Source: a virus
Taxonomy: Duplodnaviria > Heunggongvirae > Uroviricota > Caudoviricetes
DNA length: 64,000 nucleotides
Reading direction: 5' to 3' (one strand)
IMG/VR virus record: IMGVR_UViG_3300035034_002381
Span: 1-64,000 of that record
Shown: in pieces, positions 1 through 64,000 of the stretch
Layout of the letters: the number at the start of each line of letters is the position of its first letter
Numbering within the stretch: the first letter of the stretch is position 1
Position numbers and translations under genes: made by a program
The notes under the pieces: model-generated
Databases searched by the model: none
The model's input: the letters and a program-made list of their open reading frames with translations, nothing else
Told to the model about the DNA's origin: nothing

Positions 1-186
1 AAAAACTTTACAAAAAGTAAAACTTTTTATAAAAATCTGTGTATACTTAAAACTTAAACAAATAATTTCGATGCAACAATCAATTTACATACAAAACTTT
101 TTCAACACTATTTTTAGTGTCCATGGGATTTATGTGGAAAAAGAAGAGGATTGGAGTTAACAAATATACAAGATATTTTAACATAA

Positions 187-222
187 GAAAAATCCCTTCT
201 ATTAATTTAGAAGGGATTTTTC
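187..222 (+). terminator. intrinsic terminator hairpin
   Basis: 10-bp stem aaatcccttc/gaagggattt (189-198/210-219) with a T-rich tail, just upstream of the first tRNA. Confidence 0.6.
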
Positions 223-228
223 TATTTG

Positions 229-302
229 GGGCCTTTAGCTCAGTTGGTCAGAGCAGTGCGCTCATAACGCAAAGGTCACTGGTTCGAGCCCAGTATGGCC
301 CA
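229..302 (+). tRNA. tRNA-Met(CAT), elongator or Ile2-type
   Basis: hand-folded cloverleaf: acceptor gggcctt/atggccc (1 mismatch), D gctc-agttggtca-gagc, anticodon arm gtgcg-ctCATaa-cgcaa, T actgg-ttcgagc-ccagt. Confidence 0.85.
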
Positions 303-308
303 CAACAT

Positions 309-347
309 ATTCAGATAAGGTTCTGGGTTCGAATCCCAGTCTGAATA
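309..347 (+). ncRNA. tRNA-like minihelix (acceptor-like stem plus T-arm only)
   Basis: 7-bp stem attcaga/tctgaat encloses taaggtt plus ctggg-ttcgaat-cccag; no D or anticodon arm; sits between two tRNAs. Confidence 0.4.
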
Positions 348-348
348 C

Positions 349-431
349 AGCACAAAGGCGAAACAGGTATTCGTAGCGGATTGTAACCCCGCTGTCTTTT
401 GACATTGTGGGTTCGAGTCCCACTTGTGCTA
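349..431 (+). tRNA. class II tRNA, anticodon GTA (Tyr)
   Basis: acceptor agcacaa/ttgtgct, anticodon loop ttGTAac, 14-nt variable arm tgtcttttgacatt, T gtggg-ttcgagt-cccac. Confidence 0.65.
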
Positions 432-436
432 CAAAT

Positions 437-510
437 AGTCATATAGCTCAATTGGTTGGAGCATCACGCTGATAACGTGAAGGTTATAGGTTCGAGTCCT
501 ATTATGACTA
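437..510 (+). tRNA. tRNA-Ile(GAT)
   Basis: acceptor agtcata/tatgact, D gctc-aattggttg-gagc, anticodon arm tcacg-ctGATaa-cgtga, T atagg-ttcgagt-cctat. Confidence 0.85.
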
Positions 511-511
511 C

Positions 512-586
512 GACGCGGATAAGGCACAGGTAGTCTTGACAGTCTGTAAAACTGTTATGTTATGGGTTCGAGTCCCATGCGCGTCA
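512..586 (+). tRNA. tRNA-like, anticodon GTA on a class I (short variable region) body
   Basis: acceptor gacgcgg/gcgcgtc (7-66 G.G), anticodon arm acagt-ctGTAaa-actgt, T atggg-ttcgagt-cccat; isotype uncertain. Confidence 0.55.
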
Positions 587-587
587 C

Positions 588-673
588 TGAAGTGTACCCG
601 AGCGGTTTGCAGGGACCAGACTGATATTCTGGGAGTATTTTACTCAACGTGGGTTCGAATCCCATCACTTCAA
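588..673 (+). tRNA. class II tRNA with Tyr-like D-arm but anticodon loop ctGATat
   Basis: perfect acceptor tgaagtg/cacttca, D ccc-gagcggtttgca-ggg, anticodon arm ccaga-ctgatat-tctgg, variable arm gagta-tttt-tactc, T gtggg-ttcgaat-cccat. Confidence 0.6.
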
Positions 674-679
674 CCATAT

Positions 680-753
680 CGCGGGGTGCCTGGAGAGGTT
701 CCAGATCGGGCTCATAACTCGAATTAACGTGGGTTCGACTCCCACTCCCGCAA
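680..753 (+). tRNA. tRNA-fMet(CAT), initiator-like
   Basis: C1.A72 mismatch (cgcgggg/tcccgca), anticodon arm tcggg-ctCATaa-ctcga, T gtggg-ttcgact-cccac, discriminator A. Confidence 0.8.
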
Positions 754-755
754 CT

Positions 756-828
756 AGGATAGTAGCTTAGTGGCAAAAGCACAACTTTTACATGGTTGAT
801 ATCGTGGGTTCGAGTCCCATCTATCCTA
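756..828 (+). tRNA. tRNA-Val(TAC)
   Basis: acceptor aggatag/ctatcct, D gctt-agtggcaa-aagc, anticodon arm caact-ttTACat-ggttg, T gtggg-ttcgagt-cccat. Confidence 0.85.
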
Positions 829-867
829 CAACATGGGGGAAGACAAAGGTAAATTTATTGAAGATTT

Positions 868-940
868 GGGGCTGTAGCAAAGTTGGTCTATGCGGTGGAT
901 TGAAGATCCATGGATGTCGGTTCGATCCCGACCGGTCTCA
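868..940 (+). tRNA. tRNA-Phe(GAA)
   Basis: acceptor ggggctg/cggtctc (three G.U pairs), anticodon arm gtgga-ttGAAga-tccat, T gtcgg-ttcgatc-ccgac. Confidence 0.8.
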
Positions 941-1020
941 CAAGATTAAAAAATAGAAATCATGAAAAAAACATTAGATTATCTTTAAAACCTAAAGATA
1001 TGAGCAATGGCATTGAACAT

Positions 1021-1093
1021 GGTGTACATAGCTTAGTGGTAGAGCATCGTCTTGTGGTGGCGAGGGGCGTGAGTTCGAATCTCATTGTACACC
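1021..1093 (+). tRNA. tRNA-His(GTG)
   Basis: extra G-1 opposite discriminator C, acceptor gtgtaca/tgtacac, anticodon arm tcgtc-ttGTGgt-ggcga, T gtgag-ttcgaat-ctcat. Confidence 0.85.
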
Positions 1094-1136
1094 CACTTTG
1101 GTCATTTTTGAATTTTGGATAAAAATTGAAAATAAC

Positions 1137-1166
1137 TAAAACTTTCTACATTTAGTATAATATAAC
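1137..1166 (+). promoter_or_regulatory. recurrent phage promoter-like motif (TAAAACTTT ... TATAAT)
   Basis: TAAAACTTT at 1137-1145 and tataat at 1156-1161, 35 nt upstream of the ATG at 1201. Confidence 0.5.
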
Positions 1167-1200
1167 CTTGGAAAATTAATAACTTAATCTAAACAAATCT

Positions 1201-2661
1201 ATGGTATTATTACAAATTATTGGAGTACTTGCAATTATTTTCGGTATTATTATGATGTTTTTACATCCTATTGCCAAACGAAAAGAACAGAAAATAATTG
1301 ACGAAAAACAAGCTGCCGAGGAGGCAAGAGAAAAAGGTCAATCATATAGACCTGATTTAAGATCATTAAGTAAACCTAACGCGTTTTCTTTATTATTTAC
1401 TAAAAGTAAATCCTGGTTAGTAATGGGATTAGGTTTAGTAGCAATACTAATTCAAGGATTATTCTTTTATAATCCTGCAGGGACTGCAACGGCAGTCCAA
1501 TATATTTGGGGTGGGGATGATCCTGTTACAACACAAGGGATCAAATTAAAATTGTATGGTAAAACGATACCCATCTCATTTGAGATAGCCATGCAGGATA
1601 TTATTGGTGAAAGCGAAGAATATGAAGAAGGAATTTATTATCGAAAAGGCCAACGAAGAGAATTTGCTGATGCGATTAAAGCAGATATTGCAGCATCTTT
1701 AATTGTTTCTGTTGATTACGCTAATGATTCTCTATTCTTGGATATGGCTGATAAAAATAGATCCGAGAAAAAATTGGTTTATGCTCGTATTTATCCAGTT
1801 TATGATCAAGCATTAAAGAATACTTGCAAGCTTATGGACGCCCAAGATTATATTTCCGGTGCATCCTCTCAGTTTGACTATTACTTGAAAGATCAAATGG
1901 AGAACGGTATGTATTTAACTGAGGAAGTTTATGAAGATGTTAAAACTATGCCTATGACTTTGGGTGACTCTCTATCAAGAACAGTTGCTGCGGGTGTGAT
2001 TAATGACGATAAACGTGAGAAGAAATATCGTATTCGTAAAGATCATAATGGTGAACCGATACGAGATGCATCTAACTCATTAAAGAGATATGGTTTAACT
2101 GTGCAACAAGCTGCTGTAACGAATATTGATTGGGAAGAATCCTTTGATGCTCGACTGCAACTACAAAAAGAACAAGTTGCACAAACTCAAATTGAGAAAC
2201 AAGAGGCGGAAAAGGAATACTATGCAACACAGAAAACTATTGCAAAGGGTGAAAGAGAAAAGGCTGAAGTGCGAGTAACATTGGAAAAGGCGCAGTTACA
2301 ACAAACGATTGCGGCGGAAACAAAAGCTAAATCTGCAAAATACAAAGAGCAGGAAGAGATTAATTTACTTGCTGCGGCTAAAAAGGAAGCTGAAAGAATT
2401 CGTGTGACTGCTGATGCTGATGCATATGAAATTATGAAAAAAGTTCAGGTAGGTATTACTCCCGAAACTGAGCTACAAATGAGATTGGATGCTGGAATTG
2501 CAGAAAAAGCGGCAATTGCTGGACCCACAGGTCTAAAACTACCTGATAATTTGACAATCATGACTATGCCAGGAAACGGAAAATCATCTGATGCTGGAAT
2601 TCTTGAATCAATTATCGGAGCCGAAATCTTAAAAGGTAACGGAAACATTAAAACAAAGTAA
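1201..2661 (+). CDS. membrane-anchored SPFH/band-7 (flotillin/HflK-like) protein, tentative
   Basis: 486-aa ORF; N-terminal TM helix LLQIIGVLAIIFGIIMMFL, a second hydrophobic segment, and a long Ala/Glu/Lys coiled-coil tail; family assigned by eye. Confidence 0.45.
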   Translation: MVLLQIIGVLAIIFGIIMMFLHPIAKRKEQKIIDEKQAAEEAREKGQSYRPDLRSLSKPNAFSLLFTKSKSWLVMGLGLVAILIQGLFFYNPAGTATAVQYIWGGDDPVTTQGIKLKLYGKTIPISFEIAMQDIIGESEEYEEGIYYRKGQRREFADAIKADIAASLIVSVDYANDSLFLDMADKNRSEKKLVYARIYPVYDQALKNTCKLMDAQDYISGASSQFDYYLKDQMENGMYLTEEVYEDVKTMPMTLGDSLSRTVAAGVINDDKREKKYRIRKDHNGEPIRDASNSLKRYGLTVQQAAVTNIDWEESFDARLQLQKEQVAQTQIEKQEAEKEYYATQKTIAKGEREKAEVRVTLEKAQLQQTIAAETKAKSAKYKEQEEINLLAAAKKEAERIRVTADADAYEIMKKVQVGITPETELQMRLDAGIAEKAAIAGPTGLKLPDNLTIMTMPGNGKSSDAGILESIIGAEILKGNGNIKTK

Positions 2662-2690
2662 AACTTTTTACTGTAAAAGGTATATAAATA
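2659..2690 (+). promoter_or_regulatory. TAAAACTTT ... TATATAAA promoter-like motif
   Basis: same bipartite motif, upstream of the ATG at 2715. Confidence 0.45.
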
Positions 2691-2714
2691 ATCAAATAAC
2701 AAAAACAAACCAAA

Positions 2715-3176
2715 ATGGTAGATTTCAACACAATCACAGAGAAAAACGAATCTGAAGCAAAAGCAAAATTCAGAGAAAATGGTACCGGAGTTAAAATGGG
2801 AACATTTGCTTCTGGTGACGAAAGCAAATGGGAAGATCTAATTAACACAGGTCTTTTCAGTAATCAAGCTATCAAAAACAGAATGCTTGACGTTGCACGC
2901 AGAATTAACACTATGTGTAATGACGAACTTTTAGGTAATCTTGACGTGGCTTTTACTGTTACTGATGCTCGTGATAATAAGGTGGAATTTACCTACATGG
3001 ATATTTATACTTTTTTACGAGCGGCATACCGTTACAGAAGTGAAACTAAGAATTATAGAGAAATGAAAGCTAGAAAAGCTGAACTTGAAAAATTCACTGA
3101 AGAAACTAAGACCGTAAAAGAAAAACGTGCTGAGGCACTCAAGGAACTTAAAGAACTTGAAAAGTCTCTTGCATAA
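2715..3176 (+). CDS. hypothetical protein with C-terminal coiled coil
   Basis: 153-aa ORF preceded by the promoter motif; no recognisable catalytic motif. Confidence 0.7.
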   Translation: MVDFNTITEKNESEAKAKFRENGTGVKMGTFASGDESKWEDLINTGLFSNQAIKNRMLDVARRINTMCNDELLGNLDVAFTVTDARDNKVEFTYMDIYTFLRAAYRYRSETKNYREMKARKAELEKFTEETKTVKEKRAEALKELKELEKSLA

Positions 3177-3334
3177 AAGTTTCTGTCTCTGGGAGACCTA
3201 ACACTGATGATGACAAGCGTCTTGAAAACCTATTTAATCCATAAACTTGGGAAGAAAATGAGAGTGAGTAACTCGAATGAATCGAATGTATGATTCAAAA
3301 GGTATTGGTAGGTTAATTCTTATCAATACCTCTA

Positions 3335-3428
3335 AAATTCTTCTTAGAATCCATAAAACTTAGCTCATTGGTTGGGCATTTGTATAAGAACAAAAGGAGC
3401 GGTTCAATTCCGTAGACTAGAAGAATTT
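3335..3428 (+). ncRNA. stem-closed tRNA-mimic RNA (Y-RNA/YrlA-like architecture), module 1
   Basis: 10-bp terminal helix aaattcttct/agaagaattt (3335-3344/3419-3428); encloses the CTTAGAATCCATAAAACT motif, D-arm-like gctc-attggtt-gggc, hairpin tttgt-ataaga-acaaa and T-arm-like gcgg-ttcaatt-ccgt. Confidence 0.4.
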
Positions 3429-3432
3429 AATT

Positions 3433-3556
3433 GCCGGGTTAGTGTAAGGGTCAACACACGTAAAGTAAACATAGTGAACTTTACGAATCACTTAGAATAA
3501 CTAACTATACAATCCATATGGAGGACGGATAACTGGTTCGAGTCCAGTGCCTGGCA
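3433..3556 (+). ncRNA. 124-nt tRNA-like RNA with a large insertion between anticodon-position hairpin and T-arm
   Basis: acceptor gccgggt/gcctggc, D gtgt-aagggtca-acac, 8-bp hairpin cgtaaagt/actttacg, 46-nt insert carrying CTTAGAATAACTAACT, T actgg-ttcgagt-ccagt. Confidence 0.4.
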
Positions 3557-3567
3557 CAAATTAAATT

Positions 3568-3620
3568 GCAGAGTGGTGTAGTGGCAGCACACGTAAACGC
3601 CGATTAGTGAAGCATTTACG
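3568..3620 (+). ncRNA. paralogous 5'-half tRNA-like fragment
   Basis: gcagagtggtgtagtggcagcacacgtaaa...tagtgaagcatttacg parallels the 5' half of 3433-3556 (D gtgt/acac, hairpin cgtaaa/tttacg); no T-arm follows. Confidence 0.3.
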
Positions 3621-3720
3621 TTACACTAAAAAATTGGCAAATCTCGTTCAAAAGAAATTTTCAAATGTAACAACAGAAATTGAAGATGTTGATGAATGGG
3701 TATATTTATATGTAAGAATT

Positions 3721-3752
3721 TAAAACTTTTTTCAAACTAAAGAATATAAAGA
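3721..3752 (+). promoter_or_regulatory. TAAAACTTT ... TATAAAG promoter-like motif driving the 3761-3894 RNA
   Basis: motif ends about 9 nt before the 18-bp terminal stem. Confidence 0.5.
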
Positions 3753-3760
3753 ACAATAAT

Positions 3761-3894
3761 ACCAATAAAAATTCGACTTAGAATACCTAAAACTAAAGTT
3801 TAAATTAGCTCATTGAGCATATTTTTTTTATAAATACGGTCTAGGTTAATCCCTAGAAATTCAAACGTTTAGTCGAATTTTTATTGGTTTTTTA
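3761..3894 (+). ncRNA. stem-closed tRNA-mimic RNA (Y-RNA/YrlA-like architecture), module 3
   Basis: perfect 18-bp terminal helix accaataaaaattcgact/agtcgaatttttattggt (3761-3778/3871-3888) followed by a T-run; encloses CTTAGAATACCTAAAACT, tagctcattgagca and T-arm-like tctagg-ttaatc-cctaga; has its own upstream promoter motif. Confidence 0.5.
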
Positions 3895-3900
3895 AAATAT

Positions 3901-3975
3901 TGCGGGGTGGACTGGAGTTGGATCCAGCTTGGTCTCATAAGCCAAATCACGGGAGTTCGAATCTCTCCCCCGCTA
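3901..3975 (+). tRNA. tRNA-Met(CAT) type, second initiator-like body
   Basis: acceptor tgcgggg/ccccgct with a T1.T72 mismatch, anticodon arm ttggt-ctCATaa-gccaa, T gggag-ttcgaat-ctctc. Confidence 0.75.
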
Positions 3976-4280
3976 CTTGTTAATAGGCATTTTATCAGTA
4001 ACACTGGAAGTTTTGGCCGAATAAATTAAAAAGTAAAATGTGTGTTCGTGTGTTAGTAAAGAGCTGCACGAATTAAATTTAATAAGTTCTGACTAGTGGT
4101 TTCGGTTTAATAGGGAAAGATACTTACCACTGAAAAAACTAAAATGTATACCCTGTAGATTTTCAATATTTATCTAACTAAATATTGCGTGTTAGAAAGT
4201 TCTAGATTAACTGTGCACAGGTTATTTAGTTCTTATAAATTTTAGAATGCACTTAACAATGTAGCGTTAATCTAAAAAAT

Positions 4281-4354
4281 GCCTCGGTAACTCAGTTGGT
4301 TAGAGTATCTGCTCGACATGCAGAAAGCCACAGGTTCGAATCCTGTTCGGGGTA
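4281..4354 (+). tRNA. tRNA-Val(GAC) with C at position 33
   Basis: acceptor gcctcgg/tcggggt (G.U rich), D actc-agttggtta-gagt, anticodon arm tctgc-tcGACat-gcaga, T acagg-ttcgaat-cctgt. Confidence 0.7.
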
Positions 4355-4384
4355 CTTATTCTACTTAGAATACTTAAACTTTAT

Positions 4385-4419
4385 AAATTGGTTCGATTCC
4401 AATTTTTATTGGTCTTTTT
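4385..4419 (+). terminator. T-arm-like hairpin terminator
   Basis: aaattgg-ttcgatt-ccaattt followed by ttattggtcttttt; its 3' flank repeats the aatttttattggt of the module 3 stem. Confidence 0.45.
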
Positions 4420-4528
4420 CTGTCAATTAAGTATCAAATAAATTTTTAATATATTGATTGATTTGAATATATTAAACAACCTCTCTTAGAAAATCTAAGT
4501 TAGAGAAGTTAAATCATCAAAAACAAAA

Positions 4529-6472
4529 ATGATGTCTACAAAAACAAAATCTTTATCAAAAGAAAGAGTTGCCTCTGTTTCAGGAGATAAACCAAGACTC
4601 CCAAGAACTCTTGAAACTCTTCAAGGTTTAAGAACAGCTCAAGGATTATCTGACGCGCAAATTGCGAATATGTTAGATAACGCATTATCAGAAACTTCAA
4701 GTAACCATATTATATATGTTCTTGAAAGATTAATGTTACACATTGGTGATGTGAGTCGACAACACAATATGTTGAAAGAATTGGGAATTAATTCTAAATC
4801 TGGTGGCGCACAAGAACGTGGGGTATTCCGATCTATTTTACGATGGTGGGAAAAAACTTTGCCTGAATCATTTGCAGAAAATCTTCGAGTATTCGCTGAA
4901 TTCTCAGTTTTGGAAAACTTGATGTTTTATGAACTTAAAACTGAAAGAGCAACTGGAAAATTAATTGGAAAGGAAATTTTGTTTCCTATGCCAAGTAAAG
5001 TACATGAATTTCTAGCGAACGAAATTCACAAAAATAGAAATGTGAATCTTATTGCTAAGCATTTACCAAAATATGACACTGGTAAAAGTCGAACCACTAA
5101 GAAAACCATGCATATTAAAGACGGTAAGGATAGTTTCATGTGGAAACTTCCTGAAGGTAAAGCTTGGGTTAAATTAAATGGTGATCTAATCGAAGGAGAA
5201 TCTGTTAAGATTACTCAAGGTGATGTAGTTTCATATCCTCGTGATAAATCTTCACATGTTTTAGAAAAACAAAGATTCGTTAATTCTTGGATTTCTAGTT
5301 TCTGTAAAGTTATGGGATGGTCAATTACTGATTATAACAATTTCCGTAAACAACAAAACACACCGGAACAAAAATTCTCAAGTAAACGTGTTTTAAACAT
5401 GCCGAAATCAGATTTCTGGAAAATGCTTGATGGTTTGACTTCTGGTCAAAGATACAGAGTTTCTAGAATGTTAGATTTCAATGCGGAAAAGTGGGGAGAA
5501 TTACCGAAATGGTATGATTTGTGGGAAGGTAACCAAGAAAAAGTAGCCGATAAACTTCGACAAGCTGCAGCTGATGGTGATACTGAAGCAACAGAAAAAT
5601 TGAAGAAAGAATTCAAGGTTAAATCTACTGGAAAAAACACTGTTGATTTATTGAAAGATATGTTAACAGGTAATCATGACGATAGATTCATTAACAACAC
5701 TTATCAATCTATGATTGAGAATATGGATATTGTTGCGAATGTTTTTCCAGTAATTGATGGTTCCGCATCTATGGATTGCCAAATTGGTGGAGGATGGAGT
5801 CCTCGAAGTTCTCGAAGTTCTACGGATAGACAACTTTCAAATAGAGCTGTCGCATATGCTATGGCAATTGCATTTTCTACTAGAAACCCAGTACCAGGAT
5901 TCCGTAACACGTTCGGATGGTTCTCCAGAAACTTTCACATTGTTGGAAAATCTAAGTATGTGAACAATGCACCTAATCAATACGTTGATTCTGGAAGTTA
6001 TACTAAAAAGGTTAATGAGTTCAATGTTTTATCTGAAACTAATACTTTCACTGAAAACTACTCAAACTTGAGAAAATCTGATCCAGGAGAAATATCATCT
6101 ACAAATATGGGTTCTGTGATTACTCACTTCACAAATTTAGTAGAAACTGGTAAATTTCATGTTGAGGATCTTCCATCTGCGTTACTTTTTATCACAGATA
6201 ATGAAAACAACACAGGAATTAGTCCGAAGGAAGCGTTGGCAATAGCTAACAAAATTGGATGGTCTCCATTGGTTATTTTCTGGGGGTTAACTAAAGTTCC
6301 AAGCAACATGATGAATCAGTATAAGGGAATTCCTAACTGCTTACTTGTTGGAGGATTTAATGAATCAGTACTTTCACAAGTACTTAGGGGTATTAAATCT
6401 GGTTCAGTTGATCCAGAGGATGAAATCTGGAGTATTGTCGAAAATAAAAGATATGCAGTAATTACTGAGTAA
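4529..6472 (+). CDS. Ro60/TROVE-like (or DUF2828-like) protein with C-terminal vWA domain
   Basis: 647-aa ORF; MIDAS-type DGSASM, SSTNMG, LLFITDNENNTG and VGGFNESVLSQV resemble, by eye, the Ro60 vWA motifs DVSASM, GGTDCS, TDNETFAG and CGFDTGALDV; helical N-terminal two thirds. Confidence 0.55.
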   Translation: MMSTKTKSLSKERVASVSGDKPRLPRTLETLQGLRTAQGLSDAQIANMLDNALSETSSNHIIYVLERLMLHIGDVSRQHNMLKELGINSKSGGAQERGVFRSILRWWEKTLPESFAENLRVFAEFSVLENLMFYELKTERATGKLIGKEILFPMPSKVHEFLANEIHKNRNVNLIAKHLPKYDTGKSRTTKKTMHIKDGKDSFMWKLPEGKAWVKLNGDLIEGESVKITQGDVVSYPRDKSSHVLEKQRFVNSWISSFCKVMGWSITDYNNFRKQQNTPEQKFSSKRVLNMPKSDFWKMLDGLTSGQRYRVSRMLDFNAEKWGELPKWYDLWEGNQEKVADKLRQAAADGDTEATEKLKKEFKVKSTGKNTVDLLKDMLTGNHDDRFINNTYQSMIENMDIVANVFPVIDGSASMDCQIGGGWSPRSSRSSTDRQLSNRAVAYAMAIAFSTRNPVPGFRNTFGWFSRNFHIVGKSKYVNNAPNQYVDSGSYTKKVNEFNVLSETNTFTENYSNLRKSDPGEISSTNMGSVITHFTNLVETGKFHVEDLPSALLFITDNENNTGISPKEALAIANKIGWSPLVIFWGLTKVPSNMMNQYKGIPNCLLVGGFNESVLSQVLRGIKSGSVDPEDEIWSIVENKRYAVITE

Positions 6473-6492
6473 TCTTAATTTTCAAATTACTA

Positions 6493-6522
6493 AGGAGAGG
6501 CATTTTTGCCTCTCCTTTTTTT
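6493..6522 (+). terminator. intrinsic terminator
   Basis: aggagaggc-attttt-gcctctcct followed by a T-run. Confidence 0.8.
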
Positions 6523-6527
6523 ATGTT

Positions 6528-6556
6528 TAAAACTATATCAATCTTAGATATATAAT
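6528..6556 (+). promoter_or_regulatory. TAAAACT ... CTTAGATATATAAT promoter-like motif
   Basis: near-identical 40-nt block recurs at 22859-22900. Confidence 0.55.
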
Positions 6557-6576
6557 ACAAATAAATTAAATTAAAT

Positions 6577-7140
6577 ATGAAAAATGTAAAAAACTTTCGT
6601 GAGTTTCTGAACGAGAATCGAGTCGAAAAGAGATTAGCTAGTCTGGACGCAGAATATACTATTGACAAAAAGTTGTGTAAACAATTAATGGATGTGGGAG
6701 AGCAAATAGATTATATATACAATAATTTAGATTTGCCACACTCTGACTTTGCCACTTCTAATTTTATACCACCCGAAATTGAAAACGATGATAAAACAGC
6801 GAGTGATTGGGTAGAATCTGAGAAGGCTCTTATAAGAAGTGAACTAAAATCTAAAGAATCTGAATATAAAAAAATTCTTAGAAAAATACAATCTAAACAT
6901 TCGTATATTAATGATGTAATTGAATATCTTAATCAAACTAATTTAGGTTTTACTTTAGAAAATACATTTATTGATAAAATAAACAGAAGAAATGATATCA
7001 TAAATACTGTTGTAATAAAAAGTTGGTATGGGTATGCTAAAGCTTCAAGAAAAGAATTAGAAAGATATAAAATAACACCTGAGCAACTTGCAGGTACTAT
7101 ATTATCAATGCGAGCAGTCGCTGATGAACTAACATATTAG
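6577..7140 (+). CDS. hypothetical protein with CTS-like N-terminal leader (MKNVKNFREFLNE)
   Basis: 187-aa ORF; leader resembles the T4 capsid targeting sequence MKTYQEFIAE. Confidence 0.7.
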   Translation: MKNVKNFREFLNENRVEKRLASLDAEYTIDKKLCKQLMDVGEQIDYIYNNLDLPHSDFATSNFIPPEIENDDKTASDWVESEKALIRSELKSKESEYKKILRKIQSKHSYINDVIEYLNQTNLGFTLENTFIDKINRRNDIINTVVIKSWYGYAKASRKELERYKITPEQLAGTILSMRAVADELTY

Positions 7141-7224
7141 TAATAAAGTACTAAGTGATATTTGTAAACAATTAAAAAATAAGAATATCGAATGTGGCTT
7201 TGATGATGCATTCGACCCTAGTTA

Positions 7225-7425
7225 ATGGAAAGTTTTAAAAGTATACTCGAATCTAAAGATTCTGATAAACTCGCAAAAGAGATCAATAATGCAATCATTA
7301 AAATTGATGATTCTATGTCATACAAAGATTTTGCAGCTGCAGTTATCAAAATAATGAAAGAAGAATACGGAGAACACCTATATACAGAATTCTTAGGAAT
7401 TTTACAAAAAAATCTAAAGAAATGA
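7225..7425 (+). CDS. small hypothetical protein (MESFKSILESK, weak CTS-like)
   Basis: 66-aa ORF; ATGA overlap with the next start. Confidence 0.6.
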   Translation: MESFKSILESKDSDKLAKEINNAIIKIDDSMSYKDFAAAVIKIMKEEYGEHLYTEFLGILQKNLKK

Positions 7426-7790
7426 AGACTTTTAAAGAATTTATAAACGAATCGGAATATATGGTGGTGAATGGAAAGAAAACGCCGAGATAACAGCTAG
7501 ACAATTATCTTCTGGGTTGGTTATTAGCATTGAACCTACAAAAATAAAAGTATTAGTTAGTACATCATCAGAACTAGATATCGATGTTTTAATGTCTAAC
7601 AATGATAAAATTGAATATAGAAGTTATAGACGACTCGCCGTATACAAAACCAGGATCTACACAAAGTTTTATTAGAATAAAACTGAATGGAAAAACTATA
7701 TATGAAGATAAAGGAGCTAATTATGCCGACGCACCAAGTGACGAGATTATTAGAGCTTATGAAGAGGTGTATAAAATTAGATCCAAATAG
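7422..7790 (+). pseudogene. frame-split CTS-family gene (MKTFKEFINESE...)
   Basis: the reading frame passes from frame 0 (7422-7493) to the -1 frame (open 7436 to about 7670) and back to frame 0 (7602-7790); only the first segment has a start codon. Confidence 0.35.
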
Positions 7791-7839
7791 GGAATACGTT
7801 TGCTTCTATACACAATAATTCAAAATATAAGACTTGAAA

Positions 7840-8004
7840 ATGAAAAGATTTTTTAGAGTTGCTAGTATTACATCATTAATTGTTCTGTGTCTATTCACAT
7901 TTTTAATGCACGCGTTTCCATGGGAATGGTCAACTGATATTAGATTATATTGCATATTCACAATGGTTTCTTCATCGATTGTCGCGTATTTCGTAAGCCG
8001 TTAA
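7840..8004 (+). CDS. small membrane protein
   Basis: 54-aa ORF below the track cutoff; two hydrophobic helices; followed by a strong terminator. Confidence 0.5.
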   Translation: MKRFFRVASITSLIVLCLFTFLMHAFPWEWSTDIRLYCIFTMVSSSIVAYFVSR

Positions 8005-8026
8005 TAAAATTTAACATATAGATAAC

Positions 8027-8056
8027 AGTGGGACTTTTATAGTCCCACTTTTTTTG
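8027..8056 (+). terminator. intrinsic terminator
   Basis: agtgggact-tttat-agtcccact followed by a T-run. Confidence 0.8.
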
Positions 8057-8091
8057 TTTATATTTATACTGAATTTAAAAACTCAAAATAA

Positions 8092-8265
8092 ATGTCAAGA
8101 GAAAATATGGATTATATGGGCGATGCAGTCTACGCAGAATACACGGGATGGTCAATTGATTTACGAGTCAATGATCATCGGAATCCTGTCGCTGTCGTTT
8201 TAGAAGAACTAGTCTTACAAAATTTAGTCGATTTTGCTAGACGAAAAGGTCTTAAAATCAAATAA
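8092..8265 (+). CDS. small hypothetical protein
   Basis: 57-aa ORF MSRENMDYMGDAVYAEY..., immediately upstream of 8274. Confidence 0.45.
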   Translation: MSRENMDYMGDAVYAEYTGWSIDLRVNDHRNPVAVVLEELVLQNLVDFARRKGLKIK

Positions 8266-8273
8266 ATTATGAA

Positions 8274-8636
8274 ATGAAAGTAATTTATTCTGCAGTTTTT
8301 GTTGATAAGTCTACCCTTATAAAAAAATTTAAACCGGTATTTGATAACATTCATGCTCATCACATGACTATTGAATTTAGACCAGAATCAACAGATAATC
8401 TGGATATTGACAAAAATTACAAATTGAAAATTATCGGTAGATTAATTACAGACAAAGTTGATGTTCTTCTTGTTGATGATGGAGGCATCAGTAAAAATGA
8501 ATTCCCACACATTACAATTTCTATAGCTGATGGTGTTAGGCCTTTCGAAAGTAATACCGAAATCAAAAATAATTATTCCAAAATAACTAAACTTCGTGGA
8601 GAAATAACAGGCAAAATCGGAGTTTTCACCGCATAA
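8274..8636 (+). CDS. 2H phosphoesterase superfamily protein (LigT/CPDase/Acb1-like)
   Basis: two H-x-T-x motifs (HHMTIEF and PHITISI) about 60 aa apart in a 120-aa protein. Confidence 0.6.
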   Translation: MKVIYSAVFVDKSTLIKKFKPVFDNIHAHHMTIEFRPESTDNLDIDKNYKLKIIGRLITDKVDVLLVDDGGISKNEFPHITISIADGVRPFESNTEIKNNYSKITKLRGEITGKIGVFTA

Positions 8637-8645
8637 ATCTTAACT

Positions 8646-8870
8646 ATGAAAAAGGTAACATTTCTAATTTTAATATTGTTCAACATTAATTTATGGGCAC
8701 AAGAACAACCAGATACAGTTTATGTTCTGAAAAGTTTTACAGTCAAAGGTGTGAGAGCTGATCCTAAAACACCGATCACACAAAAAACAATAGACAAGAA
8801 ATTTATTGAACGCAATTATTTTGGTCAAGAAATTCCTATTCTTTTAAATACCACACCATCAATAAATTAG
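8646..8870 (+). pseudogene. N-terminal fragment of a TonB-dependent receptor (signal peptide plus start of plug domain)
   Basis: MKKVTFLILILFNINLWAQ signal, then VKGVRADPKTPITQKTI...GQEIPILLNTTPSIN; stops after 74 aa, whereas full receptors are 700+ aa. Confidence 0.55.
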
Positions 8871-8949
8871 GTATGGAAAAATCTCAAGACTTTGAACCAA
8901 CCGAACCAGAAGAAATGTATTAAAATAATTGAAAATAACTCTTCCAGAT

Positions 8950-8982
8950 TAAAACTTTTTGATTACTTTTGTATATATACTG
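8950..8982 (+). promoter_or_regulatory. TAAAACTTT ... TATATATA promoter-like motif
   Basis: upstream of a 29-codon ORF and tRNA island 2. Confidence 0.45.
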
Positions 8983-9118
8983 TATATTTAAACAAACAAT
9001 AATGAAAACACAAATCAACATAACTACCAGTTATTCTTTAAGAAGCTTATGTACGTCGCTGAGACTATATGAGACAGGGTATCTATGTTGATCAAACATA
9101 TTTTTGATTACAAACTAA

Positions 9119-9150
9119 ACCCTGTCTATTTAATTAGACAGGGTTTTTTT
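9119..9150 (+). terminator. intrinsic terminator
   Basis: accctgtcta-tttaat-tagacagggt followed by a T7 run. Confidence 0.8.
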
Positions 9151-9154
9151 ATTT

Positions 9155-9245
9155 GGAAGATAAAGCAGCTGCATTGGAGCGGCGACTAGCCTTGAAAACT
9201 AGGTCTCGGAGAAATCTGGGTGGGGTTCGAGTCCTCTGTCTTCCT
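9155..9245 (+). tRNA. tRNA-Ser(TGA)
   Basis: acceptor ggaagat/gtcttcc, anticodon loop ctTGAaa, long variable arm, T gggg-ttcgagt-cctc. Confidence 0.75.
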
Positions 9246-9277
9246 CAAAGTTTTAGTTCATTGACATATTAATATTA

Positions 9278-9361
9278 GAGGATGCGGTAATGGTGGTTAT
9301 TACAGTATCTTGGAAAGGTACCGATCGTTTATTCGGTCAGGGTTCGACTCCCTCATCCTCT
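9278..9361 (+). tRNA. tRNA-Ser(GGA)
   Basis: acceptor gaggatg/catcctc, anticodon arm gtatc-ttGGAaa-ggtac, variable arm gatcg-tttatt-cggtc, T aggg-ttcgact-ccct; ends uncertain by 1 nt. Confidence 0.75.
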
Positions 9362-9365
9362 GCTA

Positions 9366-9488
9366 TGTTCTTCTTAGAATAACTAATTTATGTAAATGTG
9401 AGTTCGAATCTCATCAAATGCTTTTAGCATCTGTAGCCAAATGGTTAGGCAATATACTTGAAATATATAACAAACGATTAGAAGAACA
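9366..9488 (+). ncRNA. circularly permuted tRNA-like element closed by a 9-bp leader-trailer helix
   Basis: order: helix 5' strand tgttcttct, CTTAGAATAACTAATTT, T-arm gtgag-ttcgaat-ctcat, capped acceptor hairpin caaatgc-tttta-gcatctg, ta, D-arm gcc-aaatggtta-ggc, anticodon arm atata-ctTGAaa-tatat, helix 3' strand agaagaaca. Confidence 0.5.
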
Positions 9489-9492
9489 ACAT

Positions 9493-9565
9493 GCTTCCAT
9501 AGTATAAAGGTTCATTATTCCTGTTTTGTAATCAGGCGATATCGGTTCGATTCCGATTGGGAGCT
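9493..9565 (+). tRNA. tRNA-Thr(TGT)
   Basis: acceptor gcttcca/tgggagc, anticodon loop ttTGTaa (31-39 T.T), T atcgg-ttcgatt-ccgat. Confidence 0.75.
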
Positions 9566-9714
9566 CAATGAATATGATGTTTATTTAGATCCTAAAAATG
9601 ATTATCTTATTGGTATAGATAGTAAAAAAATTGAAAAGGTCGAAGAATTGTATAATGTGCGTAATAATAGACAAGGATAATTTATCTTGGAATGATATTC
9701 AAAATAAAATAAAT

Positions 9715-9795
9715 GTTTCAGTGGTGGAATGGTAGACACGTCGGTCTTAGGAACCGATGCCGAAAGGCGTGAGAGTTCGAGTCTCTCCTGGAATA
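9715..9795 (+). tRNA. tRNA-Leu(TAG), canonical class II
   Basis: acceptor gtttcag/ctggaat, D gtgg-aatggtag-acac, anticodon arm tcggt-ctTAGga-accga, variable arm tgccgaaaggcgt, T gagag-ttcgagt-ctctc. Confidence 0.8.
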
Positions 9796-9796
9796 C

Positions 9797-9876
9797 ACTC
9801 TGGTGGATTAGGTAAATTGGTACAGCTAAACGGCTTAGACCCGTATCCCTTCTGGGTTCGAATCCCAGTCAGAGTA
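9797..9876 (+). tRNA. atypical 80-nt tRNA, anticodon TAG (Leu codons), expanded D region, short variable region
   Basis: acceptor actctgg/tcagagt, D region tggattaggtaaattggtacagctaa, anticodon arm acgg-ctTAGac-ccgt, T ctggg-ttcgaat-cccag, A73. Confidence 0.55.
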
Positions 9877-9881
9877 CAAAT

Positions 9882-9961
9882 GCTCCTGTGGTTTATGTAA
9901 ATTGGCACAGCTAAGCGGCTTAAACCCGCAACCTTTATGGGTTCGAGTCCCATCAGGAGTA
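9882..9961 (+). tRNA. atypical 80-nt tRNA, anticodon TAA (Leu codons), same family
   Basis: acceptor gctcctg/caggagt, D region tggtttatgtaaattggcacagctaa, anticodon arm gcgg-ctTAAac-ccgc, T atggg-ttcgagt-cccat, A73. Confidence 0.55.
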
Positions 9962-10056
9962 CAAAAGTTTATCAACGTCTTGAGTCAAGTTGGATGATGA
10001 CAAAAAGGCTAACGGCAGAAGTGAATCCATCGCACTGTGTTACATAAACTTTATCT

Positions 10057-10129
10057 GGCCAGGATTCTCAATTGGACGGGACTCTGTCTTCTAAACAGAT
10101 GTTTGTGGGTTCGAATCCCATCTTGGTCT
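10057..10129 (+). tRNA. tRNA-Arg(TCT)
   Basis: acceptor ggccagg/cttggtc, D tctc-aattggac-ggga, anticodon arm tctgt-ctTCTaa-acaga, T gtggg-ttcgaat-cccat. Confidence 0.85.
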
Positions 10130-10135
10130 CTAAAC

Positions 10136-10209
10136 GCAGGTATACCTAAGTGGTTTAAAGGAGCGGATTGCAAACCCGTTATTCATTGGTTCGAATCCAA
10201 TTACCTGCT
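10136..10209 (+). tRNA. tRNA-Cys(GCA)
   Basis: perfect acceptor gcaggta/tacctgc, anticodon loop ttGCAaa, T attgg-ttcgaat-ccaat. Confidence 0.8.
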
Positions 10210-10214
10210 CACTT

Positions 10215-10297
10215 GGAAGGTAACTTGATGGTGATAGAGGTAGTTTGCTAAACTACTGGCCGTTTACTCGGTCGAGGTTCGATTCCTCTGCCTTCCG
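10215..10297 (+). tRNA. tRNA-Ser(GCT)
   Basis: acceptor ggaaggt/gccttcc, anticodon arm gtagt-ttGCTaa-actac, variable arm ggccg-tttact-cggtc, discriminator G. Confidence 0.8.
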
Positions 10298-10301
10298 CTA
10301 T

Positions 10302-10379
10302 GCTCCTGTGGATTATGTAAAAGCACAGCTAACACCTTGAGGAGGTGATCCTTTGTGGGTTCGAGTCCCGCCAGGAGTA
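10302..10379 (+). tRNA. atypical 78-nt tRNA, anticodon GAG (Leu codons), same family
   Basis: acceptor gctcctg/caggagt, D region tggattatgtaaaagcacagctaa, anticodon arm cacc-ttGAGga-ggtg, T gtggg-ttcgagt-cccgc, A73. Confidence 0.55.
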
Positions 10380-10382
10380 CAA

Positions 10383-10476
10383 AGAAGCAAAGAGTTAGTT
10401 AGGTTAGACTGGCTTGTTATGTGGTGAAATTGGTAAACGCGAGCGCTTTGGTGCTTAGTAACCTTAACACTTCTTA
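10383..10476 (+). ncRNA. tRNA-derived fragment (Leu-type D-arm, no T-arm) flanked by 6-bp complementary ends
   Basis: aagaag/cttctt ends; internal gtggtgaaattggtaaacgc resembles the Leu D-arms at 9715 and 10788. Confidence 0.3.
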
Positions 10477-10479
10477 TTT

Positions 10480-10553
10480 GCTGAGTTAGTATAGTCGGTT
10501 TATTACGATACCCTGGTACGGTATTAACACCAGTTCGATTCTGGTACTCAGCT
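10480..10553 (+). tRNA. tRNA-Thr(GGT)
   Basis: perfect acceptor gctgagt/actcagc, anticodon arm atacc-ctGGTac-ggtat, T accag-ttcgatt-ctggt. Confidence 0.8.
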
Positions 10554-10565
10554 CATGAAAAATAT

Positions 10566-10645
10566 GCCTCTGTGGATTATGTAAATTGGCACAGCTAACG
10601 GTTTCAAACTCCGATCTTTTATGGGTTCGAATCCCATCAGAGGCA
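10566..10645 (+). tRNA. atypical 80-nt tRNA, anticodon CAA (Leu codons), same family
   Basis: acceptor gcctctg/cagaggc, D region tggattatgtaaattggcacagctaa, anticodon arm cgg(t)-ttCAAac-(t)ccg, T atggg-ttcgaat-cccat, A73. Confidence 0.5.
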
Positions 10646-10661
10646 CAAGTAGGAGAAATTT

Positions 10662-10746
10662 AGTCCAGTGGCGAAACAGGTATACGCACAAGATTTAAGC
10701 TCTTGCTTCCATTGAGGAATTGCGGGTTCGATTCCCGCCTGGATTA
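10662..10746 (+). tRNA. tRNA-Leu(TAA), canonical class II
   Basis: acceptor agtccag/ctggatt, D gcga-aacaggtata-cgc, anticodon arm caaga-ttTAAgc-tcttg, long variable arm, T gcggg-ttcgatt-cccgc. Confidence 0.8.
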
Positions 10747-10749
10747 CTA

Positions 10750-10781
10750 AGTTAGTACGGGTTCGATCCCCGTCTTGGCTA
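10750..10781 (+). ncRNA. second tRNA-like minihelix (acceptor-like stem plus T-arm)
   Basis: agttag/ttggct (wobble-rich) enclosing acggg-ttcgatc-cccgt; no D or anticodon arm. Confidence 0.35.
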
Positions 10782-10787
10782 CTAAAT

Positions 10788-10899
10788 TTGACCGTGGTGA
10801 AATTGGTAAACACACCCTTAAATCAGGGAGTATGAGAATATGTACTTGAAGCTGACGCAGAACATCATACATATGTAGGTTCGAATCCTATCGGTCGAA
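10788..10899 (+). ncRNA. 112-nt tRNA-like RNA (Leu-type D-arm) with a roughly 46-nt extra arm
   Basis: acceptor ttgaccg/cggtcga, D gtg-aaattggtaaa-cac, weak anticodon-position hairpin ccct-taaatc-aggg, extra hairpin atatgta...tacatat, T gtagg-ttcgaat-cctat. Confidence 0.45.
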
Positions 10900-10904
10900 C
10901 AAAT

Positions 10905-10978
<74 letters not shown>

Positions 10979-10983
10979 CTATC

Positions 10984-11013
10984 TAAAACTTTATTCAATT
11001 TCCATAATATAAT
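10984..11013 (+). promoter_or_regulatory. TAAAACTTT ... TAATATAAT promoter-like motif
   Basis: immediately after the last tRNA, upstream of the ATG at 11035. Confidence 0.5.
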
Positions 11014-11034
11014 GTGTAACTAAACTTTATAGAA

Positions 11035-11205
11035 ATGGAAAAAATACTAATGTCTGAAATTTTGACTTATGACAACTTCGACGACGGTTTACCTGAAGAA
11101 TATGAATTTGTCGATTCTGAACAAACATATTTTGATGGTGAAAAAGGCTTTGTTAATATCGAAGCTATTATCAGAAGAGAATCAGACTCACAATTTTTAA
11201 AGTAA
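11035..11205 (+). CDS. small acidic protein; possible -1 frameshift extension to 11333
   Basis: 56-aa ORF ending caa ttt tta aag taa; T_TTA_AAG heptamer at 11196-11202; the -1 frame stays open for 43 further codons. Confidence 0.45.
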   Translation: MEKILMSEILTYDNFDDGLPEEYEFVDSEQTYFDGEKGFVNIEAIIRRESDSQFLK

Positions 11206-11260
11206 AATACACCGATTATGGAAAAGGTGAAAATGATCTTATGGAAAGTGTGGGCGAACC

Positions 11261-11326
11261 TGTAACTCAAAAATCCAAAACAATTTTCTACTATGTAACT
11301 CAAAAATCCAAAACAATTTTCTACTA
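11261..11326. repeat. perfect 33-bp tandem duplication
   Basis: tgtaactcaaaaatccaaaacaattttctacta occurs twice (11261-11293 and 11294-11326); encodes VTQKSKTIFYY twice in the -1 frame. Confidence 0.95.
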
Positions 11327-11598
11327 TGAATAGTATGACCTTTTTATTAGGCATTACGTATGTTATCGGATACTTTTTAAGTATCATAATCCTAAAAAGA
11401 TTTCACCATATTTTGGATATTCCAGATTATAATTCATATCCAAAATATAATGAATATTCAAGCAATGCACAAGCATACACAATGTGGTCAATTGTATGGC
11501 CGTTATTTTGGGTCTTAAAAATCATAGTTCTTCTTTTCGAAAAACTTATTAATTTAACTAAATATATACTAAATGGAAACTCAAGCTCAAGAAAGTAA
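11326..11598 (+). CDS. small membrane protein
   Basis: 90-aa ORF with two or three hydrophobic segments. Confidence 0.6.
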   Translation: MNSMTFLLGITYVIGYFLSIIILKRFHHILDIPDYNSYPKYNEYSSNAQAYTMWSIVWPLFWVLKIIVLLFEKLINLTKYILNGNSSSRK

Positions 11599-12508
11599 TA
11601 GAATAATCAAAGAAATTCATTCTTCTTTTTATTCAATGGATCAAGAAACTGATACATATCTTCAACGCCAAATTCAAGCTGCGTATGACGAATCTATCAA
11701 AGGCTCTTTAGAGAAGACTATCAAAAAATATGGTTTTAATAATGCCAAAAACTCTGACATTTTTGATAAAGCATTACTTGAAAGTCGGGAAGAATTAAAT
11801 GATGTCTTAAACGAATGTTCAGTGACATATCCAGGTAAAAAGTTTATTACTGATGAACAAATAGCACAGCTTTGTATCAAATATAATTTATTACTAACAA
11901 CACCAGATAGATTTATTGGTGAAATACCAGAACGTAATATCCAAGAGTTGAACGACTTTAATCCAAAAGGTAGCGAAAAAAAGGCGTTTTTTGATCCCAA
12001 AGTTTTTTATAAATTATATAACTTTATAAGAGAATATGAAGAGAAGCATTATTATATGAATAAAAATCTAAAAAAATCTATTGCAATGATTTATCGATCA
12101 TTTATGAATCATAGTAACATGGATTCAATACTTTTTCCAGATAATAATAAATATATTGTTCATGGTGTCAATGAAGATAAATCAATCACCACAACTGAAT
12201 TAGGTATTCAAACAGCAAAGAAAATATCTGAAGAATTATCTAAGAAAGAAAGAAATTCTGTACCTATTTTACCGTTGTTTTCACAAACTATGATAGCAGC
12301 GACATCTGATTTACTTGATATTCCTAAACTAGGATTGATCAAGAATAAAAGAAATGAACTTGTTTTAGGTCTTAATTCAAAACAATTTAAAGAAAATTTT
12401 CTACCTGATCCAATTGTACTACATAAAGTAAAACGTGGTGCTATTATTATAACTGCTTGGGGCTTGGAATCTCAAGATGAACTAGTATTCAATCCTATTA
12501 TTAATTGA
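11573..12508 (+). CDS. hypothetical protein
   Basis: 311-aa ORF; no motif recognised. Confidence 0.75.
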   Translation: METQAQESNRIIKEIHSSFYSMDQETDTYLQRQIQAAYDESIKGSLEKTIKKYGFNNAKNSDIFDKALLESREELNDVLNECSVTYPGKKFITDEQIAQLCIKYNLLLTTPDRFIGEIPERNIQELNDFNPKGSEKKAFFDPKVFYKLYNFIREYEEKHYYMNKNLKKSIAMIYRSFMNHSNMDSILFPDNNKYIVHGVNEDKSITTTELGIQTAKKISEELSKKERNSVPILPLFSQTMIAATSDLLDIPKLGLIKNKRNELVLGLNSKQFKENFLPDPIVLHKVKRGAIIITAWGLESQDELVFNPIIN

Positions 12509-12512
12509 TAAT

Positions 12513-12695
12513 ATGGAATATACGTGTATAAAGGTAGTAACTATTACAGAAGGTAATTTACCCCCTAGGATAGTAGTTGAATTGAAATCTGGAAATATTA
12601 AAATCGAAATAGAAATAAATGAAGACTTTGAAAAGGTCCCTGAAGATCTATTGAAACTTAAACCGGGCGAAACGTATTCGCTTTTAATAAATTAA
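12513..12695 (+). CDS. small hypothetical protein
   Basis: 60-aa ORF, tight spacing with its neighbours. Confidence 0.55.
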   Translation: MEYTCIKVVTITEGNLPPRIVVELKSGNIKIEIEINEDFEKVPEDLLKLKPGETYSLLIN

Positions 12696-12712
12696 TAAAA
12701 ACAAAACCCCTT

Positions 12713-14710
12713 ATGAAAAAACTATTACTATTATTAATGCTATTTTCTTCTGTGAATTTATTTTCACAAGAAAATTATTTGATCCTTGATACCATTGGTA
12801 TGGATCAATACGAAAAACAAATTTTTGAGGAAAAAGTAAATTCCCCAGAATCTAACGAAGAGATTTCATGTTTAACCTTATTTGCTGGATCCAGACATGA
12901 ATTTAATTCAAAGTTAAAATCAATTAACGAATCAAAAAGCAATGTTGATATTAACGAAACTATTAGAATTCCCGTTGTTTATCATATTATGCACATTACC
13001 AAATTTGGTCTTGGTGGAGTTCCTTTCGAATCAGGACTAATTAGCAAACAACAAGTGTGGTCTGCTTTGGATGATCATATTAAAGGATTCCAAGCATATG
13101 TTGGGACTCGTCAAGAAACGGGATATGATACTAATATAGAATTTTATTTAGCAAACCTGGATGAAGAAGGAAATTTATTTGACGGTGTTATTTATTATGA
13201 TATGGACACAGTCCCCTGGGTAACTACTGAGGAAAGAGAACAATTTTTTAATTTCGGAATGTTTGGTATTGGACTTGATGATTTCTTAATCAAAAATAAC
13301 ATTTCATTAGACCCTGATAGATATCTAAATGTTTACATTACTCCAGAGATTTCTGGTAATGATGGAGGTAATGGGATCCAAGGATATGCATTTTTTCCAG
13401 GTGGTACTCAAGCACTTTGGGGACAAACAAATTTATCAAATATAGTAGGATTACCTTCAGTAAACTATTATGATGCTGATTTTGATGGTATAATGGACGA
13501 AGGAGTGGGGCCTTTACTTAAACCCAGTGCTCAAGAAAATGATACCCATCCACACGAAACCGGACATAATTTCCGTCTTTATCATACATTCCAAGGACAA
13601 AGTTGTGCAATTGAAGGTAATTGTGATACCCAAGGAGATGGAATCTGTGATACGGAGCCAACCCCACGTAATACCCAATGTAATTATAATGGGTGTCCGA
13701 CTCCTACCCCCGTTTCTAATAAGAATTATATGTCATATTCAGAATGCAGGTTTGAATTTACCGAAGACCAAAACCATGAAATGCGATCTTCTTTCACTGA
13801 AGATCTACCATTACTTGTTAGCAGTATTGATTCGGGATTATGTTATATTCCAAGACAAACCCAAGTTGAAATGATCATCCCACAATCAAACGATATAACA
13901 GGATGTCCCGATTCTCCTTTCCTTTCTTTTACTGTAAGAAACCTAGGTCCTGAAGTTGATTCAACAGGAATCCCGGTTATGTTAACAAATCTTGTTATAG
14001 CTTATGGAAATGATTTGTCTAACGTTGACACGTTTGAATTTAATTTAAATTTAGGTCCTTTCCAATATGATGATTTAGTTTTACCTTCTGTAGATAATCA
14101 AAGTTCAAATAGAAAGATCAAATTACTTTCTGTTAACGGATTTCCGGTAGAAGATTCAAGCACTCTTTCTACTAATCTTCCAGTAGGACCTAATGAATTA
14201 ATTGTAGTTTGCCAACCAAACTGTTCATCAATACAAGATAATTATTGGAAAGTTACAAATTTAAATACTGGAACTATTGCATTCCAAAGTGAATATTATC
14301 CTGTTAATTATTCAGGACCTCCTATCGAAACAAGGATCTGTTTACCTGGAGGCAATTATCAATTTTCATTAATTGATGAATCTGAAAATGGTTGGAATGG
14401 TACTTTTTGTAATCCCGATTTTTTCGATGAACCATTTATGGAAGTTTATTACAATGGATCCTTATGTCAATCTATACAAGGTGATGAATTTAATAGTTCT
14501 GAGTGGTCATTTACAAATTGTAACACTAGTACTCAGGGACTGATTGAAAATGAAGAAGAACCTGTTTTAGAATATGAGTACTATACTCAACAAATGGAAA
14601 GAGTAGAATTTGAAGATATTGTTACAAACCAATTCTTTATAATTTATACTTATGAAAAATCTGAAAGTTCTAGAGAGTTGATCGATAGAGATTGGATCAT
14701 AAAACAGTAA
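12713..14710 (+). CDS. secreted zinc metallopeptidase, M43 (pappalysin/ulilysin-like)
   Basis: signal peptide MKKLLLLLMLFSSVNLFSQ; HETGHNFRLYHTFQG fits the M43 HExxHxxGxxH-type motif; Cys-rich; C-terminal strand-rich tail ending IIKQ resembles a T9SS sorting domain. Confidence 0.7.
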   Translation: MKKLLLLLMLFSSVNLFSQENYLILDTIGMDQYEKQIFEEKVNSPESNEEISCLTLFAGSRHEFNSKLKSINESKSNVDINETIRIPVVYHIMHITKFGLGGVPFESGLISKQQVWSALDDHIKGFQAYVGTRQETGYDTNIEFYLANLDEEGNLFDGVIYYDMDTVPWVTTEEREQFFNFGMFGIGLDDFLIKNNISLDPDRYLNVYITPEISGNDGGNGIQGYAFFPGGTQALWGQTNLSNIVGLPSVNYYDADFDGIMDEGVGPLLKPSAQENDTHPHETGHNFRLYHTFQGQSCAIEGNCDTQGDGICDTEPTPRNTQCNYNGCPTPTPVSNKNYMSYSECRFEFTEDQNHEMRSSFTEDLPLLVSSIDSGLCYIPRQTQVEMIIPQSNDITGCPDSPFLSFTVRNLGPEVDSTGIPVMLTNLVIAYGNDLSNVDTFEFNLNLGPFQYDDLVLPSVDNQSSNRKIKLLSVNGFPVEDSSTLSTNLPVGPNELIVVCQPNCSSIQDNYWKVTNLNTGTIAFQSEYYPVNYSGPPIETRICLPGGNYQFSLIDESENGWNGTFCNPDFFDEPFMEVYYNGSLCQSIQGDEFNSSEWSFTNCNTSTQGLIENEEEPVLEYEYYTQQMERVEFEDIVTNQFFIIYTYEKSESSRELIDRDWIIKQ

Positions 14711-14868
14711 ACAAACAATGTGGGTGTATAGAAATGTACACTCACATTCTAACTAAATTTTTATGTAGCAGATGATGAAGTAGCTAAGAATCAAAAATTA
14801 CGAAAATGGCTTGTGTTACCCAAATGGTAAACTGACTTTTCGGGGATTTCTTAAATCAAAAATAAAAC

Positions 14869-15075
14869 ATGGAAAAAGTAAGAATCGTTCAAGATGAAAG
14901 TAGTCATTGGTACATAATCCCTAATAAAAAATTGGAAGATTTTTATGAAGATTCTGTAAACATTGAAATGTGTGATAATGGGAATTTTGATAGAAAATGG
15001 GCGCAATATGCTACAGGCGGCAGCCCTAATAATATTCAATTATATGCAAATTTAGAAGTTTATTTTTCTATGTGA
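14869..15075 (+). CDS. small hypothetical protein
   Basis: 68-aa ORF. Confidence 0.55.
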   Translation: MEKVRIVQDESSHWYIIPNKKLEDFYEDSVNIEMCDNGNFDRKWAQYATGGSPNNIQLYANLEVYFSM

Positions 15076-15110
15076 ATTATTTTGATTATATTTAAACAAA
15101 TAAAATTGGT

Positions 15111-15422
15111 ATGGAAAGAAATGAATTTTTAGAACTTGATGGTTTAGCAGCAGAAACTGAAACACATGAATGGTTTTGGGACAAAAGTTCTACACTACTT
15201 GCTCACAAAAAATCTATAACTTCTAACGGTAGAGAAGACGATTCACTCGACGTTAAATGTATGGTTTGTAGGAATAAAGAAACTGGTGAGTATGACAGAG
15301 TTGTATTAAACAACAAAAACGAACCTATTTATGATACTAAAAGTTTAGAAAGTCTAGGTTTTTGGATTGATAAACATAAAGTAATTAAAAGATACCAAGA
15401 TCATGACAAAATTTCAAAGTAA
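15111..15422 (+). CDS. hypothetical protein
   Basis: 103-aa ORF. Confidence 0.6.
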   Translation: MERNEFLELDGLAAETETHEWFWDKSSTLLAHKKSITSNGREDDSLDVKCMVCRNKETGEYDRVVLNNKNEPIYDTKSLESLGFWIDKHKVIKRYQDHDKISK

Positions 15423-15603
15423 TTCAATAGGAACTGTAATGATACCCGACGGTACGTATTTAGGTACAGTCACTGGTTTTAGAGTTAAACTTAAAAGAGG
15501 CGGAACGATTTTAGAGTTTGAAGTCAAAGACAATAGTAATCAAAGTAATCTTCCTGTTAATATCATAGTTAATGGTATGCGGGCAAAAGTAATACAAACA
15601 TGA
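15403..15603 (+). CDS. small hypothetical protein
   Basis: 66-aa ORF; overlaps its neighbours and ends in an ATGA junction with 15600. Confidence 0.5.
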   Translation: MTKFQSNSIGTVMIPDGTYLGTVTGFRVKLKRGGTILEFEVKDNSNQSNLPVNIIVNGMRAKVIQT

Positions 15604-16139
15604 AAAACTGGAGATCAGTTGCTGATAAAGGTACAAAATTTGATTTAGTTGAATATACCAAAAAATTTCTTGGTGATTATAATCATAGCGATGTACATAT
15701 TTATGTAGGTTGCGATAGTCAAAATATTCGCAAGTCAAAATGGACTGGTTATGTTACTTGTGTAGCATTTCATATAGGTACAATTGACGGCGATGAATTT
15801 TATGGTAGAGGTGTTCACTTGATTTTTCAAACTGAAAAGTACAAAAAAATCAATGATAACTGGACTCGACTTTGGAAAGAAGTTGAAAAATCTATGGAAG
15901 CAGCAGAAACTTTAAGACAAGCTGGTATTTTAATTCACCAAGTAGATCTTGATTTTAACCAGGATGAACTTCATGATTCTAATAGACTAGTTTCGGCAGG
16001 TGTTGGATTATTTGTGGGTTTAGGTTATAAAGTTGCATCAAAACCTGATGAATTAATTGCATCCCGAGCGGCTGATCATATTATTCATCATACTTCTTGG
16101 AAGAATGTAAAAAGTCTAAATGTAAAAAGTCTAAACTAA
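15600..16139 (+). CDS. YkuK/DUF458-like RNase H-fold protein
   Basis: IYVGCDSQ, YVTCVAFHIG and VDLDFN...KPDELIASRAADH follow the remembered YkuK pattern (GTDSQ ... KP..aA..vAD); the 3' end carries a 15-bp tandem repeat (NVKSL twice, 16104-16133). Confidence 0.5.
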   Translation: MKNWRSVADKGTKFDLVEYTKKFLGDYNHSDVHIYVGCDSQNIRKSKWTGYVTCVAFHIGTIDGDEFYGRGVHLIFQTEKYKKINDNWTRLWKEVEKSMEAAETLRQAGILIHQVDLDFNQDELHDSNRLVSAGVGLFVGLGYKVASKPDELIASRAADHIIHHTSWKNVKSLNVKSLN

Positions 16140-16355
16140 TGGAGGAAAGAGATATTCGCATTTACATTTATGATCCAGGAAGTTTGAAAAAATTCCACCA
16201 AATCATAAACACAAACATAAAAGTATTGAGTCTGCAGAAGAACTAATAAAAAGGCTACAAGAAAACCCTAAATTTAGATTTGACAGGAGACAATTTGTGA
16301 TTACGGAATACACTGGAGTTTACCAATCATCAATAATCAAAATCATAAATCCTTT

Positions 16356-16688
16356 ATGAAAAAATGGGATGATATAAGAAACTCGATGTCTGGAAATTCA
16401 GATATTATAGAAGTTTGGAAGAAAGTTGTAGATAAACACCAAAATGAAGAAATTGAGTGGATTGAAAACCTTAGAAAACAAGGTTATAAAGCATCTCATC
16501 CTAATGACGGTTGGGTAGACAGAGAAAATAACAAAATACATCTGGTTTATCCACAATTCAACGATGGAATTGGTGTGAATGATAAACTAATGATTGGTAG
16601 TCCAAACAGTGATAATAATCGACCTGTGCGAATAACCGGCATTGATGAATTTGCAATGACATATTATTTATTTGAAGACTTAGAATAA
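16356..16688 (+). CDS. hypothetical protein
   Basis: 110-aa ORF followed by a terminator. Confidence 0.65.
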   Translation: MKKWDDIRNSMSGNSDIIEVWKKVVDKHQNEEIEWIENLRKQGYKASHPNDGWVDRENNKIHLVYPQFNDGIGVNDKLMIGSPNSDNNRPVRITGIDEFAMTYYLFEDLE

Positions 16689-16712
16689 CCATAACATATT
16701 ATCCTTTTCTTA

Positions 16713-16747
16713 ATGACCAAGATTCTAAGAATCTTGGTCATTTTTTA
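16713..16747 (+). terminator. intrinsic terminator
   Basis: 13-bp stem atgaccaagattc/gaatcttggtcat with loop taa and a T-run. Confidence 0.85.
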
Positions 16748-17058
16748 TGAGAAAAATCTATATATATAAACTAATAATATGTATGGACACAGAATCACAT
16801 AGCTCGTTTAGCGAATCTTTACAAGATAGAAATTACTATCTAGTCAAAGATTACTTACATGAACTAGGATTTTTGCCCTCACAATATTATATTAAAGATT
16901 ATCAGAATTCAATTGAAGTTGATTTTGATGATAATCAAGCCGTCTTTTATATTATAGAAGATATCAAAAAGACAAAATACATAGAGCATTTTGATGTTGA
17001 TTATAAAAAGCCGGCGAATTCAAGAAGACATACTGCAGTGTTTAATTTCACTCAGTAA
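16747..17058 (+). CDS. hypothetical protein (alternative start 16783)
   Basis: 103-aa ORF; the first ATG abuts the terminator T-run, so the internal ATG at 16783 (MDTESH) may be the real start. Confidence 0.55.
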   Translation: MRKIYIYKLIICMDTESHSSFSESLQDRNYYLVKDYLHELGFLPSQYYIKDYQNSIEVDFDDNQAVFYIIEDIKKTKYIEHFDVDYKKPANSRRHTAVFNFTQ

Positions 17059-17119
17059 AAAATGAGAATAAAAAAAATCATTTTATCCTTGATATATAAA
17101 AAAACAAATATAGAAAAAG

Positions 17120-19195
17120 ATGAACAAAGATTCTAATGTATTATTAATACTTGAAAGATCTTCATCAAATCTAGATGTTAACAAGGAATCGGGTGATTAT
17201 ATTCTCGAAGGTATTTTTGCTCAATTTGGAGTTGAAAACAATAACAAAAGGATTTATGAGGAAAAAGAGTATTTACCACATCTCGAATACTTAAAAAAGA
17301 AAATTTCAGAAAATCGATTGATGGGAGAACTTGATCACCCAGAAAAATTTGAAATTGCTTTAGACAAAGTATCTCACGTAATTGAGAATATTGAATATGA
17401 TCAAGCAAAACGCCAGATTAAAGGGCGTGTACGTATTTTAGATACGCCATCCGGAAAAATCGCAAAGAGTCTAATCGACTCTAATATTCCTATTAGTATT
17501 TCATCACGAGCTGCTGGTTCTGTGAGTGAAAATAAAACTGTTTCTATTAAGAGAATTTTTACTTATGATTTAGTTGCTGATCCAGGTTTTGAAGATGCAC
17601 AATTATCAAGAATAAATGAATCATTTGGTTTAGACAACGAAAATAATCTACAAATTTTTGATGCTTCTAGATGGGACAACAATTTTTCGTTTGATGAAAA
17701 AGAAAAAGAAAAGCCTGTTGAGGCAATAAAAGAAAATAAAGAAAATACTACAGATATGAAAGAATTTGTGACAATTGAAAGCATGGAACGCTATTCATTA
17801 ATGGTCAAAGAAGAAATTGCTAAAATCAATACACGATTAGAAACTCTGAATGAGAGTAATGCTAATTCTGATGAAACAGCAGAACTTAGAAAAACCGTTG
17901 ATAATTTAGTAGGGTATGTTAATGAAATGGCTACCGAAATTAATCAAAACAGAGAATACATGTCATATACTGCTGAAATGCTTGACGAAAGTATTTCTTG
18001 GTCAGAAAATGAGATCGGTAATCAAGTTACTAAATTAATTGAATATACTGAATCTGAATTGGCTGTTCATCTTGATGGTTTAATTGAACACAATAACTAT
18101 CTTGCAGAAAAATTAAACACGACTATTGGATACGTTAATGAAGAATTGGCTCCAATTTTAGATGAGTCTATTAATCACAATGATTATTTAGTTGAACAAA
18201 TTGCTAATAACCGAAAATATACTGAGTATCTTGCTGAAAATGCTGTAGACTCAACAAATTTTGATTCGTTAGTAGAATATACTGAACATGTATATGAAAA
18301 TGCTGCTGGAAAATTTGAAGGTAAAATTAATGAATCTGCAACTGCTGAGGATGTAATTAAAAAACATAAACTTAAAACACATCACGATGTTGCTAAGTTT
18401 ATAGGAGATTTTTATGATTTACCAGATACAATTAAAGGATCTACCGATAAATTCACATTTAAAGACGTTGAGGACAACGTAATTAAAGTTGATGGTAAAG
18501 CAGGAACAGTAGACGGTAAAAAATTATCTCTGGCGGGATTGGTTGATCTTATGTCAGGTGGTGATTTTGATCTTCTTATTGAAAATCAAGCTAATAAAAT
18601 TAACGAAAATAAAAACGTATCAACAGATATTGAAAATCGATACATGAGTATCAATGAAAAAATTGACGCGGCTCTTGAGCAGATCAAGAAAACAAAGACT
18701 GAAGAAATCACAGAGTCTAAACGTCATCCTTTCACCAAACTACTCAACGAAAGTAATAGAGCTGCTTTCACTGAGTTAGGAAAAACCGAAAAAGAAAAGG
18801 TTTCAAAAGCTCTAAATGAAAACGGTATTTTAAGTACTGTAAAACTTAACGAAAAATTCACTTCATTGTTAGAAGGTAATTTCGAAATTGTTGAAGAGCC
18901 TAAATGGTTATCTGAAGCACCAGACAAGTATAAAGCTATTTTTGAAAGTTTGAATGAGGAAACTCAGGATAAACTTAGAGCTCAAGCTTCATGGTACGAA
19001 GGTAAACTTAAATCTCCTTATCAAATCGAAAATTTCTGGGCAACTAGAGGACTGAACGAAGACGTTGAGTTGAAGAATCTGAAAGACGATGCTGATGTAA
19101 AACTTATTAAAGAAAGTAATGATAGATCTAAAGATCTGGGTTATTCTTCTGATCGAGTTGCTGCAATTAAACAAGGTCTGAAAAGATTCAAATAA
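17120..19195 (+). CDS. prohead core protease (T4 gp21-like) fused to a scaffold-like coiled-coil region
   Basis: LEGIFAQFGVENNNKRIYEEKEY...GELDHP...ISISSRAAGSV parallels T4 gp21 IEGIFMQAEVVNRNKRLYPKR...GELNHP...GVSSRGLGSL; acidic helical C-terminal 450 aa; sits directly upstream of the capsid gene. Confidence 0.8.
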   Translation: MNKDSNVLLILERSSSNLDVNKESGDYILEGIFAQFGVENNNKRIYEEKEYLPHLEYLKKKISENRLMGELDHPEKFEIALDKVSHVIENIEYDQAKRQIKGRVRILDTPSGKIAKSLIDSNIPISISSRAAGSVSENKTVSIKRIFTYDLVADPGFEDAQLSRINESFGLDNENNLQIFDASRWDNNFSFDEKEKEKPVEAIKENKENTTDMKEFVTIESMERYSLMVKEEIAKINTRLETLNESNANSDETAELRKTVDNLVGYVNEMATEINQNREYMSYTAEMLDESISWSENEIGNQVTKLIEYTESELAVHLDGLIEHNNYLAEKLNTTIGYVNEELAPILDESINHNDYLVEQIANNRKYTEYLAENAVDSTNFDSLVEYTEHVYENAAGKFEGKINESATAEDVIKKHKLKTHHDVAKFIGDFYDLPDTIKGSTDKFTFKDVEDNVIKVDGKAGTVDGKKLSLAGLVDLMSGGDFDLLIENQANKINENKNVSTDIENRYMSINEKIDAALEQIKKTKTEEITESKRHPFTKLLNESNRAAFTELGKTEKEKVSKALNENGILSTVKLNEKFTSLLEGNFEIVEEPKWLSEAPDKYKAIFESLNEETQDKLRAQASWYEGKLKSPYQIENFWATRGLNEDVELKNLKDDADVKLIKESNDRSKDLGYSSDRVAAIKQGLKRFK

Positions 19196-19213
19196 AAAAT
19201 AATTTCATAATAA

Positions 19214-21007
19214 ATGAAACTTTTAAACGAACAAAAGATCTATGATGAGTGGGCTCCTATGCTAGAGGAGGAAACTTCAATCAAAGATTCTTCAAAATTG
19301 GGATGGATGACTAAATATTGTCACTACCATTCATTAAATGAAGCATTCACTGCACCTGCAGCTGGATTGCTTAACACGCCAGGTATGGGTAATGTAACTC
19401 CTGCTGGAGCTGCTGCCGGTGGTGCTAATGCATTCTACGGAAGTACTACTACTGGTTCAGGAGATAAATTCCCTTCATTATTGCCACTATCTATTCAGGT
19501 AGCTGCAAGAACTGTAGGATTTGATATCGTTCCTGTTATTCCTATGAACGGACCTTCGGGGGTTCTTACATACATGGATTATGTCTATGCTGGTGGAAAA
19601 GGAGCATTCGGAGCACCTCCAGGTGCTGCAGGTGCTGCAAACCCAGGTCTTAACGCTTACGCTGACAAGCCGTTAGTATTCAAAATCCAACTTGTTGGAG
19701 ATGAGAAAACTGCTTTCGATGCTGCTGCTGCGGGTGATGAATTCTTATTTGCTTCTGGTGCACTTGCTGCAACTGGAAACACACTACGTGTTGCTAAAAT
19801 CGGTCCTTCTAGAATCGACGGTCACTCTATTTTTAGAGTAATTGGAGAATCTGGTGATGCTGATGCGACTGGCGGTGCAGCTGCTGCTGTAGCGACAACT
19901 CTTACATCGCCACAATCTATCACATTGGCTTCTGTATTTACAGGAACTGCTGCGATGATTACTGCGGCTGGTGCTTTAGTTGATGCTGCTGATTCAGTAG
20001 TTAATCGTCCAGAACTTGTTAAAGCTCTTGAAGATCACGTTCAAGGTTTTGCTGGTGCAGGTCCAAACGATGATGAAGCATGGTCAGGAAATGCGACTGA
20101 TGGTACTGTATCTTACGAACCAATGCGAAGAGGTGTAGGTGAAGAGCAGTACTTCAGAACTATGGGACTTCAAGCTTTCACGAAATTCATTGAAGCTGAA
20201 ACTTTCCAAGTTGCTGCTAATGTTACTACAGAACAAATTCAAGATTTACAACGTCAGTATGGAATCGATGTGATTGCAATGATCGAGAACTCATTAGTAA
20301 ATGATATCTCTCAATCTATTAACAAGCACATTCTTTCTAGAGCTTTCGCTCTTGGATGGGGTGCAAACCTTACATTCAGAGATGTTGAAGGTGCAAACCT
20401 TAACCTTGAATTGGTAAACACTGGAACTGGTGTTACTGCAACTCCTGCTTACATTGATAAGACTGGAGTAGGTACTGCATCTGTATATCCTGCTTTCCAA
20501 GAATTTGCTGGAGCTGCTGCTGCTGCATCATTGGAAAACCAAGCAACATTCCAACGAAGAGTATATTCTAAAGTACTTGCTGCTGGAAACGTTGTTACTC
20601 AAAGAGGACGTAGAGGACCTGCAAACTTCATTGTTACTAACCTTCAGTTAGCGACAGCGTTGCAAGATTCTGCACAATTCTCTTGGGCACCAATGGCAAA
20701 CACCATTAACCAAAACAACGGTTCGCTTTACCCAGTGGGTACTGTAGCCGGAATGACTGTTTATGTAGATCCTAACATGGGATTCTCTGATAACAGAATT
20801 CTTGTTGGACGTAAAGGTGCTGATGAAGAACCAGGACTTAAATTCATGCCTTACTTAATGGCTGAATCAATCCAAACAATTGCTGAAGGTACAATGGCTC
20901 CGAAAGTTGCCGTAAAATCACGTTATGCTTTAGTTGAAGCTGGACACCACCCAGAAACAATGTACTTTACTATTGCAGTAAATGTACCTGTAGGTGGATT
21001 AGTATAA
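19214..21007 (+). CDS. major capsid protein (T4 gp23-like)
   Basis: 597-aa Ala/Gly-rich ORF; VGFDIVPVIPMNGPSGVL, EQIQDLQRQYGIDV, GRRGPANFIVTN and MTVYVDPNM line up by eye with gp23 blocks; strong terminator downstream. Confidence 0.8.
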   Translation: MKLLNEQKIYDEWAPMLEEETSIKDSSKLGWMTKYCHYHSLNEAFTAPAAGLLNTPGMGNVTPAGAAAGGANAFYGSTTTGSGDKFPSLLPLSIQVAARTVGFDIVPVIPMNGPSGVLTYMDYVYAGGKGAFGAPPGAAGAANPGLNAYADKPLVFKIQLVGDEKTAFDAAAAGDEFLFASGALAATGNTLRVAKIGPSRIDGHSIFRVIGESGDADATGGAAAAVATTLTSPQSITLASVFTGTAAMITAAGALVDAADSVVNRPELVKALEDHVQGFAGAGPNDDEAWSGNATDGTVSYEPMRRGVGEEQYFRTMGLQAFTKFIEAETFQVAANVTTEQIQDLQRQYGIDVIAMIENSLVNDISQSINKHILSRAFALGWGANLTFRDVEGANLNLELVNTGTGVTATPAYIDKTGVGTASVYPAFQEFAGAAAAASLENQATFQRRVYSKVLAAGNVVTQRGRRGPANFIVTNLQLATALQDSAQFSWAPMANTINQNNGSLYPVGTVAGMTVYVDPNMGFSDNRILVGRKGADEEPGLKFMPYLMAESIQTIAEGTMAPKVAVKSRYALVEAGHHPETMYFTIAVNVPVGGLV

Positions 21008-21034
21008 GAAATATCTTAAACTATATAAATACCG

Positions 21035-21066
21035 AGAGGGGATCGAAAGATTCCCTCTTTTTTTTT
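21035..21066 (+). terminator. intrinsic terminator of the capsid gene
   Basis: agagggga-tcgaaaga-ttccctct followed by a T10 run. Confidence 0.85.
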
Positions 21067-21069
21067 GCA

Positions 21070-21100
21070 TAAAACTTTATTCAATATTGTATATATAATA
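21070..21100 (+). promoter_or_regulatory. TAAAACTTT ... TATATATAAT promoter-like motif for the endonuclease gene
   Basis: lies between the capsid terminator and the ATG at 21117. Confidence 0.5.
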
Positions 21101-21116
21101 TACAATTATTAGAGCC

Positions 21117-22802
21117 ATGAACACTTCAGTCAAAGATATTATAAAAAACGTAAAATCCACCAAAGGTTTAGCAGTAAAAATATCAAATTCAGAAAGTCTA
21201 AATAAAGAACTTTTAGAATTAACCAAATACCTACCAACAGACTCTAGTATATCTGAGCGCATTTATAATATCTTAAATAATATTGATGTACAAAGTCTTT
21301 GTATTTGTGGTGACACATTACCATTCATTAAAATTTCCAAAGGTTACAAAACTTCGTGTGGTAATAAAGAATGTAAGTCGCGAACACGGAGTAATATTAA
21401 TAAAGAATCCAGTAAGAAAATAGACTGGGGCGAATCGATCAATAAACAACAAAAAACCAATTTACAAAAATACGGTTATGTTTCTAATCTTGCATCACCT
21501 AAAGAACGAGAAAAACATAAAGTTATTCTTAAAGAATTGACTGGATATGAACACCCATTACAGAATCCTGAATCTAAAAAGAAAAGACATAACACTTGTA
21601 TAAAAAATCATGGTACATTAAATTTCATCCATTCAAATAAATCAATACAAACGTTACAAGCAAAATATAATACCACTGCCACTAATTGTGCTCAAATACC
21701 CGAAATTCAAGATAGATCTGCCAAAACCCAATCTATAAATGCTGATAAAGCTTTATATCAAAAAATTGATAAAATAAATAAAACTATAATAGATCTTAAT
21801 AAAACAAATGCTAATATTGAGTGTGTGGGTTGTGGTCGTATTATGAATATACATCGGCAAGCACTCAATTATTATATTCGAAATTCTATTGACAATTGTT
21901 GGTCTTGCAACCCTGATTTTTCACCATTTGCCAGTAACAAAGAAAAGATGATTGTTACATGGCTCACTGATATAGGTATCACAAATATTGACACAAATCG
22001 CCGGAGATTTGGTGGTAAAGAAATAGATATTTTCTTAAATGATTATAACCTAGGAATTGAATTCAATGGCACATATTGGCATAGTGAATTACACAAAGAA
22101 AAAAATTACCATTTAAATAAAAAAACATATATTGAGAACTTGGGTTTCAAGTTGATTAATGTTTGGGAAGATGATTGGGAAGATGATATAAAACGTAATA
22201 TAATTCAAAGCAGAATTAAAAATTTAATAAACCTAAATCACCGCAAAATATATGGGCGTAAATGTCAGATAGTTCAAATATCTAACAAAGAAGCTAAAGA
22301 ATTTTATACCAATAATCATATTCAAGGTCATGCTATATCAGAAATTAACTACGCATTAGTATATGATAATGAAATTGTTTCAGTCATGAGCTTTTCTAGT
22401 AAAAATAGATTTTTCATTAAGAAAAATAGGGATAATGAAATAGAGTTGACTAGATTTGCAAATTTGATAGGTGTAAGTGTTTTAGGTGGTTTCTCTAAAC
22501 TATTCAAACATTTTTTGAAAAATAATGACCATGATACCATTATTTCATTTGCAGAATTTGATTGGACTGATGAGACTAATAATGTTTATCTTATGAATGG
22601 TTTTAAATTTTTAGGGAATTCTGGACCATCGTATTCATGGGTTGTTAATGGAAAACGGTTTTCTAGATTTAACTTTTCTAAGCAAAAATTAATCAAAGAA
22701 GGTTATGATAAGAATAAAACAGAAGTCGAAATAATGCACGAAAGAAAATATTATCGAGCTTGGAATAGTGGTAACTTAAAATTTATTTATAATAAATTAT
22801 AA
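21117..22802 (+). CDS. free-standing homing-endonuclease-like protein (PD-(D/E)xK/Vsr-like core plus Hef-like C-terminal region)
   Basis: GGKEIDIFLNDYNLGIEFNGTYWHSE nuclease-like block; C-terminal IYGRKCQIVQISNKEAKEFYTNNHIQG resembles proteins annotated Hef-like; Cys-rich N-terminus; own promoter; inserted between the capsid gene and a relic of its 3' end. Confidence 0.5.
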   Translation: MNTSVKDIIKNVKSTKGLAVKISNSESLNKELLELTKYLPTDSSISERIYNILNNIDVQSLCICGDTLPFIKISKGYKTSCGNKECKSRTRSNINKESSKKIDWGESINKQQKTNLQKYGYVSNLASPKEREKHKVILKELTGYEHPLQNPESKKKRHNTCIKNHGTLNFIHSNKSIQTLQAKYNTTATNCAQIPEIQDRSAKTQSINADKALYQKIDKINKTIIDLNKTNANIECVGCGRIMNIHRQALNYYIRNSIDNCWSCNPDFSPFASNKEKMIVTWLTDIGITNIDTNRRRFGGKEIDIFLNDYNLGIEFNGTYWHSELHKEKNYHLNKKTYIENLGFKLINVWEDDWEDDIKRNIIQSRIKNLINLNHRKIYGRKCQIVQISNKEAKEFYTNNHIQGHAISEINYALVYDNEIVSVMSFSSKNRFFIKKNRDNEIELTRFANLIGVSVLGGFSKLFKHFLKNNDHDTIISFAEFDWTDETNNVYLMNGFKFLGNSGPSYSWVVNGKRFSRFNFSKQKLIKEGYDKNKTEVEIMHERKYYRAWNSGNLKFIYNKL

Positions 22803-22822
22803 TATATACAACATATATACTT

Positions 22823-22864
22823 GTTGAGGCGGGTCACCACCCAGAAACAATGTTCCCTCTTTTT
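22823..22864 (+). repeat. relic copy of the capsid gene 3' end fused to the distal half of its terminator
   Basis: 22823-22853 matches 20933-20963 at 28 of 31 nt, all three differences being synonymous third positions (VEAGHHPETM); 22853-22864 ttccctcttttt equals 21051-21062. Confidence 0.85.
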
Positions 22865-22869
22865 ATGTT

Positions 22870-22898
22870 TAAAACTTATATTAATCTTAGATATATAA
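22870..22898 (+). promoter_or_regulatory. TAAAACTT ... CTTAGATATATAAA promoter-like motif
   Basis: near-identical to 6528-6556. Confidence 0.55.
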
Positions 22899-22918
22899 AC
22901 TACATATAATCAAATAAT

Positions 22919-23111
22919 ATGAAGACATTTAATGAATACGAACAAATCAATGAATCTGGTAATTAAAACTGCACAAAAAATTCAAATAGATCTTAAGAAA
23001 TTTCTTGAAGATGTAGTAATACCAGCATCTAATGGATATGTTAGAAATGAAGGTGATGCAGCTTTATTGTTATACGATATACTTGCACAAAAATATGATA
23101 TTACAACATAG
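22919..23111 (+). pseudogene. frame-split CTS-family gene (MKTFNEYEQINES...)
   Basis: 15-codon ORF with a CTS-like start, then a 53-codon ORF (MNLVIKTAQ...) overlapping it in another frame. Confidence 0.35.
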
Positions 23112-23235
23112 ACGCTATGAATGACGACGAAAAAATATAGTTTAAGTTCCAAATTATAGATTTAGTTAAGAAAAATCCCAACAATGAAAAACTGGGTGAA
23201 AAGATTAGATCTTTTACTAAAAATATGATATAAAG

Positions 23236-23484
23236 ATGAAAAACATAAAAGATTTTGGTGAGTTTAAATTAAATGAAAAAAGAAATGAGGCACTGAAAAA
23301 GGTTAAAACATCTTCGACTGTGCTAGATAATTTTGTTATGGATGTATTAAAAACTCAAAAGCTTTATCAAAACGAAATTCCTAAGCTACTTGCTAATGAT
23401 AAAGAATTAATAACTGAATTCAAAGAAGGTCGACAAGCATTTAATGATCTTCGAATATTAAATGATATGCTTGCAAAGAAATAA
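23236..23484 (+). CDS. CTS-leader small protein (MKNIKDFGEFKLNE)
   Basis: 82-aa ORF. Confidence 0.65.
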   Translation: MKNIKDFGEFKLNEKRNEALKKVKTSSTVLDNFVMDVLKTQKLYQNEIPKLLANDKELITEFKEGRQAFNDLRILNDMLAKK

Positions 23485-23492
23485 ATAATACA

Positions 23493-23702
23493 ATGAAAAA
23501 CTTAAAAACATTTGAACAGTTTGTAACTGATAAGCTAATGGAAGGTGCAATGTCTGATATACATCTTATGGCTAAAAATTCTAAAACTATAGAAAATTTT
23601 ATAAAAGCTTTTTATAAAAAATACGATAATAAAGTCAAGAAGGGAAAAAGCACTGATGAATGGATAATCAGTCTATATAATGATATGGAATCAAAAACAT
23701 AA
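23493..23702 (+). CDS. CTS-leader small protein (MKNLKTFEQFVTD)
   Basis: 69-aa ORF; its first 30 nt are nearly identical to those of 23712. Confidence 0.65.
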   Translation: MKNLKTFEQFVTDKLMEGAMSDIHLMAKNSKTIENFIKAFYKKYDNKVKKGKSTDEWIISLYNDMESKT

Positions 23703-23711
23703 ATACCACTA

Positions 23712-24743
23712 ATGAAAAATTTAAAAACATTTGAACAATTTGAACTAGAAAATCTTAATGAGAAAGTGGGTTATAATCAAATTTCACACAAAAATAAAAG
23801 TTTTGTAGTTTATAATCATAAAGGAATTGAAGATTTATCTAAAAAATATAAAATTGTCAACCTAAAGAATTCTGTAGGACCTGATATAGAATTTCCTGCA
23901 ATAGCAGAATTAGATAATAATAAACCTTTTATTAGAAACATCTATAGACATGAGCTTGATAAATTAGAAAAAGGAATCTTTTTCGAATCCCATAATTTAG
24001 ACAAAGATGCTAAACTTTTTGAATCTGGAGCGATAACTAAAATTTTGACAGATGCAGGATTTATCAGTTTTGAAGACTCTGATGAATATGATTATGATAT
24101 AGGAATAGGTGGAGTAATTAACACTGTTGATCCAGGTATAGCTAAAGATATAGCAGATGAATTAAATGATAATGGTATATCTGCGAAAGCAAAAAGAGAT
24201 ACTGTAATTGTTGAATCTGTGAATGAGGGAATTTACGCTGATAAACTCGCAAAAGGATTATGGGATGGTGACATGGATTTTTCCGATTTAAGTAAAAGTG
24301 AACAAGACTTAATCGACAAGTTCGTCAAAAGAAATCTTGGTATCTTTAAAGACGAAAGATTTGAGATTCCCTTTCCTGATGAAGCTGCTGACACTGGAGA
24401 GTTTTGGGATGAAATTCAAAAAGATAAAGATTACTCAAAATTTGCAAAGGCTGTTAAAAAAGCAAGTTTGGGTGAAATTGAGTTTGTGAACGAATCTATT
24501 AATCAGATTCCTGGAGAAATACAATTTAATGTTGAACCACATACGTTTCTTAAAGATCCTAGAGAACTAGACAAAGCAGTAGCTGAAGTTGATAAATATT
24601 TAGCGGGCGGTAAAGAAAACATTGGCGGATTTATGATAGATCGATATTTAAAAGATTCTTTTGATCTTGATGCGTTTATTGACTCTGTGCATTTACATTA
24701 CCCTAGACCAATGATTCCTGAAATTCAATCCAAGAATCTATGA
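23712..24743 (+). CDS. CTS-leader protein (MKNLKTFEQFELEN)
   Basis: 343-aa acidic ORF. Confidence 0.75.
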   Translation: MKNLKTFEQFELENLNEKVGYNQISHKNKSFVVYNHKGIEDLSKKYKIVNLKNSVGPDIEFPAIAELDNNKPFIRNIYRHELDKLEKGIFFESHNLDKDAKLFESGAITKILTDAGFISFEDSDEYDYDIGIGGVINTVDPGIAKDIADELNDNGISAKAKRDTVIVESVNEGIYADKLAKGLWDGDMDFSDLSKSEQDLIDKFVKRNLGIFKDERFEIPFPDEAADTGEFWDEIQKDKDYSKFAKAVKKASLGEIEFVNESINQIPGEIQFNVEPHTFLKDPRELDKAVAEVDKYLAGGKENIGGFMIDRYLKDSFDLDAFIDSVHLHYPRPMIPEIQSKNL

Positions 24744-24937
24744 ATGAAGCTAGTCATAAAAATGATTTTCTTGATTTTTTCCGAGTTCCTGATTCTAAAA
24801 GGTTAAAATTTGCAATTTATAAATTTGATGGTAATGACGATATGGATGATTTATTTGATGATCTTAAACCTTATGCATCGACAGTTGATGAGGTTAGAAA
24901 CTATTATGAAATAGCAACAAAAACACGCGATAATTAA
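24740..24937 (+). CDS. small acidic hypothetical protein
   Basis: 65-aa ORF, ATGA overlap. Confidence 0.55.
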   Translation: MNEASHKNDFLDFFRVPDSKRLKFAIYKFDGNDDMDDLFDDLKPYASTVDEVRNYYEIATKTRDN

Positions 24938-25806
24938 TGAACTTTAAAACATATTCACATCTGAAGGAAATTCTTCATGAAAGTGAAAATTATCAAGAAG
25001 TAATACATGAAGCTTTTGAATGGATTGAGGATGATTCTATTTTTGAGGCATACGCGTGGGCTTTTATTAAAAGCCCTGTTAAAGTGACTAAAATGTTTAC
25101 TAATCAAAATAAGCTTACAAAATCTTTAATTAGTCAGGCTGTTATTGATATTGATCTACAGAATCGTAAAGAAGCTGCTAAAAAAATATCTGACCCACAG
25201 AAAGCCAAAAACCAGAGAGAAAAACTCCAACAAGCTCATGACATAAAGAAAAAGGGTTTATCCGATAAAATCAGTGGTATAAAACAAAGAATTGATGATT
25301 TAGCTGGTAGTGATTCTAAACTTCAAGAATTGGCTTCAAATTTAAAAACTAAATCTGGATTAGCTGCTGCAGAGAAATTAATTAAGGCAGCTGATGGGGC
25401 AGAACAGAAAGAATTACAAATTAAGATTAGAAAAAGTAAAGAAAAACTTTCGAGACAAGAAAACATTTTTAAAGAATATGAGTCTAATCTTTCTACTGAG
25501 GATAAAGCTAAAGGTCAAGAACAAGCTAAAACTGCTAAATCTGAAGACGATGGAAAATCTGATTCTACTAAAAAGGATGCAGAGTCTTCTATTGAGGAAA
25601 AAATCGAGGCGGAAAAGGATGCAATTAACGATTTAGTTAGAGAATTTAATGGGAAGAAAAAGAAAATTGCAGAAGCTAGAAAAAGATCGCATATTACACA
25701 AGCAAAATTTGATGAGTTAATGAAAAATCTCATGAAAGAAGGTCACCAAGAAAAAATTGATGTTCATAAAAAGAACATTATAGATTTAAAAAAGAATAGC
25801 AAATAA
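24937..25806 (+). CDS. Lys/Glu-rich coiled-coil protein (weak CTS-like start MNFKTYSHLKEILHE)
   Basis: 289-aa ORF, TAATG overlap. Confidence 0.7.
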   Translation: MNFKTYSHLKEILHESENYQEVIHEAFEWIEDDSIFEAYAWAFIKSPVKVTKMFTNQNKLTKSLISQAVIDIDLQNRKEAAKKISDPQKAKNQREKLQQAHDIKKKGLSDKISGIKQRIDDLAGSDSKLQELASNLKTKSGLAAAEKLIKAADGAEQKELQIKIRKSKEKLSRQENIFKEYESNLSTEDKAKGQEQAKTAKSEDDGKSDSTKKDAESSIEEKIEAEKDAINDLVREFNGKKKKIAEARKRSHITQAKFDELMKNLMKEGHQEKIDVHKKNIIDLKKNSK

Positions 25807-26081
25807 TGAAAAAGGCAAGAACATTTACAGAATTTAATGAGTCTATATCAAACGAAGAAGAACTAAATGAAGCAGTCGATGTATTTATCGCAATTGCTGA
25901 AGCTTTAGACGTAAGTTTAGATGTCGCAAAAATGATAGTAGCTTTGGCAGGAGTCACCGGAACAGTAACTTTCGCAGCAGCAATGACAAAAATCCAAGAT
26001 GTATTGGCAAAGAAAAATCCTAAATTATCTAAGAAATTAGGTGATATTACAAAAGGAGCAAATAACGCGAGAACACAATAG
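25806..26081 (+). CDS. CTS-leader small protein (MKKARTFTEFNES)
   Basis: 91-aa ORF with a hydrophobic central segment. Confidence 0.6.
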   Translation: MKKARTFTEFNESISNEEELNEAVDVFIAIAEALDVSLDVAKMIVALAGVTGTVTFAAAMTKIQDVLAKKNPKLSKKLGDITKGANNARTQ

Positions 26082-26085
26082 AAAT

Positions 26086-26505
26086 ATGGATGATATTAGC
26101 AATGGAGGTGGAATTCTCCAAAAAACAAAGATACTTACAGTAACAAATAAGATTGGTTATGCCAAGAATTCTGAGGGTGTGACTTCTGTATTTGCTAATA
26201 CTGATATTGGAGCAGGCGATCTTATCGAGGTTGCGACCCTTCTAGAAGTTTCAGATATGGTGATGACAAATAGAGAAATTGCTGATCATGTTTTTACAGT
26301 AAATCCAGAAAGTAAACAATATGCGATCGGTTTAGGATTTGCTTGTTTATATCAACATAACGATAAACCTAACGCCGAGTGGAATATACCTAGCGATAAA
26401 AAGGAAATCAGATTTACTGCTAAAGACGACATAAAAAAATCTGAAGAAATCACAATTTCATACGGAAAGAATTATTTCCTAAGTAGAGAAAAGAAAGAGG
26501 AATAA
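26086..26505 (+). CDS. SET-domain protein (putative protein lysine methyltransferase)
   Basis: FACLYQHNDKPNAEW resembles the NHSxxPN motif and EEITISYGKNYF the ELtxdYg motif; start moved to the ATG at 26086 because the track start at 26041 is GTG and overlaps the previous gene. Confidence 0.55.
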   Translation: MDDISNGGGILQKTKILTVTNKIGYAKNSEGVTSVFANTDIGAGDLIEVATLLEVSDMVMTNREIADHVFTVNPESKQYAIGLGFACLYQHNDKPNAEWNIPSDKKEIRFTAKDDIKKSEEITISYGKNYFLSREKKEE

Positions 26506-26562
26506 ATTTTGGAATAAGCTAAAACATTTGAGGCTTTCATGAATATAAACTAAAAGATATTC

Positions 26563-26973
26563 ATGAAAGCCTTTACTTATGTTATAGATATTGATGACAC
26601 TATCAATATTACCGATAGAGATGAAAATAATATAGGACTGTATTCTCAGTCTCGGCCGATACTTAAAGTTATCAATAAAATTCGAAGACTTAAAAAAGAA
26701 GGCCACAAAATCATACTTTTTACTGCTAGAGGTATGCGTACATTTAATAATGATGTCAAAAAAATCGAAGATTTTCATAGAGAAACACTCGTTAAATGGT
26801 TAAATGACCATGAAGTCCCTTATGACGAACTACAGTTCGGTAAACCATGGGGCCCCCATGTAATATATGTCGATGATCGTGCTGTTACTATTAACCAATT
26901 TGTTTTGGGTGGTCCCGAAAATCACAGAAGTTATACACACATTAACAAAACAGTTATAAATGATGAATTATAA
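26563..26973 (+). CDS. HAD-superfamily phosphatase
   Basis: motif I VIDIDDTI, motif II ILFTARG, motif III/IV K...YVDDR. Confidence 0.65.
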   Translation: MKAFTYVIDIDDTINITDRDENNIGLYSQSRPILKVINKIRRLKKEGHKIILFTARGMRTFNNDVKKIEDFHRETLVKWLNDHEVPYDELQFGKPWGPHVIYVDDRAVTINQFVLGGPENHRSYTHINKTVINDEL

Positions 26974-28660
26974 AGTAATTATTCCCGCGGCAGGGAAGGC
27001 ATCAAGACTCAAGCCTTTATCTTCTTCAATGTCAAAATCAATGGTGCCAGTAAATGGTAAACCAATAATTTCATATATTCTTGATCAACTGTTTGAACTA
27101 GGAAATCCATTTCAAATAGTTATTGTTGAAAATGAGCTCGGTGATATTCAAGATTTTGTTAAAAACGCATATCCAAATTATTATGAAGAATCCCGTATTC
27201 TTTTTGCAACTCAAAAAGAAAGGTTAGGTCCTTTGCATGCTATTGAAATTGGTGCAAATAGGTTTCCGGAAAATGATAACATGCCAATTATGGTTTGGCT
27301 CGGAGATACAATCTGTTTGGAAATGGGTGAGTTGCCAGTTAATGAATCTTTATTAATTACATCGCCTGTCGCCGATTATAAAAGATGGTGTTTAGTAGAT
27401 AACGAGAATGTCTTCTATGATAAACCAGATAACAAACCAAGCACTAACCAAGCTTTAATAGGTATATATTATTTCCATGATTTTAAGGCCTTCTACGAGG
27501 CCCTAGATAAGGGAATGCAAGCTCCTATGATTAAAGATGAACATCAAATATCGGCTTTATTAGAAGCATATAAAAAACAACATATATTCAAAATCAGAAA
27601 AACTGATGAATGGTTTGATTGTGGTGAGTTACATACATTTTATGAATCTAAAGCAAGACTTCTTGGAAGATCTGCCAGGTCATTTAATAGTCTAGAAGTA
27701 AATACATTCCATAACACAATTACTAAATCTTCATTAACATTCGAAGGTAAACTGAAAATTGAGAATGAAAAAAATTGGTATTTAGGTTTACCTGAGAATA
27801 TTCAGATTCTCACACCTAGAGTATTAAAATCAAATTCAGGTACGCTAGTTATGTCGCAAGAACCTGGAACACCTCTTAATGAAATGTGGCTTTATGAGGA
27901 TTTGACTGATGATACATGGAAAAGAATAATTGATAAAACGTTACTTATACACAATAAAATTTTCTATCAATCTAGATATATTCCTAAATCTTCTAAATTA
28001 GATAGATTTGCTGCAAGAAAGGAAATGTATCTGACTAAAAATATTGACAGATTGACAGAAATTTCATTCCTGCCTTTTGCACAGAAAAATATAAAAATGA
28101 TTCGAGATTTTGTGCGGGTTACTGGTGAATTATTAATTGAAGATGAAGGTCGTTGGTCGCCACATTTTCATGGAGATTCTCACATGGGTAATATTTTATT
28201 TGAACCTTTACAGGGAAGTATGAAATTTTTGGATCCACGTGGAAAGTTTGGAAATATCGTAGGCATTGAGGGCGATATGTATTATGATATGGCTAAAATT
28301 GCGCAAGATTTTCTTTTACGCTATCCTGAAATTTTATCTGGTCATTATCATTTTAGTGGAGATAATTTTGACCAGCTTGAATTTTATAGAAATGACGAGA
28401 GATCTAAAACTATGCTAAAACATTTCAGAAAAAGAATTGGTGAATATGGTTATATTCCTAATCTTGTTTTAATGTTAGCAACTGTGCTTATCATAACTTG
28501 TATACCTTTTCATAAAGACGATCCAGAAAGACAAAAAGCATTTTGGTATATGGCAGTAAATGTTATTAAAGAAAGAGGGTGGAATATCCAACTCGAAGAT
28601 CATCTCAAAAAACAAAAATTACAATTATCAGACAAGATACATAATCTATACAACTTATAA
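26960..28660 (+). CDS. bifunctional nucleotidylyltransferase (N-terminal) / APH-fold small-molecule kinase (C-terminal): LicC-LicA-like or MurU-AmgK-like
   Basis: N-terminal IIPAAGKASRLKPLS...KSMVPVNGKPII is an NTP-transferase signature; C-terminal HGDSHMGN (H-x-D-x4-N), FLDPRG and GDMYYDMAKI resemble choline/aminoglycoside kinase motifs. Confidence 0.65.
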   Translation: MMNYKVIIPAAGKASRLKPLSSSMSKSMVPVNGKPIISYILDQLFELGNPFQIVIVENELGDIQDFVKNAYPNYYEESRILFATQKERLGPLHAIEIGANRFPENDNMPIMVWLGDTICLEMGELPVNESLLITSPVADYKRWCLVDNENVFYDKPDNKPSTNQALIGIYYFHDFKAFYEALDKGMQAPMIKDEHQISALLEAYKKQHIFKIRKTDEWFDCGELHTFYESKARLLGRSARSFNSLEVNTFHNTITKSSLTFEGKLKIENEKNWYLGLPENIQILTPRVLKSNSGTLVMSQEPGTPLNEMWLYEDLTDDTWKRIIDKTLLIHNKIFYQSRYIPKSSKLDRFAARKEMYLTKNIDRLTEISFLPFAQKNIKMIRDFVRVTGELLIEDEGRWSPHFHGDSHMGNILFEPLQGSMKFLDPRGKFGNIVGIEGDMYYDMAKIAQDFLLRYPEILSGHYHFSGDNFDQLEFYRNDERSKTMLKHFRKRIGEYGYIPNLVLMLATVLIITCIPFHKDDPERQKAFWYMAVNVIKERGWNIQLEDHLKKQKLQLSDKIHNLYNL

Positions 28661-28670
28661 AAAACATACT

Positions 28671-28949
28671 ATGAGCAAAGATTTAGAAAAAGCTAGTGAG
28701 ACACTAGAAGAAACATTGACAGATATCCAAAAGGTGGCAGCTGCTAATTTTTATGATATTGTACAAATTAGTTTAGCCGATAAAGAAGGTAAAGTAGTTG
28801 GTAAAGCTTCTATGAAATATGAAGATATTTTAGCAATGACTAAGATGCATACACAAGATTCTTCACACGTTGTAGGAATGTTATTTCATGCAGTCGAATC
28901 AGAAACTCGTAACAAATTACGAGAAGAAAAAGAAAATGAAGCCAAATGA
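28671..28949 (+). CDS. hypothetical protein
   Basis: start trimmed to MSKDLEK to avoid a 100-nt overlap with the previous gene. Confidence 0.55.
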   Translation: MSKDLEKASETLEETLTDIQKVAAANFYDIVQISLADKEGKVVGKASMKYEDILAMTKMHTQDSSHVVGMLFHAVESETRNKLREEKENEAK

Positions 28950-29134
28950 TTTTTAAAGTAAGAGTAGAAGAAAAGAGCATAGAAGATGTTATAGAACTTA
29001 TTGAAACAGGAGAAGGGAAAAAAGGTCTCCAATTTGATCTATATAATGAAAAACCATATTTTTCACATGTAGAAATTTTCGTTAATACTGATGATTTCTA
29101 CACATTAAAGGATTATTTAAATGAACAAACCTAA
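28946..29134 (+). CDS. small hypothetical protein
   Basis: 62-aa ORF, ATGA overlap. Confidence 0.5.
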   Translation: MIFKVRVEEKSIEDVIELIETGEGKKGLQFDLYNEKPYFSHVEIFVNTDDFYTLKDYLNEQT

Positions 29135-31064
29135 GACTATATGTCTTGTTATGATTGTAAAAAATGAGGCAAAAAATTTACCTCGTTGTTTTTCTACGAT
29201 CAAACATATTATTGATTATTGGGTAATTGTTGATACTGGTTCAACTGATAACACACAGGAAGTTATACAGAAAGAGTTAGCCGATATTCCTGGTGTATTA
29301 ATGGAAAGACCGTGGGTCAATTTTGGTCATAATAGATCCGAATCTTTGGCTTTTGCTAAAAACAGAGCAGATTATCTTTTGCTTTGTGATGCTGATGAAC
29401 AAATTATACCTACACACAATTTTGACAAATCTGAGTTGACTCTTGATCAATATCATTTAAGATATAATGGGAGCTTAGATTATATGGTTCCTTATCTTAT
29501 TAAGTCTAATTTGGCTTGGAGATTTGTAGGAGTTACCCATGAATTTTTGACAGCAAGTGACACAAAATCTTCAGGTGAGATTAAAAGCCTTTCAATTAAA
29601 GATTGGGGAGATGGTGGAGCAAAATCTGATAAATTTGAAAGAGACATTAAATTGCTCGAACAAGGTTTGATTGATGAACCGAAGAATGTTAGGTATATGT
29701 TTTATCTAGCAAATTCTTATAAGAATACTAAGGATTTTGATAACGCAATCAAATGGTATAAAAAACGTATCGATGCAGGGGGTTGGATAGAAGAAGTTAC
29801 ATGTTCATATGAATATATGGGAGGATGTTATCAGCAGAAAAATGACCACGGGAATGCGATTAAAACATGGATAGATGGTTATGAATTTAATCCTTCTCGT
29901 GCTGAGTGTTTATATGAGGCAGGTAAATTACTTCGTGAAGAAAATAAGAATAGAATAGCTTACGAATTTTTACAAAAGGCTAAAGAAATTCCATATCCTA
30001 CTAACGATAGATTATTTATCAAAAGAGATGTTTATGAATATTTGATAGATTATGAACTGACTATTTGTGCATATTATGTTAAACCAGAATATGATATGAC
30101 CGAGACATTTAAAAGGCTAATCTTTTGGCCAAGTCATTTACAACAAAACATTATACAAAATTTTAAGTTTTGGGCTAAAGATTTGAATACACTTATAGGT
30201 CAAGAGGAAAGTATGATCTTGGCTAAAGATTTGATTAGTAATGATTTGGTTGAGGGTTTTACACCTAGTTCCCCATCAATTCTTTTTCATAAAAATCGCA
30301 AGTACATAAATGTGCGCCAAGTATCATATAAAATTGACGAAAATGGTAAGTATTTAGATCGTGCAAGTGGAGGTCATTGTAAACATGTGAATACAATTAA
30401 CACAATGTATTGGACTGATGGACCCTCATATGACACGGAAAATTTTAAACCCAATGATATTTCTACTAAACATGTGAATGGTATTGAAGATCTAAAACTA
30501 TATACACACAATGGAGTAATCAAATACACTGGGACAAAATGGTTGGATTATAACAAAATTTCTATAGTTATTGGTGAGTATACTAAAGAAGGTCTAGATA
30601 ATTATGCTATTCTAGAGTCTCCAGAAGGAAGGAATGTTGAAAAAAATTGGGTACCGTTTGGATTAGATAATGAAGAACTTTTTGTATATGATTGGAATCC
30701 AATAAAAATTGGAAGAATCAAAAATAATAAACTAGTAATCAAAAATTTAAAAACTAGTTTTCCTAACTTGCGTGGATCAGCTCCTGGTAAACTTATTGGA
30801 GATCATATCTATTTTTTATGTCATTTTGTAGAATATTCTACACCAAGAATTTACTATCATATCTTCATTAAAATGCATAAAGATAATTGGGAAAAAATCG
30901 AGATTTCTAAACCGTTTGTTTTTGAAAAACCACAAATAGAATATTCAGTAGGATTTGATTATAATATTAAGACTGATGATATACATATTGCATATAGTGT
31001 AAATGATTCGAATGCAAGAATCAAATCTTATTCACAAACACAATTTCAAAAACTTTTTACTTAA
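29121..31064 (+). CDS. GT2-family glycosyltransferase with TPR region and large C-terminal domain
   Basis: ICLVMIVKNEAKNLPRC...VIVDTGSTDNT...LLLCDADE is the GT2 (SpsA-like) pattern; TPR-like YMFYLANSYKNTKDFDNAIKWYKKRI. Confidence 0.65.
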   Translation: MNKPKTICLVMIVKNEAKNLPRCFSTIKHIIDYWVIVDTGSTDNTQEVIQKELADIPGVLMERPWVNFGHNRSESLAFAKNRADYLLLCDADEQIIPTHNFDKSELTLDQYHLRYNGSLDYMVPYLIKSNLAWRFVGVTHEFLTASDTKSSGEIKSLSIKDWGDGGAKSDKFERDIKLLEQGLIDEPKNVRYMFYLANSYKNTKDFDNAIKWYKKRIDAGGWIEEVTCSYEYMGGCYQQKNDHGNAIKTWIDGYEFNPSRAECLYEAGKLLREENKNRIAYEFLQKAKEIPYPTNDRLFIKRDVYEYLIDYELTICAYYVKPEYDMTETFKRLIFWPSHLQQNIIQNFKFWAKDLNTLIGQEESMILAKDLISNDLVEGFTPSSPSILFHKNRKYINVRQVSYKIDENGKYLDRASGGHCKHVNTINTMYWTDGPSYDTENFKPNDISTKHVNGIEDLKLYTHNGVIKYTGTKWLDYNKISIVIGEYTKEGLDNYAILESPEGRNVEKNWVPFGLDNEELFVYDWNPIKIGRIKNNKLVIKNLKTSFPNLRGSAPGKLIGDHIYFLCHFVEYSTPRIYYHIFIKMHKDNWEKIEISKPFVFEKPQIEYSVGFDYNIKTDDIHIAYSVNDSNARIKSYSQTQFQKLFT

Positions 31065-32362
31065 TGTACATTATAAAAAACAATAAACTTGAATCTACTG
31101 ATAATATCGATTTATTTTTTAATGAGATAAATGTTGGACAACATATTGCTAAATATGGATATTTCGAAAGTGACCTTATTAATTGGTTAAAGCTTACATA
31201 TAAAAATAATGATAAAATCTTTTTAGATTTAGGAGCGCACATAGGTTCATATTCAATAGAATTAGCAGAAAATTTTCATTCAGTTCATTCATTTGAACCT
31301 AATCCAACAGTCTATAATCATTTATGTGCTAATGTTGCATTAAAGAGATTATCAAATAGGGTATTTCCACACAGAGTTGCATTATCGGATAATAAATCTA
31401 AACAGCCATATTATGAGAGATCCAAAGATGGTGGAGGTAATGGAATTGAAGTTGTAAGAGAGAACGATAAGCACTCATTCTTTGTAGAATCTAAATGTTT
31501 AGATGATTATTCTTTCGATAAAGAAATCGGTTTGATTAAAATTGATATCGAAGGTCATGAGTATAAAGCTATTTTGGGTGCATATGAAACTTTGAAAAAC
31601 TCATATTTCCCACCTATAATTTTCGAATCTTGGGCGCAAAATACACACCCAGAATATTCACAAGAAATACTTTTAGAAATTCGTGATAAAACATTTGATG
31701 TATTAAAGGATTATGGATACACTGTTAAATCCATAAGTGGATATAATGAAATGTTTATTGCTGTTCAAGAGCGTGAAAAATCTCAAGAAGATATTATTGT
31801 TGAAGGTCTTTTGACAGATAAGTTAGACGTATGGCTTAACTCACCTGGAGGGACTCGAAGCAATTATATAGCCGATGTTCTAGAAAAAAGTAATTTAAGA
31901 GTGAGAAACGAATCCTGGTATAAGTATGGTTGTCATTGGACTTCTCCTTTATTTGAAAGGGAATTTAAAACTACAAGATTGTTTTGCTACACTAGCGATA
32001 TCGGACTCGCATTGACAAGTCAGTTAAATGCCAATACTATTGATAAACTGAATTTTGCAGATTTTTATAATGAACCATGGGATTTATATCGATGGATACA
32101 AAATATTAAAAAACAAGTGATTAACTGGTCGGATCCTGGCGTATTCTTTTTAAATACCGACTATTTAAATGATAAAGATATTCAGTCTGAATTTAAAACT
32201 CTTACTGGAGATAGTTTAGACATATCAGATTTCAGACTTGACCGTAAATCTAAAAAATTACATCCTGCATTAATACAATACATGGATGAGATTAATGAGA
32301 TTAATGAGTTATTAGCAAAATTACCTAATGCCGGTTTTGGCGGAGAAGTTGATGAAGGTTAA
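31064..32362 (+). CDS. FkbM-family methyltransferase with extra C-terminal domain
   Basis: DLGAHIGSYSIELAE...VHSFEPNPTVYNHLCANV...KIDIEGHE. Confidence 0.6.
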   Translation: MYIIKNNKLESTDNIDLFFNEINVGQHIAKYGYFESDLINWLKLTYKNNDKIFLDLGAHIGSYSIELAENFHSVHSFEPNPTVYNHLCANVALKRLSNRVFPHRVALSDNKSKQPYYERSKDGGGNGIEVVRENDKHSFFVESKCLDDYSFDKEIGLIKIDIEGHEYKAILGAYETLKNSYFPPIIFESWAQNTHPEYSQEILLEIRDKTFDVLKDYGYTVKSISGYNEMFIAVQEREKSQEDIIVEGLLTDKLDVWLNSPGGTRSNYIADVLEKSNLRVRNESWYKYGCHWTSPLFEREFKTTRLFCYTSDIGLALTSQLNANTIDKLNFADFYNEPWDLYRWIQNIKKQVINWSDPGVFFLNTDYLNDKDIQSEFKTLTGDSLDISDFRLDRKSKKLHPALIQYMDEINEINELLAKLPNAGFGGEVDEG

Positions 32363-32366
32363 AAAT

Positions 32367-32580
32367 ATGAAATTAGAAATTGATTTTAGTTTGAGCGATT
32401 TAAAAAATAATTGGAAACCAAAAATTAAGATTTGGTTATCATGGGAGTACTAAAGGTGATAAGATAGAATTTGAAATGTATTTTGATGAATATCACAGTG
32501 AATGGACTTCTTTTAAAGATAAAGCGTTTAAAGGATTTGTTCTTAAAAAAATAGATAGAATATTAGACGAAAATTGTTAA
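32367..32580 (+). pseudogene. frame-split small gene
   Basis: MKLEIDFSLSDLKNNWKPKIKI... stops at 32451-32453 while another frame continues GYHGSTKGDKIEFEMYFDEYHSEW... to 32580; the junction lies in an A-rich run. Confidence 0.3.
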
Positions 32581-32621
32581 AAGTCAAATATTTTGATTAT
32601 ATTTATCCTAAATTAATAACA

Positions 32622-32741
32622 ATGGAATATAAATATAATGAGCTGGAAAAACTTCTTATTCTTATGGGTAAAAAATATCCAAATGACCATGATCTTGGCA
32701 ATCAAGCGCGTAAACTTATTCAAAAGATCAAAGAAAAATAA
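32622..32741 (+). CDS. small hypothetical protein (possibly frame-split, continuing to 32817)
   Basis: 39-aa ORF after ttttgattatattta; another frame continues KFNPIADWRPLTEEELKSNLFKPPF and ends in a TAATG junction with 32817. Confidence 0.35.
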   Translation: MEYKYNELEKLLILMGKKYPNDHDLGNQARKLIQKIKEK

Positions 32742-32816
32742 ATTCAATCCAATAGCTGATTGGAGGCCGTTAACTGAGGAAGAATTAAAGTCAAATCTTT
32801 TTAAACCACCCTTTTA

Positions 32817-33455
32817 ATGAACATATTTGTTCTTGACGAAAATGTCAAAAAATGTGCCGAATATCATTGTGATAAACATGTTGTCAAAATGATTACTGAG
32901 CATAATCAAATTTTGGGTTCGATTTCTTATTTACGTAGAGGTATTTCTAAAAAATCGGAAATAACTGATGAATTTATTCAACAACATTTCCAAAATTTTC
33001 CTAGAAAAAAATTAGCAATTGATATGGATTCATTACCCATTGCTGATCATTCGCCACTTATCAAAAAATTATGGAATTTTGTAAAACCCGCAGAATTGTC
33101 TTGGCCGTACGGTATTGGTTATAAAAATCATCCATGTACACAATGGGCTAATGCGTCTAAAGAAAATTATGATTGGCTATGCTCACTCAATCTTGAATTG
33201 TGTAAAGAATATACTAAACGATATAATCGTCGACATGCTGGTGAGGATATTACTCAATGGTATATTGAAAACGCACCATATCTACCGAATTCTGGCATGA
33301 CTCCATTTGTTTTAGCTATGCCTGATGATTGTAAATCTGATGATCCAGTTGAATCTTATCGAATTTACTACATTTATCATAAATATAAATTTGCCAAATG
33401 GAAAACAAAAGTTCCAAATTGGTATATAAACGTTATAAAACATCAAGAAATATGA
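32817..33455 (+). CDS. conserved hypothetical protein (N-terminus MNIFVLDENVKKCAEYHCDKHVVKM)
   Basis: 212-aa ORF; the N-terminal block looks like a widespread phage and giant-virus family whose function I cannot name. Confidence 0.7.
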   Translation: MNIFVLDENVKKCAEYHCDKHVVKMITEHNQILGSISYLRRGISKKSEITDEFIQQHFQNFPRKKLAIDMDSLPIADHSPLIKKLWNFVKPAELSWPYGIGYKNHPCTQWANASKENYDWLCSLNLELCKEYTKRYNRRHAGEDITQWYIENAPYLPNSGMTPFVLAMPDDCKSDDPVESYRIYYIYHKYKFAKWKTKVPNWYINVIKHQEI

Positions 33456-34009
33456 CAATCAAACACAGAATAACTGATTCTGAAAATACCCATGTTATGC
33501 TCGACATAGAAACTTTGGGTACTGGTGCTAATGCAATCATTTTACAGATTGCAATGGTCAAATTTGGTCTTAACGATCAAAATGGTGAAACAATGAAAAC
33601 TATAGTTAATGTTTTTCCTTGTATCAAAGAACAACATGATGAAGGTAGAACAATGACTTTCGATACAGTTAACTGGTGGCTTGGTCCAGATCATGTGAGC
33701 ATATTAGCAAATCTGCGGAAACAGGAAACATCCAATTTGGTAGATGTTAGATCTCAAATAGCTAAGCACATGGAAGAATTTAGGAAATCGGGAGTTCATC
33801 TGTGGGCAAGGTCACCCAAATTTGACATCAAGATTTTAGAAGATTTTTTAGGAACAGATGTGCCAGAACATTCCCGAAGGCACCAAAGAGATGTTAGAGA
33901 ATATGAATTTATTTCGGGCGATCGCCCAGGTGCATCCCATGATGCAGAAGATGATTGTATTCAACAAATTATATTAGTCACTAATGTTATTCAAAGACTT
34001 TTTATATGA
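33452..34009 (+). CDS. DEDDh 3'-5' exonuclease (DnaQ-like)
   Basis: VMLDIETLG (Exo I) and ASHDAEDDC (H-x4-D Exo III); start set at the ATGA overlap with the previous stop. Confidence 0.65.
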   Translation: MTIKHRITDSENTHVMLDIETLGTGANAIILQIAMVKFGLNDQNGETMKTIVNVFPCIKEQHDEGRTMTFDTVNWWLGPDHVSILANLRKQETSNLVDVRSQIAKHMEEFRKSGVHLWARSPKFDIKILEDFLGTDVPEHSRRHQRDVREYEFISGDRPGASHDAEDDCIQQIILVTNVIQRLFI

Positions 34010-34122
34010 TAACCTCGATAGTAGAAATTATTAAAGAATCTCTAATTGGTAAATCAGTTATAGTTGCCGAGTATTACCCGGATAACAATGAGGGAAATTA
34101 CAAATTCTAAAATAAAGTTAAC

Positions 34123-35022
34123 ATGATATCAGAAGAAAAATTTCCCGATGGACAAATTAATTTTAAAGCAAATACAGAGGACATCAAAAGTCTTTTAACA
34201 CCACCATACATTTTATCAAATGATAATGCGATAAATTTTACAATTGATCTAAGTAACTGGGATAAATTTCAAACTTTGTTGGCAGCCAATGCAAAATTTA
34301 GACAAACGCACAAACAAATTAATTTACATATAGGTTATCTTTTTGGTTCAAGAAGTGACCGTAAATTTGAACATGACGGAATTAACTATTTTCGTGATGT
34401 AATTGCTAAAACAATCAATGATCAAAATTTCAACAAAGTTACTGTATTTGATCCACACTCACTTGCAGTAGAAAATGCAATTAATAATTGTGAGAGTATT
34501 CATCCGTTCCCACAAATCAATCACCATTTTTTAAATATGGTTGGAAATTTAGATTTATCTGAATATGAAATTGTTATAGCGTCTCCAGACCTTGGGGCAT
34601 ACAAAAAAGTCTTTGGAATTTTTGCTAAATTTTCCGAAAAATATCCAAACATACATTTTAATTTTATTTCCGCAAATAAAATTCGTAGTCTGTCTGGTGA
34701 TATTTCTATGGTTTTAAATCCACCATATAAAGAATTTGACAAATCAAAAAAACGAATTCTATATTTAATTGATGATATTTGTGATGGCGGGAGGACCTTT
34801 ATAGAATTTGCTAAACTTCTTAACGAAGATTTTGAGAAAAAGTATCTATATGTATCACATGGAATATTTTCTAAAGGTCTTGATCCATTATTAGAACATT
34901 TCGATAAAATTTTTACTACAAACAGTATTTCGAATACTTATATCAAATATCTAACAAACGATAATACCATTCTAAATTCTAACATTCTTTTTACCACATT
35001 TATTTCGCAACGCAATGAATAA
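34123..35022 (+). CDS. ribose-phosphate pyrophosphokinase (Prs)-like enzyme; candidate ADPR-pyrophosphate synthetase (Adps) of NARP1
   Basis: 299 aa; VFDPHSLAVENAI resembles the Prs DLHA loop, and YLIDDICDGGRTF is a type I PRPP-binding loop. Confidence 0.6.
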   Translation: MISEEKFPDGQINFKANTEDIKSLLTPPYILSNDNAINFTIDLSNWDKFQTLLAANAKFRQTHKQINLHIGYLFGSRSDRKFEHDGINYFRDVIAKTINDQNFNKVTVFDPHSLAVENAINNCESIHPFPQINHHFLNMVGNLDLSEYEIVIASPDLGAYKKVFGIFAKFSEKYPNIHFNFISANKIRSLSGDISMVLNPPYKEFDKSKKRILYLIDDICDGGRTFIEFAKLLNEDFEKKYLYVSHGIFSKGLDPLLEHFDKIFTTNSISNTYIKYLTNDNTILNSNILFTTFISQRNE

Positions 35023-35989
35023 AAAAGCAACAATTCTTCTTGGACTGCCATTAGCAGGCAAGTCGACTTATATAGGAAACAGAATAGAATATGGTGATTG
35101 GTCAGACACAGGATTAGTTTTAGTATCTGCAGATGATCTTAAAGAAAATCATGAAGATTATGATCCCGACCATGCGTATAAAATTCATGAGTGGTCAGTT
35201 AAAGAGGCCGAAAGGCAAATGAAAGAATACTCAGAATTTGGATCAAAACACATTATCATGGACGGTGGTGGCATTAACAATTCATATACTCGTAGAATTA
35301 TGTCTGATCTACGTTTAAAAGGTTATGAAATTGAACTTATACATATTAAAACGCCGCTCCAAGTTTGTCTTCTTAGAAATGAGAAGCGGGTCCGCAAAGT
35401 TCCAGTGCATGATATTGTAACAAAGGCAGCTCGAGAACGTAAACAATATGAGATACTTAAAGATGTTGTAGATAGTGTTACTATAGTTCCATATTTCACA
35501 AACAAACATATTTTTATAGATATGGATGGAGTTATTGCGGGACAGTCTGTCTTGCCAGAATTTGAAGGAAAAATAGATTTTGTTAATAGCGAAATTTTTA
35601 CTATTTTACCACCTGTTCATCAAGTTATTGATAAACTTAATAGTCTTGATTCTGAAAAACATACACTTTATATTTTATCAGCAACACCGAATTCATATTC
35701 GTATACTGAAAAACATGATTGGTTAGATAAACATTTTAACATACCAAGAGAACGCAGATTTTTTGTAAATGCTGGAAAGCATAAAGCAGAAATGTTAGAA
35801 AATCTAAGAATAAAACTCAAAACTGATAAACGTGATGTCACTCTGATTGAAGATACGCACTCGACACTTAAAGATGTTAGAGACCTTAGAATGAATCCAA
35901 TACATGTATCTGAATTTTTATCAAATGATTTTTTGCGAGATGAAGAATTATATGACTATAAATATTACGAAAACCCAAATAATAAATAA
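35015..35989 (+). CDS. P-loop kinase fused to HAD phosphatase (T4 polynucleotide kinase/phosphatase-like architecture)
   Basis: GLPLAGKST Walker A; IMDGGGINNSYTRR and RNEKRVRKVPVHDI parallel T4 Pnk ISDTNLNPERR and RNSKRGTKAVPIDV; C-terminal FIDMDGVIA is a DxDG HAD motif. Confidence 0.5.
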   Translation: MNKKATILLGLPLAGKSTYIGNRIEYGDWSDTGLVLVSADDLKENHEDYDPDHAYKIHEWSVKEAERQMKEYSEFGSKHIIMDGGGINNSYTRRIMSDLRLKGYEIELIHIKTPLQVCLLRNEKRVRKVPVHDIVTKAARERKQYEILKDVVDSVTIVPYFTNKHIFIDMDGVIAGQSVLPEFEGKIDFVNSEIFTILPPVHQVIDKLNSLDSEKHTLYILSATPNSYSYTEKHDWLDKHFNIPRERRFFVNAGKHKAEMLENLRIKLKTDKRDVTLIEDTHSTLKDVRDLRMNPIHVSEFLSNDFLRDEELYDYKYYENPNNK

Positions 35990-35995
35990 AAAGAT

Positions 35996-37714
35996 ATGAG
36001 AAAAATGAACGCTTTCTTAGCAACCGATGGTTATAAAACAGGCCATCACATAATGTATCCTGAAGGAACTATTGAGGTATATGATAATTTAACACCCCGC
36101 AGTTTTAAATACGCAATCAACAATGTCGAGTATGTTATTGCTGTGGGTCAAAAAATGGCAGTCACAGAAATCAACGATATGTTTAACGAAACATTTTTTA
36201 GACATGAAGATGTTGAAAGACTTGCCTTTCATTTATTTAGACAAGGATTACCTGAACAAAAAGCTAAAGAAACCGCAAGAAATAAAATTAAAGCCGAAGT
36301 ATGTAGTGAAATCAAAAAGGAGTTTTCGTTATATCTAGATATGAAATATGATGTTTCGCATATTGAAAGACTTTGGGATTTAGGATATCTTCCTGTAAAA
36401 ATAAAAGCTTTACCAGAAGGTGTAAAGGTCCCAATAAAGGTTCCTGTACTTACAATTGTAAATACTTTGCCAGATTTTTTCTGGTTACCTAATTTCTTGG
36501 AGACTATTATTTCTAATTTGTTATGGAAACCTATGACATCTGCAACTATTGCGTACGAGTTCAAGAAAACTTTGACTAAATGGGCAATGAAAACTGATAG
36601 CAAAAATGTTTCTATTGTAGAATTTCAGGCACATGATTTTTCAATGCGAGGAATGGATTCTATTTATGCTGCTGCTTCATCAGGTTTAGGTCATGCATCA
36701 TCATTCCTTGGAAGTGATACAATACCAGTAATTCATGCAGCAAGATATTATTATGGTGATCAAGGTCCTATTATACATTCTGTAAATGCTACAGAACACA
36801 GTGTCATGTGTGCTGGAGAAAAAGATAGTGAAATTGAAACATTCAGACGATTATTGCGTCTTTTCCCGACAGGAATCTTATCAGTAGTTTCTGATACTTG
36901 GGATTTATGGAAAGTGATAGTAAAATATCTTCCTGAATTAAAGGACGAAATTCTAAAAAGAGCAGGAAAACTGGTTATTAGACCTGACTCTGGAAATCCT
37001 GTTGATATTATTTGTGGTTTTGATCATAATAGATTTGATACACACGAAGAAGCAGAAAAATATTATAGAACTTATGGAATAAAAGATCCAAAATACTATG
37101 TAAAAAACGAATTCTTTACTGTAATTTCACATTCAGGCAACAATTTTAAATATGCAGATTTAGAAGAGACTCCTGCTGATAAAGGAGTCGTGCAATTATT
37201 ATGGGAAATCTTTGGAGGGCAAATAAATGAAGATGGATTCAAAGTTTTAAATGAACACATTGGCGCAATTTATGGTGATAGTATTAATTTCGAAAGAGCA
37301 AATCAGATTTGTGAGAGACTAGCCAGCAAAGGATTTGCGACTACAAACGTTGTACTTGGAATAGGATCCTTCACATATCAGTATAACACTCGTGATAACC
37401 ATGGATTTGCCGTTAAAGCTACTCATATAACTATTCAACATCCTGATGGAAAAATGGAAGAAAGAGACATATTCAAAGACCCACTAACATCGGTAGGTAC
37501 AAATAAAACTAGTGCTAAAGGATTTATTCAAGTACTTAAAGAAAATGGAGAGTATATTATGAGAGATCAGGTTAGTAGAGAACAAGAAGAAAATTCTTTA
37601 CTTACAATGATTTATTTAGATGGTAAAGTTCTTTCCGAAGACACACTCAAAAGTATTCGTAGAAATGTGAATAACGAATTGGCTGTTGAATTAGGATTAT
37701 ATGAAGTAGCATAA
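35996..37714 (+). CDS. nicotinamide phosphoribosyltransferase (NAMPT/NadV)-like enzyme; candidate Namat of NARP1
   Basis: N-terminus LATDGYKTGHHIMYPEGT matches the NAMPT TDSYK..H pattern; 572 aa, longer than typical NAMPT. Confidence 0.65.
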   Translation: MRKMNAFLATDGYKTGHHIMYPEGTIEVYDNLTPRSFKYAINNVEYVIAVGQKMAVTEINDMFNETFFRHEDVERLAFHLFRQGLPEQKAKETARNKIKAEVCSEIKKEFSLYLDMKYDVSHIERLWDLGYLPVKIKALPEGVKVPIKVPVLTIVNTLPDFFWLPNFLETIISNLLWKPMTSATIAYEFKKTLTKWAMKTDSKNVSIVEFQAHDFSMRGMDSIYAAASSGLGHASSFLGSDTIPVIHAARYYYGDQGPIIHSVNATEHSVMCAGEKDSEIETFRRLLRLFPTGILSVVSDTWDLWKVIVKYLPELKDEILKRAGKLVIRPDSGNPVDIICGFDHNRFDTHEEAEKYYRTYGIKDPKYYVKNEFFTVISHSGNNFKYADLEETPADKGVVQLLWEIFGGQINEDGFKVLNEHIGAIYGDSINFERANQICERLASKGFATTNVVLGIGSFTYQYNTRDNHGFAVKATHITIQHPDGKMEERDIFKDPLTSVGTNKTSAKGFIQVLKENGEYIMRDQVSREQEENSLLTMIYLDGKVLSEDTLKSIRRNVNNELAVELGLYEVA

Positions 37715-37755
37715 TGGAACAAGTTACATAATTTTCTAAAATAAACTGATTCTAT

Positions 37756-37790
37756 TAAAACTTTTCAAGTCTAGATTAATATAAAATATA
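37756..37790 (+). promoter_or_regulatory. TAAAACTTT ... TAATATAAAATATAATG promoter-like motif
   Basis: immediately upstream of 37791. Confidence 0.45.
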
Positions 37791-39107
37791 ATGAAAAGAT
37801 CTGGTATTAAAGTAGCGGTATTTCCCATGGGTTCAATTATCCGATTTAGGAAAGATGGAATCAAAAGATCGTTTGGTCGTTTAGAATATTATAATTTGAT
37901 TTGGGCGTTGGCCAGAAATCCAAGTATTTCGGAAATTTGGCTTTTACAAGTTTCTGATTGGGAACAATTGACTGATGATGAAAAAATTGATTTTGATCCT
38001 AGAAAAGTTATTCGTAACATTTATGCGGAATTTAAAGTAGACAAACCTAATAGTAAAAAACAAGAATCTTACGCTGATCTTTGGAACAAAATTTCTCATC
38101 TTAAGCAACCTGATTTTGCAATTGTATTTTCTACACAAGGTCTTACTAGAATTTCTATACCAAATATTATACCTAAAGTAAAAAATCCTGAAGAAAAAGC
38201 TAAATGTTTAGAAATGACAATACGCTATTGTTCTTCACAAATGTATTATCTAAACAATTCAGAAATTCCATATTTTTTGGTAGTTAATGATGGCAGATTT
38301 TTGTATACTAATACACATACAAAATATCTGGATATGTTTAATTTACCCAAAGAAATCATGGGATTTTACAAAAATGATGATTATATACTTCATCATTATG
38401 ATAAAATGCCGGATGATGGTGGCAAAATGACTACTGATGTTGTTAAGTTATCATACAGTAAAATGATTTGGCTTAATAATATCAGTGAAAAAATCATAGA
38501 CCCTGCCAACATAGAGAAAACTGAAAAGTTTTCTATTGTAGCTATGCAGGCAGCTTATGGTAAAGATAAACATGATCCTAGATATTCTATTCTAAAGGAG
38601 TGGTTTTTAGACGTAGATGGAAATGAAGATGTTTCGATTTATGGTAAATGGGGAGAATCTTATGTTAAAGATTATCAACATTTTAAAGGCTTAAAGCCAC
38701 ATACTGAAATTGATGAAATTTTCAAGAAAACTAGGTACACATTATTGATTCCAACAGAACCTTTATGGGTAACTACGAAAATATGTGAGATGTTGAAATT
38801 GGGTGTTGTCCCGTTTTTGCATCCTAGTTATGATGAAAAAAATCTATCATTTGGAGAGGATTCATTTTTTAGAGTAAAAAATCCGGAAGATTTAAAAAAG
38901 AAGATTTCATTTTTAGAAAAAAATCCAGATAAAAGAATCAAGCTCATACAAAAGGCTCAAGAAAAATATATGGAAGGTGTCACAAACGGAACTTGTGTCG
39001 TCGACGCAATTAATCCATATCTTCAACGGGCTAATATTGATGTAGAATTGCAACATGGATTTAGTGATGAACTAATTCGTAAGCGCAAAGTTAAAAAATT
39101 ATTTTAA
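37791..39107 (+). CDS. GT-B-like glycosyltransferase, possibly T4 beta-glucosyltransferase-like (tentative)
   Basis: 438 aa; C-terminal layout FSIVAMQAAYGKDKHDPRY...YTLLIPTEPLWVTTKICEMLKLGVVPFL...FFRVKNPEDLKKKISFLEKNP resembles the T4 BGT C-terminal half from memory. Confidence 0.4.
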   Translation: MKRSGIKVAVFPMGSIIRFRKDGIKRSFGRLEYYNLIWALARNPSISEIWLLQVSDWEQLTDDEKIDFDPRKVIRNIYAEFKVDKPNSKKQESYADLWNKISHLKQPDFAIVFSTQGLTRISIPNIIPKVKNPEEKAKCLEMTIRYCSSQMYYLNNSEIPYFLVVNDGRFLYTNTHTKYLDMFNLPKEIMGFYKNDDYILHHYDKMPDDGGKMTTDVVKLSYSKMIWLNNISEKIIDPANIEKTEKFSIVAMQAAYGKDKHDPRYSILKEWFLDVDGNEDVSIYGKWGESYVKDYQHFKGLKPHTEIDEIFKKTRYTLLIPTEPLWVTTKICEMLKLGVVPFLHPSYDEKNLSFGEDSFFRVKNPEDLKKKISFLEKNPDKRIKLIQKAQEKYMEGVTNGTCVVDAINPYLQRANIDVELQHGFSDELIRKRKVKKLF

Positions 39108-39110
39108 ATT

Positions 39111-40319
39111 ATGAAGAATAAATTTTCTAAGGATGGACATTGGAGATTCGGTACTATAGTTCCATTAATCGGGGGAATGACCATATCCAACCAACAAGCA
39201 ACCGGAGATAATCCGGACTTTTTAATATCTTATCCAGCGTTTGCAGGCAATGATTCTCATTGTGTTAATCATTTTAAAGATACCCCATATTATGTAGTCG
39301 ACCCAGAAACTAATGAATTACCTGAAGACGATACTTTTCAAAATGTAGATTTTGTGTCTGCAGTGTGCCCATGTGCAGGACTTTCTATGTTAAATACTTC
39401 TAAGAAAAGAGGATCTGATGCAGAAATGAATAATTGGATGTATAAATCTGCAGAATTAGTTTTAGAACAAATTAAACCCAAAGTTTTTTGGGGGGAGAAT
39501 GCACCAGGTCTATATACAAAATCTGGTGAAGGTGTAGTCAAAAAATTGAGAGAAATTGCTGAAAAGAATGGTTATGTACTTTCATTAGTCAAAACTAATA
39601 CCTTTTTACATGGTATACCACAACATAGAACTAGAACTTTTTACTTTTTTTGGCAAGGTAAACATGCGCCAATACTGAATTATACCGAGCGGGATGCACC
39701 AACTCTTAAAGAATATCTAGATCAAATTCCTGAAAATGCTTCTATGCAAGATGAAAAATTCGGCTTAGAAAGTATGAATAGTCTTTGGTTTAAATTCTTA
39801 AAAGATCAAAACATAAAAATTTCAGATGTACAAAAAAGTACGTGTAAATCAATTATGGATTATTGTGTAGCCGAAAAATTGATGCCGAAAATGGTTGATT
39901 GGGGTGAAGAAAATGGATATGATAAAATGGTCAGGACTGCTAAGCATATTCTACATAAACAATCTATGGGTAAAGGTTGGTGGGACGCTACACCATTAGT
40001 ACCAACAGATACTATTAATGCGCTGATTAGTAAGAATGCTGGAATTGTCCACCCGAACGGAGAAAGACCAATTAATACCCGAGAAGCTTTATGGTTAATG
40101 GGATTACCACATGATTTTACTATGGTCGATTATGACAATAGAAAAAATAGCAATCACATTTGCCAAAACGTACCGGTAACCACTGCAAAAGACTGGACAT
40201 TCGAAGTGATGAAATTTATCAATAAAGATATTGAAAAAATTGCAACGCCGTTTCTAAAACAAAACAATATCAAACAAAGAATAGATTTACAAGAAAATAA
40301 ATCCAAAGCACTTTTTTAA
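39111..40319 (+). CDS. DNA (cytosine-5) methyltransferase-family enzyme
   Basis: motif IV AVCPCAGLS, motif VI FWGENAPGL, motif VIII GIPQHRTRTFYF. Confidence 0.75.
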   Translation: MKNKFSKDGHWRFGTIVPLIGGMTISNQQATGDNPDFLISYPAFAGNDSHCVNHFKDTPYYVVDPETNELPEDDTFQNVDFVSAVCPCAGLSMLNTSKKRGSDAEMNNWMYKSAELVLEQIKPKVFWGENAPGLYTKSGEGVVKKLREIAEKNGYVLSLVKTNTFLHGIPQHRTRTFYFFWQGKHAPILNYTERDAPTLKEYLDQIPENASMQDEKFGLESMNSLWFKFLKDQNIKISDVQKSTCKSIMDYCVAEKLMPKMVDWGEENGYDKMVRTAKHILHKQSMGKGWWDATPLVPTDTINALISKNAGIVHPNGERPINTREALWLMGLPHDFTMVDYDNRKNSNHICQNVPVTTAKDWTFEVMKFINKDIEKIATPFLKQNNIKQRIDLQENKSKALF

Positions 40320-40321
40320 AT

Positions 40322-41761
40322 ATGAAACCTTTATTTGTAATAGAAGACGAAATACAAAATAAGTCTAATATATTCGAACTAATTAATCCACAAAAATTAG
40401 ATCCGAATAAAAAGACTATATTAATAATCACATACAAAAATTTTGCTGGTGATTTTGACTATATTTATGGATTTAATCACAAGATTATTGAATTATTAAA
40501 AGATCAATATAATATTGTATTTGCTGGAAAGGAAATTAAAAAGAATGTCATCGATATAGATAATTTCTATTTAATTGATATGAAAGGTTATACGAGTTTA
40601 AATCAGAATAGATTTAAGCGCAAAAAAGAAGATCCTAACAGTAACCAAATTAACAGAAATATTTTATGGGAAGAATTTGAATCTGCGTTCGGTGATTTAG
40701 AAATTGATTTAATTTTTTATGCGACACCAGAGTATGCGATTTTACCTCATGGTAAATCTTATCATAAAGATTTCAAAGAAATACAAAACGAAATTCATGA
40801 TTATGTAGGCGCAGATACTAAAAAGATTCAGCGTATTAACGAAATTATGTACGATATCTATGAAAATTATGATACCCATGCATCTATTTTAATGTTTTCT
40901 GCCTGGCATAAAAATGTCATGATGAACTTGCCGGTTTTTCTAAAAGAAAGAAATTCGTTTAAAGTCATTGCATTTTCTATTGATCCTGCAAATACTTATC
41001 GATATTTGGAACACCATGGAATAGAATGTACCAATTTTTATTTTGAAGAAGATAAACGTGGTACTCGCAATTTCGAAAAATTTCCAATAGCACATCTTCA
41101 ACATTTAATTTTTGAAAACAACGAAAATCCTACAGAAAAATATAGTTTAGAAAAAACTACAGATTTTTTCTTTATGGGAACGATTATTCAAGAAAAGGGA
41201 AGTAGAATGCAGATGTGGTATGAATTTTTATCAGATTTAAAATTAGACGATAAATCTAATTTTTGGATCCCAATTAAACATAATGGAATTTACCGAACTA
41301 AAAAACAAGAAACTAGTGGTCATACCAAAAAGGGTTTACAGATTATTGATGAAAAATTCACAGACATTAAAAATGCTATCATAAATCATCCCAATTTTTC
41401 TGGACATTTATTACCATCAGAAGTCAAAAAACATATTGTAGCTTATAAATATTCATTAGTATTGCGATGTGTTTCTATTTATGATAGTCTAAATTTTAGA
41501 CCTATTTATTATGTTTATTTAAACATTCTTCCATTTTTAGATCATATGTATGATCCAGATTATTTACAGATTCCTAAGAAATTTCAAGACAAATTAGCAG
41601 TATCTAATTCACGAGATATCGAGGATAGAATCAAATATTATAATCAAAATCCAAAAGAAAGAATTCAGTTATTAAAAGAAATGAGAGAGTTTTTTGAAAT
41701 AGACGAGTTTTTAGAAGATTGGAAAAACATAACACTAAAACATATAGATCATGCTAAATAA
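40322..41761 (+). CDS. paralogous GT-B-like glycosyltransferase (tentative)
   Basis: 479 aa; FFFMGTIIQEKGSR...KYSLVLRCVSIYDSLNFRPIYYVYLNILPFL...AVSNSRDIEDRIKYYNQNP has the same layout as 37791. Confidence 0.35.
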   Translation: MKPLFVIEDEIQNKSNIFELINPQKLDPNKKTILIITYKNFAGDFDYIYGFNHKIIELLKDQYNIVFAGKEIKKNVIDIDNFYLIDMKGYTSLNQNRFKRKKEDPNSNQINRNILWEEFESAFGDLEIDLIFYATPEYAILPHGKSYHKDFKEIQNEIHDYVGADTKKIQRINEIMYDIYENYDTHASILMFSAWHKNVMMNLPVFLKERNSFKVIAFSIDPANTYRYLEHHGIECTNFYFEEDKRGTRNFEKFPIAHLQHLIFENNENPTEKYSLEKTTDFFFMGTIIQEKGSRMQMWYEFLSDLKLDDKSNFWIPIKHNGIYRTKKQETSGHTKKGLQIIDEKFTDIKNAIINHPNFSGHLLPSEVKKHIVAYKYSLVLRCVSIYDSLNFRPIYYVYLNILPFLDHMYDPDYLQIPKKFQDKLAVSNSRDIEDRIKYYNQNPKERIQLLKEMREFFEIDEFLEDWKNITLKHIDHAK

Positions 41762-42398
41762 GATATTTAAAAGTTTGAGTAATTCTGAAAATGAAGCATT
41801 ATGTGTACAAAGAACTAATCTTTTATTCGAAGCATTAGATATTATAGAAAAACATAATGGGAAAGCTTGGTTAGATTGTGGTACTTTGTTAGGTGCGTAT
41901 AGAGATGGTGAATATATTCCATGGGACGTCGATGTAGATTTAGGAATTAATATCGAGGATGTTACTGAGGAAATGCTAAATGATTTCAGAGATAAATATA
42001 ATATACGACACGATAATGGAAACTTAGATCAATACAAATTTTGCTCATTTTATAAGAGAGATGAAAATGGTGATAATTACAAATTTAGAAGATGTAATTT
42101 ATGGATTGATTTACATATGTACTATCCAAATTATGATGGTACAAGAACTATGACAATTACTACAGGAAAAATTAGAGCACCTAAAAAAATCTTTCCAGCA
42201 CCTGCTGAATGTATCGAGAATTTAGAACAAATTGAATGGCAAGGTAGAAAAGTAAATATTCCTAGTAAAACTGTAAAATATTTAGAACAATGGTATGGAT
42301 ATGATTGGGACGTACCTAACGATAAATGGAAAATGTCTCCGAGTTGGTACGATAATCCAACAAATGACAAAATTATTCAAGGTAAAACCCTCTTTTAA
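41751..42398 (+). CDS. LicD-family phosphotransferase (phosphocholine/phospho-alditol transferase family)
   Basis: KAWLDCGTLLGAYRDGEYIPWDVDVDLGI matches the LicD signature W.d.GTLLGa.R...IPWDdD.D. Confidence 0.75.
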   Translation: MLNKIFKSLSNSENEALCVQRTNLLFEALDIIEKHNGKAWLDCGTLLGAYRDGEYIPWDVDVDLGINIEDVTEEMLNDFRDKYNIRHDNGNLDQYKFCSFYKRDENGDNYKFRRCNLWIDLHMYYPNYDGTRTMTITTGKIRAPKKIFPAPAECIENLEQIEWQGRKVNIPSKTVKYLEQWYGYDWDVPNDKWKMSPSWYDNPTNDKIIQGKTLF

Positions 42399-42416
42399 AC
42401 AAAATAAACAAAACAA

Positions 42417-43178
42417 ATGCATATATTAAATGAATATTTTGACAAGATTTATATTACCAACCTCGACTCGGCCAAAGATAGATATGAAAGATTATCTAAA
42501 GAACTGGATTCATTTGGCGTTGTTTATGAAAGATTCAAAGCATTGACTCCAGATGATGCAAGAAAGGTATTTGCTGAAAAAGGCCTAAAGATTCCTAAAA
42601 GTAATAGTGGAGCTCTTGGTTGCGCAACTTCACATTATATATGCTGTCAACAGGCTGCGAAAAATGGACTTAAAAGAATTTTGATTCTTGAAGATGATGC
42701 AAGAATAACCGATATAGATTTTAATCAAGAGACTCAAAATTTAGTTGAACAAATAAGAAAAACCGACTGGTTTTATCTAAAGCTTGGTTATAATATCACT
42801 AACCAGATGTTAGACGAAAATTTTGAGTTTCATAGAGTTTCAGAAAATTTGTTTAATCTTTCAAAAAGTTCTATGACCACCGCTATAGCTTTCAATATCG
42901 AAAAAATCGTAGAGGATGAGAATGCTTCCACAGTTTTTATTTCTGATCACGCATTAGAAAATAGTAAATTGAATATTCATATTGACCATAGATTGTTTAT
43001 GATGTGTAACGAATTCGGAATTCTACAATGCCATTATTATCCAGCAATATTTACTCAGACTGATGGGTATTCATACATAGGAAAAGAAGAAAGGAAATTC
43101 TCTAATATTGATAAAAGAACAAACAGAATATTCAAAGAGCATATACAATCTTCTAGCTCAACAAAAAAATTATTTTAA
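42417..43178 (+). CDS. glycosyltransferase family 25 (LgtB/Lic2B-like)
   Basis: FDKIYITNLDSAKDRYERL..., GALGCATSHY and ILILEDDARI. Confidence 0.65.
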   Translation: MHILNEYFDKIYITNLDSAKDRYERLSKELDSFGVVYERFKALTPDDARKVFAEKGLKIPKSNSGALGCATSHYICCQQAAKNGLKRILILEDDARITDIDFNQETQNLVEQIRKTDWFYLKLGYNITNQMLDENFEFHRVSENLFNLSKSSMTTAIAFNIEKIVEDENASTVFISDHALENSKLNIHIDHRLFMMCNEFGILQCHYYPAIFTQTDGYSYIGKEERKFSNIDKRTNRIFKEHIQSSSSTKKLF

Positions 43179-43196
43179 ACAAAGAAAATAGAAAAT

Positions 43197-43976
43197 ATGG
43201 AATTTTTAAATATACTACAATCGGAATTACAATCGGGATTTATTTACATACCTAATAGAGGCAATGCTGGGGATGTTGTCATTCAACAATCTACTATTAA
43301 ATTTTTTGAAAAAAATAATCTAAACTTCGAATTAGGAAAAAACACTACAACTTATGTTGGGGAAAATCTAGTTTATGGTGGGGGTGGAAATTTGATTGGA
43401 AAATACCAACCGGCTAAAAAATTCATAAAATTAAATGCGGAAAAAAATCATATAATGATATTACCGCATACAATTAAGAACAGCGAAAAGTCTTTAAATA
43501 TGCTGAATAAGGATTCTATTGTTTTTTGCAGAGAAAGAATATCTCATGAATATGTTAGTAAATTTATTGAAAAATGTTATTTACATAAAGATATGGCTTT
43601 TCATCTAGATTTAGAATCTTATAAAAAGGAATCTAAATATGAAGTAGGAAATATATTTAGAATGGATGTCGAATCTTCTAATAACGTTAAAAAAATTCCA
43701 TCTAATAATGTGGATATATCCAGTGTTTTTAATCGTAGAAATCAGCATACAAATTTAGAAGTAGCTCAAGCTGTATTTGATGATTTTGTTAATTATATAG
43801 CAGATTTCGAAATTGTAAACACAGATAGATTACATATTGCAATTATTGCTGCAATATTGGGAAAAAATGTTAATCTTTATCCTAACTCATATTATAAAAA
43901 TAAAGCCGTATATGACTATACATTATCGTTAGAATATCCCAACGTCAATTTTATCGATGAAGTAAAATATAGATGA
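43197..43976 (+). CDS. polysaccharide pyruvyl transferase family protein
   Basis: PNRGNAGDVVIQ, VYGGGGNL and NTDRLHIAIIAAILGKNV. Confidence 0.6.
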   Translation: MEFLNILQSELQSGFIYIPNRGNAGDVVIQQSTIKFFEKNNLNFELGKNTTTYVGENLVYGGGGNLIGKYQPAKKFIKLNAEKNHIMILPHTIKNSEKSLNMLNKDSIVFCRERISHEYVSKFIEKCYLHKDMAFHLDLESYKKESKYEVGNIFRMDVESSNNVKKIPSNNVDISSVFNRRNQHTNLEVAQAVFDDFVNYIADFEIVNTDRLHIAIIAAILGKNVNLYPNSYYKNKAVYDYTLSLEYPNVNFIDEVKYR

Positions 43977-43983
43977 TGCATTT

Positions 43984-44013
43984 TAAAACTTTTTATTAAT
44001 GTATTAATATAAA
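43984..44013 (+). promoter_or_regulatory. TAAAACTTT ... TAATATAAA promoter-like motif
   Basis: upstream of 44031. Confidence 0.45.
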
Positions 44014-44030
44014 CTTTAATATACTTTTTT

Positions 44031-44603
44031 ATGAAAACAATTATTATTGAAGGATGTGATAGAGTAGGAAAAGATACAGTTTGTAATGGAATAAAACTGA
44101 CTGCGGACTGTTTACTTTATCGACATTGGCTTAAACCTAAAGGTCAAACTAATGATGAAAGAGTTAATTATCAAAAGACAACATTTAAAAAGGAATTTGA
44201 TTTACGTAAATCTTTTTTGGATGATTGGTATCTTAATGATAATGATAAAAATTCTGATTTAATTCTTTGGAACAGAAGTCATATTGGAGAATATGTTTAT
44301 GGAAAACTATATCGAGACTATGATCCAAATTGGATTTATAATCTGGAAAATCTTTATAATTTTTCTGATAATAACATTTATTTGGTAATGTTATATGCAG
44401 ATCCAGATTTTTTGTGTGAGAATGATGATGGACATTCATTCAGTTCTGATATTGAAGGTAAAACGCAAGAAATCAATTTATTCCACGAAGCAGTGGATAA
44501 AAGTCTAATACCAAATAAAATAAAAATAAAAGTAAATGACGGAAAACGTTACCGAGACAGAAAAGAAATTAGAAAAGAAATTTTTGATCGAATCTTCAAT
44601 TAA
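44031..44603 (+). CDS. deoxynucleoside monophosphate kinase (T4 gp1-like)
   Basis: IIIEGCDRVGKDT resembles T4 gp1 FLSGVKRSGKDT; 190 aa; directly upstream of the hydroxymethylase. Confidence 0.6.
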   Translation: MKTIIIEGCDRVGKDTVCNGIKLTADCLLYRHWLKPKGQTNDERVNYQKTTFKKEFDLRKSFLDDWYLNDNDKNSDLILWNRSHIGEYVYGKLYRDYDPNWIYNLENLYNFSDNNIYLVMLYADPDFLCENDDGHSFSSDIEGKTQEINLFHEAVDKSLIPNKIKIKVNDGKRYRDRKEIRKEIFDRIFN

Positions 44604-45468
44604 TCAAAGATTCCAAGAACTTATTGAGCAGATTGAGATATCTGCAGAAATGAATGGTACAGTTAATCCACGAGATTTACTGGTTAAAGAATCACTACTT
44701 ACAGGATTTTCTATTGATCCAAGATATCCATGTATAGATTTCGAAGCAAGAAAATTCAACTATAAATATTTTGCTGCTGAGGTTGCATGGTATTTATTAA
44801 AAGATAATACAACAGAATTTATTTCTAAGTTTTCCAATTTCTGGAATAATATTACAAATCCAGATGGAACTATTAATTCTAATTATGGAAAAATTCTATT
44901 AACACAAATAAACAATACTATCACACCAATAGCATGGGTAGTAAATTCTTTAAGAAAAGATAAAAATTCTAGACAAGCAATTGCATATATTGGAAGTAAG
45001 GATTTTCAATATGAAGGAAATAAAGATTTTGTGTGTACTCAATATATTTTGTTTTTTATTCGAAACGATGAACTTCATATGAAAGTTCAAATGAGATCAA
45101 ACGATATTTTTTATGGATTATCTTATGATGCTCCTTGGTTTTCGTTAGTTCATCAAAATACATTTCTTGAACTAAAAGAATTATATCCAGAATTAAAAAT
45201 TGGAAAGTATTTTCATTTTTCTGATAACTCACATTTTTATCAAAGACATTTTAGTAAAGCTCAAGAAGTCTTACAAGAAGAGGTTAAGCTTGGTCCTAAA
45301 ATTGTTCTTGAGAAACCTTTATGGAGAACTTATGAAAATGGTAATTGCGTTATTACTGAAACGGCTAGTAATTATATAGATTTTTTCAATAAAAATTTAG
45401 GTGATTTATCCGAGTATAAAAACGAACAATTTAAAGAAGTTCTCAAAAAAATCGTAAAAATTAACTAA
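44536..45468 (+). CDS. deoxycytidylate hydroxymethylase (T4 gp42-like; thymidylate synthase superfamily)
   Basis: GTINSNYG, NSRQAIAYI, DFVCTQYILFFIRN (catalytic Cys), MRSNDIFYGLSYDAPW (Asp where ThyA has Asn) and NSHFYQRHF parallel T4 gp42 blocks; start uncertain (68-nt overlap; alternative ATG at 44650). Confidence 0.75.
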   Translation: MTENVTETEKKLEKKFLIESSINQRFQELIEQIEISAEMNGTVNPRDLLVKESLLTGFSIDPRYPCIDFEARKFNYKYFAAEVAWYLLKDNTTEFISKFSNFWNNITNPDGTINSNYGKILLTQINNTITPIAWVVNSLRKDKNSRQAIAYIGSKDFQYEGNKDFVCTQYILFFIRNDELHMKVQMRSNDIFYGLSYDAPWFSLVHQNTFLELKELYPELKIGKYFHFSDNSHFYQRHFSKAQEVLQEEVKLGPKIVLEKPLWRTYENGNCVITETASNYIDFFNKNLGDLSEYKNEQFKEVLKKIVKIN

Positions 45469-45532
45469 ACAAAAATTTTATAGTACCAATATTTTTTATT
45501 ATATTTGTACTGTAATTAAAAACAACACATAC

Positions 45533-46681
45533 ATGAATAATCAAAAAACAATCCAGGCGATTGAGGATAAATTCTCCGCCGCAATTGAACCGCTGAAAAA
45601 GCAAACTGTTCGTAAAGAAATTAATTTTAGAGACATTGAAATCAATGATTCTAAATTATATTTTCAAGATACACCACTTTCAAAAATTGCACAAAGAAAA
45701 ATTTTGAATGAGTTGCAAGTCAAAAGTGGATTTATCAATTATTCTGAAAAATTGGAAGATCGTGACTGGGAAATGATTTCTAAAAAACTTAAAGATGCAC
45801 AAGGTGATCGGGTTGTTTATGGAAATTTTGAAACCGACTCAGAAAACAAAGAAATTATCCAAAACGTTTTTGGTAAAAAACAAGACAAACCTGCTGCCGA
45901 TCCTGGAGATTATGATTTTTTCATAAACTCAATTACAGAGTCTTTAGGAAAATCTGAAATTGAATATGATTTGGGATCATTTAATTTTGATCAATACCGA
46001 AGAATTTTTGATTTATCCCTGCTAAACAGAGAATCAAGTATTGATATCTTTAAGGATGGAAAAGATATTTGGGATGGCGGTCATTCATTCACATTCAATA
46101 CTTCACAATTTTCTACTTCACCATTTTTCGAAAGATTGGTTTGTACTAATGGAATGAGAAGTCGCCAAAACATGTTTAGCTCTTCAATTAACCAAAGTAA
46201 ATTCAATGTTAAGAAAATATCCAGATTGATTGAAAAAAATATTTTGGATGGTACGGAATCTTTGAATGAAGCAATCATGATTCAAGCTAATCACTTGATC
46301 AAAAACAACATCTCAATTAATGAATTTGATATTTTCCGCAAGAAATTCATTACATCCGACGAAGAAAAACAACACCTTTTCGAAAAAATTCGTAATCAAT
46401 ATTTTGATGATAAGCCTTTCTATAAAGCTTATGGAGAAAATATTGCGGAAAAATCGAAAAAATGGAGATCAACCGCAAATTCAGGAATCAATGCATATCA
46501 ATTTTTTAATATGCTTACCTGGTTAGGTTCTCACCAAAAAGAAACTGGATTGTCTGACACAGTTTCTAGAGATATCCAACTAAGCGCCTCTAATCTGTTT
46601 TTCAAAGAAAATCTTGATTTGGAAGATGTGGCTGGAAATGTTAACGTGGATTATCCTGTTAATGATATTGCGTTCGCATAA
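45533..46681 (+). CDS. DUF932-like protein
   Basis: FFERLVCTNGM motif; 382 aa. Confidence 0.45.
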   Translation: MNNQKTIQAIEDKFSAAIEPLKKQTVRKEINFRDIEINDSKLYFQDTPLSKIAQRKILNELQVKSGFINYSEKLEDRDWEMISKKLKDAQGDRVVYGNFETDSENKEIIQNVFGKKQDKPAADPGDYDFFINSITESLGKSEIEYDLGSFNFDQYRRIFDLSLLNRESSIDIFKDGKDIWDGGHSFTFNTSQFSTSPFFERLVCTNGMRSRQNMFSSSINQSKFNVKKISRLIEKNILDGTESLNEAIMIQANHLIKNNISINEFDIFRKKFITSDEEKQHLFEKIRNQYFDDKPFYKAYGENIAEKSKKWRSTANSGINAYQFFNMLTWLGSHQKETGLSDTVSRDIQLSASNLFFKENLDLEDVAGNVNVDYPVNDIAFA

Positions 46682-46718
46682 GATTTTCTTTTCATAATTA
46701 ATCCATTCTGTGGATTAA

Positions 46719-46749
46719 AGCCCGAGCAAATTAATGCTCGGGCTTTTTT
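46719..46749 (+). terminator. intrinsic terminator
   Basis: agcccgagc-aaattaat-gctcgggct followed by a T-run; a second small hairpin lies just upstream. Confidence 0.85.
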
Positions 46750-46796
46750 ATGTTGTTTAAAAATTGATATATAATCTATAAAGAAAATAACATATA

Positions 46797-47360
46797 ATGA
46801 AAAATTTAAAATCTTACGAAAATTTTGAGAATCAACTTTTAGAAAATGGGTGGAGTGGTGAACATCTCGACGCAAATTTTAAACTTGATGGAAATGAAGT
46901 AATTGTGACTTTTGATAAAGCCATGACTTCAGCAGTCAAAAAAGTTCTTGCTGGAAAGAACGATCCTCTACTTGATACAGTAGAGGATGAGATCAGAATT
47001 CAATTAGGTAGAGAAATTGACTGGGATCAAGATGTTGAACCATCTAAATCAGGTATAGGAATGAGATTTGTGCTTGAACATATTCAACTTTTTGAAGGAA
47101 AAGCTTCGCCTGGTGGTGAAATAGAAATTAAAGAACTACAAGATTTGGTAGATGATTTACCTAAAACTGTAATTACACAAAACGCAGAGTACGACAGATT
47201 CGACAGAAATTTTAATTTTGAATTTACAATTAGTGGTGATAATTGGCAGATATATTATGACAAATTGGCCAAGTCACCATATTTATTAAATCTGGATAGT
47301 GGAACGGATAAAGAAATAGTTAATCCACTGGAATTACAAAAATTACTTAAATCATTTTAA
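46797..47360 (+). CDS. CTS-leader protein (MKNLKSYENFENQ)
   Basis: 187-aa ORF. Confidence 0.7.
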   Translation: MKNLKSYENFENQLLENGWSGEHLDANFKLDGNEVIVTFDKAMTSAVKKVLAGKNDPLLDTVEDEIRIQLGREIDWDQDVEPSKSGIGMRFVLEHIQLFEGKASPGGEIEIKELQDLVDDLPKTVITQNAEYDRFDRNFNFEFTISGDNWQIYYDKLAKSPYLLNLDSGTDKEIVNPLELQKLLKSF

Positions 47361-47361
47361 A

Positions 47362-47640
47362 ATGGAAAATGTAGACATGGGATTATGGGCAGTGAATGTA
47401 ACTGTTTATCAAGAAGATTCAAAAGGCAAAGAAAAGGGTGTTAGACATCCTTATCTAGTAAATGCAGCAAGCGCAAAGCATGCGATTGAAATTGTTGAAG
47501 AAGATTATAAAGGTTCACCACAAAAATGGAAAATATCAGCAATTAAAAAATCTAATGTTGTTGATGTATTAAACTATTCTGGTGTACAGAACCTCACGAA
47601 AAATACACAGCTTGATACTAGTTTAATGTTAAATGATTAA
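47362..47640 (+). CDS. hypothetical protein
   Basis: 92-aa ORF. Confidence 0.6.
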   Translation: MENVDMGLWAVNVTVYQEDSKGKEKGVRHPYLVNAASAKHAIEIVEEDYKGSPQKWKISAIKKSNVVDVLNYSGVQNLTKNTQLDTSLMLND

Positions 47641-47730
47641 TATATATTATATTAACAAGTATAACTGAGGTCATTCTAGGCCATCTAGATTTAACACAGA
47701 AGGTCATAGATATAAAATTTAATACACAAA

Positions 47731-47925
47731 ATGAAAAGTTTCAAAAAAGTCTTAGAAAACAAAGAAGCTGATAAGCTATATACTTTAAAACTGGACTTGA
47801 TCAGTTGGTGGAAAGAAAATTCAAGTAAACCAAATGTTATAAAAAAGAGAAAAAACATTCAAGGTAAAATTGATCAAGTAGTAAAATTATTAGATGAAGT
47901 TGTAGATGAAACTTATGAAAAGTAA
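47731..47925 (+). CDS. small protein (weak CTS-like MKSFKKVLENKE)
   Basis: 64-aa ORF. Confidence 0.55.
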   Translation: MKSFKKVLENKEADKLYTLKLDLISWWKENSSKPNVIKKRKNIQGKIDQVVKLLDEVVDETYEK

Positions 47926-47930
47926 ATTAA

Positions 47931-48263
47931 ATGGACACACAACAGTTTAACGAAATTGAAGAGATTAATCAGATTAAAGTTATTCCAAATGGTTGGCGAG
48001 AAGTTACAATTGAGTACGGAATTAAAAAGTATGGGACCAGTGCATCACTACTTTTTTGCTGGAGAGTAGAAAATACTAATTTAATTTTCGAGGCGCCATT
48101 AAATCAAGTTTATGAAGATTGTCAAGGTAAGTATGAAGAACATTTTATCAAAGTTTTGGAAGTCTTCTGGAAAGACTTCGTTGAGTGGAAATCACAAGGA
48201 TTCCCAAAACCCTGGATGCGAAAACACAAAGAGCAATTCGGAAAATACATATACACTTATTAA
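47931..48263 (+). CDS. hypothetical protein
   Basis: 110-aa ORF. Confidence 0.6.
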   Translation: MDTQQFNEIEEINQIKVIPNGWREVTIEYGIKKYGTSASLLFCWRVENTNLIFEAPLNQVYEDCQGKYEEHFIKVLEVFWKDFVEWKSQGFPKPWMRKHKEQFGKYIYTY

Positions 48264-48273
48264 AATTAAACAA

Positions 48274-48876
48274 ATGCAAGGACAATTATACCAATGGCAA
48301 AAAGGTGAATACATTGAACAATATTCTAAAGCTATCGATGTAGAAGAAGAAGGCGAGATGTCATTTCTGATTTTTGAAGATGGTAGAAGAATTAACATCG
48401 AACTTATTGAAGAATTTCTTATACCAGTAAATTCAGAAGACGAAGGTTATATTATCAGAGAAGAAGTTATAGATGATTTAGTAGAAATGAAAGGTAAAGA
48501 CGGTGGGATATATACTGTTCCTGGACCAGATCATGGTAAGCGTCGGATCACGAAAAAACCTAAAACCAAACAAGCCAAACCCATCATCACATCGACACCT
48601 AAACAACAAATTAAAGAGGAACCTAAAAATCTTTATCCTAATGATCCTATAATAGCACTCTTAGAAAAATCAAAAAAGGTCACCAAACCTATTAATATAA
48701 CATTACGTTTAGATATTATTACACAAGGTACATACGATCTGATTATTGACAATTTTGAAGATAGTGAAGAAAGCATTGTTGAATATTTGATTTCTTCTAT
48801 CGATAAAAAGGAATTAGTGGAAAGTATAAAGGTTCAACTTAAAGGTTCGTATTCGAAAACACCAATCACAGTATGA
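48274..48876 (+). CDS. hypothetical protein
   Basis: start trimmed to MQGQLYQ to remove the overlap with 47931-48263. Confidence 0.6.
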   Translation: MQGQLYQWQKGEYIEQYSKAIDVEEEGEMSFLIFEDGRRINIELIEEFLIPVNSEDEGYIIREEVIDDLVEMKGKDGGIYTVPGPDHGKRRITKKPKTKQAKPIITSTPKQQIKEEPKNLYPNDPIIALLEKSKKVTKPINITLRLDIITQGTYDLIIDNFEDSEESIVEYLISSIDKKELVESIKVQLKGSYSKTPITV

Positions 48877-49403
48877 AAGATAAAAATTTAAAATATGAAT
48901 CGAAGAGATTTAACGTTGTTAAAAAACAGGGTAGAGTTAAAATAGATTATAAAAAAATGACAGTTGGCGTTTTACCATATACTATTAAAGATGGACTCCT
49001 AGACAAAATTGGTATTCTGCATGAATGGAATCCTACAAGACAAGATGATTTTTGTCACACGATAATCACTGGTACTGTAGACCCAGAAGATACTGATTAT
49101 CTTTTTGCGGCAAAAAGAGAATTACTTGAGGAAGGTGGCATTAAAGATACTAATGACGATAATTGGATATTTTTAGGTTCATTTTACGTTTCAAAAGGCA
49201 GTAATGAAATGTGTCACACCTTTGCAGTAGATGTTACAGATCTAGAAATTGGTGAAGCAGTAGGAGATGGTTCTGATGCTGAAGAAAAATCTGAATTTTC
49301 TTTAATGGATTCAGGAAATGCAATTACAATTACTAATGAAAGTTTAGTCTTAGCCTCATTTCTAAGACTGTTTGACTTCTTTTATCAAAAGAATAATGGG
49401 TAA
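48873..49403 (+). CDS. Nudix hydrolase
   Basis: Nudix box GTVDPEDTDYLFAAKRELLEEGGI (G-x5-E-x7-REUxEExGU). Confidence 0.8.
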   Translation: MKDKNLKYESKRFNVVKKQGRVKIDYKKMTVGVLPYTIKDGLLDKIGILHEWNPTRQDDFCHTIITGTVDPEDTDYLFAAKRELLEEGGIKDTNDDNWIFLGSFYVSKGSNEMCHTFAVDVTDLEIGEAVGDGSDAEEKSEFSLMDSGNAITITNESLVLASFLRLFDFFYQKNNG

Positions 49404-49746
49404 TTATATCAATTCATATTTACATGAGAAATTGGATAATAAAATTCAATTAATACATGTTACCACACCTGAAATAGCTAAACAAATAAAAATTGAAGGT
49501 TTTATATCCAGGGGATATATAAATCATAAGTATTATTCAAATTTAGGAAATAACGGAATATATTTTTACGATAATAGAAGACAGGCACAATTTTATGCGG
49601 GACATTTAATGAGTAAAATTAATTCAAAAAAGTGGCACTTATATTTTGTGAAATATTGCGTGGATATACAATGCACAATAGTAAAATTGAAGATGGAATA
49701 TTTATCAAAACTGAAGATTTACCAAAAATTAAAATTAATGGTGTGA
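49396..49746 (+). CDS. hypothetical protein, probably frame-split near 49640 (alternative C-terminus to 49785); faint H-Y-E ADP-ribosyltransferase-like pattern
   Basis: LIHVTT, GIYFYD and, in the other frame, SKIEDGIFIK; the second frame (IFCEILRGYTMHNSKIEDGIFIKTEDLPKIKINGVTIESY) looks more protein-like than the track tail. Confidence 0.35.
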   Translation: MGNYINSYLHEKLDNKIQLIHVTTPEIAKQIKIEGFISRGYINHKYYSNLGNNGIYFYDNRRQAQFYAGHLMSKINSKKWHLYFVKYCVDIQCTIVKLKMEYLSKLKIYQKLKLMV

Positions 49747-49796
49747 CCATAGAATCATATAGCGAAATTTATTGATACCAATTAAAACAAAATTAG

Positions 49797-50012
49797 ATGA
49801 ACAGAAAAGATCGTAGAAATGCAGAAAGAAGCATGGGTTTATTAAAAGAGAATAGTAAAAAATCTTGGAGTGCCAGAAAAGAAATCTATGACAGAAAACG
49901 TAAGATTGGTAAAAAAATTCATAATGAGAATGTAGAACGTATCCATAATCAACAATTAGAAGAAGAGGATAGAAAGTACACCCAGCGAATGATTGATAAT
50001 ACAGAAGTCTAA
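49797..50012 (+). CDS. small basic protein
   Basis: 71-aa Arg/Lys-rich ORF. Confidence 0.55.
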   Translation: MNRKDRRNAERSMGLLKENSKKSWSARKEIYDRKRKIGKKIHNENVERIHNQQLEEEDRKYTQRMIDNTEV

Positions 50013-50015
50013 AAT

Positions 50016-50456
50016 ATGCAACTTAAAGATAAAAAAATTTATGTAACAACATTAAAAAAATCTAAACTTAGAAATAAATTTCTAAACTTCAGATTTTACT
50101 ATTTCATATCAGTCCCAGATATTATCAAGGAGTTAGGTGAAGACCCAGAAAATCTTACTGATCGAGGTATTTTTCTAGTTAATAATAAGATTGTTGAAGA
50201 TATTCATAATTGTTTAAAAAGAAAAAAGTATATGGCCATCATATATTCGAATCCTGATTTAAATTATGAAGCAATTAAGAATCTACAAGAAAAATACGCT
50301 GAACATGAAAATATTCTCAGCATATCATTCTTAGATTATAAAAATAAACCAGAAAATGTGGATCTTTGGCAATTATTCGAAGAAGTCATATTCTTTCCAG
50401 AAATGACAAAGAAAAAAATCATTGAATGTAAATCTATTCAAATAGAAGATATATAA
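50016..50456 (+). CDS. hypothetical protein
   Basis: 146-aa ORF. Confidence 0.6.
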   Translation: MQLKDKKIYVTTLKKSKLRNKFLNFRFYYFISVPDIIKELGEDPENLTDRGIFLVNNKIVEDIHNCLKRKKYMAIIYSNPDLNYEAIKNLQEKYAEHENILSISFLDYKNKPENVDLWQLFEEVIFFPEMTKKKIIECKSIQIEDI

Positions 50457-50462
50457 TTCATA

Positions 50463-51734
50463 ATGGCAATAAACTTTCCAATACCTACAGTCGTAGGACA
50501 GATTTATACAAGCGGTGCAAATTCATGGGAGTGGACAGGTCAAGCTTGGAAGGGACTTGGTACTGTTTTACCTGGACCTACAGGCCCTCCTGGGCCTAGC
50601 GAGTACATTCCGCCACCTAGAATTCCTACTATAGAATTAGGAGTTAGAAAGGCTATAAGAGAACTTGGTGAATTTGATAGCATTATGTACAGAATTCCTG
50701 AGATAGATTTTTATACAGAATTTCAAGCTTATAATCCTAAAATATTTCTATTCAGAAAAAACTTTAATAACAAGAGAAAATATGAAACAGATCCAAATGG
50801 TATAGGCACTACTATAAGAACTAATAGAAATGGATCATTCGGACGACCTAAACATATATTTGAATCTAGGAATCCAAATATTGTTAAACAGGCGGCAAAA
50901 AGATTTACTATTTTTGAATGTGATACTAATTTTACTCCATCTTGGGGCGATTCTTTTCCAGAACAAATCCAATTAGTCAATAGTGATTTTACAACGGCAG
51001 TAAATGTTGATGAATGGTTGGTTGATGGTGGAGTACTTGTTACAGGCACTGGAATATTTGTTGATAATAAGGAGACTTTTGAAACACCCGCTATTTCATT
51101 ACCAGCGTACGTAGATAATAACTCTAGAACTAAATTTTCTATACCTATAAAATTTTCAAGTATTCAAGATACAATTGAAATTATAGTTGAAGATGCAAAT
51201 TCTAACGAGATTTCTAGATATCAGATAGTTGAAGTGTTACTAGATACCTTTTATATACCGCTGTTTAATACTGGTGTGAATAATCCTGCCTTTGATATGT
51301 CAGAAATTAAGATTTATCTTAACGCTGATGGTGGATCTTTTGTAATTGAAAAGATTGGTCAACATCCTGATTTTCAAATAGGTAATGTTCCAGATACAAA
51401 TATGTATCAATGGAAAGATATGTTATTATTACCTGAACTAATTCCGTCCGATGCGTTCACTGTATCTAATCCAACATATAATTCAGGAGAACCCTCAAAC
51501 ACACAATTTTTCGATTCAAGCAAAATTGTGTGTGATTGGTATACTAGAGATCCTGGAGTTAGATGGTTATCTACATCAAGTAATGGTTCAAAACAATTTT
51601 TTAAATTTGCGATCGGAATAGAATATCAAAACAAATTATATTATGGACCAAAATCACCAGAGACTCTAGTATGTGAGTATAAAAGAGCTGACGGAATTGA
51701 TGATAATGCTCCTATAGCATTAAATATAAAATAA
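50463..51734 (+). CDS. tail fibre / receptor-binding-like structural protein
   Basis: N-terminus FPIPTVVGQIYTSGANSWEWTGQAWKG followed by the collagen-like GPTGPPGPS is typical of phage fibre N-termini. Confidence 0.55.
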   Translation: MAINFPIPTVVGQIYTSGANSWEWTGQAWKGLGTVLPGPTGPPGPSEYIPPPRIPTIELGVRKAIRELGEFDSIMYRIPEIDFYTEFQAYNPKIFLFRKNFNNKRKYETDPNGIGTTIRTNRNGSFGRPKHIFESRNPNIVKQAAKRFTIFECDTNFTPSWGDSFPEQIQLVNSDFTTAVNVDEWLVDGGVLVTGTGIFVDNKETFETPAISLPAYVDNNSRTKFSIPIKFSSIQDTIEIIVEDANSNEISRYQIVEVLLDTFYIPLFNTGVNNPAFDMSEIKIYLNADGGSFVIEKIGQHPDFQIGNVPDTNMYQWKDMLLLPELIPSDAFTVSNPTYNSGEPSNTQFFDSSKIVCDWYTRDPGVRWLSTSSNGSKQFFKFAIGIEYQNKLYYGPKSPETLVCEYKRADGIDDNAPIALNIK

Positions 51735-51740
51735 GAAATT

Positions 51741-51860
51741 AAAAATATTGGGTGGTTATTATATAGAACAAAAATATTGACCTATTACTATACGAAGCAA
51801 AACTTATTGGTTCGTTATTATACCGCCCAAAACTATTGAATAGTGTCTGTCACTTAAAGA
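51741..51860. repeat. four degenerate 29-30-nt direct repeats (iteron-like)
   Basis: each unit starts AAAA(A/C)T(T)ATTG and carries TTATTA(T)ATA-like cores, starting at 51741, 51770, 51799 and 51829; ends in hairpin agtgtct/agacact. Confidence 0.6.
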
Positions 51861-52005
51861 CACTTCCAAAATTGGGAAGCTTGAACCGAGTTAATTCTTT
51901 TTTTCCTCGAGAAAATTTCTTTTTAGAAAATTTTAGTCTTTCTTTCTTTTCTTTGCCAGGTTCCATACCCGAACTAAAGGAAGTATCATGTTTTTCTTCT
52001 GGCAT
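51850..52005 (-). CDS. possible small basic protein (only plausible minus-strand gene)
   Basis: 51-aa ORF MPEEKHDTSFSSGMEPGKEKKERLKFSKKKFSRGKKELTRFKLPNFGSVFK in an otherwise non-coding gap. Confidence 0.3.
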   Translation of the reverse strand: MPEEKHDTSFSSGMEPGKEKKERLKFSKKKFSRGKKELTRFKLPNFGSVFK

Positions 52006-52052
52006 ATGATTTATGATTAATTTAAGATATATATCTTAAATACACAGATTTA

Positions 52053-53924
52053 ATGGCAAACCCAAATTTTTCAGCCACCAGAAATATAACTAATGAGGTC
52101 GACCTTAATTCTCAAGAAGCACAAAATACTCTTGATAATTCTTCTGACCCAAGTGCACCAAGTTCACTTAATGAATCCAGATTAACCAATGATTCAAATA
52201 TTGGTAAAGGTGGTCCATATTCAAATCCAGGTAGAGCAAGTGGCGGGTGGCCTAATTTCAGAAGACCAGGCGAAGAGCCCGACGATATTGCAGCAATTGG
52301 TGCCGACAGTCTTATCGGAATGCCCTTTCCCGATGATGAAGGTGGTAACGGCTATACCATAACTGCGTTAAAAAGAGGACCAGATTCTACAGGAAACTTG
52401 AACGGTTTCGCCGATCCAAGAACATTTATTGATCGACCAGGTGAACAACCTTGGTATAATACTGATGGTGTAAATGCCAGAGAACCATTAACATCCGAAA
52501 TTATTAAATGGGCTCAAAACGGCCAAGGCAGTAGTGAAGGTGGCGGTCGGAACAAAAGGCCATATAAATACACTGATTTTGTTTTCGCGAAATATTGGAA
52601 CAAAATTCCAAATAACTATATGATGACTTTACGTAGGTTTCCATATCCTGTATTTGATAATTTGCAATTTCCTGGAGAGAATGGTGGTGAAGATGTATCT
52701 CCACAAAAATACTACGCGCCTATAGCACAGGCTATAACTTATATGGGAGATGAAACTGAAAACAAACTTTCGAATATAGTTTCGTTTGATGCGGGATTAC
52801 CTCATAGCGAATTAAAGGCGGAAGTCCATGAGATAACTGGTCAAAATCCAGGGGCTGGGTCTGGTCCAGGAGGCGGATTAGCTAGGGTTTTAGGAATACT
52901 TTCTGGTGAAGCAAATGCACAGACAATCATTCGAAATGGAGAAGCAGTAGATCCTTATACAAATGGACCATATATGAATAGAGTACAAGGTCCATTAAAT
53001 AGAATAGATTCAGTTAATCGAAGAGATCCAGGCCTAACGTTTGATCAAAAATTTGAATTAAAGTTTCATTATGTAGCTAGACCGATTGGTGGATCTAATA
53101 CCAAGGCAGTAATGTTAGATATATTGGCTAATTTACTTACGTTAACATATGCTGAAGCCTCATTTTGGGGAGGATCACATAGATTTACAGGCGGAAGGCC
53201 TGCTTATCCGTTTTTAGGTGGTGCTGCTGGAACAAACGCTTTATTCCAAGGTGATATGGGCGGGTTTTATGATGCACTAACAAATCAAATTGCTGACGCG
53301 GGAGCAAATATTTCCAGTATATTCGATTCATTATTGTCTGGAGATCCAATCGAAGGTCTTAAAAATTTAGCTGCTGGTGGTGCCAAATTAGGAATTTCTG
53401 CTCTAATGGCAGGTAAAAGGCCGATGGCTTGGCAATTACCTGCTTTACTTACGGGTAATCCAGTGGGAGAATGGCATCTGACTGTGGGTAATCCATTAAA
53501 TCCAATTATGGAAATTGGTAATTTGGTATGTACAAATATTAAAATAGAGTTTGGTGATGAGATGGGTCCTGATGACTTTCCACTTGAAATGACCGCTACA
53601 ATTTCACTTGATCATGGAATGCCTAGAGATAAAGCTTCGATTGAATCTATGTTTAACCGCGGAGGTGGGAAAATTTATTATGTACCGGATGAATACCAGT
53701 TTGGTACTGGGAAAAATAGTCTTAATGGTACTTCTGTGGATGCGGCCTCATCTCGAGATGCTACAGAACAAGGACAAACTGTTCATCAACGAACTTCTTC
53801 ACAGAGAAATGTAGAAGAAATCGATAGATTAATTACTAACGGAAAAAGAGATGTATCAGCAGTCTCTAAAAATTTATTAGAAACAGCCAAAATGGTTACT
53901 GGTTATGGGACTAATCAAGTCTAA
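52053..53924 (+). CDS. virion structural protein (baseplate/tail module)
   Basis: 623-aa Gly/Pro-rich ORF at the head of an overlapping structural operon. Confidence 0.55.
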   Translation: MANPNFSATRNITNEVDLNSQEAQNTLDNSSDPSAPSSLNESRLTNDSNIGKGGPYSNPGRASGGWPNFRRPGEEPDDIAAIGADSLIGMPFPDDEGGNGYTITALKRGPDSTGNLNGFADPRTFIDRPGEQPWYNTDGVNAREPLTSEIIKWAQNGQGSSEGGGRNKRPYKYTDFVFAKYWNKIPNNYMMTLRRFPYPVFDNLQFPGENGGEDVSPQKYYAPIAQAITYMGDETENKLSNIVSFDAGLPHSELKAEVHEITGQNPGAGSGPGGGLARVLGILSGEANAQTIIRNGEAVDPYTNGPYMNRVQGPLNRIDSVNRRDPGLTFDQKFELKFHYVARPIGGSNTKAVMLDILANLLTLTYAEASFWGGSHRFTGGRPAYPFLGGAAGTNALFQGDMGGFYDALTNQIADAGANISSIFDSLLSGDPIEGLKNLAAGGAKLGISALMAGKRPMAWQLPALLTGNPVGEWHLTVGNPLNPIMEIGNLVCTNIKIEFGDEMGPDDFPLEMTATISLDHGMPRDKASIESMFNRGGGKIYYVPDEYQFGTGKNSLNGTSVDAASSRDATEQGQTVHQRTSSQRNVEEIDRLITNGKRDVSAVSKNLLETAKMVTGYGTNQV

Positions 53925-54637
53925 TGAAATTAGAAAAAACTATAGATAATAAGAGGGTTTTTGAAAAACCTAATGGCGATCAAGTAATTGATTTGACTCA
54001 ACAAAATTATAATCCGGCGAATTTTACAAAAATCATAGATTATATCATAGTAAGTCAAGATTTGGCTATGCGCCCGGATTTAATTTCTATTGCAGCTTAT
54101 CGAGATATATCCGCGACTGATCTTATAATGAAACAGAATGCCATATCTAATCCTTTTTCGATTGATGAAGGTGAAATAATTTTTATTCAAGAAAGGAGAG
54201 AAATAAATCGCCAGTTTAAAGATGTTGGTCGAATAGCAGATAAAAATAGAGTACGTACACAATATATTGATTCTGATAAAGCACCTGGAATCGATGACAA
54301 TTTAGAAAAATTCAATATTAGACAAAAACCTAAACCTGGCATCAATAAACCAGTAGCTTTACCACCTAATTTTGCTAATTTTGGAGATGAAGAAATTAAA
54401 TTTAGAGGTGGAAAAGTCGTATTTGGAGAAGATATTACAGACAATAAAGAAGTTTGTGAGGAAGAAACATTATCAAAATCAGAGTTTTTGAAAAGACTTT
54501 CCAAAAATAGAATGACGAATACAAATAGAAGATCGATTGAGACTGCACAATCAACTTTTAGAACAGATCAGAACAATATTGATAACCCACCAAATAATGG
54601 AAATTTTAGAAATGGTGGTACTGAAGGAGGTAGATAA
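53924..54637 (+). CDS. LysM-like (tail protein X-like) structural protein
   Basis: DYIIVSQDLAMRPDLISIAAYRDISATDLIMKQNAISNPFSIDEGEIIFI resembles a LysM fold; TAATG coupling. Confidence 0.4.
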   Translation: MKLEKTIDNKRVFEKPNGDQVIDLTQQNYNPANFTKIIDYIIVSQDLAMRPDLISIAAYRDISATDLIMKQNAISNPFSIDEGEIIFIQERREINRQFKDVGRIADKNRVRTQYIDSDKAPGIDDNLEKFNIRQKPKPGINKPVALPPNFANFGDEEIKFRGGKVVFGEDITDNKEVCEEETLSKSEFLKRLSKNRMTNTNRRSIETAQSTFRTDQNNIDNPPNNGNFRNGGTEGGR

Positions 54638-56094
54638 TGGCACAAGAAGAAAAAAGTATAATACGTTCATTATTAGAACCAACAATTGCTTTAGATGAAC
54701 TTTCATTTGCGGATGTCGAAGAAGGTACAAATTCGGGTAATTTTAGAGGAGATAAAGTCCAAAAAACAATAGGTAATTTATTTCCTATGATAGTTATTAA
54801 CGACTATATTATTTCTGAGGAAGAGCTTGAAAGAATGACAATCGACACTACTGGATTTATTCCATTAATTACGATAAAAATGGTTTTGTCTCAAACGTCA
54901 ACATTTGTATCCAAAGCAATGCCCAAAGATGGTGATTTAATGAATGTCTTTGTACGAGCAAGATCAAACGAATTTAAACCTATACGCAATGATTATCTAA
55001 TCACAAACGTTTCAACATCTAAAAGTGTAACTCCTGACGGACATGGAATGTCTATTATTATAGGAGGCGAATTATTTATACCCAATTTATATGATGAAAG
55101 AATAGTTGCTAAGAATGGTTCTTCGTATGAGGCTATAAAAGAAATTGCGCAAGACTTAGGTTTAGGATTTGCGTCAAACGAATCTTTTACAGCTGACGAA
55201 CAAACATGGTTATGTGGTAACAATTCATATTATAATTTTATCCATCATATTACAGATTCTTCTTGGAAAAATGAAAATTCTTTTTTCCAATGCTTTATTG
55301 ATATCTATTATCATTTAAATTTTGTGAATGTGAACAATCAATTCAGTGATCAAGTTAGAATAGATGACGCGCTGGTCGATACGTTATTTTCACAAGATAC
55401 ATTAGAAGGAGAAGAAATAGCATTGACTATTGACCGTAAAGTATTCACAAATATTACTGATAAACAGGGAACACCCATGTGGATTAAGAAATATGCTATG
55501 ATTAACCAATCATCTGATTTGGCCAAAAAATATGGTTATAAAATGCATTGTGAGTTTTTTGAACAAAATACATTAGAGAAATGGGATATTTTTTCAGAAC
55601 CATTAATTGTAGAAAGTTCAGAAAATAACAAAATTCTATTAAAAGGTAGACCTAATGAGGATTTTTATAAAACTCAGATTAAAAAGAGATGGGCAGGTCT
55701 GCAATATTCATTACCCGAACATAATGTACATGATAAATATTTGTATGCACAAATTAATAATCTTATGAACAATACTGAGCTGAAAAAATTACAGCTCAAA
55801 ATTGAAGTACCTAGAGCAAATTTCAATATTTATCGGGGAGAGCGGGTGCCTTGTGTACTTATTTCAGTTGGTGATCCTAGGAAAACTCCGTATTTACAAG
55901 GAGAACAAGAATTGTCCGAAGGCGGAGATTTGTCATCACCGACTGCACCTGTTCTTGATAAATTTTTAAGCGGATACTATATGATTCAGGGTATGGTATT
56001 TTCTTACAAAACAAGAAATCCTGATTTACCGGAAGATCGAGCATTTTTCTCGGAGGATATTATACTTTCTAGAAGGGTTTGGCCTGTACCGTGA
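54637..56094 (+). CDS. baseplate hub-like structural protein
   Basis: 485-aa ORF between the LysM-like and spike genes; position-based call. Confidence 0.4.
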   Translation: MAQEEKSIIRSLLEPTIALDELSFADVEEGTNSGNFRGDKVQKTIGNLFPMIVINDYIISEEELERMTIDTTGFIPLITIKMVLSQTSTFVSKAMPKDGDLMNVFVRARSNEFKPIRNDYLITNVSTSKSVTPDGHGMSIIIGGELFIPNLYDERIVAKNGSSYEAIKEIAQDLGLGFASNESFTADEQTWLCGNNSYYNFIHHITDSSWKNENSFFQCFIDIYYHLNFVNVNNQFSDQVRIDDALVDTLFSQDTLEGEEIALTIDRKVFTNITDKQGTPMWIKKYAMINQSSDLAKKYGYKMHCEFFEQNTLEKWDIFSEPLIVESSENNKILLKGRPNEDFYKTQIKKRWAGLQYSLPEHNVHDKYLYAQINNLMNNTELKKLQLKIEVPRANFNIYRGERVPCVLISVGDPRKTPYLQGEQELSEGGDLSSPTAPVLDKFLSGYYMIQGMVFSYKTRNPDLPEDRAFFSEDIILSRRVWPVP

Positions 56095-56104
56095 TATATA
56101 ACTT

Positions 56105-59023
56105 ATGTCAGCAAATACTAAATATCTAAAAAGAAAGCATGTTTCTAAATTTTTGCAATCTGCACAATTTTTAGGAAAAAGAGGTGTCCTACATAATGAT
56201 TATGACGAACCTACATACGTTGGGTTCTGGGTAGAATTTGATTTTGTTGGCCCTTCATTAGATGATCCTGCGCTGATTAATTATAATCGGATGCCTAATG
56301 GACTTTTAGGTACTGAAAATGGTACATATTCGGCTGAAAAATATCTTAGAAGCATCAACGAGGATCGTAAGGCTGATATGATTAATGCGTTTAATAAACT
56401 TCTTCGAGATATTTCTAAAGAAACTCCGGATGCAATAGCATCAATATCGGGTTTGGATTCTCTGTATAAATTAGATCCGACAAAAAGTTGGAGAGCATCA
56501 GAAGCTGAAATTACATTGAATTTTGAAGAATCTATAGATAATCGCATCAACGCACTGTTTGATCTTTATCGCCAGGGTGCATTCGATGCGTCATTTATGC
56601 GTTGGGCATTACCGGATATTCATAGGTTTTTTAAAATGAATATTTATGTTACAGAGTTTAGAGCTTTCCATGTACCAAGAGGTAATAACGAAAGAGCAAC
56701 ACTAGAAGAAAATGAAGACTTTATAGATATAGGAGATCAAAATAGATCAGGTAAAAGTTTTTTGAATCAACAAGTTGATGGATACAAAACACAATTCAAT
56801 AATATCAGTGATTCAATTAATGAAAGAACTGCTACAGGACCTGATGGTAAAAGTCGTCTAGCAAGTGAAGTGAGTTCAGGATCATTTTTCAGTGCACAAA
56901 CGTCTGATGATATTTCAACTAACGATTATTTTTTGAAGGTTCTCGATAAGAATCTCACGATATTAAAATTTGAACTTGGTGACTGTGAAATTGTTTTACC
57001 TGAACTTGCACCTTCGTGGACACAAGAAATATCAAATCAAATTCATGGAGAATCTTTAACAGCAGCAATGAAGATAAAAATTGGTAATATTTGTGAGGTT
57101 AATGAATATTCAGCTTTAGGTGCTAGCTTATTTCAAGGTTTAGATAATTTAAGTGATTACGTTTTATCCTGTAAATTCAAAACACAGAAAACTGATATTG
57201 ATAAATATTTCGAAATTTTAGGTGATAGTTCTAAATCTACTGCGGACAGTGTCTATTCTGACGTTAATTATCCTTATGGTAAAGGACATTTAACAAACAG
57301 TGATAATGAAATTTTTAAAGGCATAGGCGAAAGATTGTTAGAAAATTCATTTACATTATTAGAATCTACTATACAAAATGCAGTGAGTGAAGAAGTTAAT
57401 GGTGTGTTTTTAGGAAATGTTTATAATTTTTCTGCTGCAAGTGCATTCAGAAGCTTATCAGCTGATCCAAGAGCAATTGGTGCATCACTTTCACAGATTA
57501 TTAATAACGCAAATGGGTCTGAGAATGGTGGAGAAATTCTAAACAACATTAACCTAGAAATCACAAGGGCACCAGACTTAATCAAAAATAATCCTAAACT
57601 TGAATTAAATTTTTCAGAAACTAGAGATCAGAATCCTGGAAGCGCAGATATTGAATCTGTTGACCCACAGGAACAAGACCCGGGAAATTCTGGCTTGACA
57701 CAAGTCGAAATTAATGAGTCTTCACCAGGTAACATTGGATTATTAAGCACACCCACCAATCCAGGTAATCCAGGATCAATAGATTTAAGAATACCAGAAA
57801 AAGCTCAGGCAAATCAAGAAAATGTAGATTTAAATTCTCCAGATTCTCCACAAGCCTCTCCACAAAACGCAGATCTAAATTTTACAGAGCCTCAGAATCA
57901 GAGTACAGGAAATATAGAATTAACACAAGTACCAAACTCTGAAGCTGACACGGGTAACATCGGATTATCCGATGTTCCAGTAAATGACATAAGTGAGCTT
58001 GGAAATCAAGATCTAAACTTTAGAGAGACTACAGACGAAAATCCAGGTAATGTTGATTTAGACGAAATTAGTATATCAGAAGGAAATTTAAGTAATGTTG
58101 GTTTAGACATTAATGAAGTGCAATCAGATACAGAAGATAATGTTGATTTAAATTATCCACCAATAAATGATGCTGATCAAAATAATGTACAACTCACACA
58201 AGTCGAGTCCTCTAATGATCAACCTAATAATGTTGGAATAGATTTTTCTGAATCTACTGATACAAATTTAGATAATCTCGAATTGAATTATCCATCAAAA
58301 TCTACAACCAAAGAAGAAAACGTGGGTTTAGATAATGTAGAAATAAAATCAGACAGACCTACAAATGTTGGTTTGGAAATTGATGAAAACATTAATGAAA
58401 CTGACAAAAACGTAGATCTCAATTATGTTAATAACAAATCTAGTGTTGACGAAAATATCAATTTATCTGAGGTCGAATTAAAATCAAAAAGACCACAATC
58501 TGTTGATTTAAAATTTAATACTAATCCTGAAGCTGAAAATGATAACGTAGACTTAGATTATCCTAAGAAGATTAATAAGGAAAATGAACCAGTTGAAAAT
58601 ATTTCATTATCCGAAGTTAATGATCCTAAAAATACTGTAAATAACGTTGACATTAATTATATAGAACAAAAGAAAAAGGAAAGACCTACAAAAATAGAAA
58701 TAGATGGTGATTATCTTAGAAAGGAAGCGCTAGGTAAAATTGAATTAAAAGGACAAGAATCAACAGGAAAAATTGACACGAAAGTAAATGTCAGTTATCC
58801 ACAAAAAGATAAGAATGAGCCTGGCAATTCCGGTATTGAATATGAATACACAACCGAGAAGGATGTTATAGGAAATACACAAGAAGAATCACCAGAAAAT
58901 GAGACTAATTTAGATAACAAAAACGCAGGTTTAAAATATAGAGATCATAAAACTTTTCCAAAAGAAGGAACAGAAATTCAGTCAACAAAACCTATTAAAA
59001 AGCCTAAGCGCAAAAACGAATAA
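56105..59023 (+). CDS. large structural protein with a highly repetitive acidic C-terminal half
   Basis: 972 aa; from about aa 500 roughly 25 degenerate 12-16-aa units of the type x-N-[VI]-[DG]-L-[ND]-[YF]... Confidence 0.6.
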   Translation: MSANTKYLKRKHVSKFLQSAQFLGKRGVLHNDYDEPTYVGFWVEFDFVGPSLDDPALINYNRMPNGLLGTENGTYSAEKYLRSINEDRKADMINAFNKLLRDISKETPDAIASISGLDSLYKLDPTKSWRASEAEITLNFEESIDNRINALFDLYRQGAFDASFMRWALPDIHRFFKMNIYVTEFRAFHVPRGNNERATLEENEDFIDIGDQNRSGKSFLNQQVDGYKTQFNNISDSINERTATGPDGKSRLASEVSSGSFFSAQTSDDISTNDYFLKVLDKNLTILKFELGDCEIVLPELAPSWTQEISNQIHGESLTAAMKIKIGNICEVNEYSALGASLFQGLDNLSDYVLSCKFKTQKTDIDKYFEILGDSSKSTADSVYSDVNYPYGKGHLTNSDNEIFKGIGERLLENSFTLLESTIQNAVSEEVNGVFLGNVYNFSAASAFRSLSADPRAIGASLSQIINNANGSENGGEILNNINLEITRAPDLIKNNPKLELNFSETRDQNPGSADIESVDPQEQDPGNSGLTQVEINESSPGNIGLLSTPTNPGNPGSIDLRIPEKAQANQENVDLNSPDSPQASPQNADLNFTEPQNQSTGNIELTQVPNSEADTGNIGLSDVPVNDISELGNQDLNFRETTDENPGNVDLDEISISEGNLSNVGLDINEVQSDTEDNVDLNYPPINDADQNNVQLTQVESSNDQPNNVGIDFSESTDTNLDNLELNYPSKSTTKEENVGLDNVEIKSDRPTNVGLEIDENINETDKNVDLNYVNNKSSVDENINLSEVELKSKRPQSVDLKFNTNPEAENDNVDLDYPKKINKENEPVENISLSEVNDPKNTVNNVDINYIEQKKKERPTKIEIDGDYLRKEALGKIELKGQESTGKIDTKVNVSYPQKDKNEPGNSGIEYEYTTEKDVIGNTQEESPENETNLDNKNAGLKYRDHKTFPKEGTEIQSTKPIKKPKRKNE
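57600..58830 (+). repeat. degenerate in-frame repeat array (NVDLNYP-type units)
   Basis: e.g. ENVDLNSP, QNADLNFT, GNIELTQV, GNIGLSDV, NQDLNFRE, GNVDLDEI, SNVGLDIN, DNVDLNYP, NNVQLTQV, NNVGIDFS, DNLELNYP, ENVGLDNV, TNVGLEID, KNVDLNYV, ENINLSEV, QSVDLKFN, DNVDLDYP, NNVDINYI. Confidence 0.8.
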
Positions 59024-59025
59024 AT

Positions 59026-59817
59026 ATGAGTACTAAAAACCAAGAAAAAAGATTATTATCCCAAGATCTTAAAGAGAAAAATTGGATTGGTGAAGTAGTA
59101 GAAAACGATGATCCCGAAATAGAATTCAGATGTAAAATAAAAGTCTTTGGACTATTTGATGATTTAGAAACAGATTCTATTCCCTGGGCATTTCCTGCTA
59201 ATCAAGGAATTTTTGCGTCTGAAGCGGGTGGTGCAGGTAGTGGTTCAGTTCCAAAAATCGGTACTTTACTCAAGGTGACTTTTGAAAATGGAGATATATA
59301 TTCTCCTATGTATCATGCAATACAAAATATTAACCCAGCACTTAAAGAAGAGATTAGAGATGATTATCTTGGATCACATGTGATTGCATATGATGAAGAT
59401 GCAGATTTAAAGATTTTATACCAACCTGATACCGGAATAAAAATCCATCTCAGAGATTCCCATGTTACAATTAATCCTGATGAAAGCATTACAATAGAAC
59501 ATAGGGATTCTTTAAGTATCATAGAACTTGTAGGCGATACAGTGAATGTAGTTACACAGAATAGAATAGAAATGACAGCAGATACGGATATTATTGCGAC
59601 TGCACCACAAGCTACTATTAATGGTACACAAAGAACTACGTTAGGTCCATTAGGTAATTTTGGTGCAGTAGGTTCTGAACCTTTATGGGCATTTCTAAAA
59701 AGTTTAGCAGCCGTAGTTGATGCTAAATGGCCTCCAACACCAGGTATTAATGCTGCAGCTGCAGCGGCAGGAGAAGTAGCAAGTACATCACTCAACAATA
59801 AAGTCTCAGTTCCGTAA
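59026..59817 (+). CDS. baseplate central spike protein (gp5/gpV/VgrG-type OB-fold)
   Basis: IGEVVENDDPEIEFRCKIKVFGLFDD...IPWAFPA...GSVPKIGTLLKVTFENGDIYSPMY is the classic gpV/gp5 N-terminal OB pattern. Confidence 0.7.
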   Translation: MSTKNQEKRLLSQDLKEKNWIGEVVENDDPEIEFRCKIKVFGLFDDLETDSIPWAFPANQGIFASEAGGAGSGSVPKIGTLLKVTFENGDIYSPMYHAIQNINPALKEEIRDDYLGSHVIAYDEDADLKILYQPDTGIKIHLRDSHVTINPDESITIEHRDSLSIIELVGDTVNVVTQNRIEMTADTDIIATAPQATINGTQRTTLGPLGNFGAVGSEPLWAFLKSLAAVVDAKWPPTPGINAAAAAAGEVASTSLNNKVSVP

Positions 59818-59827
59818 AAAATAAAAA

Positions 59828-62587
59828 ATGTCATTAGAACAAGCAACTTCAGAACTCAACAGATTATTAAACACTATACCAAATAGATCGGAAGAGATTC
59901 AAAATTTTATTGAGTTACAAAAAGAATCTTTCAGAAACATTGATGGTGAATTATTTCCTAAGACAGGATTTGAAGAATTATCTTCCGCTGAGTTATTAAA
60001 TATTATAGATCAAACTTATCCTGGGTTCAAAGAAAACTTTCAAGAAATATTCGATACAATTGTACCTGTCACAATTAACGAATTTGACTCTGATGTCTAT
60101 AGCGAAAAGGAAATTCTTGAAGTAATTGAAGATTGGAAGAAAGAATGTGCTATTAGATCGTTAGGTCAAGAAAATTTTTCTAAAGAAGAGATTATAGACT
60201 CTGTTAAAGAGTGTCGGCAACAAGTAGAAAATCCTATCATTCCGTTCACAAGACAAGAAATTATTAAGGCTGCATGTGAAAAAATTATAGAAGAATCGGA
60301 AGTAAATCCAGAAGCAGTCATTCCAGGAAACCCCGATATTGAAGATGTTATTGGTGTCGACACAATAGAACCTGAACTAGGAGTCCAAGAATTAGACAAT
60401 TTACTAGAAGCAATCAAGGATCCGACTGATGTGATAATTATCGGAAATACTTTAGACACAATCCTAGAAATTTTAGTAAAAGTTGGTGATCAAATCTCAT
60501 GTGCCACACCGTTATTTAGAACAGAATCTGGAATAATACCCGGAGGATTTGACTCAGGAGTTGTAAAAGAAATATTTGTGACTGTCGGAGATTCAATACA
60601 AAACACAGAATTAATTCACATAAATGTTCTTTCAAAAAGTAAGTTAGAAAAATCTTTTGCTGAATCTAAAGAACAGATATCAGAAATTCAACAAGCTGTG
60701 GCTCTAAAGGAACAACAATATCAAGCTGAAAAGAAATGGTATTTTTTAAGATTAGAAGAAGCTTGGTTATCAGGTCGCTATGAATCATATGAATATTATT
60801 TTTCTGGTTTTACTGAAGCATTACAAAGAAGAGATACAGAAAATCAAAGATTACAGGATTTAACACAAGAAATTACTGATATCGAAGATCAAATCAATAC
60901 ATTATTTCAGGGTTATGAAACTACATTTGGAACTGGATCATTACCATTAGCAACAAGACAAAATTTAAGAAGTTTAATAGATCTTAGAAATGTTATTTAT
61001 ATTCAGATTCAGGGTGCCGTTTCCATTATAAACCAAGCGAATGGTGAAATCTTACAATTAAGAAATGAACAATACATTTTTGCTGCTACTGAGGCTGATA
61101 TTAATGCGGAAATCACGTCCGAAACTTCTATTATTGACGATTCTATTTTTTCTGTAGATATTCAAGGTAATCCAGCACCGAATGGAAATTTTATTGTTAA
61201 TCCAATTTTTGATGGTGGTACCCAAGTTCAATTCTTTATTCCTTCACAAGAAACAGTGAATGCGTATCCATCATCAAGAACTTTGGCAAAAGGAGTTCAA
61301 CAAAGAATCGAAGAATTCACAAATGAATTAGGAATCAATAATACTATTTCTAGATATATGGACGATGACGATTATTCGTTTAGTTATAATTTATCGTTTA
61401 CACGATTCCCTATAGATATTGATGGAGATGACGATGACGCATGGATCGAAGCTGAAATTATATCTAGAGATAATAGGCGAGATAGATTGTCGGGACCCTT
61501 TCATAATTTACGAGTAGGATTTTATTTGTTTGTTACAGAATCTAGTGATACATTAAAATCTACACCAGCATGGAATATTGAAGTTAAGGAAAAGGAAAAC
61601 TTATTAAGACTAAATATTGATAGTGCTATTAATAATGCTGAAAATAGAATTCGAGATTATTCTAAACAATATGGCCACATTGCTATAAAACTTCAGGACG
61701 CGTTTTTAGAAATACCTGGCACTAGTACTTTAGATTCATTTAGAATTTCTCTAGAAAATAAAGGGGCTGAACGACAAGCAGCCGAAGAATTAGTCTCAAC
61801 TATTAGAGGTGGATTAGAATCAGCAGAAGAAAAAATTCAACAATTAGAAGAAACTCTGAATTCAATAGATAATAAGACTTGCGAATATTATAAGATTTAT
61901 TCCACAGAACTCAGAAATGATATTAATTTTAAATTATGTATTTGGCCACAAGCTACATCTTTAAACGGTAATGGTGGTAGTGAAAATGGAGTACCATTAG
62001 TAAATGAGGAAATTAATTATAGATCTAATCCAAGATCATTAGAAGAATCTCCACCAATAACTGATCTAGAATGGTGGAAAAAATTCTGTAATTTAGCAAC
62101 AATATTTAATTTAGTACCCATTTATTGGCCTATTGGATTATTAATTCCTAATCCTAGTGGTATACTCAAAATTCCTTTACCAGTTATTTGGAGACCTATA
62201 TTTGTATTACAGACTCCATTAGCATTGATTGTAATTGGAATTGCACAAGCCGGAGTATTACCTGGACCATTTGTTTTTGTACTAAATCCTAATGCGTTTA
62301 GTTTGGGGCCAGTAAGTTTAAATTCTTGTTGGTTTACTGGTGCAGTCAGACCATTCAAAAAAATTAAAAATAAACCAGGATCTCAAATTTTACCTATTGC
62401 ACCAATTATACAAATAGGATTGAACAAAATTGACATAAATCCGAGTGCTACTTCTTTGATTCCATTTATTAAGGATGATCTGCCACCATACGAAAGACTT
62501 TCTTTAAATAACATTCTATTTTTGTTATTCTTGAATAGTTGGTGTAGTGCTGGCAAGAAAAGCCAAGGATTTTTTACTAACCCCTAA
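59828..62587 (+). CDS. large virion protein (coiled-coil middle, hydrophobic C-terminus); possible tape-measure/hub-associated protein
   Basis: 919 aa; lipoyl-like barrel-sandwich segment VKVGDQISCATPLFRTES...VKEIFVTVGDSI; C-terminal hydrophobic stretch WPIGLLIP...LALIVIGIAQAGVLPGPFVFVL. Confidence 0.45.
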   Translation: MSLEQATSELNRLLNTIPNRSEEIQNFIELQKESFRNIDGELFPKTGFEELSSAELLNIIDQTYPGFKENFQEIFDTIVPVTINEFDSDVYSEKEILEVIEDWKKECAIRSLGQENFSKEEIIDSVKECRQQVENPIIPFTRQEIIKAACEKIIEESEVNPEAVIPGNPDIEDVIGVDTIEPELGVQELDNLLEAIKDPTDVIIIGNTLDTILEILVKVGDQISCATPLFRTESGIIPGGFDSGVVKEIFVTVGDSIQNTELIHINVLSKSKLEKSFAESKEQISEIQQAVALKEQQYQAEKKWYFLRLEEAWLSGRYESYEYYFSGFTEALQRRDTENQRLQDLTQEITDIEDQINTLFQGYETTFGTGSLPLATRQNLRSLIDLRNVIYIQIQGAVSIINQANGEILQLRNEQYIFAATEADINAEITSETSIIDDSIFSVDIQGNPAPNGNFIVNPIFDGGTQVQFFIPSQETVNAYPSSRTLAKGVQQRIEEFTNELGINNTISRYMDDDDYSFSYNLSFTRFPIDIDGDDDDAWIEAEIISRDNRRDRLSGPFHNLRVGFYLFVTESSDTLKSTPAWNIEVKEKENLLRLNIDSAINNAENRIRDYSKQYGHIAIKLQDAFLEIPGTSTLDSFRISLENKGAERQAAEELVSTIRGGLESAEEKIQQLEETLNSIDNKTCEYYKIYSTELRNDINFKLCIWPQATSLNGNGGSENGVPLVNEEINYRSNPRSLEESPPITDLEWWKKFCNLATIFNLVPIYWPIGLLIPNPSGILKIPLPVIWRPIFVLQTPLALIVIGIAQAGVLPGPFVFVLNPNAFSLGPVSLNSCWFTGAVRPFKKIKNKPGSQILPIAPIIQIGLNKIDINPSATSLIPFIKDDLPPYERLSLNNILFLLFLNSWCSAGKKSQGFFTNP

Positions 62588-62634
62588 TTGATATATACTA
62601 AATAAACAATTATCAATTTTTTAAAAATAACAAA

Positions 62635-63840
62635 ATGAATAACATTACTGAACAAGGAGATCCAGATTTTGACTGGGCAACATATGAATCGGAAGATTTT
62701 AAAGGTTATAACAAGGATATCCAAAAAATCTATCCAGAGTCTAGAGTTTTATGTAGAAAAGACTATGCTTTAGATTTATACGAGTTAATGCTGGATTATC
62801 CAGTCAAAATTAAAGATGTCCAAGATGGAGATATAGTACAAATAACCTCTATTGAACCTGTCGAGGAATACACAGTATTAGTTACGACATATAATGGATT
62901 ATCTTTACGAGTAGATTTAACTAAAGAAAAAAGGTTCTGCGGGTTTTACGATTTAACACCCGAAGATTTATGGGAAGTTTTACAATCACCAGAAAATCAA
63001 ACAGAAATATTGGAGTCTGAACCAGTGTATATCGAAATTAAGAATACATCACAAGGGATAATTGGAAGCTTATCTAAAGCTCGAGATCATAAAGTTCAAC
63101 ATGATTTTCTTGAAGAAATTAAAAGCCCTTCTAGTGCATATCAAGCAAAGGTTGTTGGATTAAATAAGGGTGGATTTTTTGTAAAGGTTCAAGGTATTGA
63201 CGCATTTCTACCAGGTGGATTAGCTGCGGCAAATAAAATTACGAATTTTGAATCTTATTTAGGTAAAGAAATACCTGTAATGATTGAAGATTACTTGAAG
63301 GATAATGATACATTCATTGTTAGTAACAAAAAATATTTAGATCATATTTTACCAGGTAAAATTGCAAATTTATCCTTAGATAAGGAATATAAAGGTACAG
63401 TTACTGGTACTGCAAAGTTTGGTATTTTTATTGAATTTGATGAAATTTTTACTGGACTGATCCATGTTTCTAAAATGATTAAAGAAACCAAAGAACTTTT
63501 TAAGAACAGGGAAATTAAAGCAGGAGATGAAATGTATTTCTGGATCAAAGAAATCACTGATACTAACAAGATTATTTTGTCTGAAGAAAATCCTATGCTT
63601 AAAAAGATTGCGTTTGATCAATTCAAAGAAAGTAGTGTAGGAATGATTAAAGAAGGTAAAGTTATCTCAAACAAACCCTTTGGGACATTAGTCAAAATGG
63701 AAAAAGATATCATAGGATTAATTTCTAAAAAGGAATTAAAAACAAAAAATATTTTTCCTGAAGTAGGTGGAACTATTATGGTGACTGTGGATGATATCAA
63801 GAAAAATAAAATTTATCTTTCATTACCTAATGAAGCCTAA
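62635..63840 (+). CDS. S1-domain RNA-binding protein (ribosomal protein S1-like, three S1 repeats)
   Basis: YQAKVVGLNKGGFFVKVQGIDAFLPG, YKGTVTGTAKFGIFIEFDEIFTGLIHVSKM and IKEGKVISNKPFGTLVKMEKDIIGLISKKEL. Confidence 0.7.
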   Translation: MNNITEQGDPDFDWATYESEDFKGYNKDIQKIYPESRVLCRKDYALDLYELMLDYPVKIKDVQDGDIVQITSIEPVEEYTVLVTTYNGLSLRVDLTKEKRFCGFYDLTPEDLWEVLQSPENQTEILESEPVYIEIKNTSQGIIGSLSKARDHKVQHDFLEEIKSPSSAYQAKVVGLNKGGFFVKVQGIDAFLPGGLAAANKITNFESYLGKEIPVMIEDYLKDNDTFIVSNKKYLDHILPGKIANLSLDKEYKGTVTGTAKFGIFIEFDEIFTGLIHVSKMIKETKELFKNREIKAGDEMYFWIKEITDTNKIILSEENPMLKKIAFDQFKESSVGMIKEGKVISNKPFGTLVKMEKDIIGLISKKELKTKNIFPEVGGTIMVTVDDIKKNKIYLSLPNEA

Positions 63841-64000
63841 ACATTATACACAGAATGAAATTTTAGAAGGTTCTAGAATAGGAATCGAGTTTGAGTTTTA
63901 TACCAAAATTTCACCAAATAAAGTAGGAAAAATGCTTTCTGAAAAATTAGGTAAAAACGTGGTAGTACCAAAATCTATTACCGAACTTGAGAAAAAAGAA
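63830..64000 (+). CDS. hypothetical protein, 3'-truncated by the window edge
   Basis: ATG at 63830 overlaps the S1 gene end; MKPKHYTQNEILEGSRIGIEFEFY... stays open to position 64000. Confidence 0.5.
   Translation, partial: MKPKHYTQNEILEGSRIGIEFEFYTKISPNKVGKMLSEKLGKNVVVPKSITELEKKE

Follow-up and report, generated by a model that had tools for sequence, protein, structure and literature searches.

The tRNA array and its phage

The analysed stretch of DNA (64,000 nucleotides; positions 1 to 64,000 of the IMG/VR virus record IMGVR_UViG_3300035034_002381), hereafter the window, derives from a large, AT-rich phage with a G+C content of about 31%. Its major head protein is approximately 40–43% identical to those of Prevotella Lak megaphages and other huge uncultivated phages, and the window sequence is also present in three public assemblies (ENA ERZ27315366, JGI 3300023049 and Logan SRR7141805). 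ARAGORN detected a dense array of nine tRNA genes at positions 229–1094, all on the plus strand. The first of them has the anticodon CAU (229–302; Met or lysidine-type Ile2; Rfam tRNA score 65.4 bits) and is followed, on the same strand, by a tRNA remnant or minihelix (308–347), which by its sequence consists of a T arm with an acceptor stem stacked upon it and has no D or anticodon arm. The latter folds at −13.7 kcal/mol (z = −3.0), and no tRNA was called there by ARAGORN or Rfam. Next come a class II tRNA with the anticodon GUA and A73 (349–431, or 349–432 in the 84-nt ARAGORN call; Rfam 45.3 bits), a canonical class I tRNA-Ile(GAU) (437–510, or 75 nt as 437–511; Rfam 74.5 bits), a class I tRNA with the anticodon GUA at 546–548 (512–586; 76 nt as 512–587 in ARAGORN) and a class II tRNA with the anticodon GAU at 623–625 (588–673; 89 nt as 588–676 in ARAGORN). 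The CCA end of the last of these is genome-encoded (674–676, seen in the sequence and in the ARAGORN call), and this gene is the only one in the array with an encoded CCA. The remaining genes, identified by both ARAGORN and Rfam, are an initiator-like tRNA(CAU) (680–753), tRNA-Val(UAC) (756–828), tRNA-Phe(GAA) (868–940) and tRNA-His(GUG) (1022–1093). From 349 through 828 the gaps between genes are just 1 to 5 bases, so that these genes are presumably cut from a common precursor, and every tRNA-like fold among them therefore takes part in the processing of its neighbours.

A second tRNA cluster of the window, at 9155–10979, contains 8/4-type Ser tRNAs, two Leu-like paralogues with short variable loops and a 112-nt tRNA-like sequence. 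BLAST of the array (200–1150) against GenBank phages returned generic tRNA matches only. An SPFH-like gene downstream (1201–2661) has eight related phage loci at 61–70% identity; it was tried as an anchor for orthologous arrays and rejected, as these loci have a tmRNA gene and few tRNAs, not this array. An alternative genetic code was likewise rejected: the ORFs are long under table 11, and their stops are TAA (31), TGA (6) and TAG (1). Isoleucine is the commonest residue in the window ORFs (8.2%), with ATT and ATC together making up 6.1% of codons. No synthetase gene was found among the approximately 37 window ORFs scanned with Pfam and/or PHROGs, a set that leaves out five ORFs of at least 150 aa.

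A class II body with the anticodon GAU

The gene at 588–673 has a perfect acceptor stem of 7 bp (588–594/666–672), a Tyr/Ser-type D arm (CCCGAGCGGTTTGCAGGG, 597–614), an anticodon arm (616–632) with a 5-bp stem and the loop CUGAUAU (621–627; CTGATAT in DNA), and a variable region of 16 nt (633–648) comprising a 5-bp stem (633–637/641–645) closed by a UUU loop. The T arm is standard (649–665) and A73 lies at 673; with 7 bp in the acceptor stem and 5 bp in the T stem, the gene encodes a standard 7/5 cloverleaf. It scores 51.1 bits with the Rfam tRNA model (gathering score 29), and its minimum-free-energy fold is the cloverleaf (−28.8 kcal/mol, z = −2.8). The original prediction, made from the sequence alone, had described the perfect acceptor stem, the 16-nt variable arm and the GAT loop correctly. 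The likeness that it had noted between this D arm and that of E. coli tRNA-Tyr also holds against the actual tyrV gene (NC_000913), which has CCCGAGCGGC-CAAAGGGA versus CCCGAGCGGTTTGCAGGGA in 588–673.

Body types were compared with 20 home-made isotype profile HMMs, with the anticodon masked, trained on canonical-architecture tRNAs of the fetched phage loci. With this classifier, which is crude and fails, for example, on the window's Val gene, 588–673 scored 26.1 bits for Ser, 15.3 for Tyr and 9.2 for Ile, the class I tRNA-Ile at 437–510 scoring 51.2 for Ile. Leu fell outside its six best profiles (<12.1 bits), real Leu genes scoring 45–61 bits; the D arm (CCCGAGCGG...GGG) is not of the Leu type, which has a 3-bp stem and the long loop GNGRAAUNGGUAGAC. 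The elements recognised by IleRS of the E. coli type, namely A38, C4-G69, U12-A23 and C29-G41, are missing from 588–673, which has U38, A4-U69, C12-G23 and A29-U41; C4-G69 and U12-A23 do occur in the class I Ile gene of the window. The suspected conflict between isotype and anticodon was thus upheld, and as no alternative fold removes it, the mismatch of body and anticodon in 588–673 is real and not an artefact of folding.

A conserved family of class II tRNAs with GAU

Relatives were sought with the signature CCCGAGCGG, 4–8 nt, GGGA, 5 nt, CTGATA. It matched nine IMG/VR loci, all of them tRNAs inside tRNA arrays, and 61 metagenome loci, mostly freshwater going by the record names. Together these loci yielded 50 further class II GAU genes, and 29 distinct sequences when the window copy is included. 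The 185,579 bacterial and archaeal genomes gave 19 signature matches, approximately the chance expectation, all outside tRNA genes, and neither the family consensus nor the region 505–680, which covers both odd genes, had a BLAST match in 50,697 GenBank phage records. Among the databases searched, the family was found in phage sequences only.

In the family alignment (A1), 99.6% of the proposed cloverleaf cells are paired. Changes on both sides of a pair occur in 13 of 24 pairs, among them all four pairs of the variable stem and six of the seven in the acceptor stem; the variable stem appears as GUGA/UCAC, AUAC/GUAU, ACAC/GUGU or GCGC/GCGC in the family and as AGUA/UACU in the window. None of 500 shuffles reached the observed values, and slid registers came nowhere near them. 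It should be noted that the D arm and CTGATA were set by the search, so that their invariance is uninformative, and that the acceptor, anticodon, variable and T stems and position 38 were unconstrained. The window copy forms all 24 family pairs and contributes double changes at 1-72, 3-70, 4-69, 5-68, 6-67 and 31-39 and in the variable stem. Throughout the family the variable stem measures 4–5 bp, and A73 is present in all 29 sequences.

The family covariance model (R1) gives the window copy 89.6 bits (positions 1–85) and the other members 103–115 bits. Outside the family, class II GUU tRNAs score 75–77 bits, class II tRNA-Tyr(GUA) of the same phages 53–56, class II GCA tRNAs 50–55, class I tRNA-Ile 45–46 and generic tRNAs 47 or less. 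Hence 588–673 is a divergent but clear member of a conserved class II GAU family, and this family is under clear structural selection.

A class I GAU gene is also present in 34 of the 50 family loci, and in 12 of the 13 with flanks of at least 1 kb on each side. A tblastn search of 38 window ORFs against the flanks of the family loci gave no matches. The statement in the original prediction that no class II tRNA-Ile is known has to be qualified. Long-armed tRNAs with the Ile anticodon UAU occur in nematodes (nev-tRNAs, which are charged with Leu; PMC3333845) and among allo-tRNAs (PMC5389517), and viral contigs contain several further kinds of long-armed tRNA with GAU. For phages, our literature searches turned up no account of class II tRNAs for Ile or Asn.

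The two GUA genes

The second class II GTA tRNA that had been noted at 349–431 is confirmed by the 84-nt ARAGORN call; its D arm has a 3-bp stem and an 11-nt loop, a type also seen in the phage's own tRNA-Leu(UAA). Its nearest tRNAs are Leu(UAA) (0.71–0.72 identity), and with the isotype HMMs it scores 35.2 bits for Leu and 30.4 for Tyr. In its T arm, by contrast, it is identical to the tRNA-Tyr of an IMG/VR phage contig (L101, see below). A pattern search combining a Leu-type D arm with GUA returned two tRNA fragments only and no relatives of 349–431. This gene is therefore itself ambiguous, between a Leu-like D arm and a Tyr-like T arm.

The gene at 512–586 has the Tyr anticodon loop and the short variable region that had been reported for it: GTA lies at 546–548 within the loop CUGUAAA (CTGTAAA in DNA), and the variable loop is 5 nt. 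It also has G1-C72, A73 and a G7.G66 mismatch. A cloverleaf is nonetheless its fold of minimum free energy. The best match in the Rfam clan is tRNA-Sec (31.5 bits, under the threshold of that family), and no isotype HMM exceeds 21 bits. A search with its D loop led to two IMG/VR phage contigs, L101 and L102, each with an 84-nt class II tRNA-Tyr, and none of these matches has the same short form. They share the D arm of 512–586 (AUGGCACAGGUAGUCAU against AAGGCACAGGUAGUCUU), with a compensatory change at 11-24. The anticodon loop with its flanking bases (UCUGUAAAAC) is common to 512–586 and the L101 tRNA-Tyr, the T arm is near-identical, and a gap of approximately 10 nt falls at the L101 variable stem-loop. 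Going by this alignment, 512–586 is best read as a phage class II tRNA-Tyr minus its variable stem.

This gene may be functional or decaying. As a lineage-specific derivative that keeps G1-C72, A73 and GUA, it would remain a substrate of TyrRS, though probably less good than the full form. IMG/VR has many GUA tRNAs of class I length (at least 59, among the first 120 loci listed); some have C1-G72, the archaeal/eukaryotic type, and others G1-C72 like 512–586. A phage tRNA-Tyr from which the variable loop had been deleted no longer gave rescue in E. coli (PMC12673091), which argues against full activity of 512–586.

Another possible explanation is decay, which the original prediction had already raised. 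On this view, a Tyr-Ile pair would have been duplicated in tandem, and the odd genes would be paralogues that are turning into pseudogenes. The gene order Tyr-Ile-Tyr-Ile suggests such a duplication, a truncated tRNA (308–347) lies next door, and 512–586 combines the 7-66 mismatch with a weak covariance score, no fit to any isotype profile and no relative of the same short form. For 588–673, however, decay is excluded by the family-wide compensatory changes and the wide distribution of the family, and this gene is no copy of the neighbouring class I Ile gene at 437–510 (identity 0.43). Even 512–586 has an intact anticodon loop and T loop and retains G1-C72 and A73, and compensatory change relative to L101 has preserved its D arm. 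We consider decay of the pair very unlikely; 512–586 may be decaying, whereas 588–673 belongs to a family under structural selection.

Origin of the class II GAU family

The closest relatives of the family are class II tRNAs with GUU and G73. The R1 scores rank these GUU sisters above the Tyr and Cys class II tRNAs, which in turn rank above class I Ile. This ranking fits single-base steps in the anticodon, since GUU, GCA and GUG are each one change from GUA, and GAU is one more change from GUU. When the D-arm pattern was searched alone in IMG/VR, with the anticodon free, it matched nine GAU genes, one GUU gene and 29 non-tRNA sequences by chance, and never occurred with GUA. The family most likely arose when a Tyr/Ser-like class II tRNA changed its anticodon (alloacceptor remoulding), and the data suggest remoulding of a class II Tyr-like scaffold in which the discriminator would have changed along with the anticodon. 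Remoulding is not the sole route to long arms, as in a long-armed Asn gene at another locus (L094) an arm has been inserted into an otherwise typical class I Asn body. We also considered and rejected a recent swap of the neighbouring Tyr and Ile genes: the family of 588–673 is old and widespread, and its D arm, searched alone, never accompanies GUA.

Amino-acid identity

On balance, 588–673 most likely accepts isoleucine, as a class II scaffold that would have been remoulded to a new anticodon. IleRS would charge it via G34-A35-U36, A37 and A73, and it would read AUU and AUC beside the ordinary class I tRNA-Ile, its variable stem being kept since the class II D-arm core would need it for folding. 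For both odd genes the amino-acid identity would then follow the anticodon, and the 'wrong' class would reflect a remodelled scaffold.

The discriminator base supports this reading. The GUU relatives, including the one found with the D-arm pattern alone (L112), have G73, which is the discriminator for AsnRS, and the GAU genes have A73. Across all fetched loci, long-armed variants of class I isoacceptors and the short tRNAs sharing their anticodon agree in the discriminator (Asn G, Cys U, Thr U, His C, Glu A, Gly U, Val A and Ile A). If the body dictated identity, a shared A73 or G73 would be expected; instead the discriminator tracks the anticodon, which favours identity set by the anticodon. 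In addition, the uncommon loop CUGAUAC (with C38) is found in 27 of 29 class II and 13 of 17 class I GAU genes of the same loci and in 10% of other tRNAs, which suggests common constraints on both kinds of GAU tRNA. In homologues from the SPFH-anchored phages, whose fetched flanks are without this array, ATT and ATC of the window align with I, L or V, and TAT and TAC with Y.

Another reading is that SerRS, TyrRS or LeuRS charges the class II GAU tRNA by its body, placing Ser, Tyr or Leu at AUU and AUC; this would amount to deliberate low-level mistranslation, as has been proposed for allo-tRNAs and nev-tRNAs. A counterpoint to Ile is indeed that the body of 588–673 is Ser/Tyr-like and has no E. 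coli-type IleRS elements outside the anticodon loop: the isotype HMMs are best for Ser and Tyr and poor for Ile, and the D arm matches that of E. coli tyrV. SerRS and LeuRS do not read the anticodon. Some other long-armed GAU tRNAs of viral contigs have Ser-type bodies with G73, so that 'identity follows anticodon' is not a general rule. Bacterial Ser identity, however, involves G73 and a longer arm, which A73 with a variable stem of 4–5 bp does not fit; under the E. coli identity rules TyrRS depends chiefly on U35, which is lost with A35 and U36; and a Leu-type D arm is absent. Moreover, the discriminator covaries with the anticodon, being G73 in the GUU sisters, the family's anticodon loop is that of the co-resident class I tRNA-Ile, and homologues have I, L or V at the ATT and ATC positions. 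With a class I tRNA-Ile(GAU) co-resident, codon-specific recoding is impossible, and because a normal tRNA with the same anticodon is nearly always present in family loci, clean recoding is not possible there either. There is a precedent for such charging in nematodes, where nev-tRNA-Ile(UAU) is leucylated in vitro (PMC3333845). Altered identity, which the original prediction had offered among its explanations, is conceivable for 588–673, and we regard it as unlikely: discriminator tracking, the common GAU loop and the standard meaning of Ile and Tyr codons favour an identity set by the anticodon.

Finally, one or both odd tRNAs might act off the ribosome: by drawing off the tRNA-directed nucleases or toxins of the host, in the manner of a decoy or sponge, as spacers in the processing of the polycistronic precursor, or as regulators. 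Some irregular tRNAs are charged yet unused in translation (PMC5389517), the minihelix at 308–347 implies that non-decoding tRNA-like pieces are tolerated or used in this array, and the spacers of a few bases make tRNA-like folds part of the processing of their neighbours. What is conserved, on the other hand, is what a decoding tRNA needs, beyond the needs of a decoy: the anticodon loop (CUGAUA being fixed by the search, position 38 and the 5-bp stem being free), A73 and the 7/5 geometry, and the window copy even has an encoded CCA end. A role outside translation thus appears improbable, and charging with isoleucine remains our preferred reading of 588–673.

Class switching in large-phage tRNA arrays

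The fetched loci also hold long-armed tRNAs with GUU, UGU, GCA, UUC, CAU, GUG, UAC and UCC, usually beside a short copy, as well as short versions of Leu tRNAs. A search of viral contigs for GAU followed by a GGGTTCRAATCCC T arm at class II distance revealed 34 more long-armed GAU genes with several body types. Class and isotype thus look recurrently uncoupled, in both directions, in large-phage tRNA arrays, and we found no description of tRNA class switching in such arrays in the literature.

Why this should occur is a matter of speculation. A second GAU decoder is plausible on codon demand alone, and a possible benefit would be the extra decoding of very frequent codons by molecules unlike host tRNAs in shape; this difference might, speculatively, also lessen exposure to tRNA-directed nucleases or toxins. 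The original prediction had proposed anticodon-loop variants that escape nucleases, which does not agree with our data: the loops are ordinary and match their canonical counterparts, and the odd part is the body, namely the variable arm. In the case of Retron-Eco7 and Schlafen-type tRNases, the shape of a tRNA can decide whether it is targeted. T4 repairs nuclease-cut tRNA with an enzyme of the polynucleotide kinase type, and a predicted polynucleotide-kinase-like protein is encoded in the window at 35015–35989. To our knowledge, no nuclease spares a long-armed tRNA-Ile. Depletion of particular tRNAs by host defences is by now well established (PMC12673091, PMC11555353). PtuAB of Retron-Eco7 cleaves the tRNA-Tyr of E. 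coli within its variable loop, and for evasion the phage tRNA-Tyr depends on a variable loop of its own (PMC12673091).

We tentatively consider, as a possible but rather doubtful generalisation, that large uncultivated phages systematically switch tRNA class as a counter-defence, the pair at 512–673 being one instance. Tyr and Leu tRNAs would have lost their arm, and tRNAs for Ile, Asn, Thr, Cys, His, Glu, Met, Gly and Val would have gained one, with canonical copies kept adjacent. The second set of decoders so produced would be correctly charged, and its shape would hide it from tRNA-directed nucleases or toxins of the host, or from the attack that the phage itself makes on host tRNA. Nuclease escape by class-switched tRNAs is consistent with the facts, and this adaptive reason is speculative.

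According to the textbook rule, the tRNAs with a long variable arm in bacteria and their viruses are those for Leu, Ser, Tyr and Sec alone; this rule is relied on by synthetases and modification enzymes as well as by several defence nucleases. If IleRS charges the class II GAU tRNA, a long arm is tolerated in nature, which would be useful for orthogonal or tagged tRNAs; if the tRNA is mischarged, some phages would mistranslate Ile codons on purpose. Class switching in large-phage arrays would be a broad pattern, directly testable as an anti-defence strategy. What is new here is the conserved class II GAU family behind an odd tRNA; non-canonical, remoulded tRNAs are a known kind. The family should be of real interest to specialists in tRNA and phage defence.

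Comparison with known systems

With bacterial tRNA-Tyr (E. coli tyrV/tyrT), 588–673 shares the D arm CCCGAGCGG...GGGA, the anticodon stem CAGAC/TCTG, a short paired variable arm and A73, but it has GAU for GUA and has lost U35. Conversely, 512–586 shares G1-C72, A73 and GUA with the same tRNA and is without its defining long variable arm, having a 5-nt loop instead. The class I tRNA-Tyr of the archaeal/eukaryotic type has a short loop in common with 512–586, but C1-G72 where the latter has G1-C72. Canonical bacterial tRNA-Ile(GAU) resembles 588–673 in GAU, A37 and A73, and the family loop CUGAUAC is that of the co-resident class I tRNAs; in contrast to the canonical form, 588–673 is class II (a variable region of 16 nt versus a loop of 4–5 nt), with a Tyr/Ser-type D arm. 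The family differs from bacterial tRNA-Ser in having A73 rather than G73 and a variable stem of just 4–5 bp, and from bacterial tRNA-Leu, with which 588–673 shares A73, in the absence of a Leu-type D arm.

Outside the canonical sets, nematode nev-tRNAs likewise carry a long variable arm under the anticodon of a class I amino acid and are conserved in their lineage (PMC3333845). They are, however, eukaryotic, with a Leu-derived body and the anticodon UAU or CCC, and those with Gly or Ile anticodons are charged with Leu (PMC3333845), whereas 588–673 has a Tyr/Ser-like body and the evidence favours Ile. Allo-tRNAs and the (8/4) phage tRNA-Ser/His are also long-armed, with diverse non-Ser anticodons, and some of them lie in phage tRNA clusters (PMC5389517); allo-tRNAs differ in their 8/4 or 9/3 geometry and in G73 or U73 (Ser identity), as opposed to 7/5 and A73 in 588–673. 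Alloacceptor remoulding, in which duplication and then anticodon change leave a tRNA that resembles a different isoacceptor family more closely than it does the tRNAs sharing its anticodon, offers a further parallel and is a familiar process in mitochondria and in the nuclei of eukaryotes (PMC4783518, PMC3923123); we found no account in the literature of remoulding across tRNA classes in phages. For 512–586, a precedent is the type I tRNA-Leu of Streptomyces coelicolor, in which an isoacceptor that is class II as a rule has a short variable loop (PMC6614811), although this case concerns Leu rather than Tyr, a cellular genome and charging shown experimentally, the Streptomyces LeuRS charging both type I and type II tRNA-Leu (PMC6614811). 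The nearest published analogues of this uncoupling of class and isotype are thus nev-tRNAs, allo-tRNAs together with the (8/4) phage Ser/His tRNAs, and the Streptomyces type I tRNA-Leu.

tRNA forms in the first array

The class II GAU gene at 588-673 is the only gene of the array that encodes a CCA end (674-676); in the other genes the discriminator is followed by a single C, after which the next gene starts.

The class II GUA tRNA at 349-431 has a D arm of the type GCG-AAACAGGUAU-, which it shares with the tRNA-Leu(UAA) of the window at 10662-10746. With the anticodon masked, its profile scores were 35.2 for Leu vs 30.4 for Tyr and, judged by the rules established for E. coli, it could be a substrate of both LeuRS and TyrRS. 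Flanked by two tRNA genes, a bare minihelix composed of an acceptor stem and a T arm occupies 308-347, with the layout AUUCAGA-UAAGGUU-CUGGGUUCGAAUCCCAG-UCUGAAU-A and a predicted fold of -13.7 kcal/mol (z = -3.0). It looks like a tRNA from which both the D arm and the anticodon arm have been precisely cut out.

tRNA forms in the second cluster

Two Ser-like tRNAs (9155-9244 and 9277-9362) and an Arg(UCU) tRNA (10057-10129) are predicted, by ARAGORN or by the minimum-free-energy fold, to possess an acceptor stem of 8 bp and a T stem of 4 bp; the gene at 9155-9244 was detected by Rfam only, with a sub-threshold score. The same 8/4 geometry has been described in some phage tRNA-Ser genes (PMC5389517). 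Two paralogous Leu-like tRNAs (9882-9961 and 10302-10379; anticodons UAA and GAG) share the acceptor GCUCCUG and A73, have short variable loops and an odd, oversized D region, and look like class I forms of tRNA-Leu. In addition, a tRNA-like sequence of 112 nt (10788-10899; Rfam tRNA, 35.7 bits) combines a D arm of Leu type with an insertion of approximately 44 nt in the variable region.

Long-armed GAU tRNAs in other viruses

Solitary long-armed GAU tRNAs with Ser-type bodies were detected in IMG/VR loci L256, L262, L265, L272, L274, L289, L294, L296, L301, L317, L323, L325, L326 and L328. They have the D arm GCCGAG-GG, a variable stem of 5-6 bp and, in many cases, G73; some of them carry mismatches at the two outermost pairs of the acceptor stem. 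GAU is a single change away from the Ser anticodon GCU. Several are located on contigs whose IMG/VR names contain a number in the style of a genome, not of a metagenome, and which, judged by this, are taken to be proviruses.

Candidate RNA-associated functions and related phages

The product of the gene at 35015-35989 resembles a P-loop kinase plus HAD phosphatase (E = 7e-13 to the PHROG 'polynucleotide kinase') and may act in RNA repair; among the genes of the window, none was identified as an RNA ligase. A 647-aa protein (4529-6472) has a match (E = 8e-16) to a PHROG with the annotation 'RNA-binding protein' and, together with two weak Rfam matches to YrlA (Y RNA-like; 380-493 and 10846-10958), might hint at a module of the Ro/Y-RNA type. 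Both matches overlap the tRNA clusters, and they may be mere tRNA-like noise.

In related huge phages (L001 and L004-L008), a tmRNA gene, with tag peptides ending in ...GEVAYA, ...GEVALA and similar, is located upstream of the homologue of the window gene 1201-2661, whereas the window phage carries the tRNA array at that place.

What the first reader, a model, noticed from the sequence alone, without database searches (positions are those of the whole stretch)
3335..6472. Ro60/TROVE-like vWA protein directly downstream of stem-closed tRNA-mimic RNAs: candidate phage Ro-Y RNA module
Seen in sequence:
- The C-terminal third of ORF 4529-6472 carries DGSASM, SSTNMG, FITDNENNTG and GGFNESVL. These mirror, by eye, the Ro60 vWA/MIDAS blocks.
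- The 1.3-kb non-coding stretch upstream holds RNAs whose ends pair into long helices: 10 bp at 3335-3344/3419-3428, and a perfect 18 bp at 3761-3778/3871-3888.
- The second RNA has its own promoter motif and a U-run.
- Both enclose D-arm-like (tagctcattg) and T-arm-like hairpins.

Established knowledge: bacterial Ro60 (Rsr) genes, including some in phages, neighbour YrlA-type Y RNAs built from a terminal Ro-binding stem plus a tRNA-like domain. T4 itself encodes two unexplained tRNA-like stable RNAs (rnaC and rnaD) in its tRNA cluster.

Inference: this may be a phage Ro RNP with several Y-like RNAs embedded among genuine tRNAs, possibly for RNA quality control or as decoys for tRNA-targeting defences.
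Basis: partly seen in the sequence, partly recalled or inferred. Interest (0 to 1): 0.8.

Follow-up and report, generated by a model that had tools for sequence, protein, structure and literature searches.

The report
Phage Ro60-like protein with tRNA-mimic RNAs
An uncultured T4-like phage encodes a protein with the ring-plus-vWA fold of the RNA-quality-control protein Ro60, and the gene sits beside small tRNA-like RNAs that share one newly recognised closing helix, which suggests a new kind of viral Ro/Y-RNA particle.

Summary
ORF 4529-6472 carries an intact MIDAS motif. Both terminal helices exist: 10 bp at 3335-3344/3419-3428 and 18 bp at 3761-3778/3871-3888.

The two RNAs belong to a previously undescribed module. 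It is an 8-9 bp helix of free sequence whose 5' strand runs into CUUAGAA(U) and whose 3' strand is preceded by UAG.
- A strict search of the window and the 38 related loci then held found 66 modules on the gene strand and none on the other.
- 55 of 107 motifs have a partner, against 12.7 expected.
- 34 of 37 strict modules lie within 2 kb upstream of the Ro-like gene.

Interiors are tRNA-derived:
- D, anticodon and T arms without an acceptor stem
- circularly permuted tRNA-likes with YrlA topology, such as window 9366-9488
- short forms with an anticodon arm

Loci of a sister protein family (24% identity) carry the same arrays. In five loci the module encloses the gene's own start codon.

Best reading: a phage Ro/Y-RNA-type particle with autoregulation. 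Binding is inferred, not shown.

The parts
4529..6472 (+). Gene for a 647-aa protein with a Ro60-type fold: a helical N-terminal domain plus a C-terminal vWA domain with a complete MIDAS motif (D410, S412, S414, T525, D557). It is a divergent member of the DUF2828/DUF7788 superfamily, with a beta-rich insertion at about aa 187-239.
3335..3428 (+). Module RNA 1. Closing helix 3335-3344/3419-3428 plus 2 more pairs beyond a bulge. Motif CTTAGAAT at 3343-3350; 3' strand preceded by CTAG. The interior holds a D-arm (3363-3377), an anticodon-like arm (3379-3395) and a T-arm (3400-3412), with no acceptor stem.
   Evidence: Rfam tRNA model positions 6-65 only, 22 bits against a gathering score of 29.
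3433..3556 (+). tRNA-like gene with acceptor, D and T arms and an oversized middle region. That region carries the module as a local hairpin (TAGTGA 3472-3477 / TCACT 3488-3492) followed by CTTAGAAT at 3491-3498 (arrangement B).
   Evidence: Sequence reading; motif; fold z = -2.7. The same arrangement lies next to the gene in L004-L007, L025-L027 and L046. Not called by ARAGORN or Rfam.
3568..3627 (+). Truncated paralogue of the previous tRNA-like gene. The 99%-identical relative L008 has the complete copy plus a small ORF. The window lacks 271 nt, and the deletion junction falls inside the motif (CACT|TAGAAT).
3761..3888 (+). Module RNA 2. Perfect 18-bp closing helix, motif CTTAGAAT at 3777-3784, 3' strand preceded by TTTAG. 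The interior holds degenerate D-like, anticodon-like (loop UUUUUAU) and T-like hairpins. A T6 run follows.
   Evidence: (z = -5.6).
4364..4404 (+). Motif CTTAGAAT (4364-4371) followed by a T-arm-like hairpin (AATTGG TTCGATT CCAATT, 4386-4404), with no clear 3' partner. A similar T-arm hairpin lies 60-90 nt upstream of the gene in L005, L023, L026 and L027.
4479..4509 (+). Mini-module in the 5' untranslated region of the Ro-like gene (CCTCT-CTTAGAAAATCTAAGT-TAG-AGAAG), 20 nt before the ATG. This is a candidate operator.
   Evidence: z = -2.5. Equivalent modules sit just upstream of the gene in L009, L010, L013, L018 and L045. They enclose the start codon in L031, L032, L036, L039 and L047.
9366..9488 (+). 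Circularly permuted tRNA-Ser(UGA)-like module.
- closing helix 9366-9374/9480-9488, with motif at 9373-9380
- T-arm 9398-9414
- 3' acceptor strand 9415-9421
- loop TTTTA
- 5' acceptor strand 9427-9433
- class-II D-arm 9436-9450
- anticodon arm 9452-9468
This is the YrlA-type order.
   Evidence: Homologous permuted elements: L003 4590-4722, L035 about 690-810, L024 3705-3830, L031 about 100-225, and several in L044.
2715..3176 (+). Conserved upstream neighbour gene (153 aa, C-terminal long helix). The RNA array lies between it and the Ro-like gene in at least 15 related loci. Function unknown.
3901..3976 (+). Canonical tRNA-Met(CAU), interspersed with the module RNAs.
   Evidence: Rfam tRNA 28.6 bits.
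4281..4355 (+). Canonical tRNA-Val(GAC), interspersed with the module RNAs.
   Evidence: 61.6 bits.

Best explanation
The 647-aa protein is a divergent phage relative of Ro60: a ring-shaped helical domain closed by a vWA/MIDAS domain. The small RNAs encoded beside it are its Y-RNA-like partners.

Each RNA is closed by the same module. An 8-9 bp helix of arbitrary sequence ends in conserved C-G and U-A pairs. The 5' strand continues as UAGAA(U), and the 3' strand is preceded by U.

I infer that this helix-plus-motif is the protein's docking site, as the conserved bulged stem of Y RNAs is for Ro60. The variable interiors present tRNA-shaped surfaces: anticodon arms, D and T arms, or whole permuted tRNA bodies. 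These could engage tRNA-binding enzymes, nucleases or repair factors during infection.

A copy of the module in the gene's own leader, or around its start codon, would let the protein repress its own translation.

Shown here: the fold, the RNA structures, their conservation and covariation, strand specificity, and tight linkage to the gene across two protein families.

Inferred: physical binding, autoregulation and the downstream role (tRNA quality control, repair or decoy).
For: Protein.
- Foldseek top six hits are Ro60, aligned over the full length.
- The family profile reaches DUF2828+DUF7788 proteins. hhalign gives probability 100%, E 8.6e-44, over aa 25-648.
- The DUF2828 profile's best PDB sequence hits are Ro60 and TROVE proteins (E 0.006, 0.013, 0.16).

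RNA module.
- CTTAGAA occurs 140 times on the gene strand and 25 on the other. Strict modules number 66 against 0.
- 55 of 107 motifs have a complementary partner. When helix sequences are swapped among instances the count is 12.7 +/- 3.1, maximum 22. There are 46 distinct helix heptamers among the 55.
- The U before AG is conserved in 60 of 78 cases although the search did not require it.

Linkage to the gene.
- 34 of 37 strict modules lie 0-2 kb upstream of the gene. None lie inside the gene (50.7 kb) or 2-7 kb upstream (about 43 kb). Three lie downstream.
- In the 64-kb window the extended motif occurs only in the two tRNA regions, plus one site at 16679.
- The sister protein family (24% identity, hhalign E 9e-86) carries the same arrays, with motif CUUA(C/U)AAU. 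L044 has six modules within 1 kb upstream. L048 has four in the gap downstream of the gene, plus one 1.4 kb upstream and a motif whose AAG-type partner abuts the start codon. L046 has two upstream.
- The module encloses the start codon in L031, L032, L036, L039 and L047. L039 has no tRNA gene within 4 kb.

tRNA mimicry.
- D, anticodon and T arms covary.
- 20 of 47 interiors hold a 5-bp/7-nt anticodon-type hairpin, against 1.3 +/- 1.1 in shuffled interiors.
- Five permuted elements have pairing acceptor strands.
- The Rfam YrlA model aligns end to end to L024 3729-3830 at 34.9 bits, E 3.7e-4.

Precedent. Phage Ro60 genes have Y-like RNAs just upstream (PMC12135203). Bacterial Y RNAs mimic tRNA in both arm orders (PMC4201824).
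Against: - No binding, expression or end-mapping data exist.
- The protein fails Pfam TROVE and DUF2828 at the sequence level.
- RNA binding has not been demonstrated for any DUF2828 protein. No paper with functional data turned up, and the label 'RNA-binding protein' is annotation only.
- The RNAs fail the Rfam Y RNA gathering scores, and the bacterial GNCGAA motif is not a conserved feature of them.
- The conserved motif could be read by another phage or host factor.
- Linkage to the gene could partly reflect inherited synteny within one phage lineage.
- Canonical DUF2828 genes of cultured phages (ValKK3, GAP32) show no such module upstream.
- The motif's fifth base (G, C or U) does not track protein family strictly. 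L047, of the sister family, has G.
Confidence: 0.5

Rival explanations
1. The module is an RNA processing signal, a bacterial-virus counterpart of the bulge-helix-bulge motif. An endonuclease cuts both strands at the helix/motif junction and a ligase joins the inner ends.
- Hairpin-type copies inside tRNA-likes would be introns.
- Copies that enclose a unit would give circular RNAs, and RNase P and 3' trimming would then release mature tRNAs from permuted genes.
- Alternatively no ligation occurs. RNase P cuts the closed acceptor loop and yields a two-piece tRNA held together by the helix.

The Ro-like ring would be at most a chaperone or platform.
For: - Genuinely permuted tRNA-like genes have pairing acceptor strands and canonical 7-nt anticodon loops.
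- The window element has anticodon UGA, U73 and a class-II D-arm, like the neighbouring tRNA-Ser(GGA). It sits in line within a tRNA array, and the window has no canonical tRNA-Ser(UGA).
- The same local geometry occurs both closed by a loop and open-ended. This is how bulge-helix-bulge motifs serve introns and permuted or split tRNAs (own knowledge; reviews PMC4090602 and PMC3400036 were listed but not read).
- The window encodes a PNK-like kinase/phosphatase.
- A canonical DUF2828 gene lies next to an RNA ligase gene in phage GAP32.
- M. smegmatis YrlA is cut by RNase P and receives CCA (PMC4201824).
Against: - Cutting at the motif would not restore canonical tRNAs. Linkers of 8-30 nt would remain in the variable or anticodon region.
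- Most modules enclose acceptor-less bodies or 40-60 nt non-tRNA interiors, which cannot become tRNAs.
- Excising the module around the start codon would destroy the mRNA.
- Two permuted elements combine a class-II scaffold with a Thr anticodon, UGU, which points to drift rather than decoding.
- No ligase or splicing endonuclease was found among the window ORFs scanned, about 38 of some 56 ORFs of 50 aa or more.
Confidence: 0.2
2. CTTAGAAT is a DNA-level signal, namely a special promoter class of this phage group that drives tRNA and small-RNA units and the Ro-like gene. The downstream complementary segments would then be terminator-like or incidental.
For: - TAGAAT resembles a -10 hexamer, and TTAGAATA shares 5 of 8 positions with the T4 late box TATAAATA (own reading).
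- An A-rich tract follows 8-12 nt downstream.
- In L031, L032, L036, L039 and L047 the motif lies 4-15 nt before the ATG, as expected for a leaderless transcript.
- All copies are on the coding strand.
Against: - The variable helix sequences covary with partners 16-130 nt away, far above the null. A promoter needs no such partner.
- The partner is always preceded by UAG.
- Other intergenic regions of the window use TATAAT-like and TATAAATA boxes instead.
- The motif is absent from about 50 other gene starts in the window.
- In arrangement B the partner lies upstream of the motif, forming a hairpin.
Confidence: 0.07
3. The RNAs are decaying tRNA pseudogenes and recombination debris in an unstable tRNA array. 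The protein is an unrelated vWA protein, possibly a virion component, that happens to lie there.
For: - The region is indel-prone. There are three indels between the window and a 99%-identical relative, and one tRNA-like copy is truncated.
- Several arms are degenerate: a 6-nt loop, a 3-nt D-loop.
- Some cultured-phage DUF2828 genes are annotated 'structural protein'.
Against: - The motif and architecture are conserved across phages whose proteins are only 24-66% identical. The helix pairs covary and the modules are strand-specific.
- Internal arms keep pairing through compensatory changes.
- The module stays with the gene where no tRNA genes are nearby.
Confidence: 0.03

Closest known systems
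Ro60 (TROVE2) / bacterial Rsr with Y RNAs, including YrlA and Yrn1, and phage Ro60 with Yrl RNAs (Thermus phage phiLo, mycobacteriophages, CcrColossus, Bacillus phage G)
   Same: - Helical ring plus vWA/MIDAS fold.
- Small RNAs are encoded next to the gene on the same strand.
- The RNAs are closed by pairing of their 5' and 3' ends, with a conserved element in that stem and variable interiors.
- The interiors mimic tRNA, in both the T, acceptor, D order (YrlA) and the D, AC, T order (Yrn1) (PMC4201824; PMC12135203).
   Different: - No sequence-level TROVE match.
- Two large insertions in the helical domain.
- The stem motif is CUUAGAA/UAG rather than GNCGAA or the metazoan bulged helix.
- Up to 8 or more module RNAs per locus instead of 1-4.
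- Many keep a full canonical anticodon arm.
- A module copy lies in or around the gene's own translation start.
- The RNAs are embedded in a large phage tRNA array.
- No partner such as PNPase is known.
DUF2828 (PF11443) + DUF7788 (PF25043) proteins, PHROG 850 'RNA-binding protein', found in 711 cultured-phage records (KVP40-like, GAP32-like and others)
   Same: Homologous over the full length (hhalign probability 100%, E 8.6e-44). The MIDAS motif and C-terminal blocks are the same.
   Different: - The window family (at least 95 members) and its sister family fall below the Pfam thresholds.
- They are about 130-150 aa longer.
- The two cultured-phage examples inspected show no CUUAGAA module upstream.
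- No function has been shown for DUF2828 itself.
Circularly permuted and split tRNA genes (Cyanidioschyzon merolae, some Archaea), processed at bulge-helix-bulge motifs
   Same: The 3' half (T-arm plus 3' acceptor strand) lies upstream of the 5' half (5' acceptor strand, D-arm, anticodon arm). A helix formed by the outer flanks closes the unit.
   Different: - The setting is a bacterial-type virus.
- The flank helix carries a sequence motif rather than a bulge-helix-bulge.
- The break point lies in the variable arm.
- Long linkers would remain after any cut.
- No splicing endonuclease or ligase was identified.
- Maturation is untested.
T4 stable RNAs C and D (rnaC, rnaD) in the T4 tRNA cluster
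   Same: Small stable RNAs of unknown role, encoded among phage tRNA genes in a T4-type phage (own knowledge, not tested here). The window phage has T4-type Gp23 capsid and prohead protease genes.
   Different: T4 is not known to encode a Ro-like or DUF2828-like protein next to them. No sequence comparison was made here.

Membership tests
Ro60 / TROVE (Pfam PF05731) | Significant match to the TROVE domain profile | tested here: not met
   hmmscan against Pfam-A at E up to 0.1 returned nothing for the 647-aa protein. phmmer and a family profile against PDB sequences found no Ro60.
Ro60 / TROVE (Pfam PF05731) | Fold: alpha-helical (HEAT-like) ring domain followed by a vWA domain | tested here: met
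Ro60 / TROVE (Pfam PF05731) | MIDAS motif DxSxS...T...D in the vWA domain | tested here: met
   D410, S412, S414, T525 and D557 are invariant in 37 homologues.
Ro60 / TROVE (Pfam PF05731) | Binds Y RNA stems and misfolded RNA ends | not testable with these tools
   Needs EMSA, RIP or a solved structure.
DUF2828 + DUF7788 (PF11443, PF25043) | Match to the Pfam profiles above the gathering score | tested here: not met
   No hit. None of the 95 close homologues has a precomputed Pfam domain.
DUF2828 + DUF7788 (PF11443, PF25043) | Full-length homology to family members by profile methods | tested here: met
   The family profile finds proteins carrying both domains at E 1e-15 to 1e-21, in a search of 1.84 billion representative proteins. 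hhalign gives probability 100%, E 8.6e-44, 439 aligned columns.
Bacterial Y RNA, YrlA (Rfam RF02553) | Covariance-model score at or above the gathering score of 69 bits | tested here: not met
   Window 9397-9450 scores 16 bits, a partial match. Nothing matches in 3320-3900. The best related element, L024 3729-3830, scores 34.9 bits over the full model length, E 3.7e-4.
Bacterial Y RNA, YrlA (Rfam RF02553) | Topology: terminal stem, T-arm, closed acceptor-like stem, D-arm, terminal stem | tested here: met
   Window 9366-9488, L003 4590-4722, L024, L031, L035 and several elements in L044. The two RNAs named in the finding instead have the Yrn1-like order D, AC, T.
Bacterial Y RNA, YrlA (Rfam RF02553) | Conserved GNCGAAN0-1G motif in the protein-binding stem (PMC4201824) | tested here: not met
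   The conserved stem element is CUUAGAA(U) with UAG on the other strand. A GTCGAA in 3871-3888 is only one instance of the variable helix.
Bacterial Y RNA, YrlA (Rfam RF02553) | Encoded adjacent to the Ro-type gene | tested here: met
   34 of 37 strict modules lie within 2 kb upstream. The same holds in sister-family loci.
Canonical tRNA | Cloverleaf with a 7-bp acceptor stem formed by the 5' and 3' ends | tested here: not met
   ARAGORN and the Rfam tRNA model do not call 3335-3428 or 3761-3888. The Rfam alignment of 3359-3415 covers model positions 6-65 only, at 22 bits against a gathering score of 29.
Circularly permuted tRNA genes | 3' half upstream of the 5' half, with complementary acceptor strands | tested here: met
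   Window 9398-9468: acceptor strands CAAATGC and GCATCTG pair at 6 of 7 positions. The same holds in four other loci and in L044.
Circularly permuted tRNA genes | Maturation through a circular intermediate into a functional tRNA | not testable with these tools
   Needs RNA-seq, junction RT-PCR and aminoacylation assays.

The most novel reading that the evidence does not exclude
These phages carry the first circularly permuted tRNA genes seen in viruses of bacteria. The CUUAGAA/UAG helix would be a new RNA maturation signal through which the Ro-like ring, acting as a platform, helps turn permuted or helix-interrupted precursors into working circularised or two-piece tRNAs. An example is the missing tRNA-Ser(UGA) at 9366-9488. 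That would give a DUF2828-type protein a direct role in tRNA biogenesis.
Probability: 0.15. Interest if true: 0.92.

Novelty: new variant of a known kind. Interest (0 to 1): 0.77.

Why it matters
Ro60/Y-RNA particles are known in animals, bacteria and a few phages, but their roles remain only partly understood.

- This locus would extend the Ro/Y-RNA pattern to the DUF2828 superfamily. That superfamily is present in hundreds of cultured phages (711 records), and no function has been shown for it.
- It supplies a concrete, testable RNA ligand: a short helix plus CUUAGAA/UAG.
- It shows that phages can graft one docking helix onto many tRNA-shaped bodies, including circularly permuted ones. Such a repertoire suggests an involvement in tRNA damage, repair or decoy conflicts with the host.
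- The start-codon copies suggest a simple autoregulatory circuit that is easy to assay.
- The permuted tRNA-like genes also show that standard tRNA finders miss part of the tRNA-related content of phage genomes.

Tried and rejected
- Nucleotide and tblastn searches of cultured phages with the locus and protein found no match at E 1e-5. Only weak C-terminal hits to DUF2828 genes appeared at E 6e-4 or worse.
- Sequence searches of the PDB with the protein and its family profile found nothing.
- Two encoding-contig look-ups for the closest homologues returned no DNA.
- Searches of viral contigs with single sister-family proteins or the broad alignment failed. One locus came from a narrower alignment. 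The rest came from contig look-ups.
- The genome-collection scan gave one short MAG contig with no host information.
- MAFFT/RNAalifold could not align the 3' closing strands or the permuted set. The helix statistics were therefore computed directly.
- General promoter: rejected. Other intergenic regions use TATAAT or TATAAATA boxes, and the motif is confined to the RNA regions.
- RNase III-type processing stems: rejected by reasoning, because 8-9 bp is too short (own knowledge).
- Integron attC-like or MITE-like DNA elements: rejected by reasoning. The conserved part lies inside the variable inverted repeat, and no recombinase is present.
- Known self-cleaving ribozymes: no Rfam hit.
- An H-type pseudoknot in 3433-3556: judged sterically unlikely, with only a 2-nt loop across a 7-bp stem (own reading of the sequence).
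- Pairing of the motif at 4364 with 4494-4509 (I4) looks like a by-product of the near-palindromic CTTAG.

Full report
**Setting.** The window comes from an uncultured, AT-rich, distant T4-like myovirus.
- It has a Gp23-type capsid gene at 19214-21007 and a prohead protease gene at 17120-19195.
- All ORFs of 110 aa or more lie on the + strand; a few shorter minus-strand ORFs overlap them.
- There are two tRNA clusters, at 229-1094 and 9277-10979, plus two tRNAs at 3901-3976 and 4281-4355.
- It has no nucleotide or protein match at E 1e-5 among 50,697 cultured-phage records.
- Ordinary intergenic regions carry TATAAT-like and T4-late-like TATAAATA boxes.

**The observation.**
- The MIDAS residues D410, S412, S414, T525 and D557 are invariant in 37 homologues.
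- The helices at 3335-3344/3419-3428 (10 bp) and 3761-3778/3871-3888 (18 bp) were found independently as inverted repeats. Both form in the minimum-free-energy folds.
- The second RNA is strongly non-random: z = -5.6, 0 of 200 shuffles. The first is marginal alone: z = -1.9.
- The 'own promoter' is a 9/12 consensus match, no better than chance.

**The protein.** Pfam, NCBIfam and PDB sequence searches return nothing. PHROG 850 ('RNA-binding protein') matches only the C-terminal half.

There are 95 full-length metagenomic homologues at 38-66% identity, none with a Pfam domain. An AlphaFold2 model built on 37 of them is confident (pLDDT 84.5, pTM 0.81).
- Foldseek ranks 1-6 are all Ro60 structures, aligned over the whole length.

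So the helical N-terminal domain matches Ro60 as well, not only the vWA domain.

At the sequence level, the family profile finds 1,497 proteins in a library of 1.84 billion representatives. The distant hits carry DUF2828 plus DUF7788. Profile-profile comparison with 24 of them gives probability 100%, E 8.6e-44, over residues 25-648. The DUF2828 profile in turn has Ro60 and TROVE proteins as its best PDB sequence hits, at marginal E-values of 0.006, 0.013 and 0.16.

The protein is therefore a long, divergent branch of the DUF2828/DUF7788 superfamily and has the Ro60 fold. It is not a sequence-level member of TROVE.

**The RNAs.** I compared the regions upstream of the gene in 38 related loci. 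Both RNAs in the finding turned out to be copies of one module.
- It is a helix of 8-9 bp whose sequence differs from copy to copy.
- The 5' strand runs into CUUAGAA(U), usually followed by an A-rich tract.
- The 3' strand is preceded by (U/A)UAG.

In the window the module occurs at 3343, 3777, 4485 and 9373. It occurs as a local hairpin at 3472-3498. Motif-only copies lie at 4364 and 16679.

Statistics over the window and the 38 related loci then held:
- CTTAGAA occurs 140 times on the gene strand and 25 on the other. Strict modules number 66 against 0.
- In non-redundant loci, 55 of 107 motifs have a partner. When helix sequences are exchanged among instances the count is 12.7 +/- 3.1, maximum 22. 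There are 46 different heptamers among the 55. This is covariation of the helix with a fixed flanking motif.
- The modules are tied to the gene. 34 of 37 strict copies lie 0-2 kb upstream. None lie within the gene or 2-7 kb upstream. Three lie downstream. This holds even where tRNA arrays extend further on both sides.

**Interiors.** The interiors fall into four kinds.
1. D, anticodon and T arms without an acceptor stem. Both RNAs in the finding are of this kind, as are L002, L013, L018 and L003. There are 14 consensus pairs, 9 with compensatory changes.
2. Circularly permuted tRNA-likes: T-arm, 3' acceptor strand, short loop, 5' acceptor strand, D-arm, anticodon arm. Examples are window 9366-9488 (anticodon UGA), L003, L024, L031, L035 and several in L044.
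3. Short interiors of 40-60 nt, often a hairpin plus an anticodon-type arm.
4. The module as a hairpin grafted into an otherwise tRNA-like gene. Examples are window 3433-3556, and L004-L007, L025-L027 and L046 directly upstream of the gene.

Twenty of 47 interiors contain a strict 5-bp/7-nt anticodon-type hairpin, against 1.3 +/- 1.1 in shuffled interiors. They carry many different 'anticodons'.

Kinds 1 and 2 reproduce the Yrn1 and YrlA arrangements described for bacterial Y RNAs (PMC4201824). The Rfam YrlA model aligns end to end with the L024 element at 34.9 bits (E 3.7e-4), but the gathering score is 69. The window copies score 16 bits or nothing. The resemblance is therefore one of architecture, not of Rfam membership.

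**Deep conservation.** A sister protein family is 24% identical (hhalign E 9e-86) and shows the same arrangement.
- L044 has six modules within the 1 kb upstream of the gene, most of them permuted tRNA-likes, with motif CUUA(C/U)AAU.
- L046 has a hairpin-type and an enclosing module directly upstream.
- L048 has four modules in the gap downstream of the gene.

In L031, L032, L036, L039 and L047 a single module encloses the start codon. The 5' strand lies 4-15 nt before the ATG and the 3' strand lies in codons 8-17. L039 has no tRNA gene within 4 kb. In a 443-kb contig (L045) a mini-module sits 38 nt before the ATG, as in the window at 4479-4509.

The module therefore follows the gene even where there is no tRNA array. 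That points to functional coupling, and it is what an operator for translational autoregulation would look like.

**Interpretation.** The most economical reading is a Ro/Y-RNA-type particle. The ring protein docks on the conserved helix-plus-motif. The tRNA-like interiors are the effector or bait part. The leader copy gives feedback control.

Precedents:
- Phage phiLo Ro60 has two Y-like RNAs just upstream of its gene (PMC12135203).
- Ro/TROVE proteins have been proposed as RNA-repair platforms with a tRNA-like partner in jumbo phages (PMC7824862).
- A canonical DUF2828 gene lies directly after an RNA ligase gene in phage GAP32.
- The window encodes a PNK-like enzyme.

None of this shows binding, so confidence is about 0.5.

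**Rivals.** The main rival (about 0.2) is that the helix is a maturation signal for permuted or interrupted tRNAs. The window's permuted element looks like the phage's missing tRNA-Ser(UGA): it has U73 and a class-II D-arm like the adjacent tRNA-Ser(GGA). Three points count against the rival.
- A cut at the motif would leave long linkers.
- Most modules cannot become tRNAs.
- Start-codon modules would be destroyed.

The promoter reading (about 0.07) is contradicted by the covarying partners. The debris reading (about 0.03) is contradicted by conservation.

**Novelty.** I found no paper on DUF2828 function or on permuted tRNA genes in phages. The concept of a phage Ro with Y-like RNAs is known. 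The protein branch, the RNA docking motif, the number and variety of tRNA-derived partners, the permuted copies and the start-codon copies are new. I file it as a new variant of a known kind.

Noticed in passing
window 9809-9868, 9882-9961, 10302-10380, 10566-10646: Four paralogous unusual tRNA-like genes share GCTCCTGTGG(A/T)TTATGTAAA..GCACAGCTAA. Three of them score 22-34 bits on the Rfam tRNA model; the fourth (10566-10646) had no plus-strand tRNA hit. ARAGORN calls only one of them, as Leu-GAG.
   Followed up: no
window 10788-10899 and 9155-9244: A 112-nt tRNA-like gene has a variable region of about 44 nt (Rfam tRNA 35.7 bits). A class-II tRNA-like gene matches the tRNA-Sec model at 30.9 bits. 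ARAGORN misses both.
   Followed up: no
window 3184-3261, 3627, 4426, compared with L008 5422, 5788-6058, 6860-6897: A 99%-identical relative differs by three indels, all in the RNA region, and by a rearranged first tRNA array. One deletion junction falls inside the motif (CACT|TAGAAT). It removes the 3' half of a tRNA-like gene and the start of a small ORF.
   Followed up: partly
L002 10009-10081, L015 10658-10730, L016 9183-9256, L024 2339-2412: Related phages carry suppressor-type tRNAs, with anticodon CTA (amber) or TTA (ochre). This hints at stop-codon reassignment in part of this phage group.
   Followed up: no
window 35015-35989 and 62635-63840: One ORF combines a P-loop kinase (Zeta/AAA_33/KTI12-like) with an NT5C/HAD phosphatase, resembling polynucleotide kinase-phosphatase. 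Another ORF has three S1 RNA-binding domains.
   Followed up: no
L042 (Cronobacter phage GAP32, NC_019401.1, 104503-107451): The canonical DUF2828 gene GAP32_176 lies directly downstream of the RNA ligase gene GAP32_175, with a structured 168-nt spacer between them. DUF2828 occurs in 711 cultured-phage records, a few annotated 'structural protein'.
   Followed up: partly
window 2715-3176: A conserved 153-aa neighbour gene of unknown function, with a long C-terminal helix, marks the upstream edge of the RNA array in at least 15 related loci.
   Followed up: yes
window 3424-3432 / 3559-3567: A perfect 9-bp A/T-only helix flanks the tRNA-like gene 3433-3556, pairing leader with trailer, and has no CUUAGAA motif. 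It may be chance (I11).
   Followed up: no
window 16679-16760: An isolated copy of the extended motif (GACTTAGAATAACC) lies at the end of ORF 16356-16688. A strong terminator-like hairpin follows it, upstream of the head-gene cluster. No helix partner was found.
   Followed up: partly
L031 about 100-225 and L044 2084-2195: Two permuted elements combine a class-II (Ser/Leu-type) D-arm with anticodon UGU (Thr). Acceptor helices of several permuted copies carry a C-A mismatch at position 4-6.
   Followed up: no
L024 7313-7348: A near-threshold Rfam hit to the DUF805b RNA motif (33.7 bits against a gathering score of 35.6) lies about 1.2 kb downstream of the Ro-like gene.
   Followed up: no

What the first reader, a model, noticed from the sequence alone, without database searches (positions are those of the whole stretch)
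3343..9389. 17-nt CTTAGAATA(C/A)(C/T)TAAAACT box recurs inside or next to every odd small RNA
Seen in sequence at 3343-3360, 3491-3506, 3777-3794, 4364-4380 and 9373-9389. Variants occur at 974-992 (before tRNA-His), 4485-4499 (hairpin cttag-aaaat-ctaag in the leader of the Ro-like gene) and as CTTAGATATATAA in the 6528 and 22870 promoter blocks. In three RNAs it immediately follows the 5' strand of the terminal helix.

Inference: the box could be a protein-binding or processing site (for example for the Ro-like protein or an RNase), an internal promoter, or a mimic of the Leu(UAG) anticodon loop (cuUAGaa). I cannot discriminate between these from sequence alone.
Basis: seen in the sequence. 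Interest (0 to 1): 0.45.

Follow-up and report, generated by a model that had tools for sequence, protein, structure and literature searches.

The report
Shared docking box on phage tRNA-mimic RNAs
A short RNA signal (CUUAGAAUA) sits at the foot of a stem in a whole family of tRNA-like small RNAs of huge phages, next to the gene for a protein shaped like the Ro60 autoantigen. It most likely works as the handle by which that protein grips these RNAs and its own messenger.

Summary
The box is real. CTTAGAAT(A) occurs at 3343, 3491, 3777, 4364 and 9373, only on the + strand and only in the small-RNA clusters, far above chance.

The CU closes a helix by pairing with AG, a U faces a U, and UAGAAUA follows single-stranded with an A-rich tail.

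The same helix-plus-box module is attached to several different RNA bodies. These include a circularly permuted tRNA-like RNA (9366-9488) with the module order of bacterial YrlA Y RNAs.

In deeply diverged relatives every copy in a genome changes together, to CUUACAAU, CUUAUAAA or CUUAGUAA. In several lineages a box module encloses the start codon of the Ro-like gene.

Best reading: the box is the recognition handle of a Ro60-like protein on Y-RNA-like tRNA mimics, and also an autoregulatory operator. Binding itself is inferred, not shown. The promoter and anticodon-loop-mimic readings are poorly supported. The variants at 974, 6528 and 22870 are unrelated.

The parts
3335..3428 (+). RNA A. 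Terminal helix P1 is 3335-3344 paired with 3419-3428. The box is at 3343-3350. Inside P1 are a D arm, an anticodon-like arm and a T arm, i.e. a cloverleaf body without a normal acceptor stem (class II).
   Evidence: Alignment with 12 homologues gives P1, D, AC and T helices with 15 of 22 pairs compensatory.
3433..3556 (+). RNA B. A tRNA-like RNA with a 7-bp acceptor stem (3433-3439 with 3549-3555), a D arm and a T arm. A hairpin plus the box (3491-3498) is inserted between the D arm and a short UCC/GGA anticodon-like arm (class III).
   Evidence: Orthologous RNA in L045 (3604) and L008. Not called by ARAGORN or Rfam.
3568..3627 (+). Truncated remnant of a second class III RNA. The near-identical contig L008 carries the full RNA with a box. 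In the window about 271 nt are missing, starting right after the box's CT.
3761..3888 (+). RNA C. An 18-bp terminal helix (3761-3778 with 3871-3888), the box at 3777-3784, and degenerate D-like and T-like hairpins inside. It is preceded by a promoter-like block at 3721-3750.
   Evidence: Fold z-score -6.1..
4364..4405 (+). RNA D. The box (4364-4371), 9 nt after tRNA-Val, is followed by a T-arm-like hairpin (4385-4405). The closing helix and 3' end are unclear in this copy.
   Evidence: Comparable box plus T-arm RNAs lie just upstream of the gene in L020 and L023.
4481..4505 (+). Leader element of the Ro-like gene. Variant box CTTAGAAA (4485-4492) lies inside a small helix, CUCU / AGAG, and the hairpin ends 24 nt before the ATG.
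   Evidence: Fold z-score -2.8. Leader copies with the variant CTTAGAAA occur in L001, L003, L009, L013, L018 and L024. Start-codon-enclosing modules occur in L031, L142, L141, L032 and L036.
4529..6472 (+). Gene for a 647-aa Ro60-fold protein: a helical TROVE-like part, an inserted beta domain, and a vWA domain with a DxSxS MIDAS motif. It is the proposed reader of the box.
9366..9488 (+). RNA E. A circularly permuted tRNA-like RNA (class P). Order: P1 5' strand 9366-9374, box 9373-9380, T arm, acceptor-like hairpin, UA, D arm, anticodon-like arm, P1 3' strand 9480-9488. It sits between tRNA-Ser (ends 9363) and tRNA-Thr (starts 9493).
   Evidence: Manual parse of 6 homologues gives 165 of 170 standard pairs, with all helix sequences different.. 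No Rfam match.

Best explanation
The box is the single-stranded half of a portable RNA module. A helix ends in C-G and U-A pairs (the box's CU with an AG on the partner strand). A U then faces a U, and UAGAAUA plus an A-rich tail leaves the helix.

The phage grafts this module onto several different RNA bodies:
- a short two-hairpin RNA;
- a cloverleaf without an acceptor stem;
- a tRNA-like RNA with the module as an internal hairpin;
- a circularly permuted tRNA-like RNA with the module order of bacterial YrlA.

I propose that the module is the docking site for the Ro60-fold/vWA protein encoded next to the RNAs. It would play the part that the CGAA-containing stem plays in Y RNAs. The resulting particles would present tRNA-like surfaces to other factors.

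A weaker or variant copy in the protein's own leader, in some lineages enclosing the start codon, would let excess protein repress its own translation.

Shown by computation: the motif, its geometry, its modular use, the Ro60-like fold of the neighbouring protein, the concerted clade-specific change of the box, and the placement in the gene's start region.

For: 1. Enrichment and strand bias. There are 5 copies in the window's RNA clusters. In 188 kb of loci fetched through the protein there are 47 on + against 1 on -.

2. Geometry. A helix of at least 8 bp is anchored on the box CU in 23 of 63 copies, against 6.7% of control CT sites. There are 35 distinct helix ends among 51 modules, and a U precedes the partner AG in 45 of 51. 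L143 has a compensatory CC/GG in place of CU/AG. RNAalifold finds P1 independently. 94.7% of cells are paired against 72% in shuffles and about 40% when slid.

3. Modularity. The same module sits on at least four RNA bodies.

4. [quoted passage not shown] Phage phiLo Yrl RNAs carry a CGAA motif in the bulge next to the 5'-3' stem (PMC12135203).

6. A pattern search that did not use the protein found L045. It has 11 boxes directly upstream of a 25%-identical homologue.

7. Concerted change. All copies in a genome share one variant: GAAU; CAAU in L132, L133 and L137; UAAA in L130; GUAA in L135. This holds across different RNA classes.

8. Box modules in the gene's start region. The box is at -14/-15, with the partner strand at +13, +33 and +36, in L141, L142 and L031, and similarly in L032 and L036. 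Variant leader copies occur in at least 7 lineages.
Against: - No binding data exist. The link to this protein rests on synteny, analogy and co-variation.
- Most loci were collected through the protein, so adjacency is partly built in. Only L045 is independent.
- In L131 the only box seen is 6 kb from the gene, and there is no leader copy.
- Box type does not map cleanly onto the protein tree: GAAU occurs in both major branches.
- The box does not resemble the Ro60-binding motifs GGUCCGA or GNCGAAN0-1G beyond GAA.
- The protein fails Pfam TROVE.
- The start-codon-enclosing helix of L141 is not the minimum-energy fold.
Confidence: 0.55

Rival explanations
1. The module is read by a different trans-acting factor, either a host protein or another phage protein. 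One candidate is an endoribonuclease that matures or turns over the polycistronic tRNA/small-RNA transcripts. The Ro-like gene would then merely reside in the tRNA region.
For: Boxes often start about 10 nt after a tRNA 3' end. The box is A/U-rich, single-stranded and next to a helix, which suits many RNases (my own knowledge). Concerted change could track host switches. In L131 gene and box are 6 kb apart. HNH nuclease genes lie inside several RNA clusters.
Against: - The box lies inside the helix-closed RNAs, and in class III in the middle of a tRNA-like RNA, so cutting there would destroy them.
- The RNAs are already bounded by tRNAs with 2-5 nt spacers, so RNase P and RNase Z could release them (inference).
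- L045 has 11 box RNAs and no canonical tRNA.
- This reading does not explain why the Ro-like gene's own start codon is wrapped in a box module.
- Only the Ro-like gene is shared by all loci.
Confidence: 0.2
2. The box is a purely structural RNA element, for example a T-loop-like or other tertiary motif that stabilises the junction at the foot of the helix. No dedicated protein reader would be involved.
For: UUAGA fits the loose T-loop pentamer pattern U-(U/G)-N-R-A, and UUAGAAU differs from the T-loop UUCGAAU at one position (my own knowledge plus the sequence). The U-U juxtaposition is conserved.
Against: An intramolecular motif would not need to change in step across unrelated RNA bodies within one genome. 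It would also not be expected in the mRNA start region of one particular gene. No conserved partner element was found inside the RNAs.
Confidence: 0.1
3. The box mimics a tRNA anticodon loop or a codon. CU-UAG-AA, CU-UAC-AA and CU-UAU-AA look like loops or triplets of the UAN type. It would act as a decoy or a specifier for tRNA-directed enzymes or for tRNA anticodons.
For: The variable position coincides with the third base of a UAN triplet: G, C or U. The RNAs are otherwise tRNA mimics. One relative encodes a tRNA with anticodon CUA.
Against: The box is never a 7-nt loop closed by a stem, and its CU is paired with AG. The L135 variant CUUAGUAA puts a U where position 37 would be a purine. 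The real tRNA-Leu(UAG) of the window has the loop CUUAGGA.
Confidence: 0.05
4. The box is a DNA-level promoter element (TAGAAT as a -10 hexamer, or an initiator) that drives each small RNA gene.
For: Strict strand bias. TAGAAT is one mismatch from TATAAT. There is an A/T-rich hexamer 4-5 nt upstream in many copies. One consensus promoter hit uses TAGAAT, but on the - strand.
Against: - The sequence immediately upstream of the box is the 5' strand of covarying RNA helices, so it must be transcribed.
- In class III RNAs the acceptor 5' strand lies about 60 nt upstream of the box.
- No conserved -35 element is seen.
- The phage has its own recurring promoter-like block, TAAAACTTT-N12-14-TATAWA. 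One of these lies upstream of RNA C and would place the box about 20 nt inside the transcript.
- The promoter scan is not above shuffles.
Confidence: 0.03

Closest known systems
Bacterial Ro60 (Rsr) with YrlA/YrlB Y RNAs (Chen et al. 2014, PMC4201824)
   Same: Several small RNAs are encoded just upstream of a Ro60-fold gene. The 5' and 3' ends pair in a stem, and a short conserved motif follows the 5' strand. The tRNA-like domain has the order T arm, acceptor-like hairpin, D arm. The RNA design is modular.
   Different: - The motif is UAGAAUA, not GNCGAAN0-1G.
- No Rfam family matches.
- The permuted RNAs keep a full anticodon-like arm, so the stem leaves from the variable-loop position.
- The module is also used on non-permuted cloverleaves, as an internal hairpin, and on non-tRNA-like RNAs.
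- The protein has no TROVE Pfam hit and carries an extra beta domain.
Thermus phage phiLo Ro60 with Yrl1/Yrl2 (PMC12135203)
   Different: phiLo Ro60 is a canonical TROVE protein, and its RNAs carry CGAA. Here the protein is a DUF2828-related outlier. There are up to 11 RNAs per locus, and the motif differs and varies by clade.
DUF2828 / DUF7788 proteins (Pfam PF11443, PF25043)
   Same: Distant sequence relatives of the window protein found by profile search carry these two domains.
   Different: The window protein itself scores on neither model. No functional paper on DUF2828 was found. In the one canonical DUF2828 locus inspected (L138), tRNA-like genes lie upstream but no clear box was seen.
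Autoregulatory mRNA operators that mimic the protein's RNA target (ribosomal proteins, threonyl-tRNA synthetase, T4 RegA and gp32; my own knowledge)
   Same: A copy of the recognition element sits in the translation start region of the binding protein's own mRNA. It is often a slightly deviant version, here CUUAGAAA.
   Different: Repression has not been tested. In the window the element ends 24 nt before the ATG rather than covering it.
Circularly permuted tRNA genes of Cyanidioschyzon merolae, and the stable species 1 and 2 RNAs in the T4 tRNA cluster (my own knowledge)
   Same: The 3' half precedes the 5' half of a tRNA-like sequence. Small stable RNAs are embedded in a phage tRNA gene cluster, where tRNA-processing enzymes can release them.
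   Different: There is no sign that the phage RNAs mature into working tRNAs: no bulge-helix-bulge junction, and the closing helix plus box is conserved as such. No sequence similarity to T4 RNAs was tested.

Membership tests
Y RNA / YrlA family | Encoded next to, and bound by, a Ro60/TROVE protein | tested here: inconclusive
   Adjacency is met. The neighbour has a Ro60 fold but no TROVE Pfam hit. Binding cannot be tested here.
Y RNA / YrlA family | Conserved Ro-binding motif (GGUCCGA in animals; GNCGAAN0-1G or CGAA in bacteria and phages) near the 5' end | tested here: not met
   The motif at the equivalent place is CUUAGAAUA, or clade variants CUUACAAU, CUUAUAAA and CUUAGUAA. Only GAA/xAA is shared (PMC4201824; PMC12135203).
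Y RNA / YrlA family | Terminal stem formed by the 5' and 3' ends | tested here: met
   Covarying P1 helices.
Y RNA / YrlA family | tRNA-like domain in the order T arm, acceptor-like stem-loop, D arm (YrlA) | tested here: met
   Window 9366-9488 and five homologues give 165 of 170 standard pairs. Other box RNAs have different arrangements.
Y RNA / YrlA family | Match to a curated covariance model | tested here: not met
   No Rfam 15 family other than tRNA reaches E <= 10 with a credible score over the box RNAs.
Ro60 / TROVE proteins | TROVE domain detectable by sequence (Pfam) | tested here: not met
   No Pfam family at E <= 10 apart from a chance DUF5344 hit. No PDB sequence hit with the family profile.
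Ro60 / TROVE proteins | Helical repeat domain plus vWA domain with a MIDAS motif, in the overall Ro60 fold | tested here: met
DUF2828 / DUF7788 superfamily | Significant match to PF11443 and PF25043 | tested here: inconclusive
   The window protein has no hit. Relatives about 500 aa long, reached by its family profile at E 1e-14 to 1e-20, have both domains.
Canonical tRNA | Cloverleaf with a 7-bp acceptor stem, a 7-nt anticodon loop on a 5-bp stem, and detection by ARAGORN or Rfam tRNA | tested here: not met
   None of the five box RNAs is called. Each lacks or displaces at least one element.
Sigma-70-type promoter | -35 and -10 hexamers at the proper spacing, with transcription starting downstream of the -10 | tested here: not met
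   The scan is not above shuffles, and no + strand hit lies on a box. The upstream strand is part of the RNA helices. Transcription starts could not be measured.

The most novel reading that the evidence does not exclude
The box is a clade-specific 'address code' read by an unrecognised branch of Ro60-fold/vWA proteins (DUF2828 superfamily). It loads arrays of tRNA mimics, including circularly permuted ones, into a particle. Huge phages would use this particle to intercept host tRNA-directed enzymes or defence nucleases, or to tether RNA repair or decay enzymes. The same code in the gene's start region sets the protein level.
Probability: 0.3. Interest if true: 0.85.

Novelty: new variant of a known kind. 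Interest (0 to 1): 0.7.

Why it matters
- It would give a first functional handle on a large unannotated protein family: 1401 relatives in the profile search, whose far members are DUF2828/DUF7788.
- It would extend the Ro60-Y RNA principle to huge phages, with a different and evolvable recognition code.
- It explains many 'odd' or pseudo-tRNA-like genes in phage tRNA clusters as a coherent class of modular tRNA mimics.
- It offers a simple search key (helix-CU, then UA-N-N-A) for finding such RNAs.
- The natural box variants provide ready-made specificity-swap experiments.

Tried and rejected
- Rfam, both gathering and permissive thresholds: nothing but tRNAs over the box RNAs.
- GenBank phages: no DNA or protein relative of the locus. 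Only the capsid protein places the phage near Lak megaphages, at about 40% identity.
- The first viral scan with the single protein found nothing.
- A class I pattern scan of IMG/VR gave 79 loci, almost all chance matches in coding DNA. Only contigs already known, plus L096, were real.
- Kink-turn reading: rejected, because no GA lies opposite on the partner strand.
- tmRNA-like tag reading (UUA GAA UAA): rejected, because the stop is not conserved.
- Pairing of the box with a phage-encoded complement: rejected, because the reverse complement occurs once in 188 kb.
- Local 7-nt loop closure of the box: rejected, because only one possible closing pair exists.
- Search for residues that switch with box type: only S524G and S565N emerged from 9 sequences, too few to trust.
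- MAFFT alignments of class I and class P RNAs aligned the inner hairpins badly, so class P was parsed by hand.
- The 974 site and the 6528/22870 blocks were examined and dropped.
Full report
**Setting.** The window is an AT-rich (32% G+C) stretch of a T4-type phage. It encodes a Gp23-family major capsid protein (19214-21007) and a prohead protease. All genes lie on the + strand. The capsid protein is closest, at about 40% identity, to Lak megaphages of Prevotella. Three tRNA clusters are present. No GenBank phage matches the locus by DNA or by the 647-aa protein.

CTTAGAAT is at 3343, 3491, 3777, 4364 and 9373.
- The 9-mer CTTAGAATA is found 5 times on + and never on -.
- The conserved part is shorter than stated. 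Over 62 distinct copies from the window and relatives, the 8 nt are followed by A, A, and an A-rich run. TAAAACT is not conserved.
- The site at 974 and the CTTAGATATATAA blocks at 6528 and 22870 are not relatives. The latter two are near-identical promoter-like blocks of the recurring type TAAAACTTT-N12-14-TATAWA. That type also occurs at 1137, 2659, 3721, 8950, 10984, 21070 and 43984.

**Geometry.** The CU of the box ends a helix strand whose partner starts with AG.
- The partner lies either 40-110 nt downstream (a terminal helix) or just upstream (a local hairpin).
- Helices of at least 8 bp anchored this way occur at 23 of 63 boxes, against 6.7% of 1560 control CT sites.
- Among 51 modules there are 35 different helix ends, and a U precedes the partner AG in 45 of 51.
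- In L143 the two 'invariant' pairs are CC/GG instead of CU/AG. This compensatory change shows that CU is paired and that the single-stranded box proper is UAGAAUA.
- In an alignment of 13 cloverleaf-type box RNAs that was not built around the helix, RNAalifold recovers the terminal helix plus D, anticodon and T arms, with 15 of 22 pairs compensatory.
- On the same alignment 94.7% of cells are paired, against 72% in shuffles and about 40% with slid partners. The covariation score is 0.63 against 0.20.

**One module, several RNA bodies.**
- Class I is a roughly 68-nt RNA with two inner hairpins. It has no copy in the window.
- Class II is a D arm, anticodon arm and T arm enclosed by the helix in place of an acceptor stem. 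The window copies are 3335-3428 and, in degenerate form, 3761-3888.
- Class III is a tRNA-like RNA with a normal acceptor stem, with a hairpin plus box inserted after the D arm. The window has 3433-3556 and a truncated copy at 3568-3627.
- Class P is circularly permuted. Its order is helix strand, box, T arm, acceptor-like hairpin, UA, D arm, anticodon-like arm, helix strand. The window copy is 9366-9488.
- For six class P RNAs, 165 of 170 proposed pairs are standard, although every helix sequence differs.
- A fifth form is the box followed by a T-arm-like hairpin just upstream of the gene (4364-4405). Its closing helix is unclear in the window.
- None of these RNAs is called by ARAGORN or matches an Rfam family.
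- The RNAs are packed between tRNAs with spacers of a few bases. For example, tRNA-Ser ends at 9363, the RNA spans 9366-9488, and tRNA-Thr starts at 9493. I infer that tRNA-processing enzymes could release them.

**The neighbouring protein.** The 647-aa product of 4529-6472 has no Pfam hit and no sequence match in the PDB.
- Its AlphaFold model (pLDDT 82.8) matches Ro60 over its whole length.
- The Foldseek top 8 hits are all Ro60, E 4e-6 to 6e-4.
- A DxSxS MIDAS motif is invariant.
- A family profile finds 1401 relatives. The far ones, about 500 aa long, carry DUF2828 and DUF7788.
- PHROG 850, 'RNA-binding protein', matches at E 8e-16.
- I found no functional literature on DUF2828 and no paper mentioning the box.

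**Comparative evidence.** Loci fetched through the protein (38-99% identity) carry the box on the gene's strand in the tRNA/small-RNA region upstream: 47 copies against 1 on the other strand in 188 kb.
- Because these loci were chosen by the protein, I also searched IMG/VR with a box-plus-T-arm pattern alone. Apart from a known contig and chance hits, this found L045.
- L045 is a 155-kb contig with 11 boxes and no canonical tRNA. It has a homologue only 25% identical to the window protein directly downstream, and its RNA classes are recognisably the same.
- A near-identical contig (L008, 99.7% DNA identity) differs from the window by insertions and deletions that add or remove whole box RNAs. 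One deletion starts right after a box CT.

**Concerted change of the box.** In more distant homologue loci the architecture is kept but the box differs, and all copies within a genome agree.

| Locus or clade | Box variant | Copies |
|---|---|---|
| Window clade, L045, L141, L142 | CUUAGAAU | |
| L132 | CUUACAAU | 4 |
| L133 | CUUACAAU | 5 |
| L137 | CUUACAAU | 6 |
| L130 | CUUAUAAAAUCUAA | 4 |
| L135 | CUUAGUAA | 4 |

- Orthologous RNA classes carry the local variant.
- Such uniformity across unrelated RNA bodies points to one trans-acting reader per genome.
- It argues against a self-contained structural role.
- Box type does not follow the protein tree cleanly, since GAAU appears on both major branches.

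**Link to the gene itself.** In most lineages a box or the variant CUUAGAAA, with its own small helix, lies 44-118 nt before the ATG. The window copy is 4485-4492, in a hairpin with z-score -2.8.
- In L141, L142 and L031 the box is at -14/-15, and the partner strand lies inside the reading frame at +13, +33 and +36, so the start codon is enclosed. L032 and L036 look the same.
- The enclosing helix is the minimum-energy fold for L142 and L031, but not for L141.
- This is the layout of an autoregulatory operator. It is the strongest hint that this protein, rather than another factor, reads the box.

**Comparison with what is known.** Y RNAs have a 5'-3' stem with the Ro60-binding motif on or next to the 5' strand. 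YrlA adds a tRNA-like domain in the order V, T, acceptor-like stem, D, and several Y RNAs lie upstream of rsr (PMC4201824). Phage phiLo Ro60 binds two Yrl RNAs with a CGAA motif in the bulge next to the stem (PMC12135203).
- The present system works like this, but it is not a member by the usual tests.
- The motif differs, no covariance model matches, and the protein fails TROVE by sequence.
- The module is also used in ways not described for Y RNAs.
- I therefore class it as a new variant of the Ro60-Y RNA kind.

**Limits.**
- Binding, autoregulation and the downstream role of the particle are inferred.
- A host or other phage factor remains possible.
- In L131 the single box seen is 6 kb from the gene.
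- The closing helix of the 4364 RNA is unresolved.
- The Ro60 assignment rests on a predicted structure.

Noticed in passing
window 1137, 2659, 3721, 6528, 8950, 10984, 21070, 22870, 43984: A recurring promoter-like block, TAAAACTTT-N12-14-TATAWA, lies upstream of genes and of RNA C. It is probably this phage's own promoter type. The 6528 and 22870 copies are near-identical over about 40 nt and follow terminator-like hairpins.
   Followed up: partly
window 3568-3627 versus L008 4700-5058: Two contigs 99.7% identical in DNA differ by whole box RNAs. The window lacks about 271 nt, including a complete class III RNA, and the deletion starts right after the box CT. L008 also has an extra box RNA at 1966, a 38-nt insert at window 4426, and lacks window 3184-3261.
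   Followed up: partly
window 9415-9438 and homologues (L045 4242, L035 694, L031 106): The acceptor-like hairpin of the permuted tRNA-like RNAs carries a mismatch (A-C type) at the third pair from its base in 4 of 6 RNAs. The helix sequence is otherwise free to vary.
   Followed up: no
window 2715-3176: A 153-aa protein of unknown function directly upstream of the RNA cluster is conserved in 17 of the related loci. It is absent from others (L004-L007, L045).
   Followed up: partly
window 8274-8636: A 120-aa ORF has two H-x-T/S motifs (HHMTIEF, HITIS) and a weak hit to the cyclic phosphodiesterase domain of fungal tRNA ligase (E 0.0025). It may be a 2H phosphoesterase, which would fit an RNA-repair setting.
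   Followed up: no
window 9160-9252 and 9277-9363; also 303-348: Several tRNA-like genes are atypical. A Ser(UGA)-like gene at about 9160-9252 is missed by both ARAGORN and Rfam. 9277-9363 scores best as tRNA-Sec, below threshold. A lone T-arm minihelix lies between tRNA-Met and tRNA-Tyr.
   Followed up: no
L045 9013-9594 (-), L133 2287-2883, L135 439-999, L137 94-660, L142 3163-3681: HNH endonuclease genes sit inside or beside the box-RNA clusters of the divergent clades. They may be homing endonucleases, which could contribute to the gain and loss of RNA genes.
   Followed up: no
L130 7909-9249; L131 10071-12108; L133 2959-3531; L136 7939-8733: Genes near the Ro-like gene in relatives include an AAA ATPase immediately downstream, calcineurin-like phosphoesterases, and an RlaP-type nucleotidyltransferase. 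This gene set is reminiscent of RNA repair and vWA-AAA partnerships.
   Followed up: no
L002 12009-12081: A tRNA with anticodon CUA (called tRNA-Pyl by ARAGORN, i.e. an amber suppressor) lies in a related phage. This hints at stop-codon recoding in part of this phage group.
   Followed up: no
window 4529-6472, residues 524 and 565: These are the only two alignment columns fixed differently between proteins from GAAU-box genomes and CAAU-box genomes (S524G, S565N). Both lie next to MIDAS residues of the vWA domain. Too few sequences were compared to draw a conclusion.
   Followed up: partly
window 16679-16740: An exact CTTAGAATAA overlaps the stop codon of ORF 16356-16688. It is followed by a terminator-like hairpin whose loop region is the palindrome AGATTCTAAGAATCT. 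It has no module geometry and is probably coincidental.
   Followed up: partly
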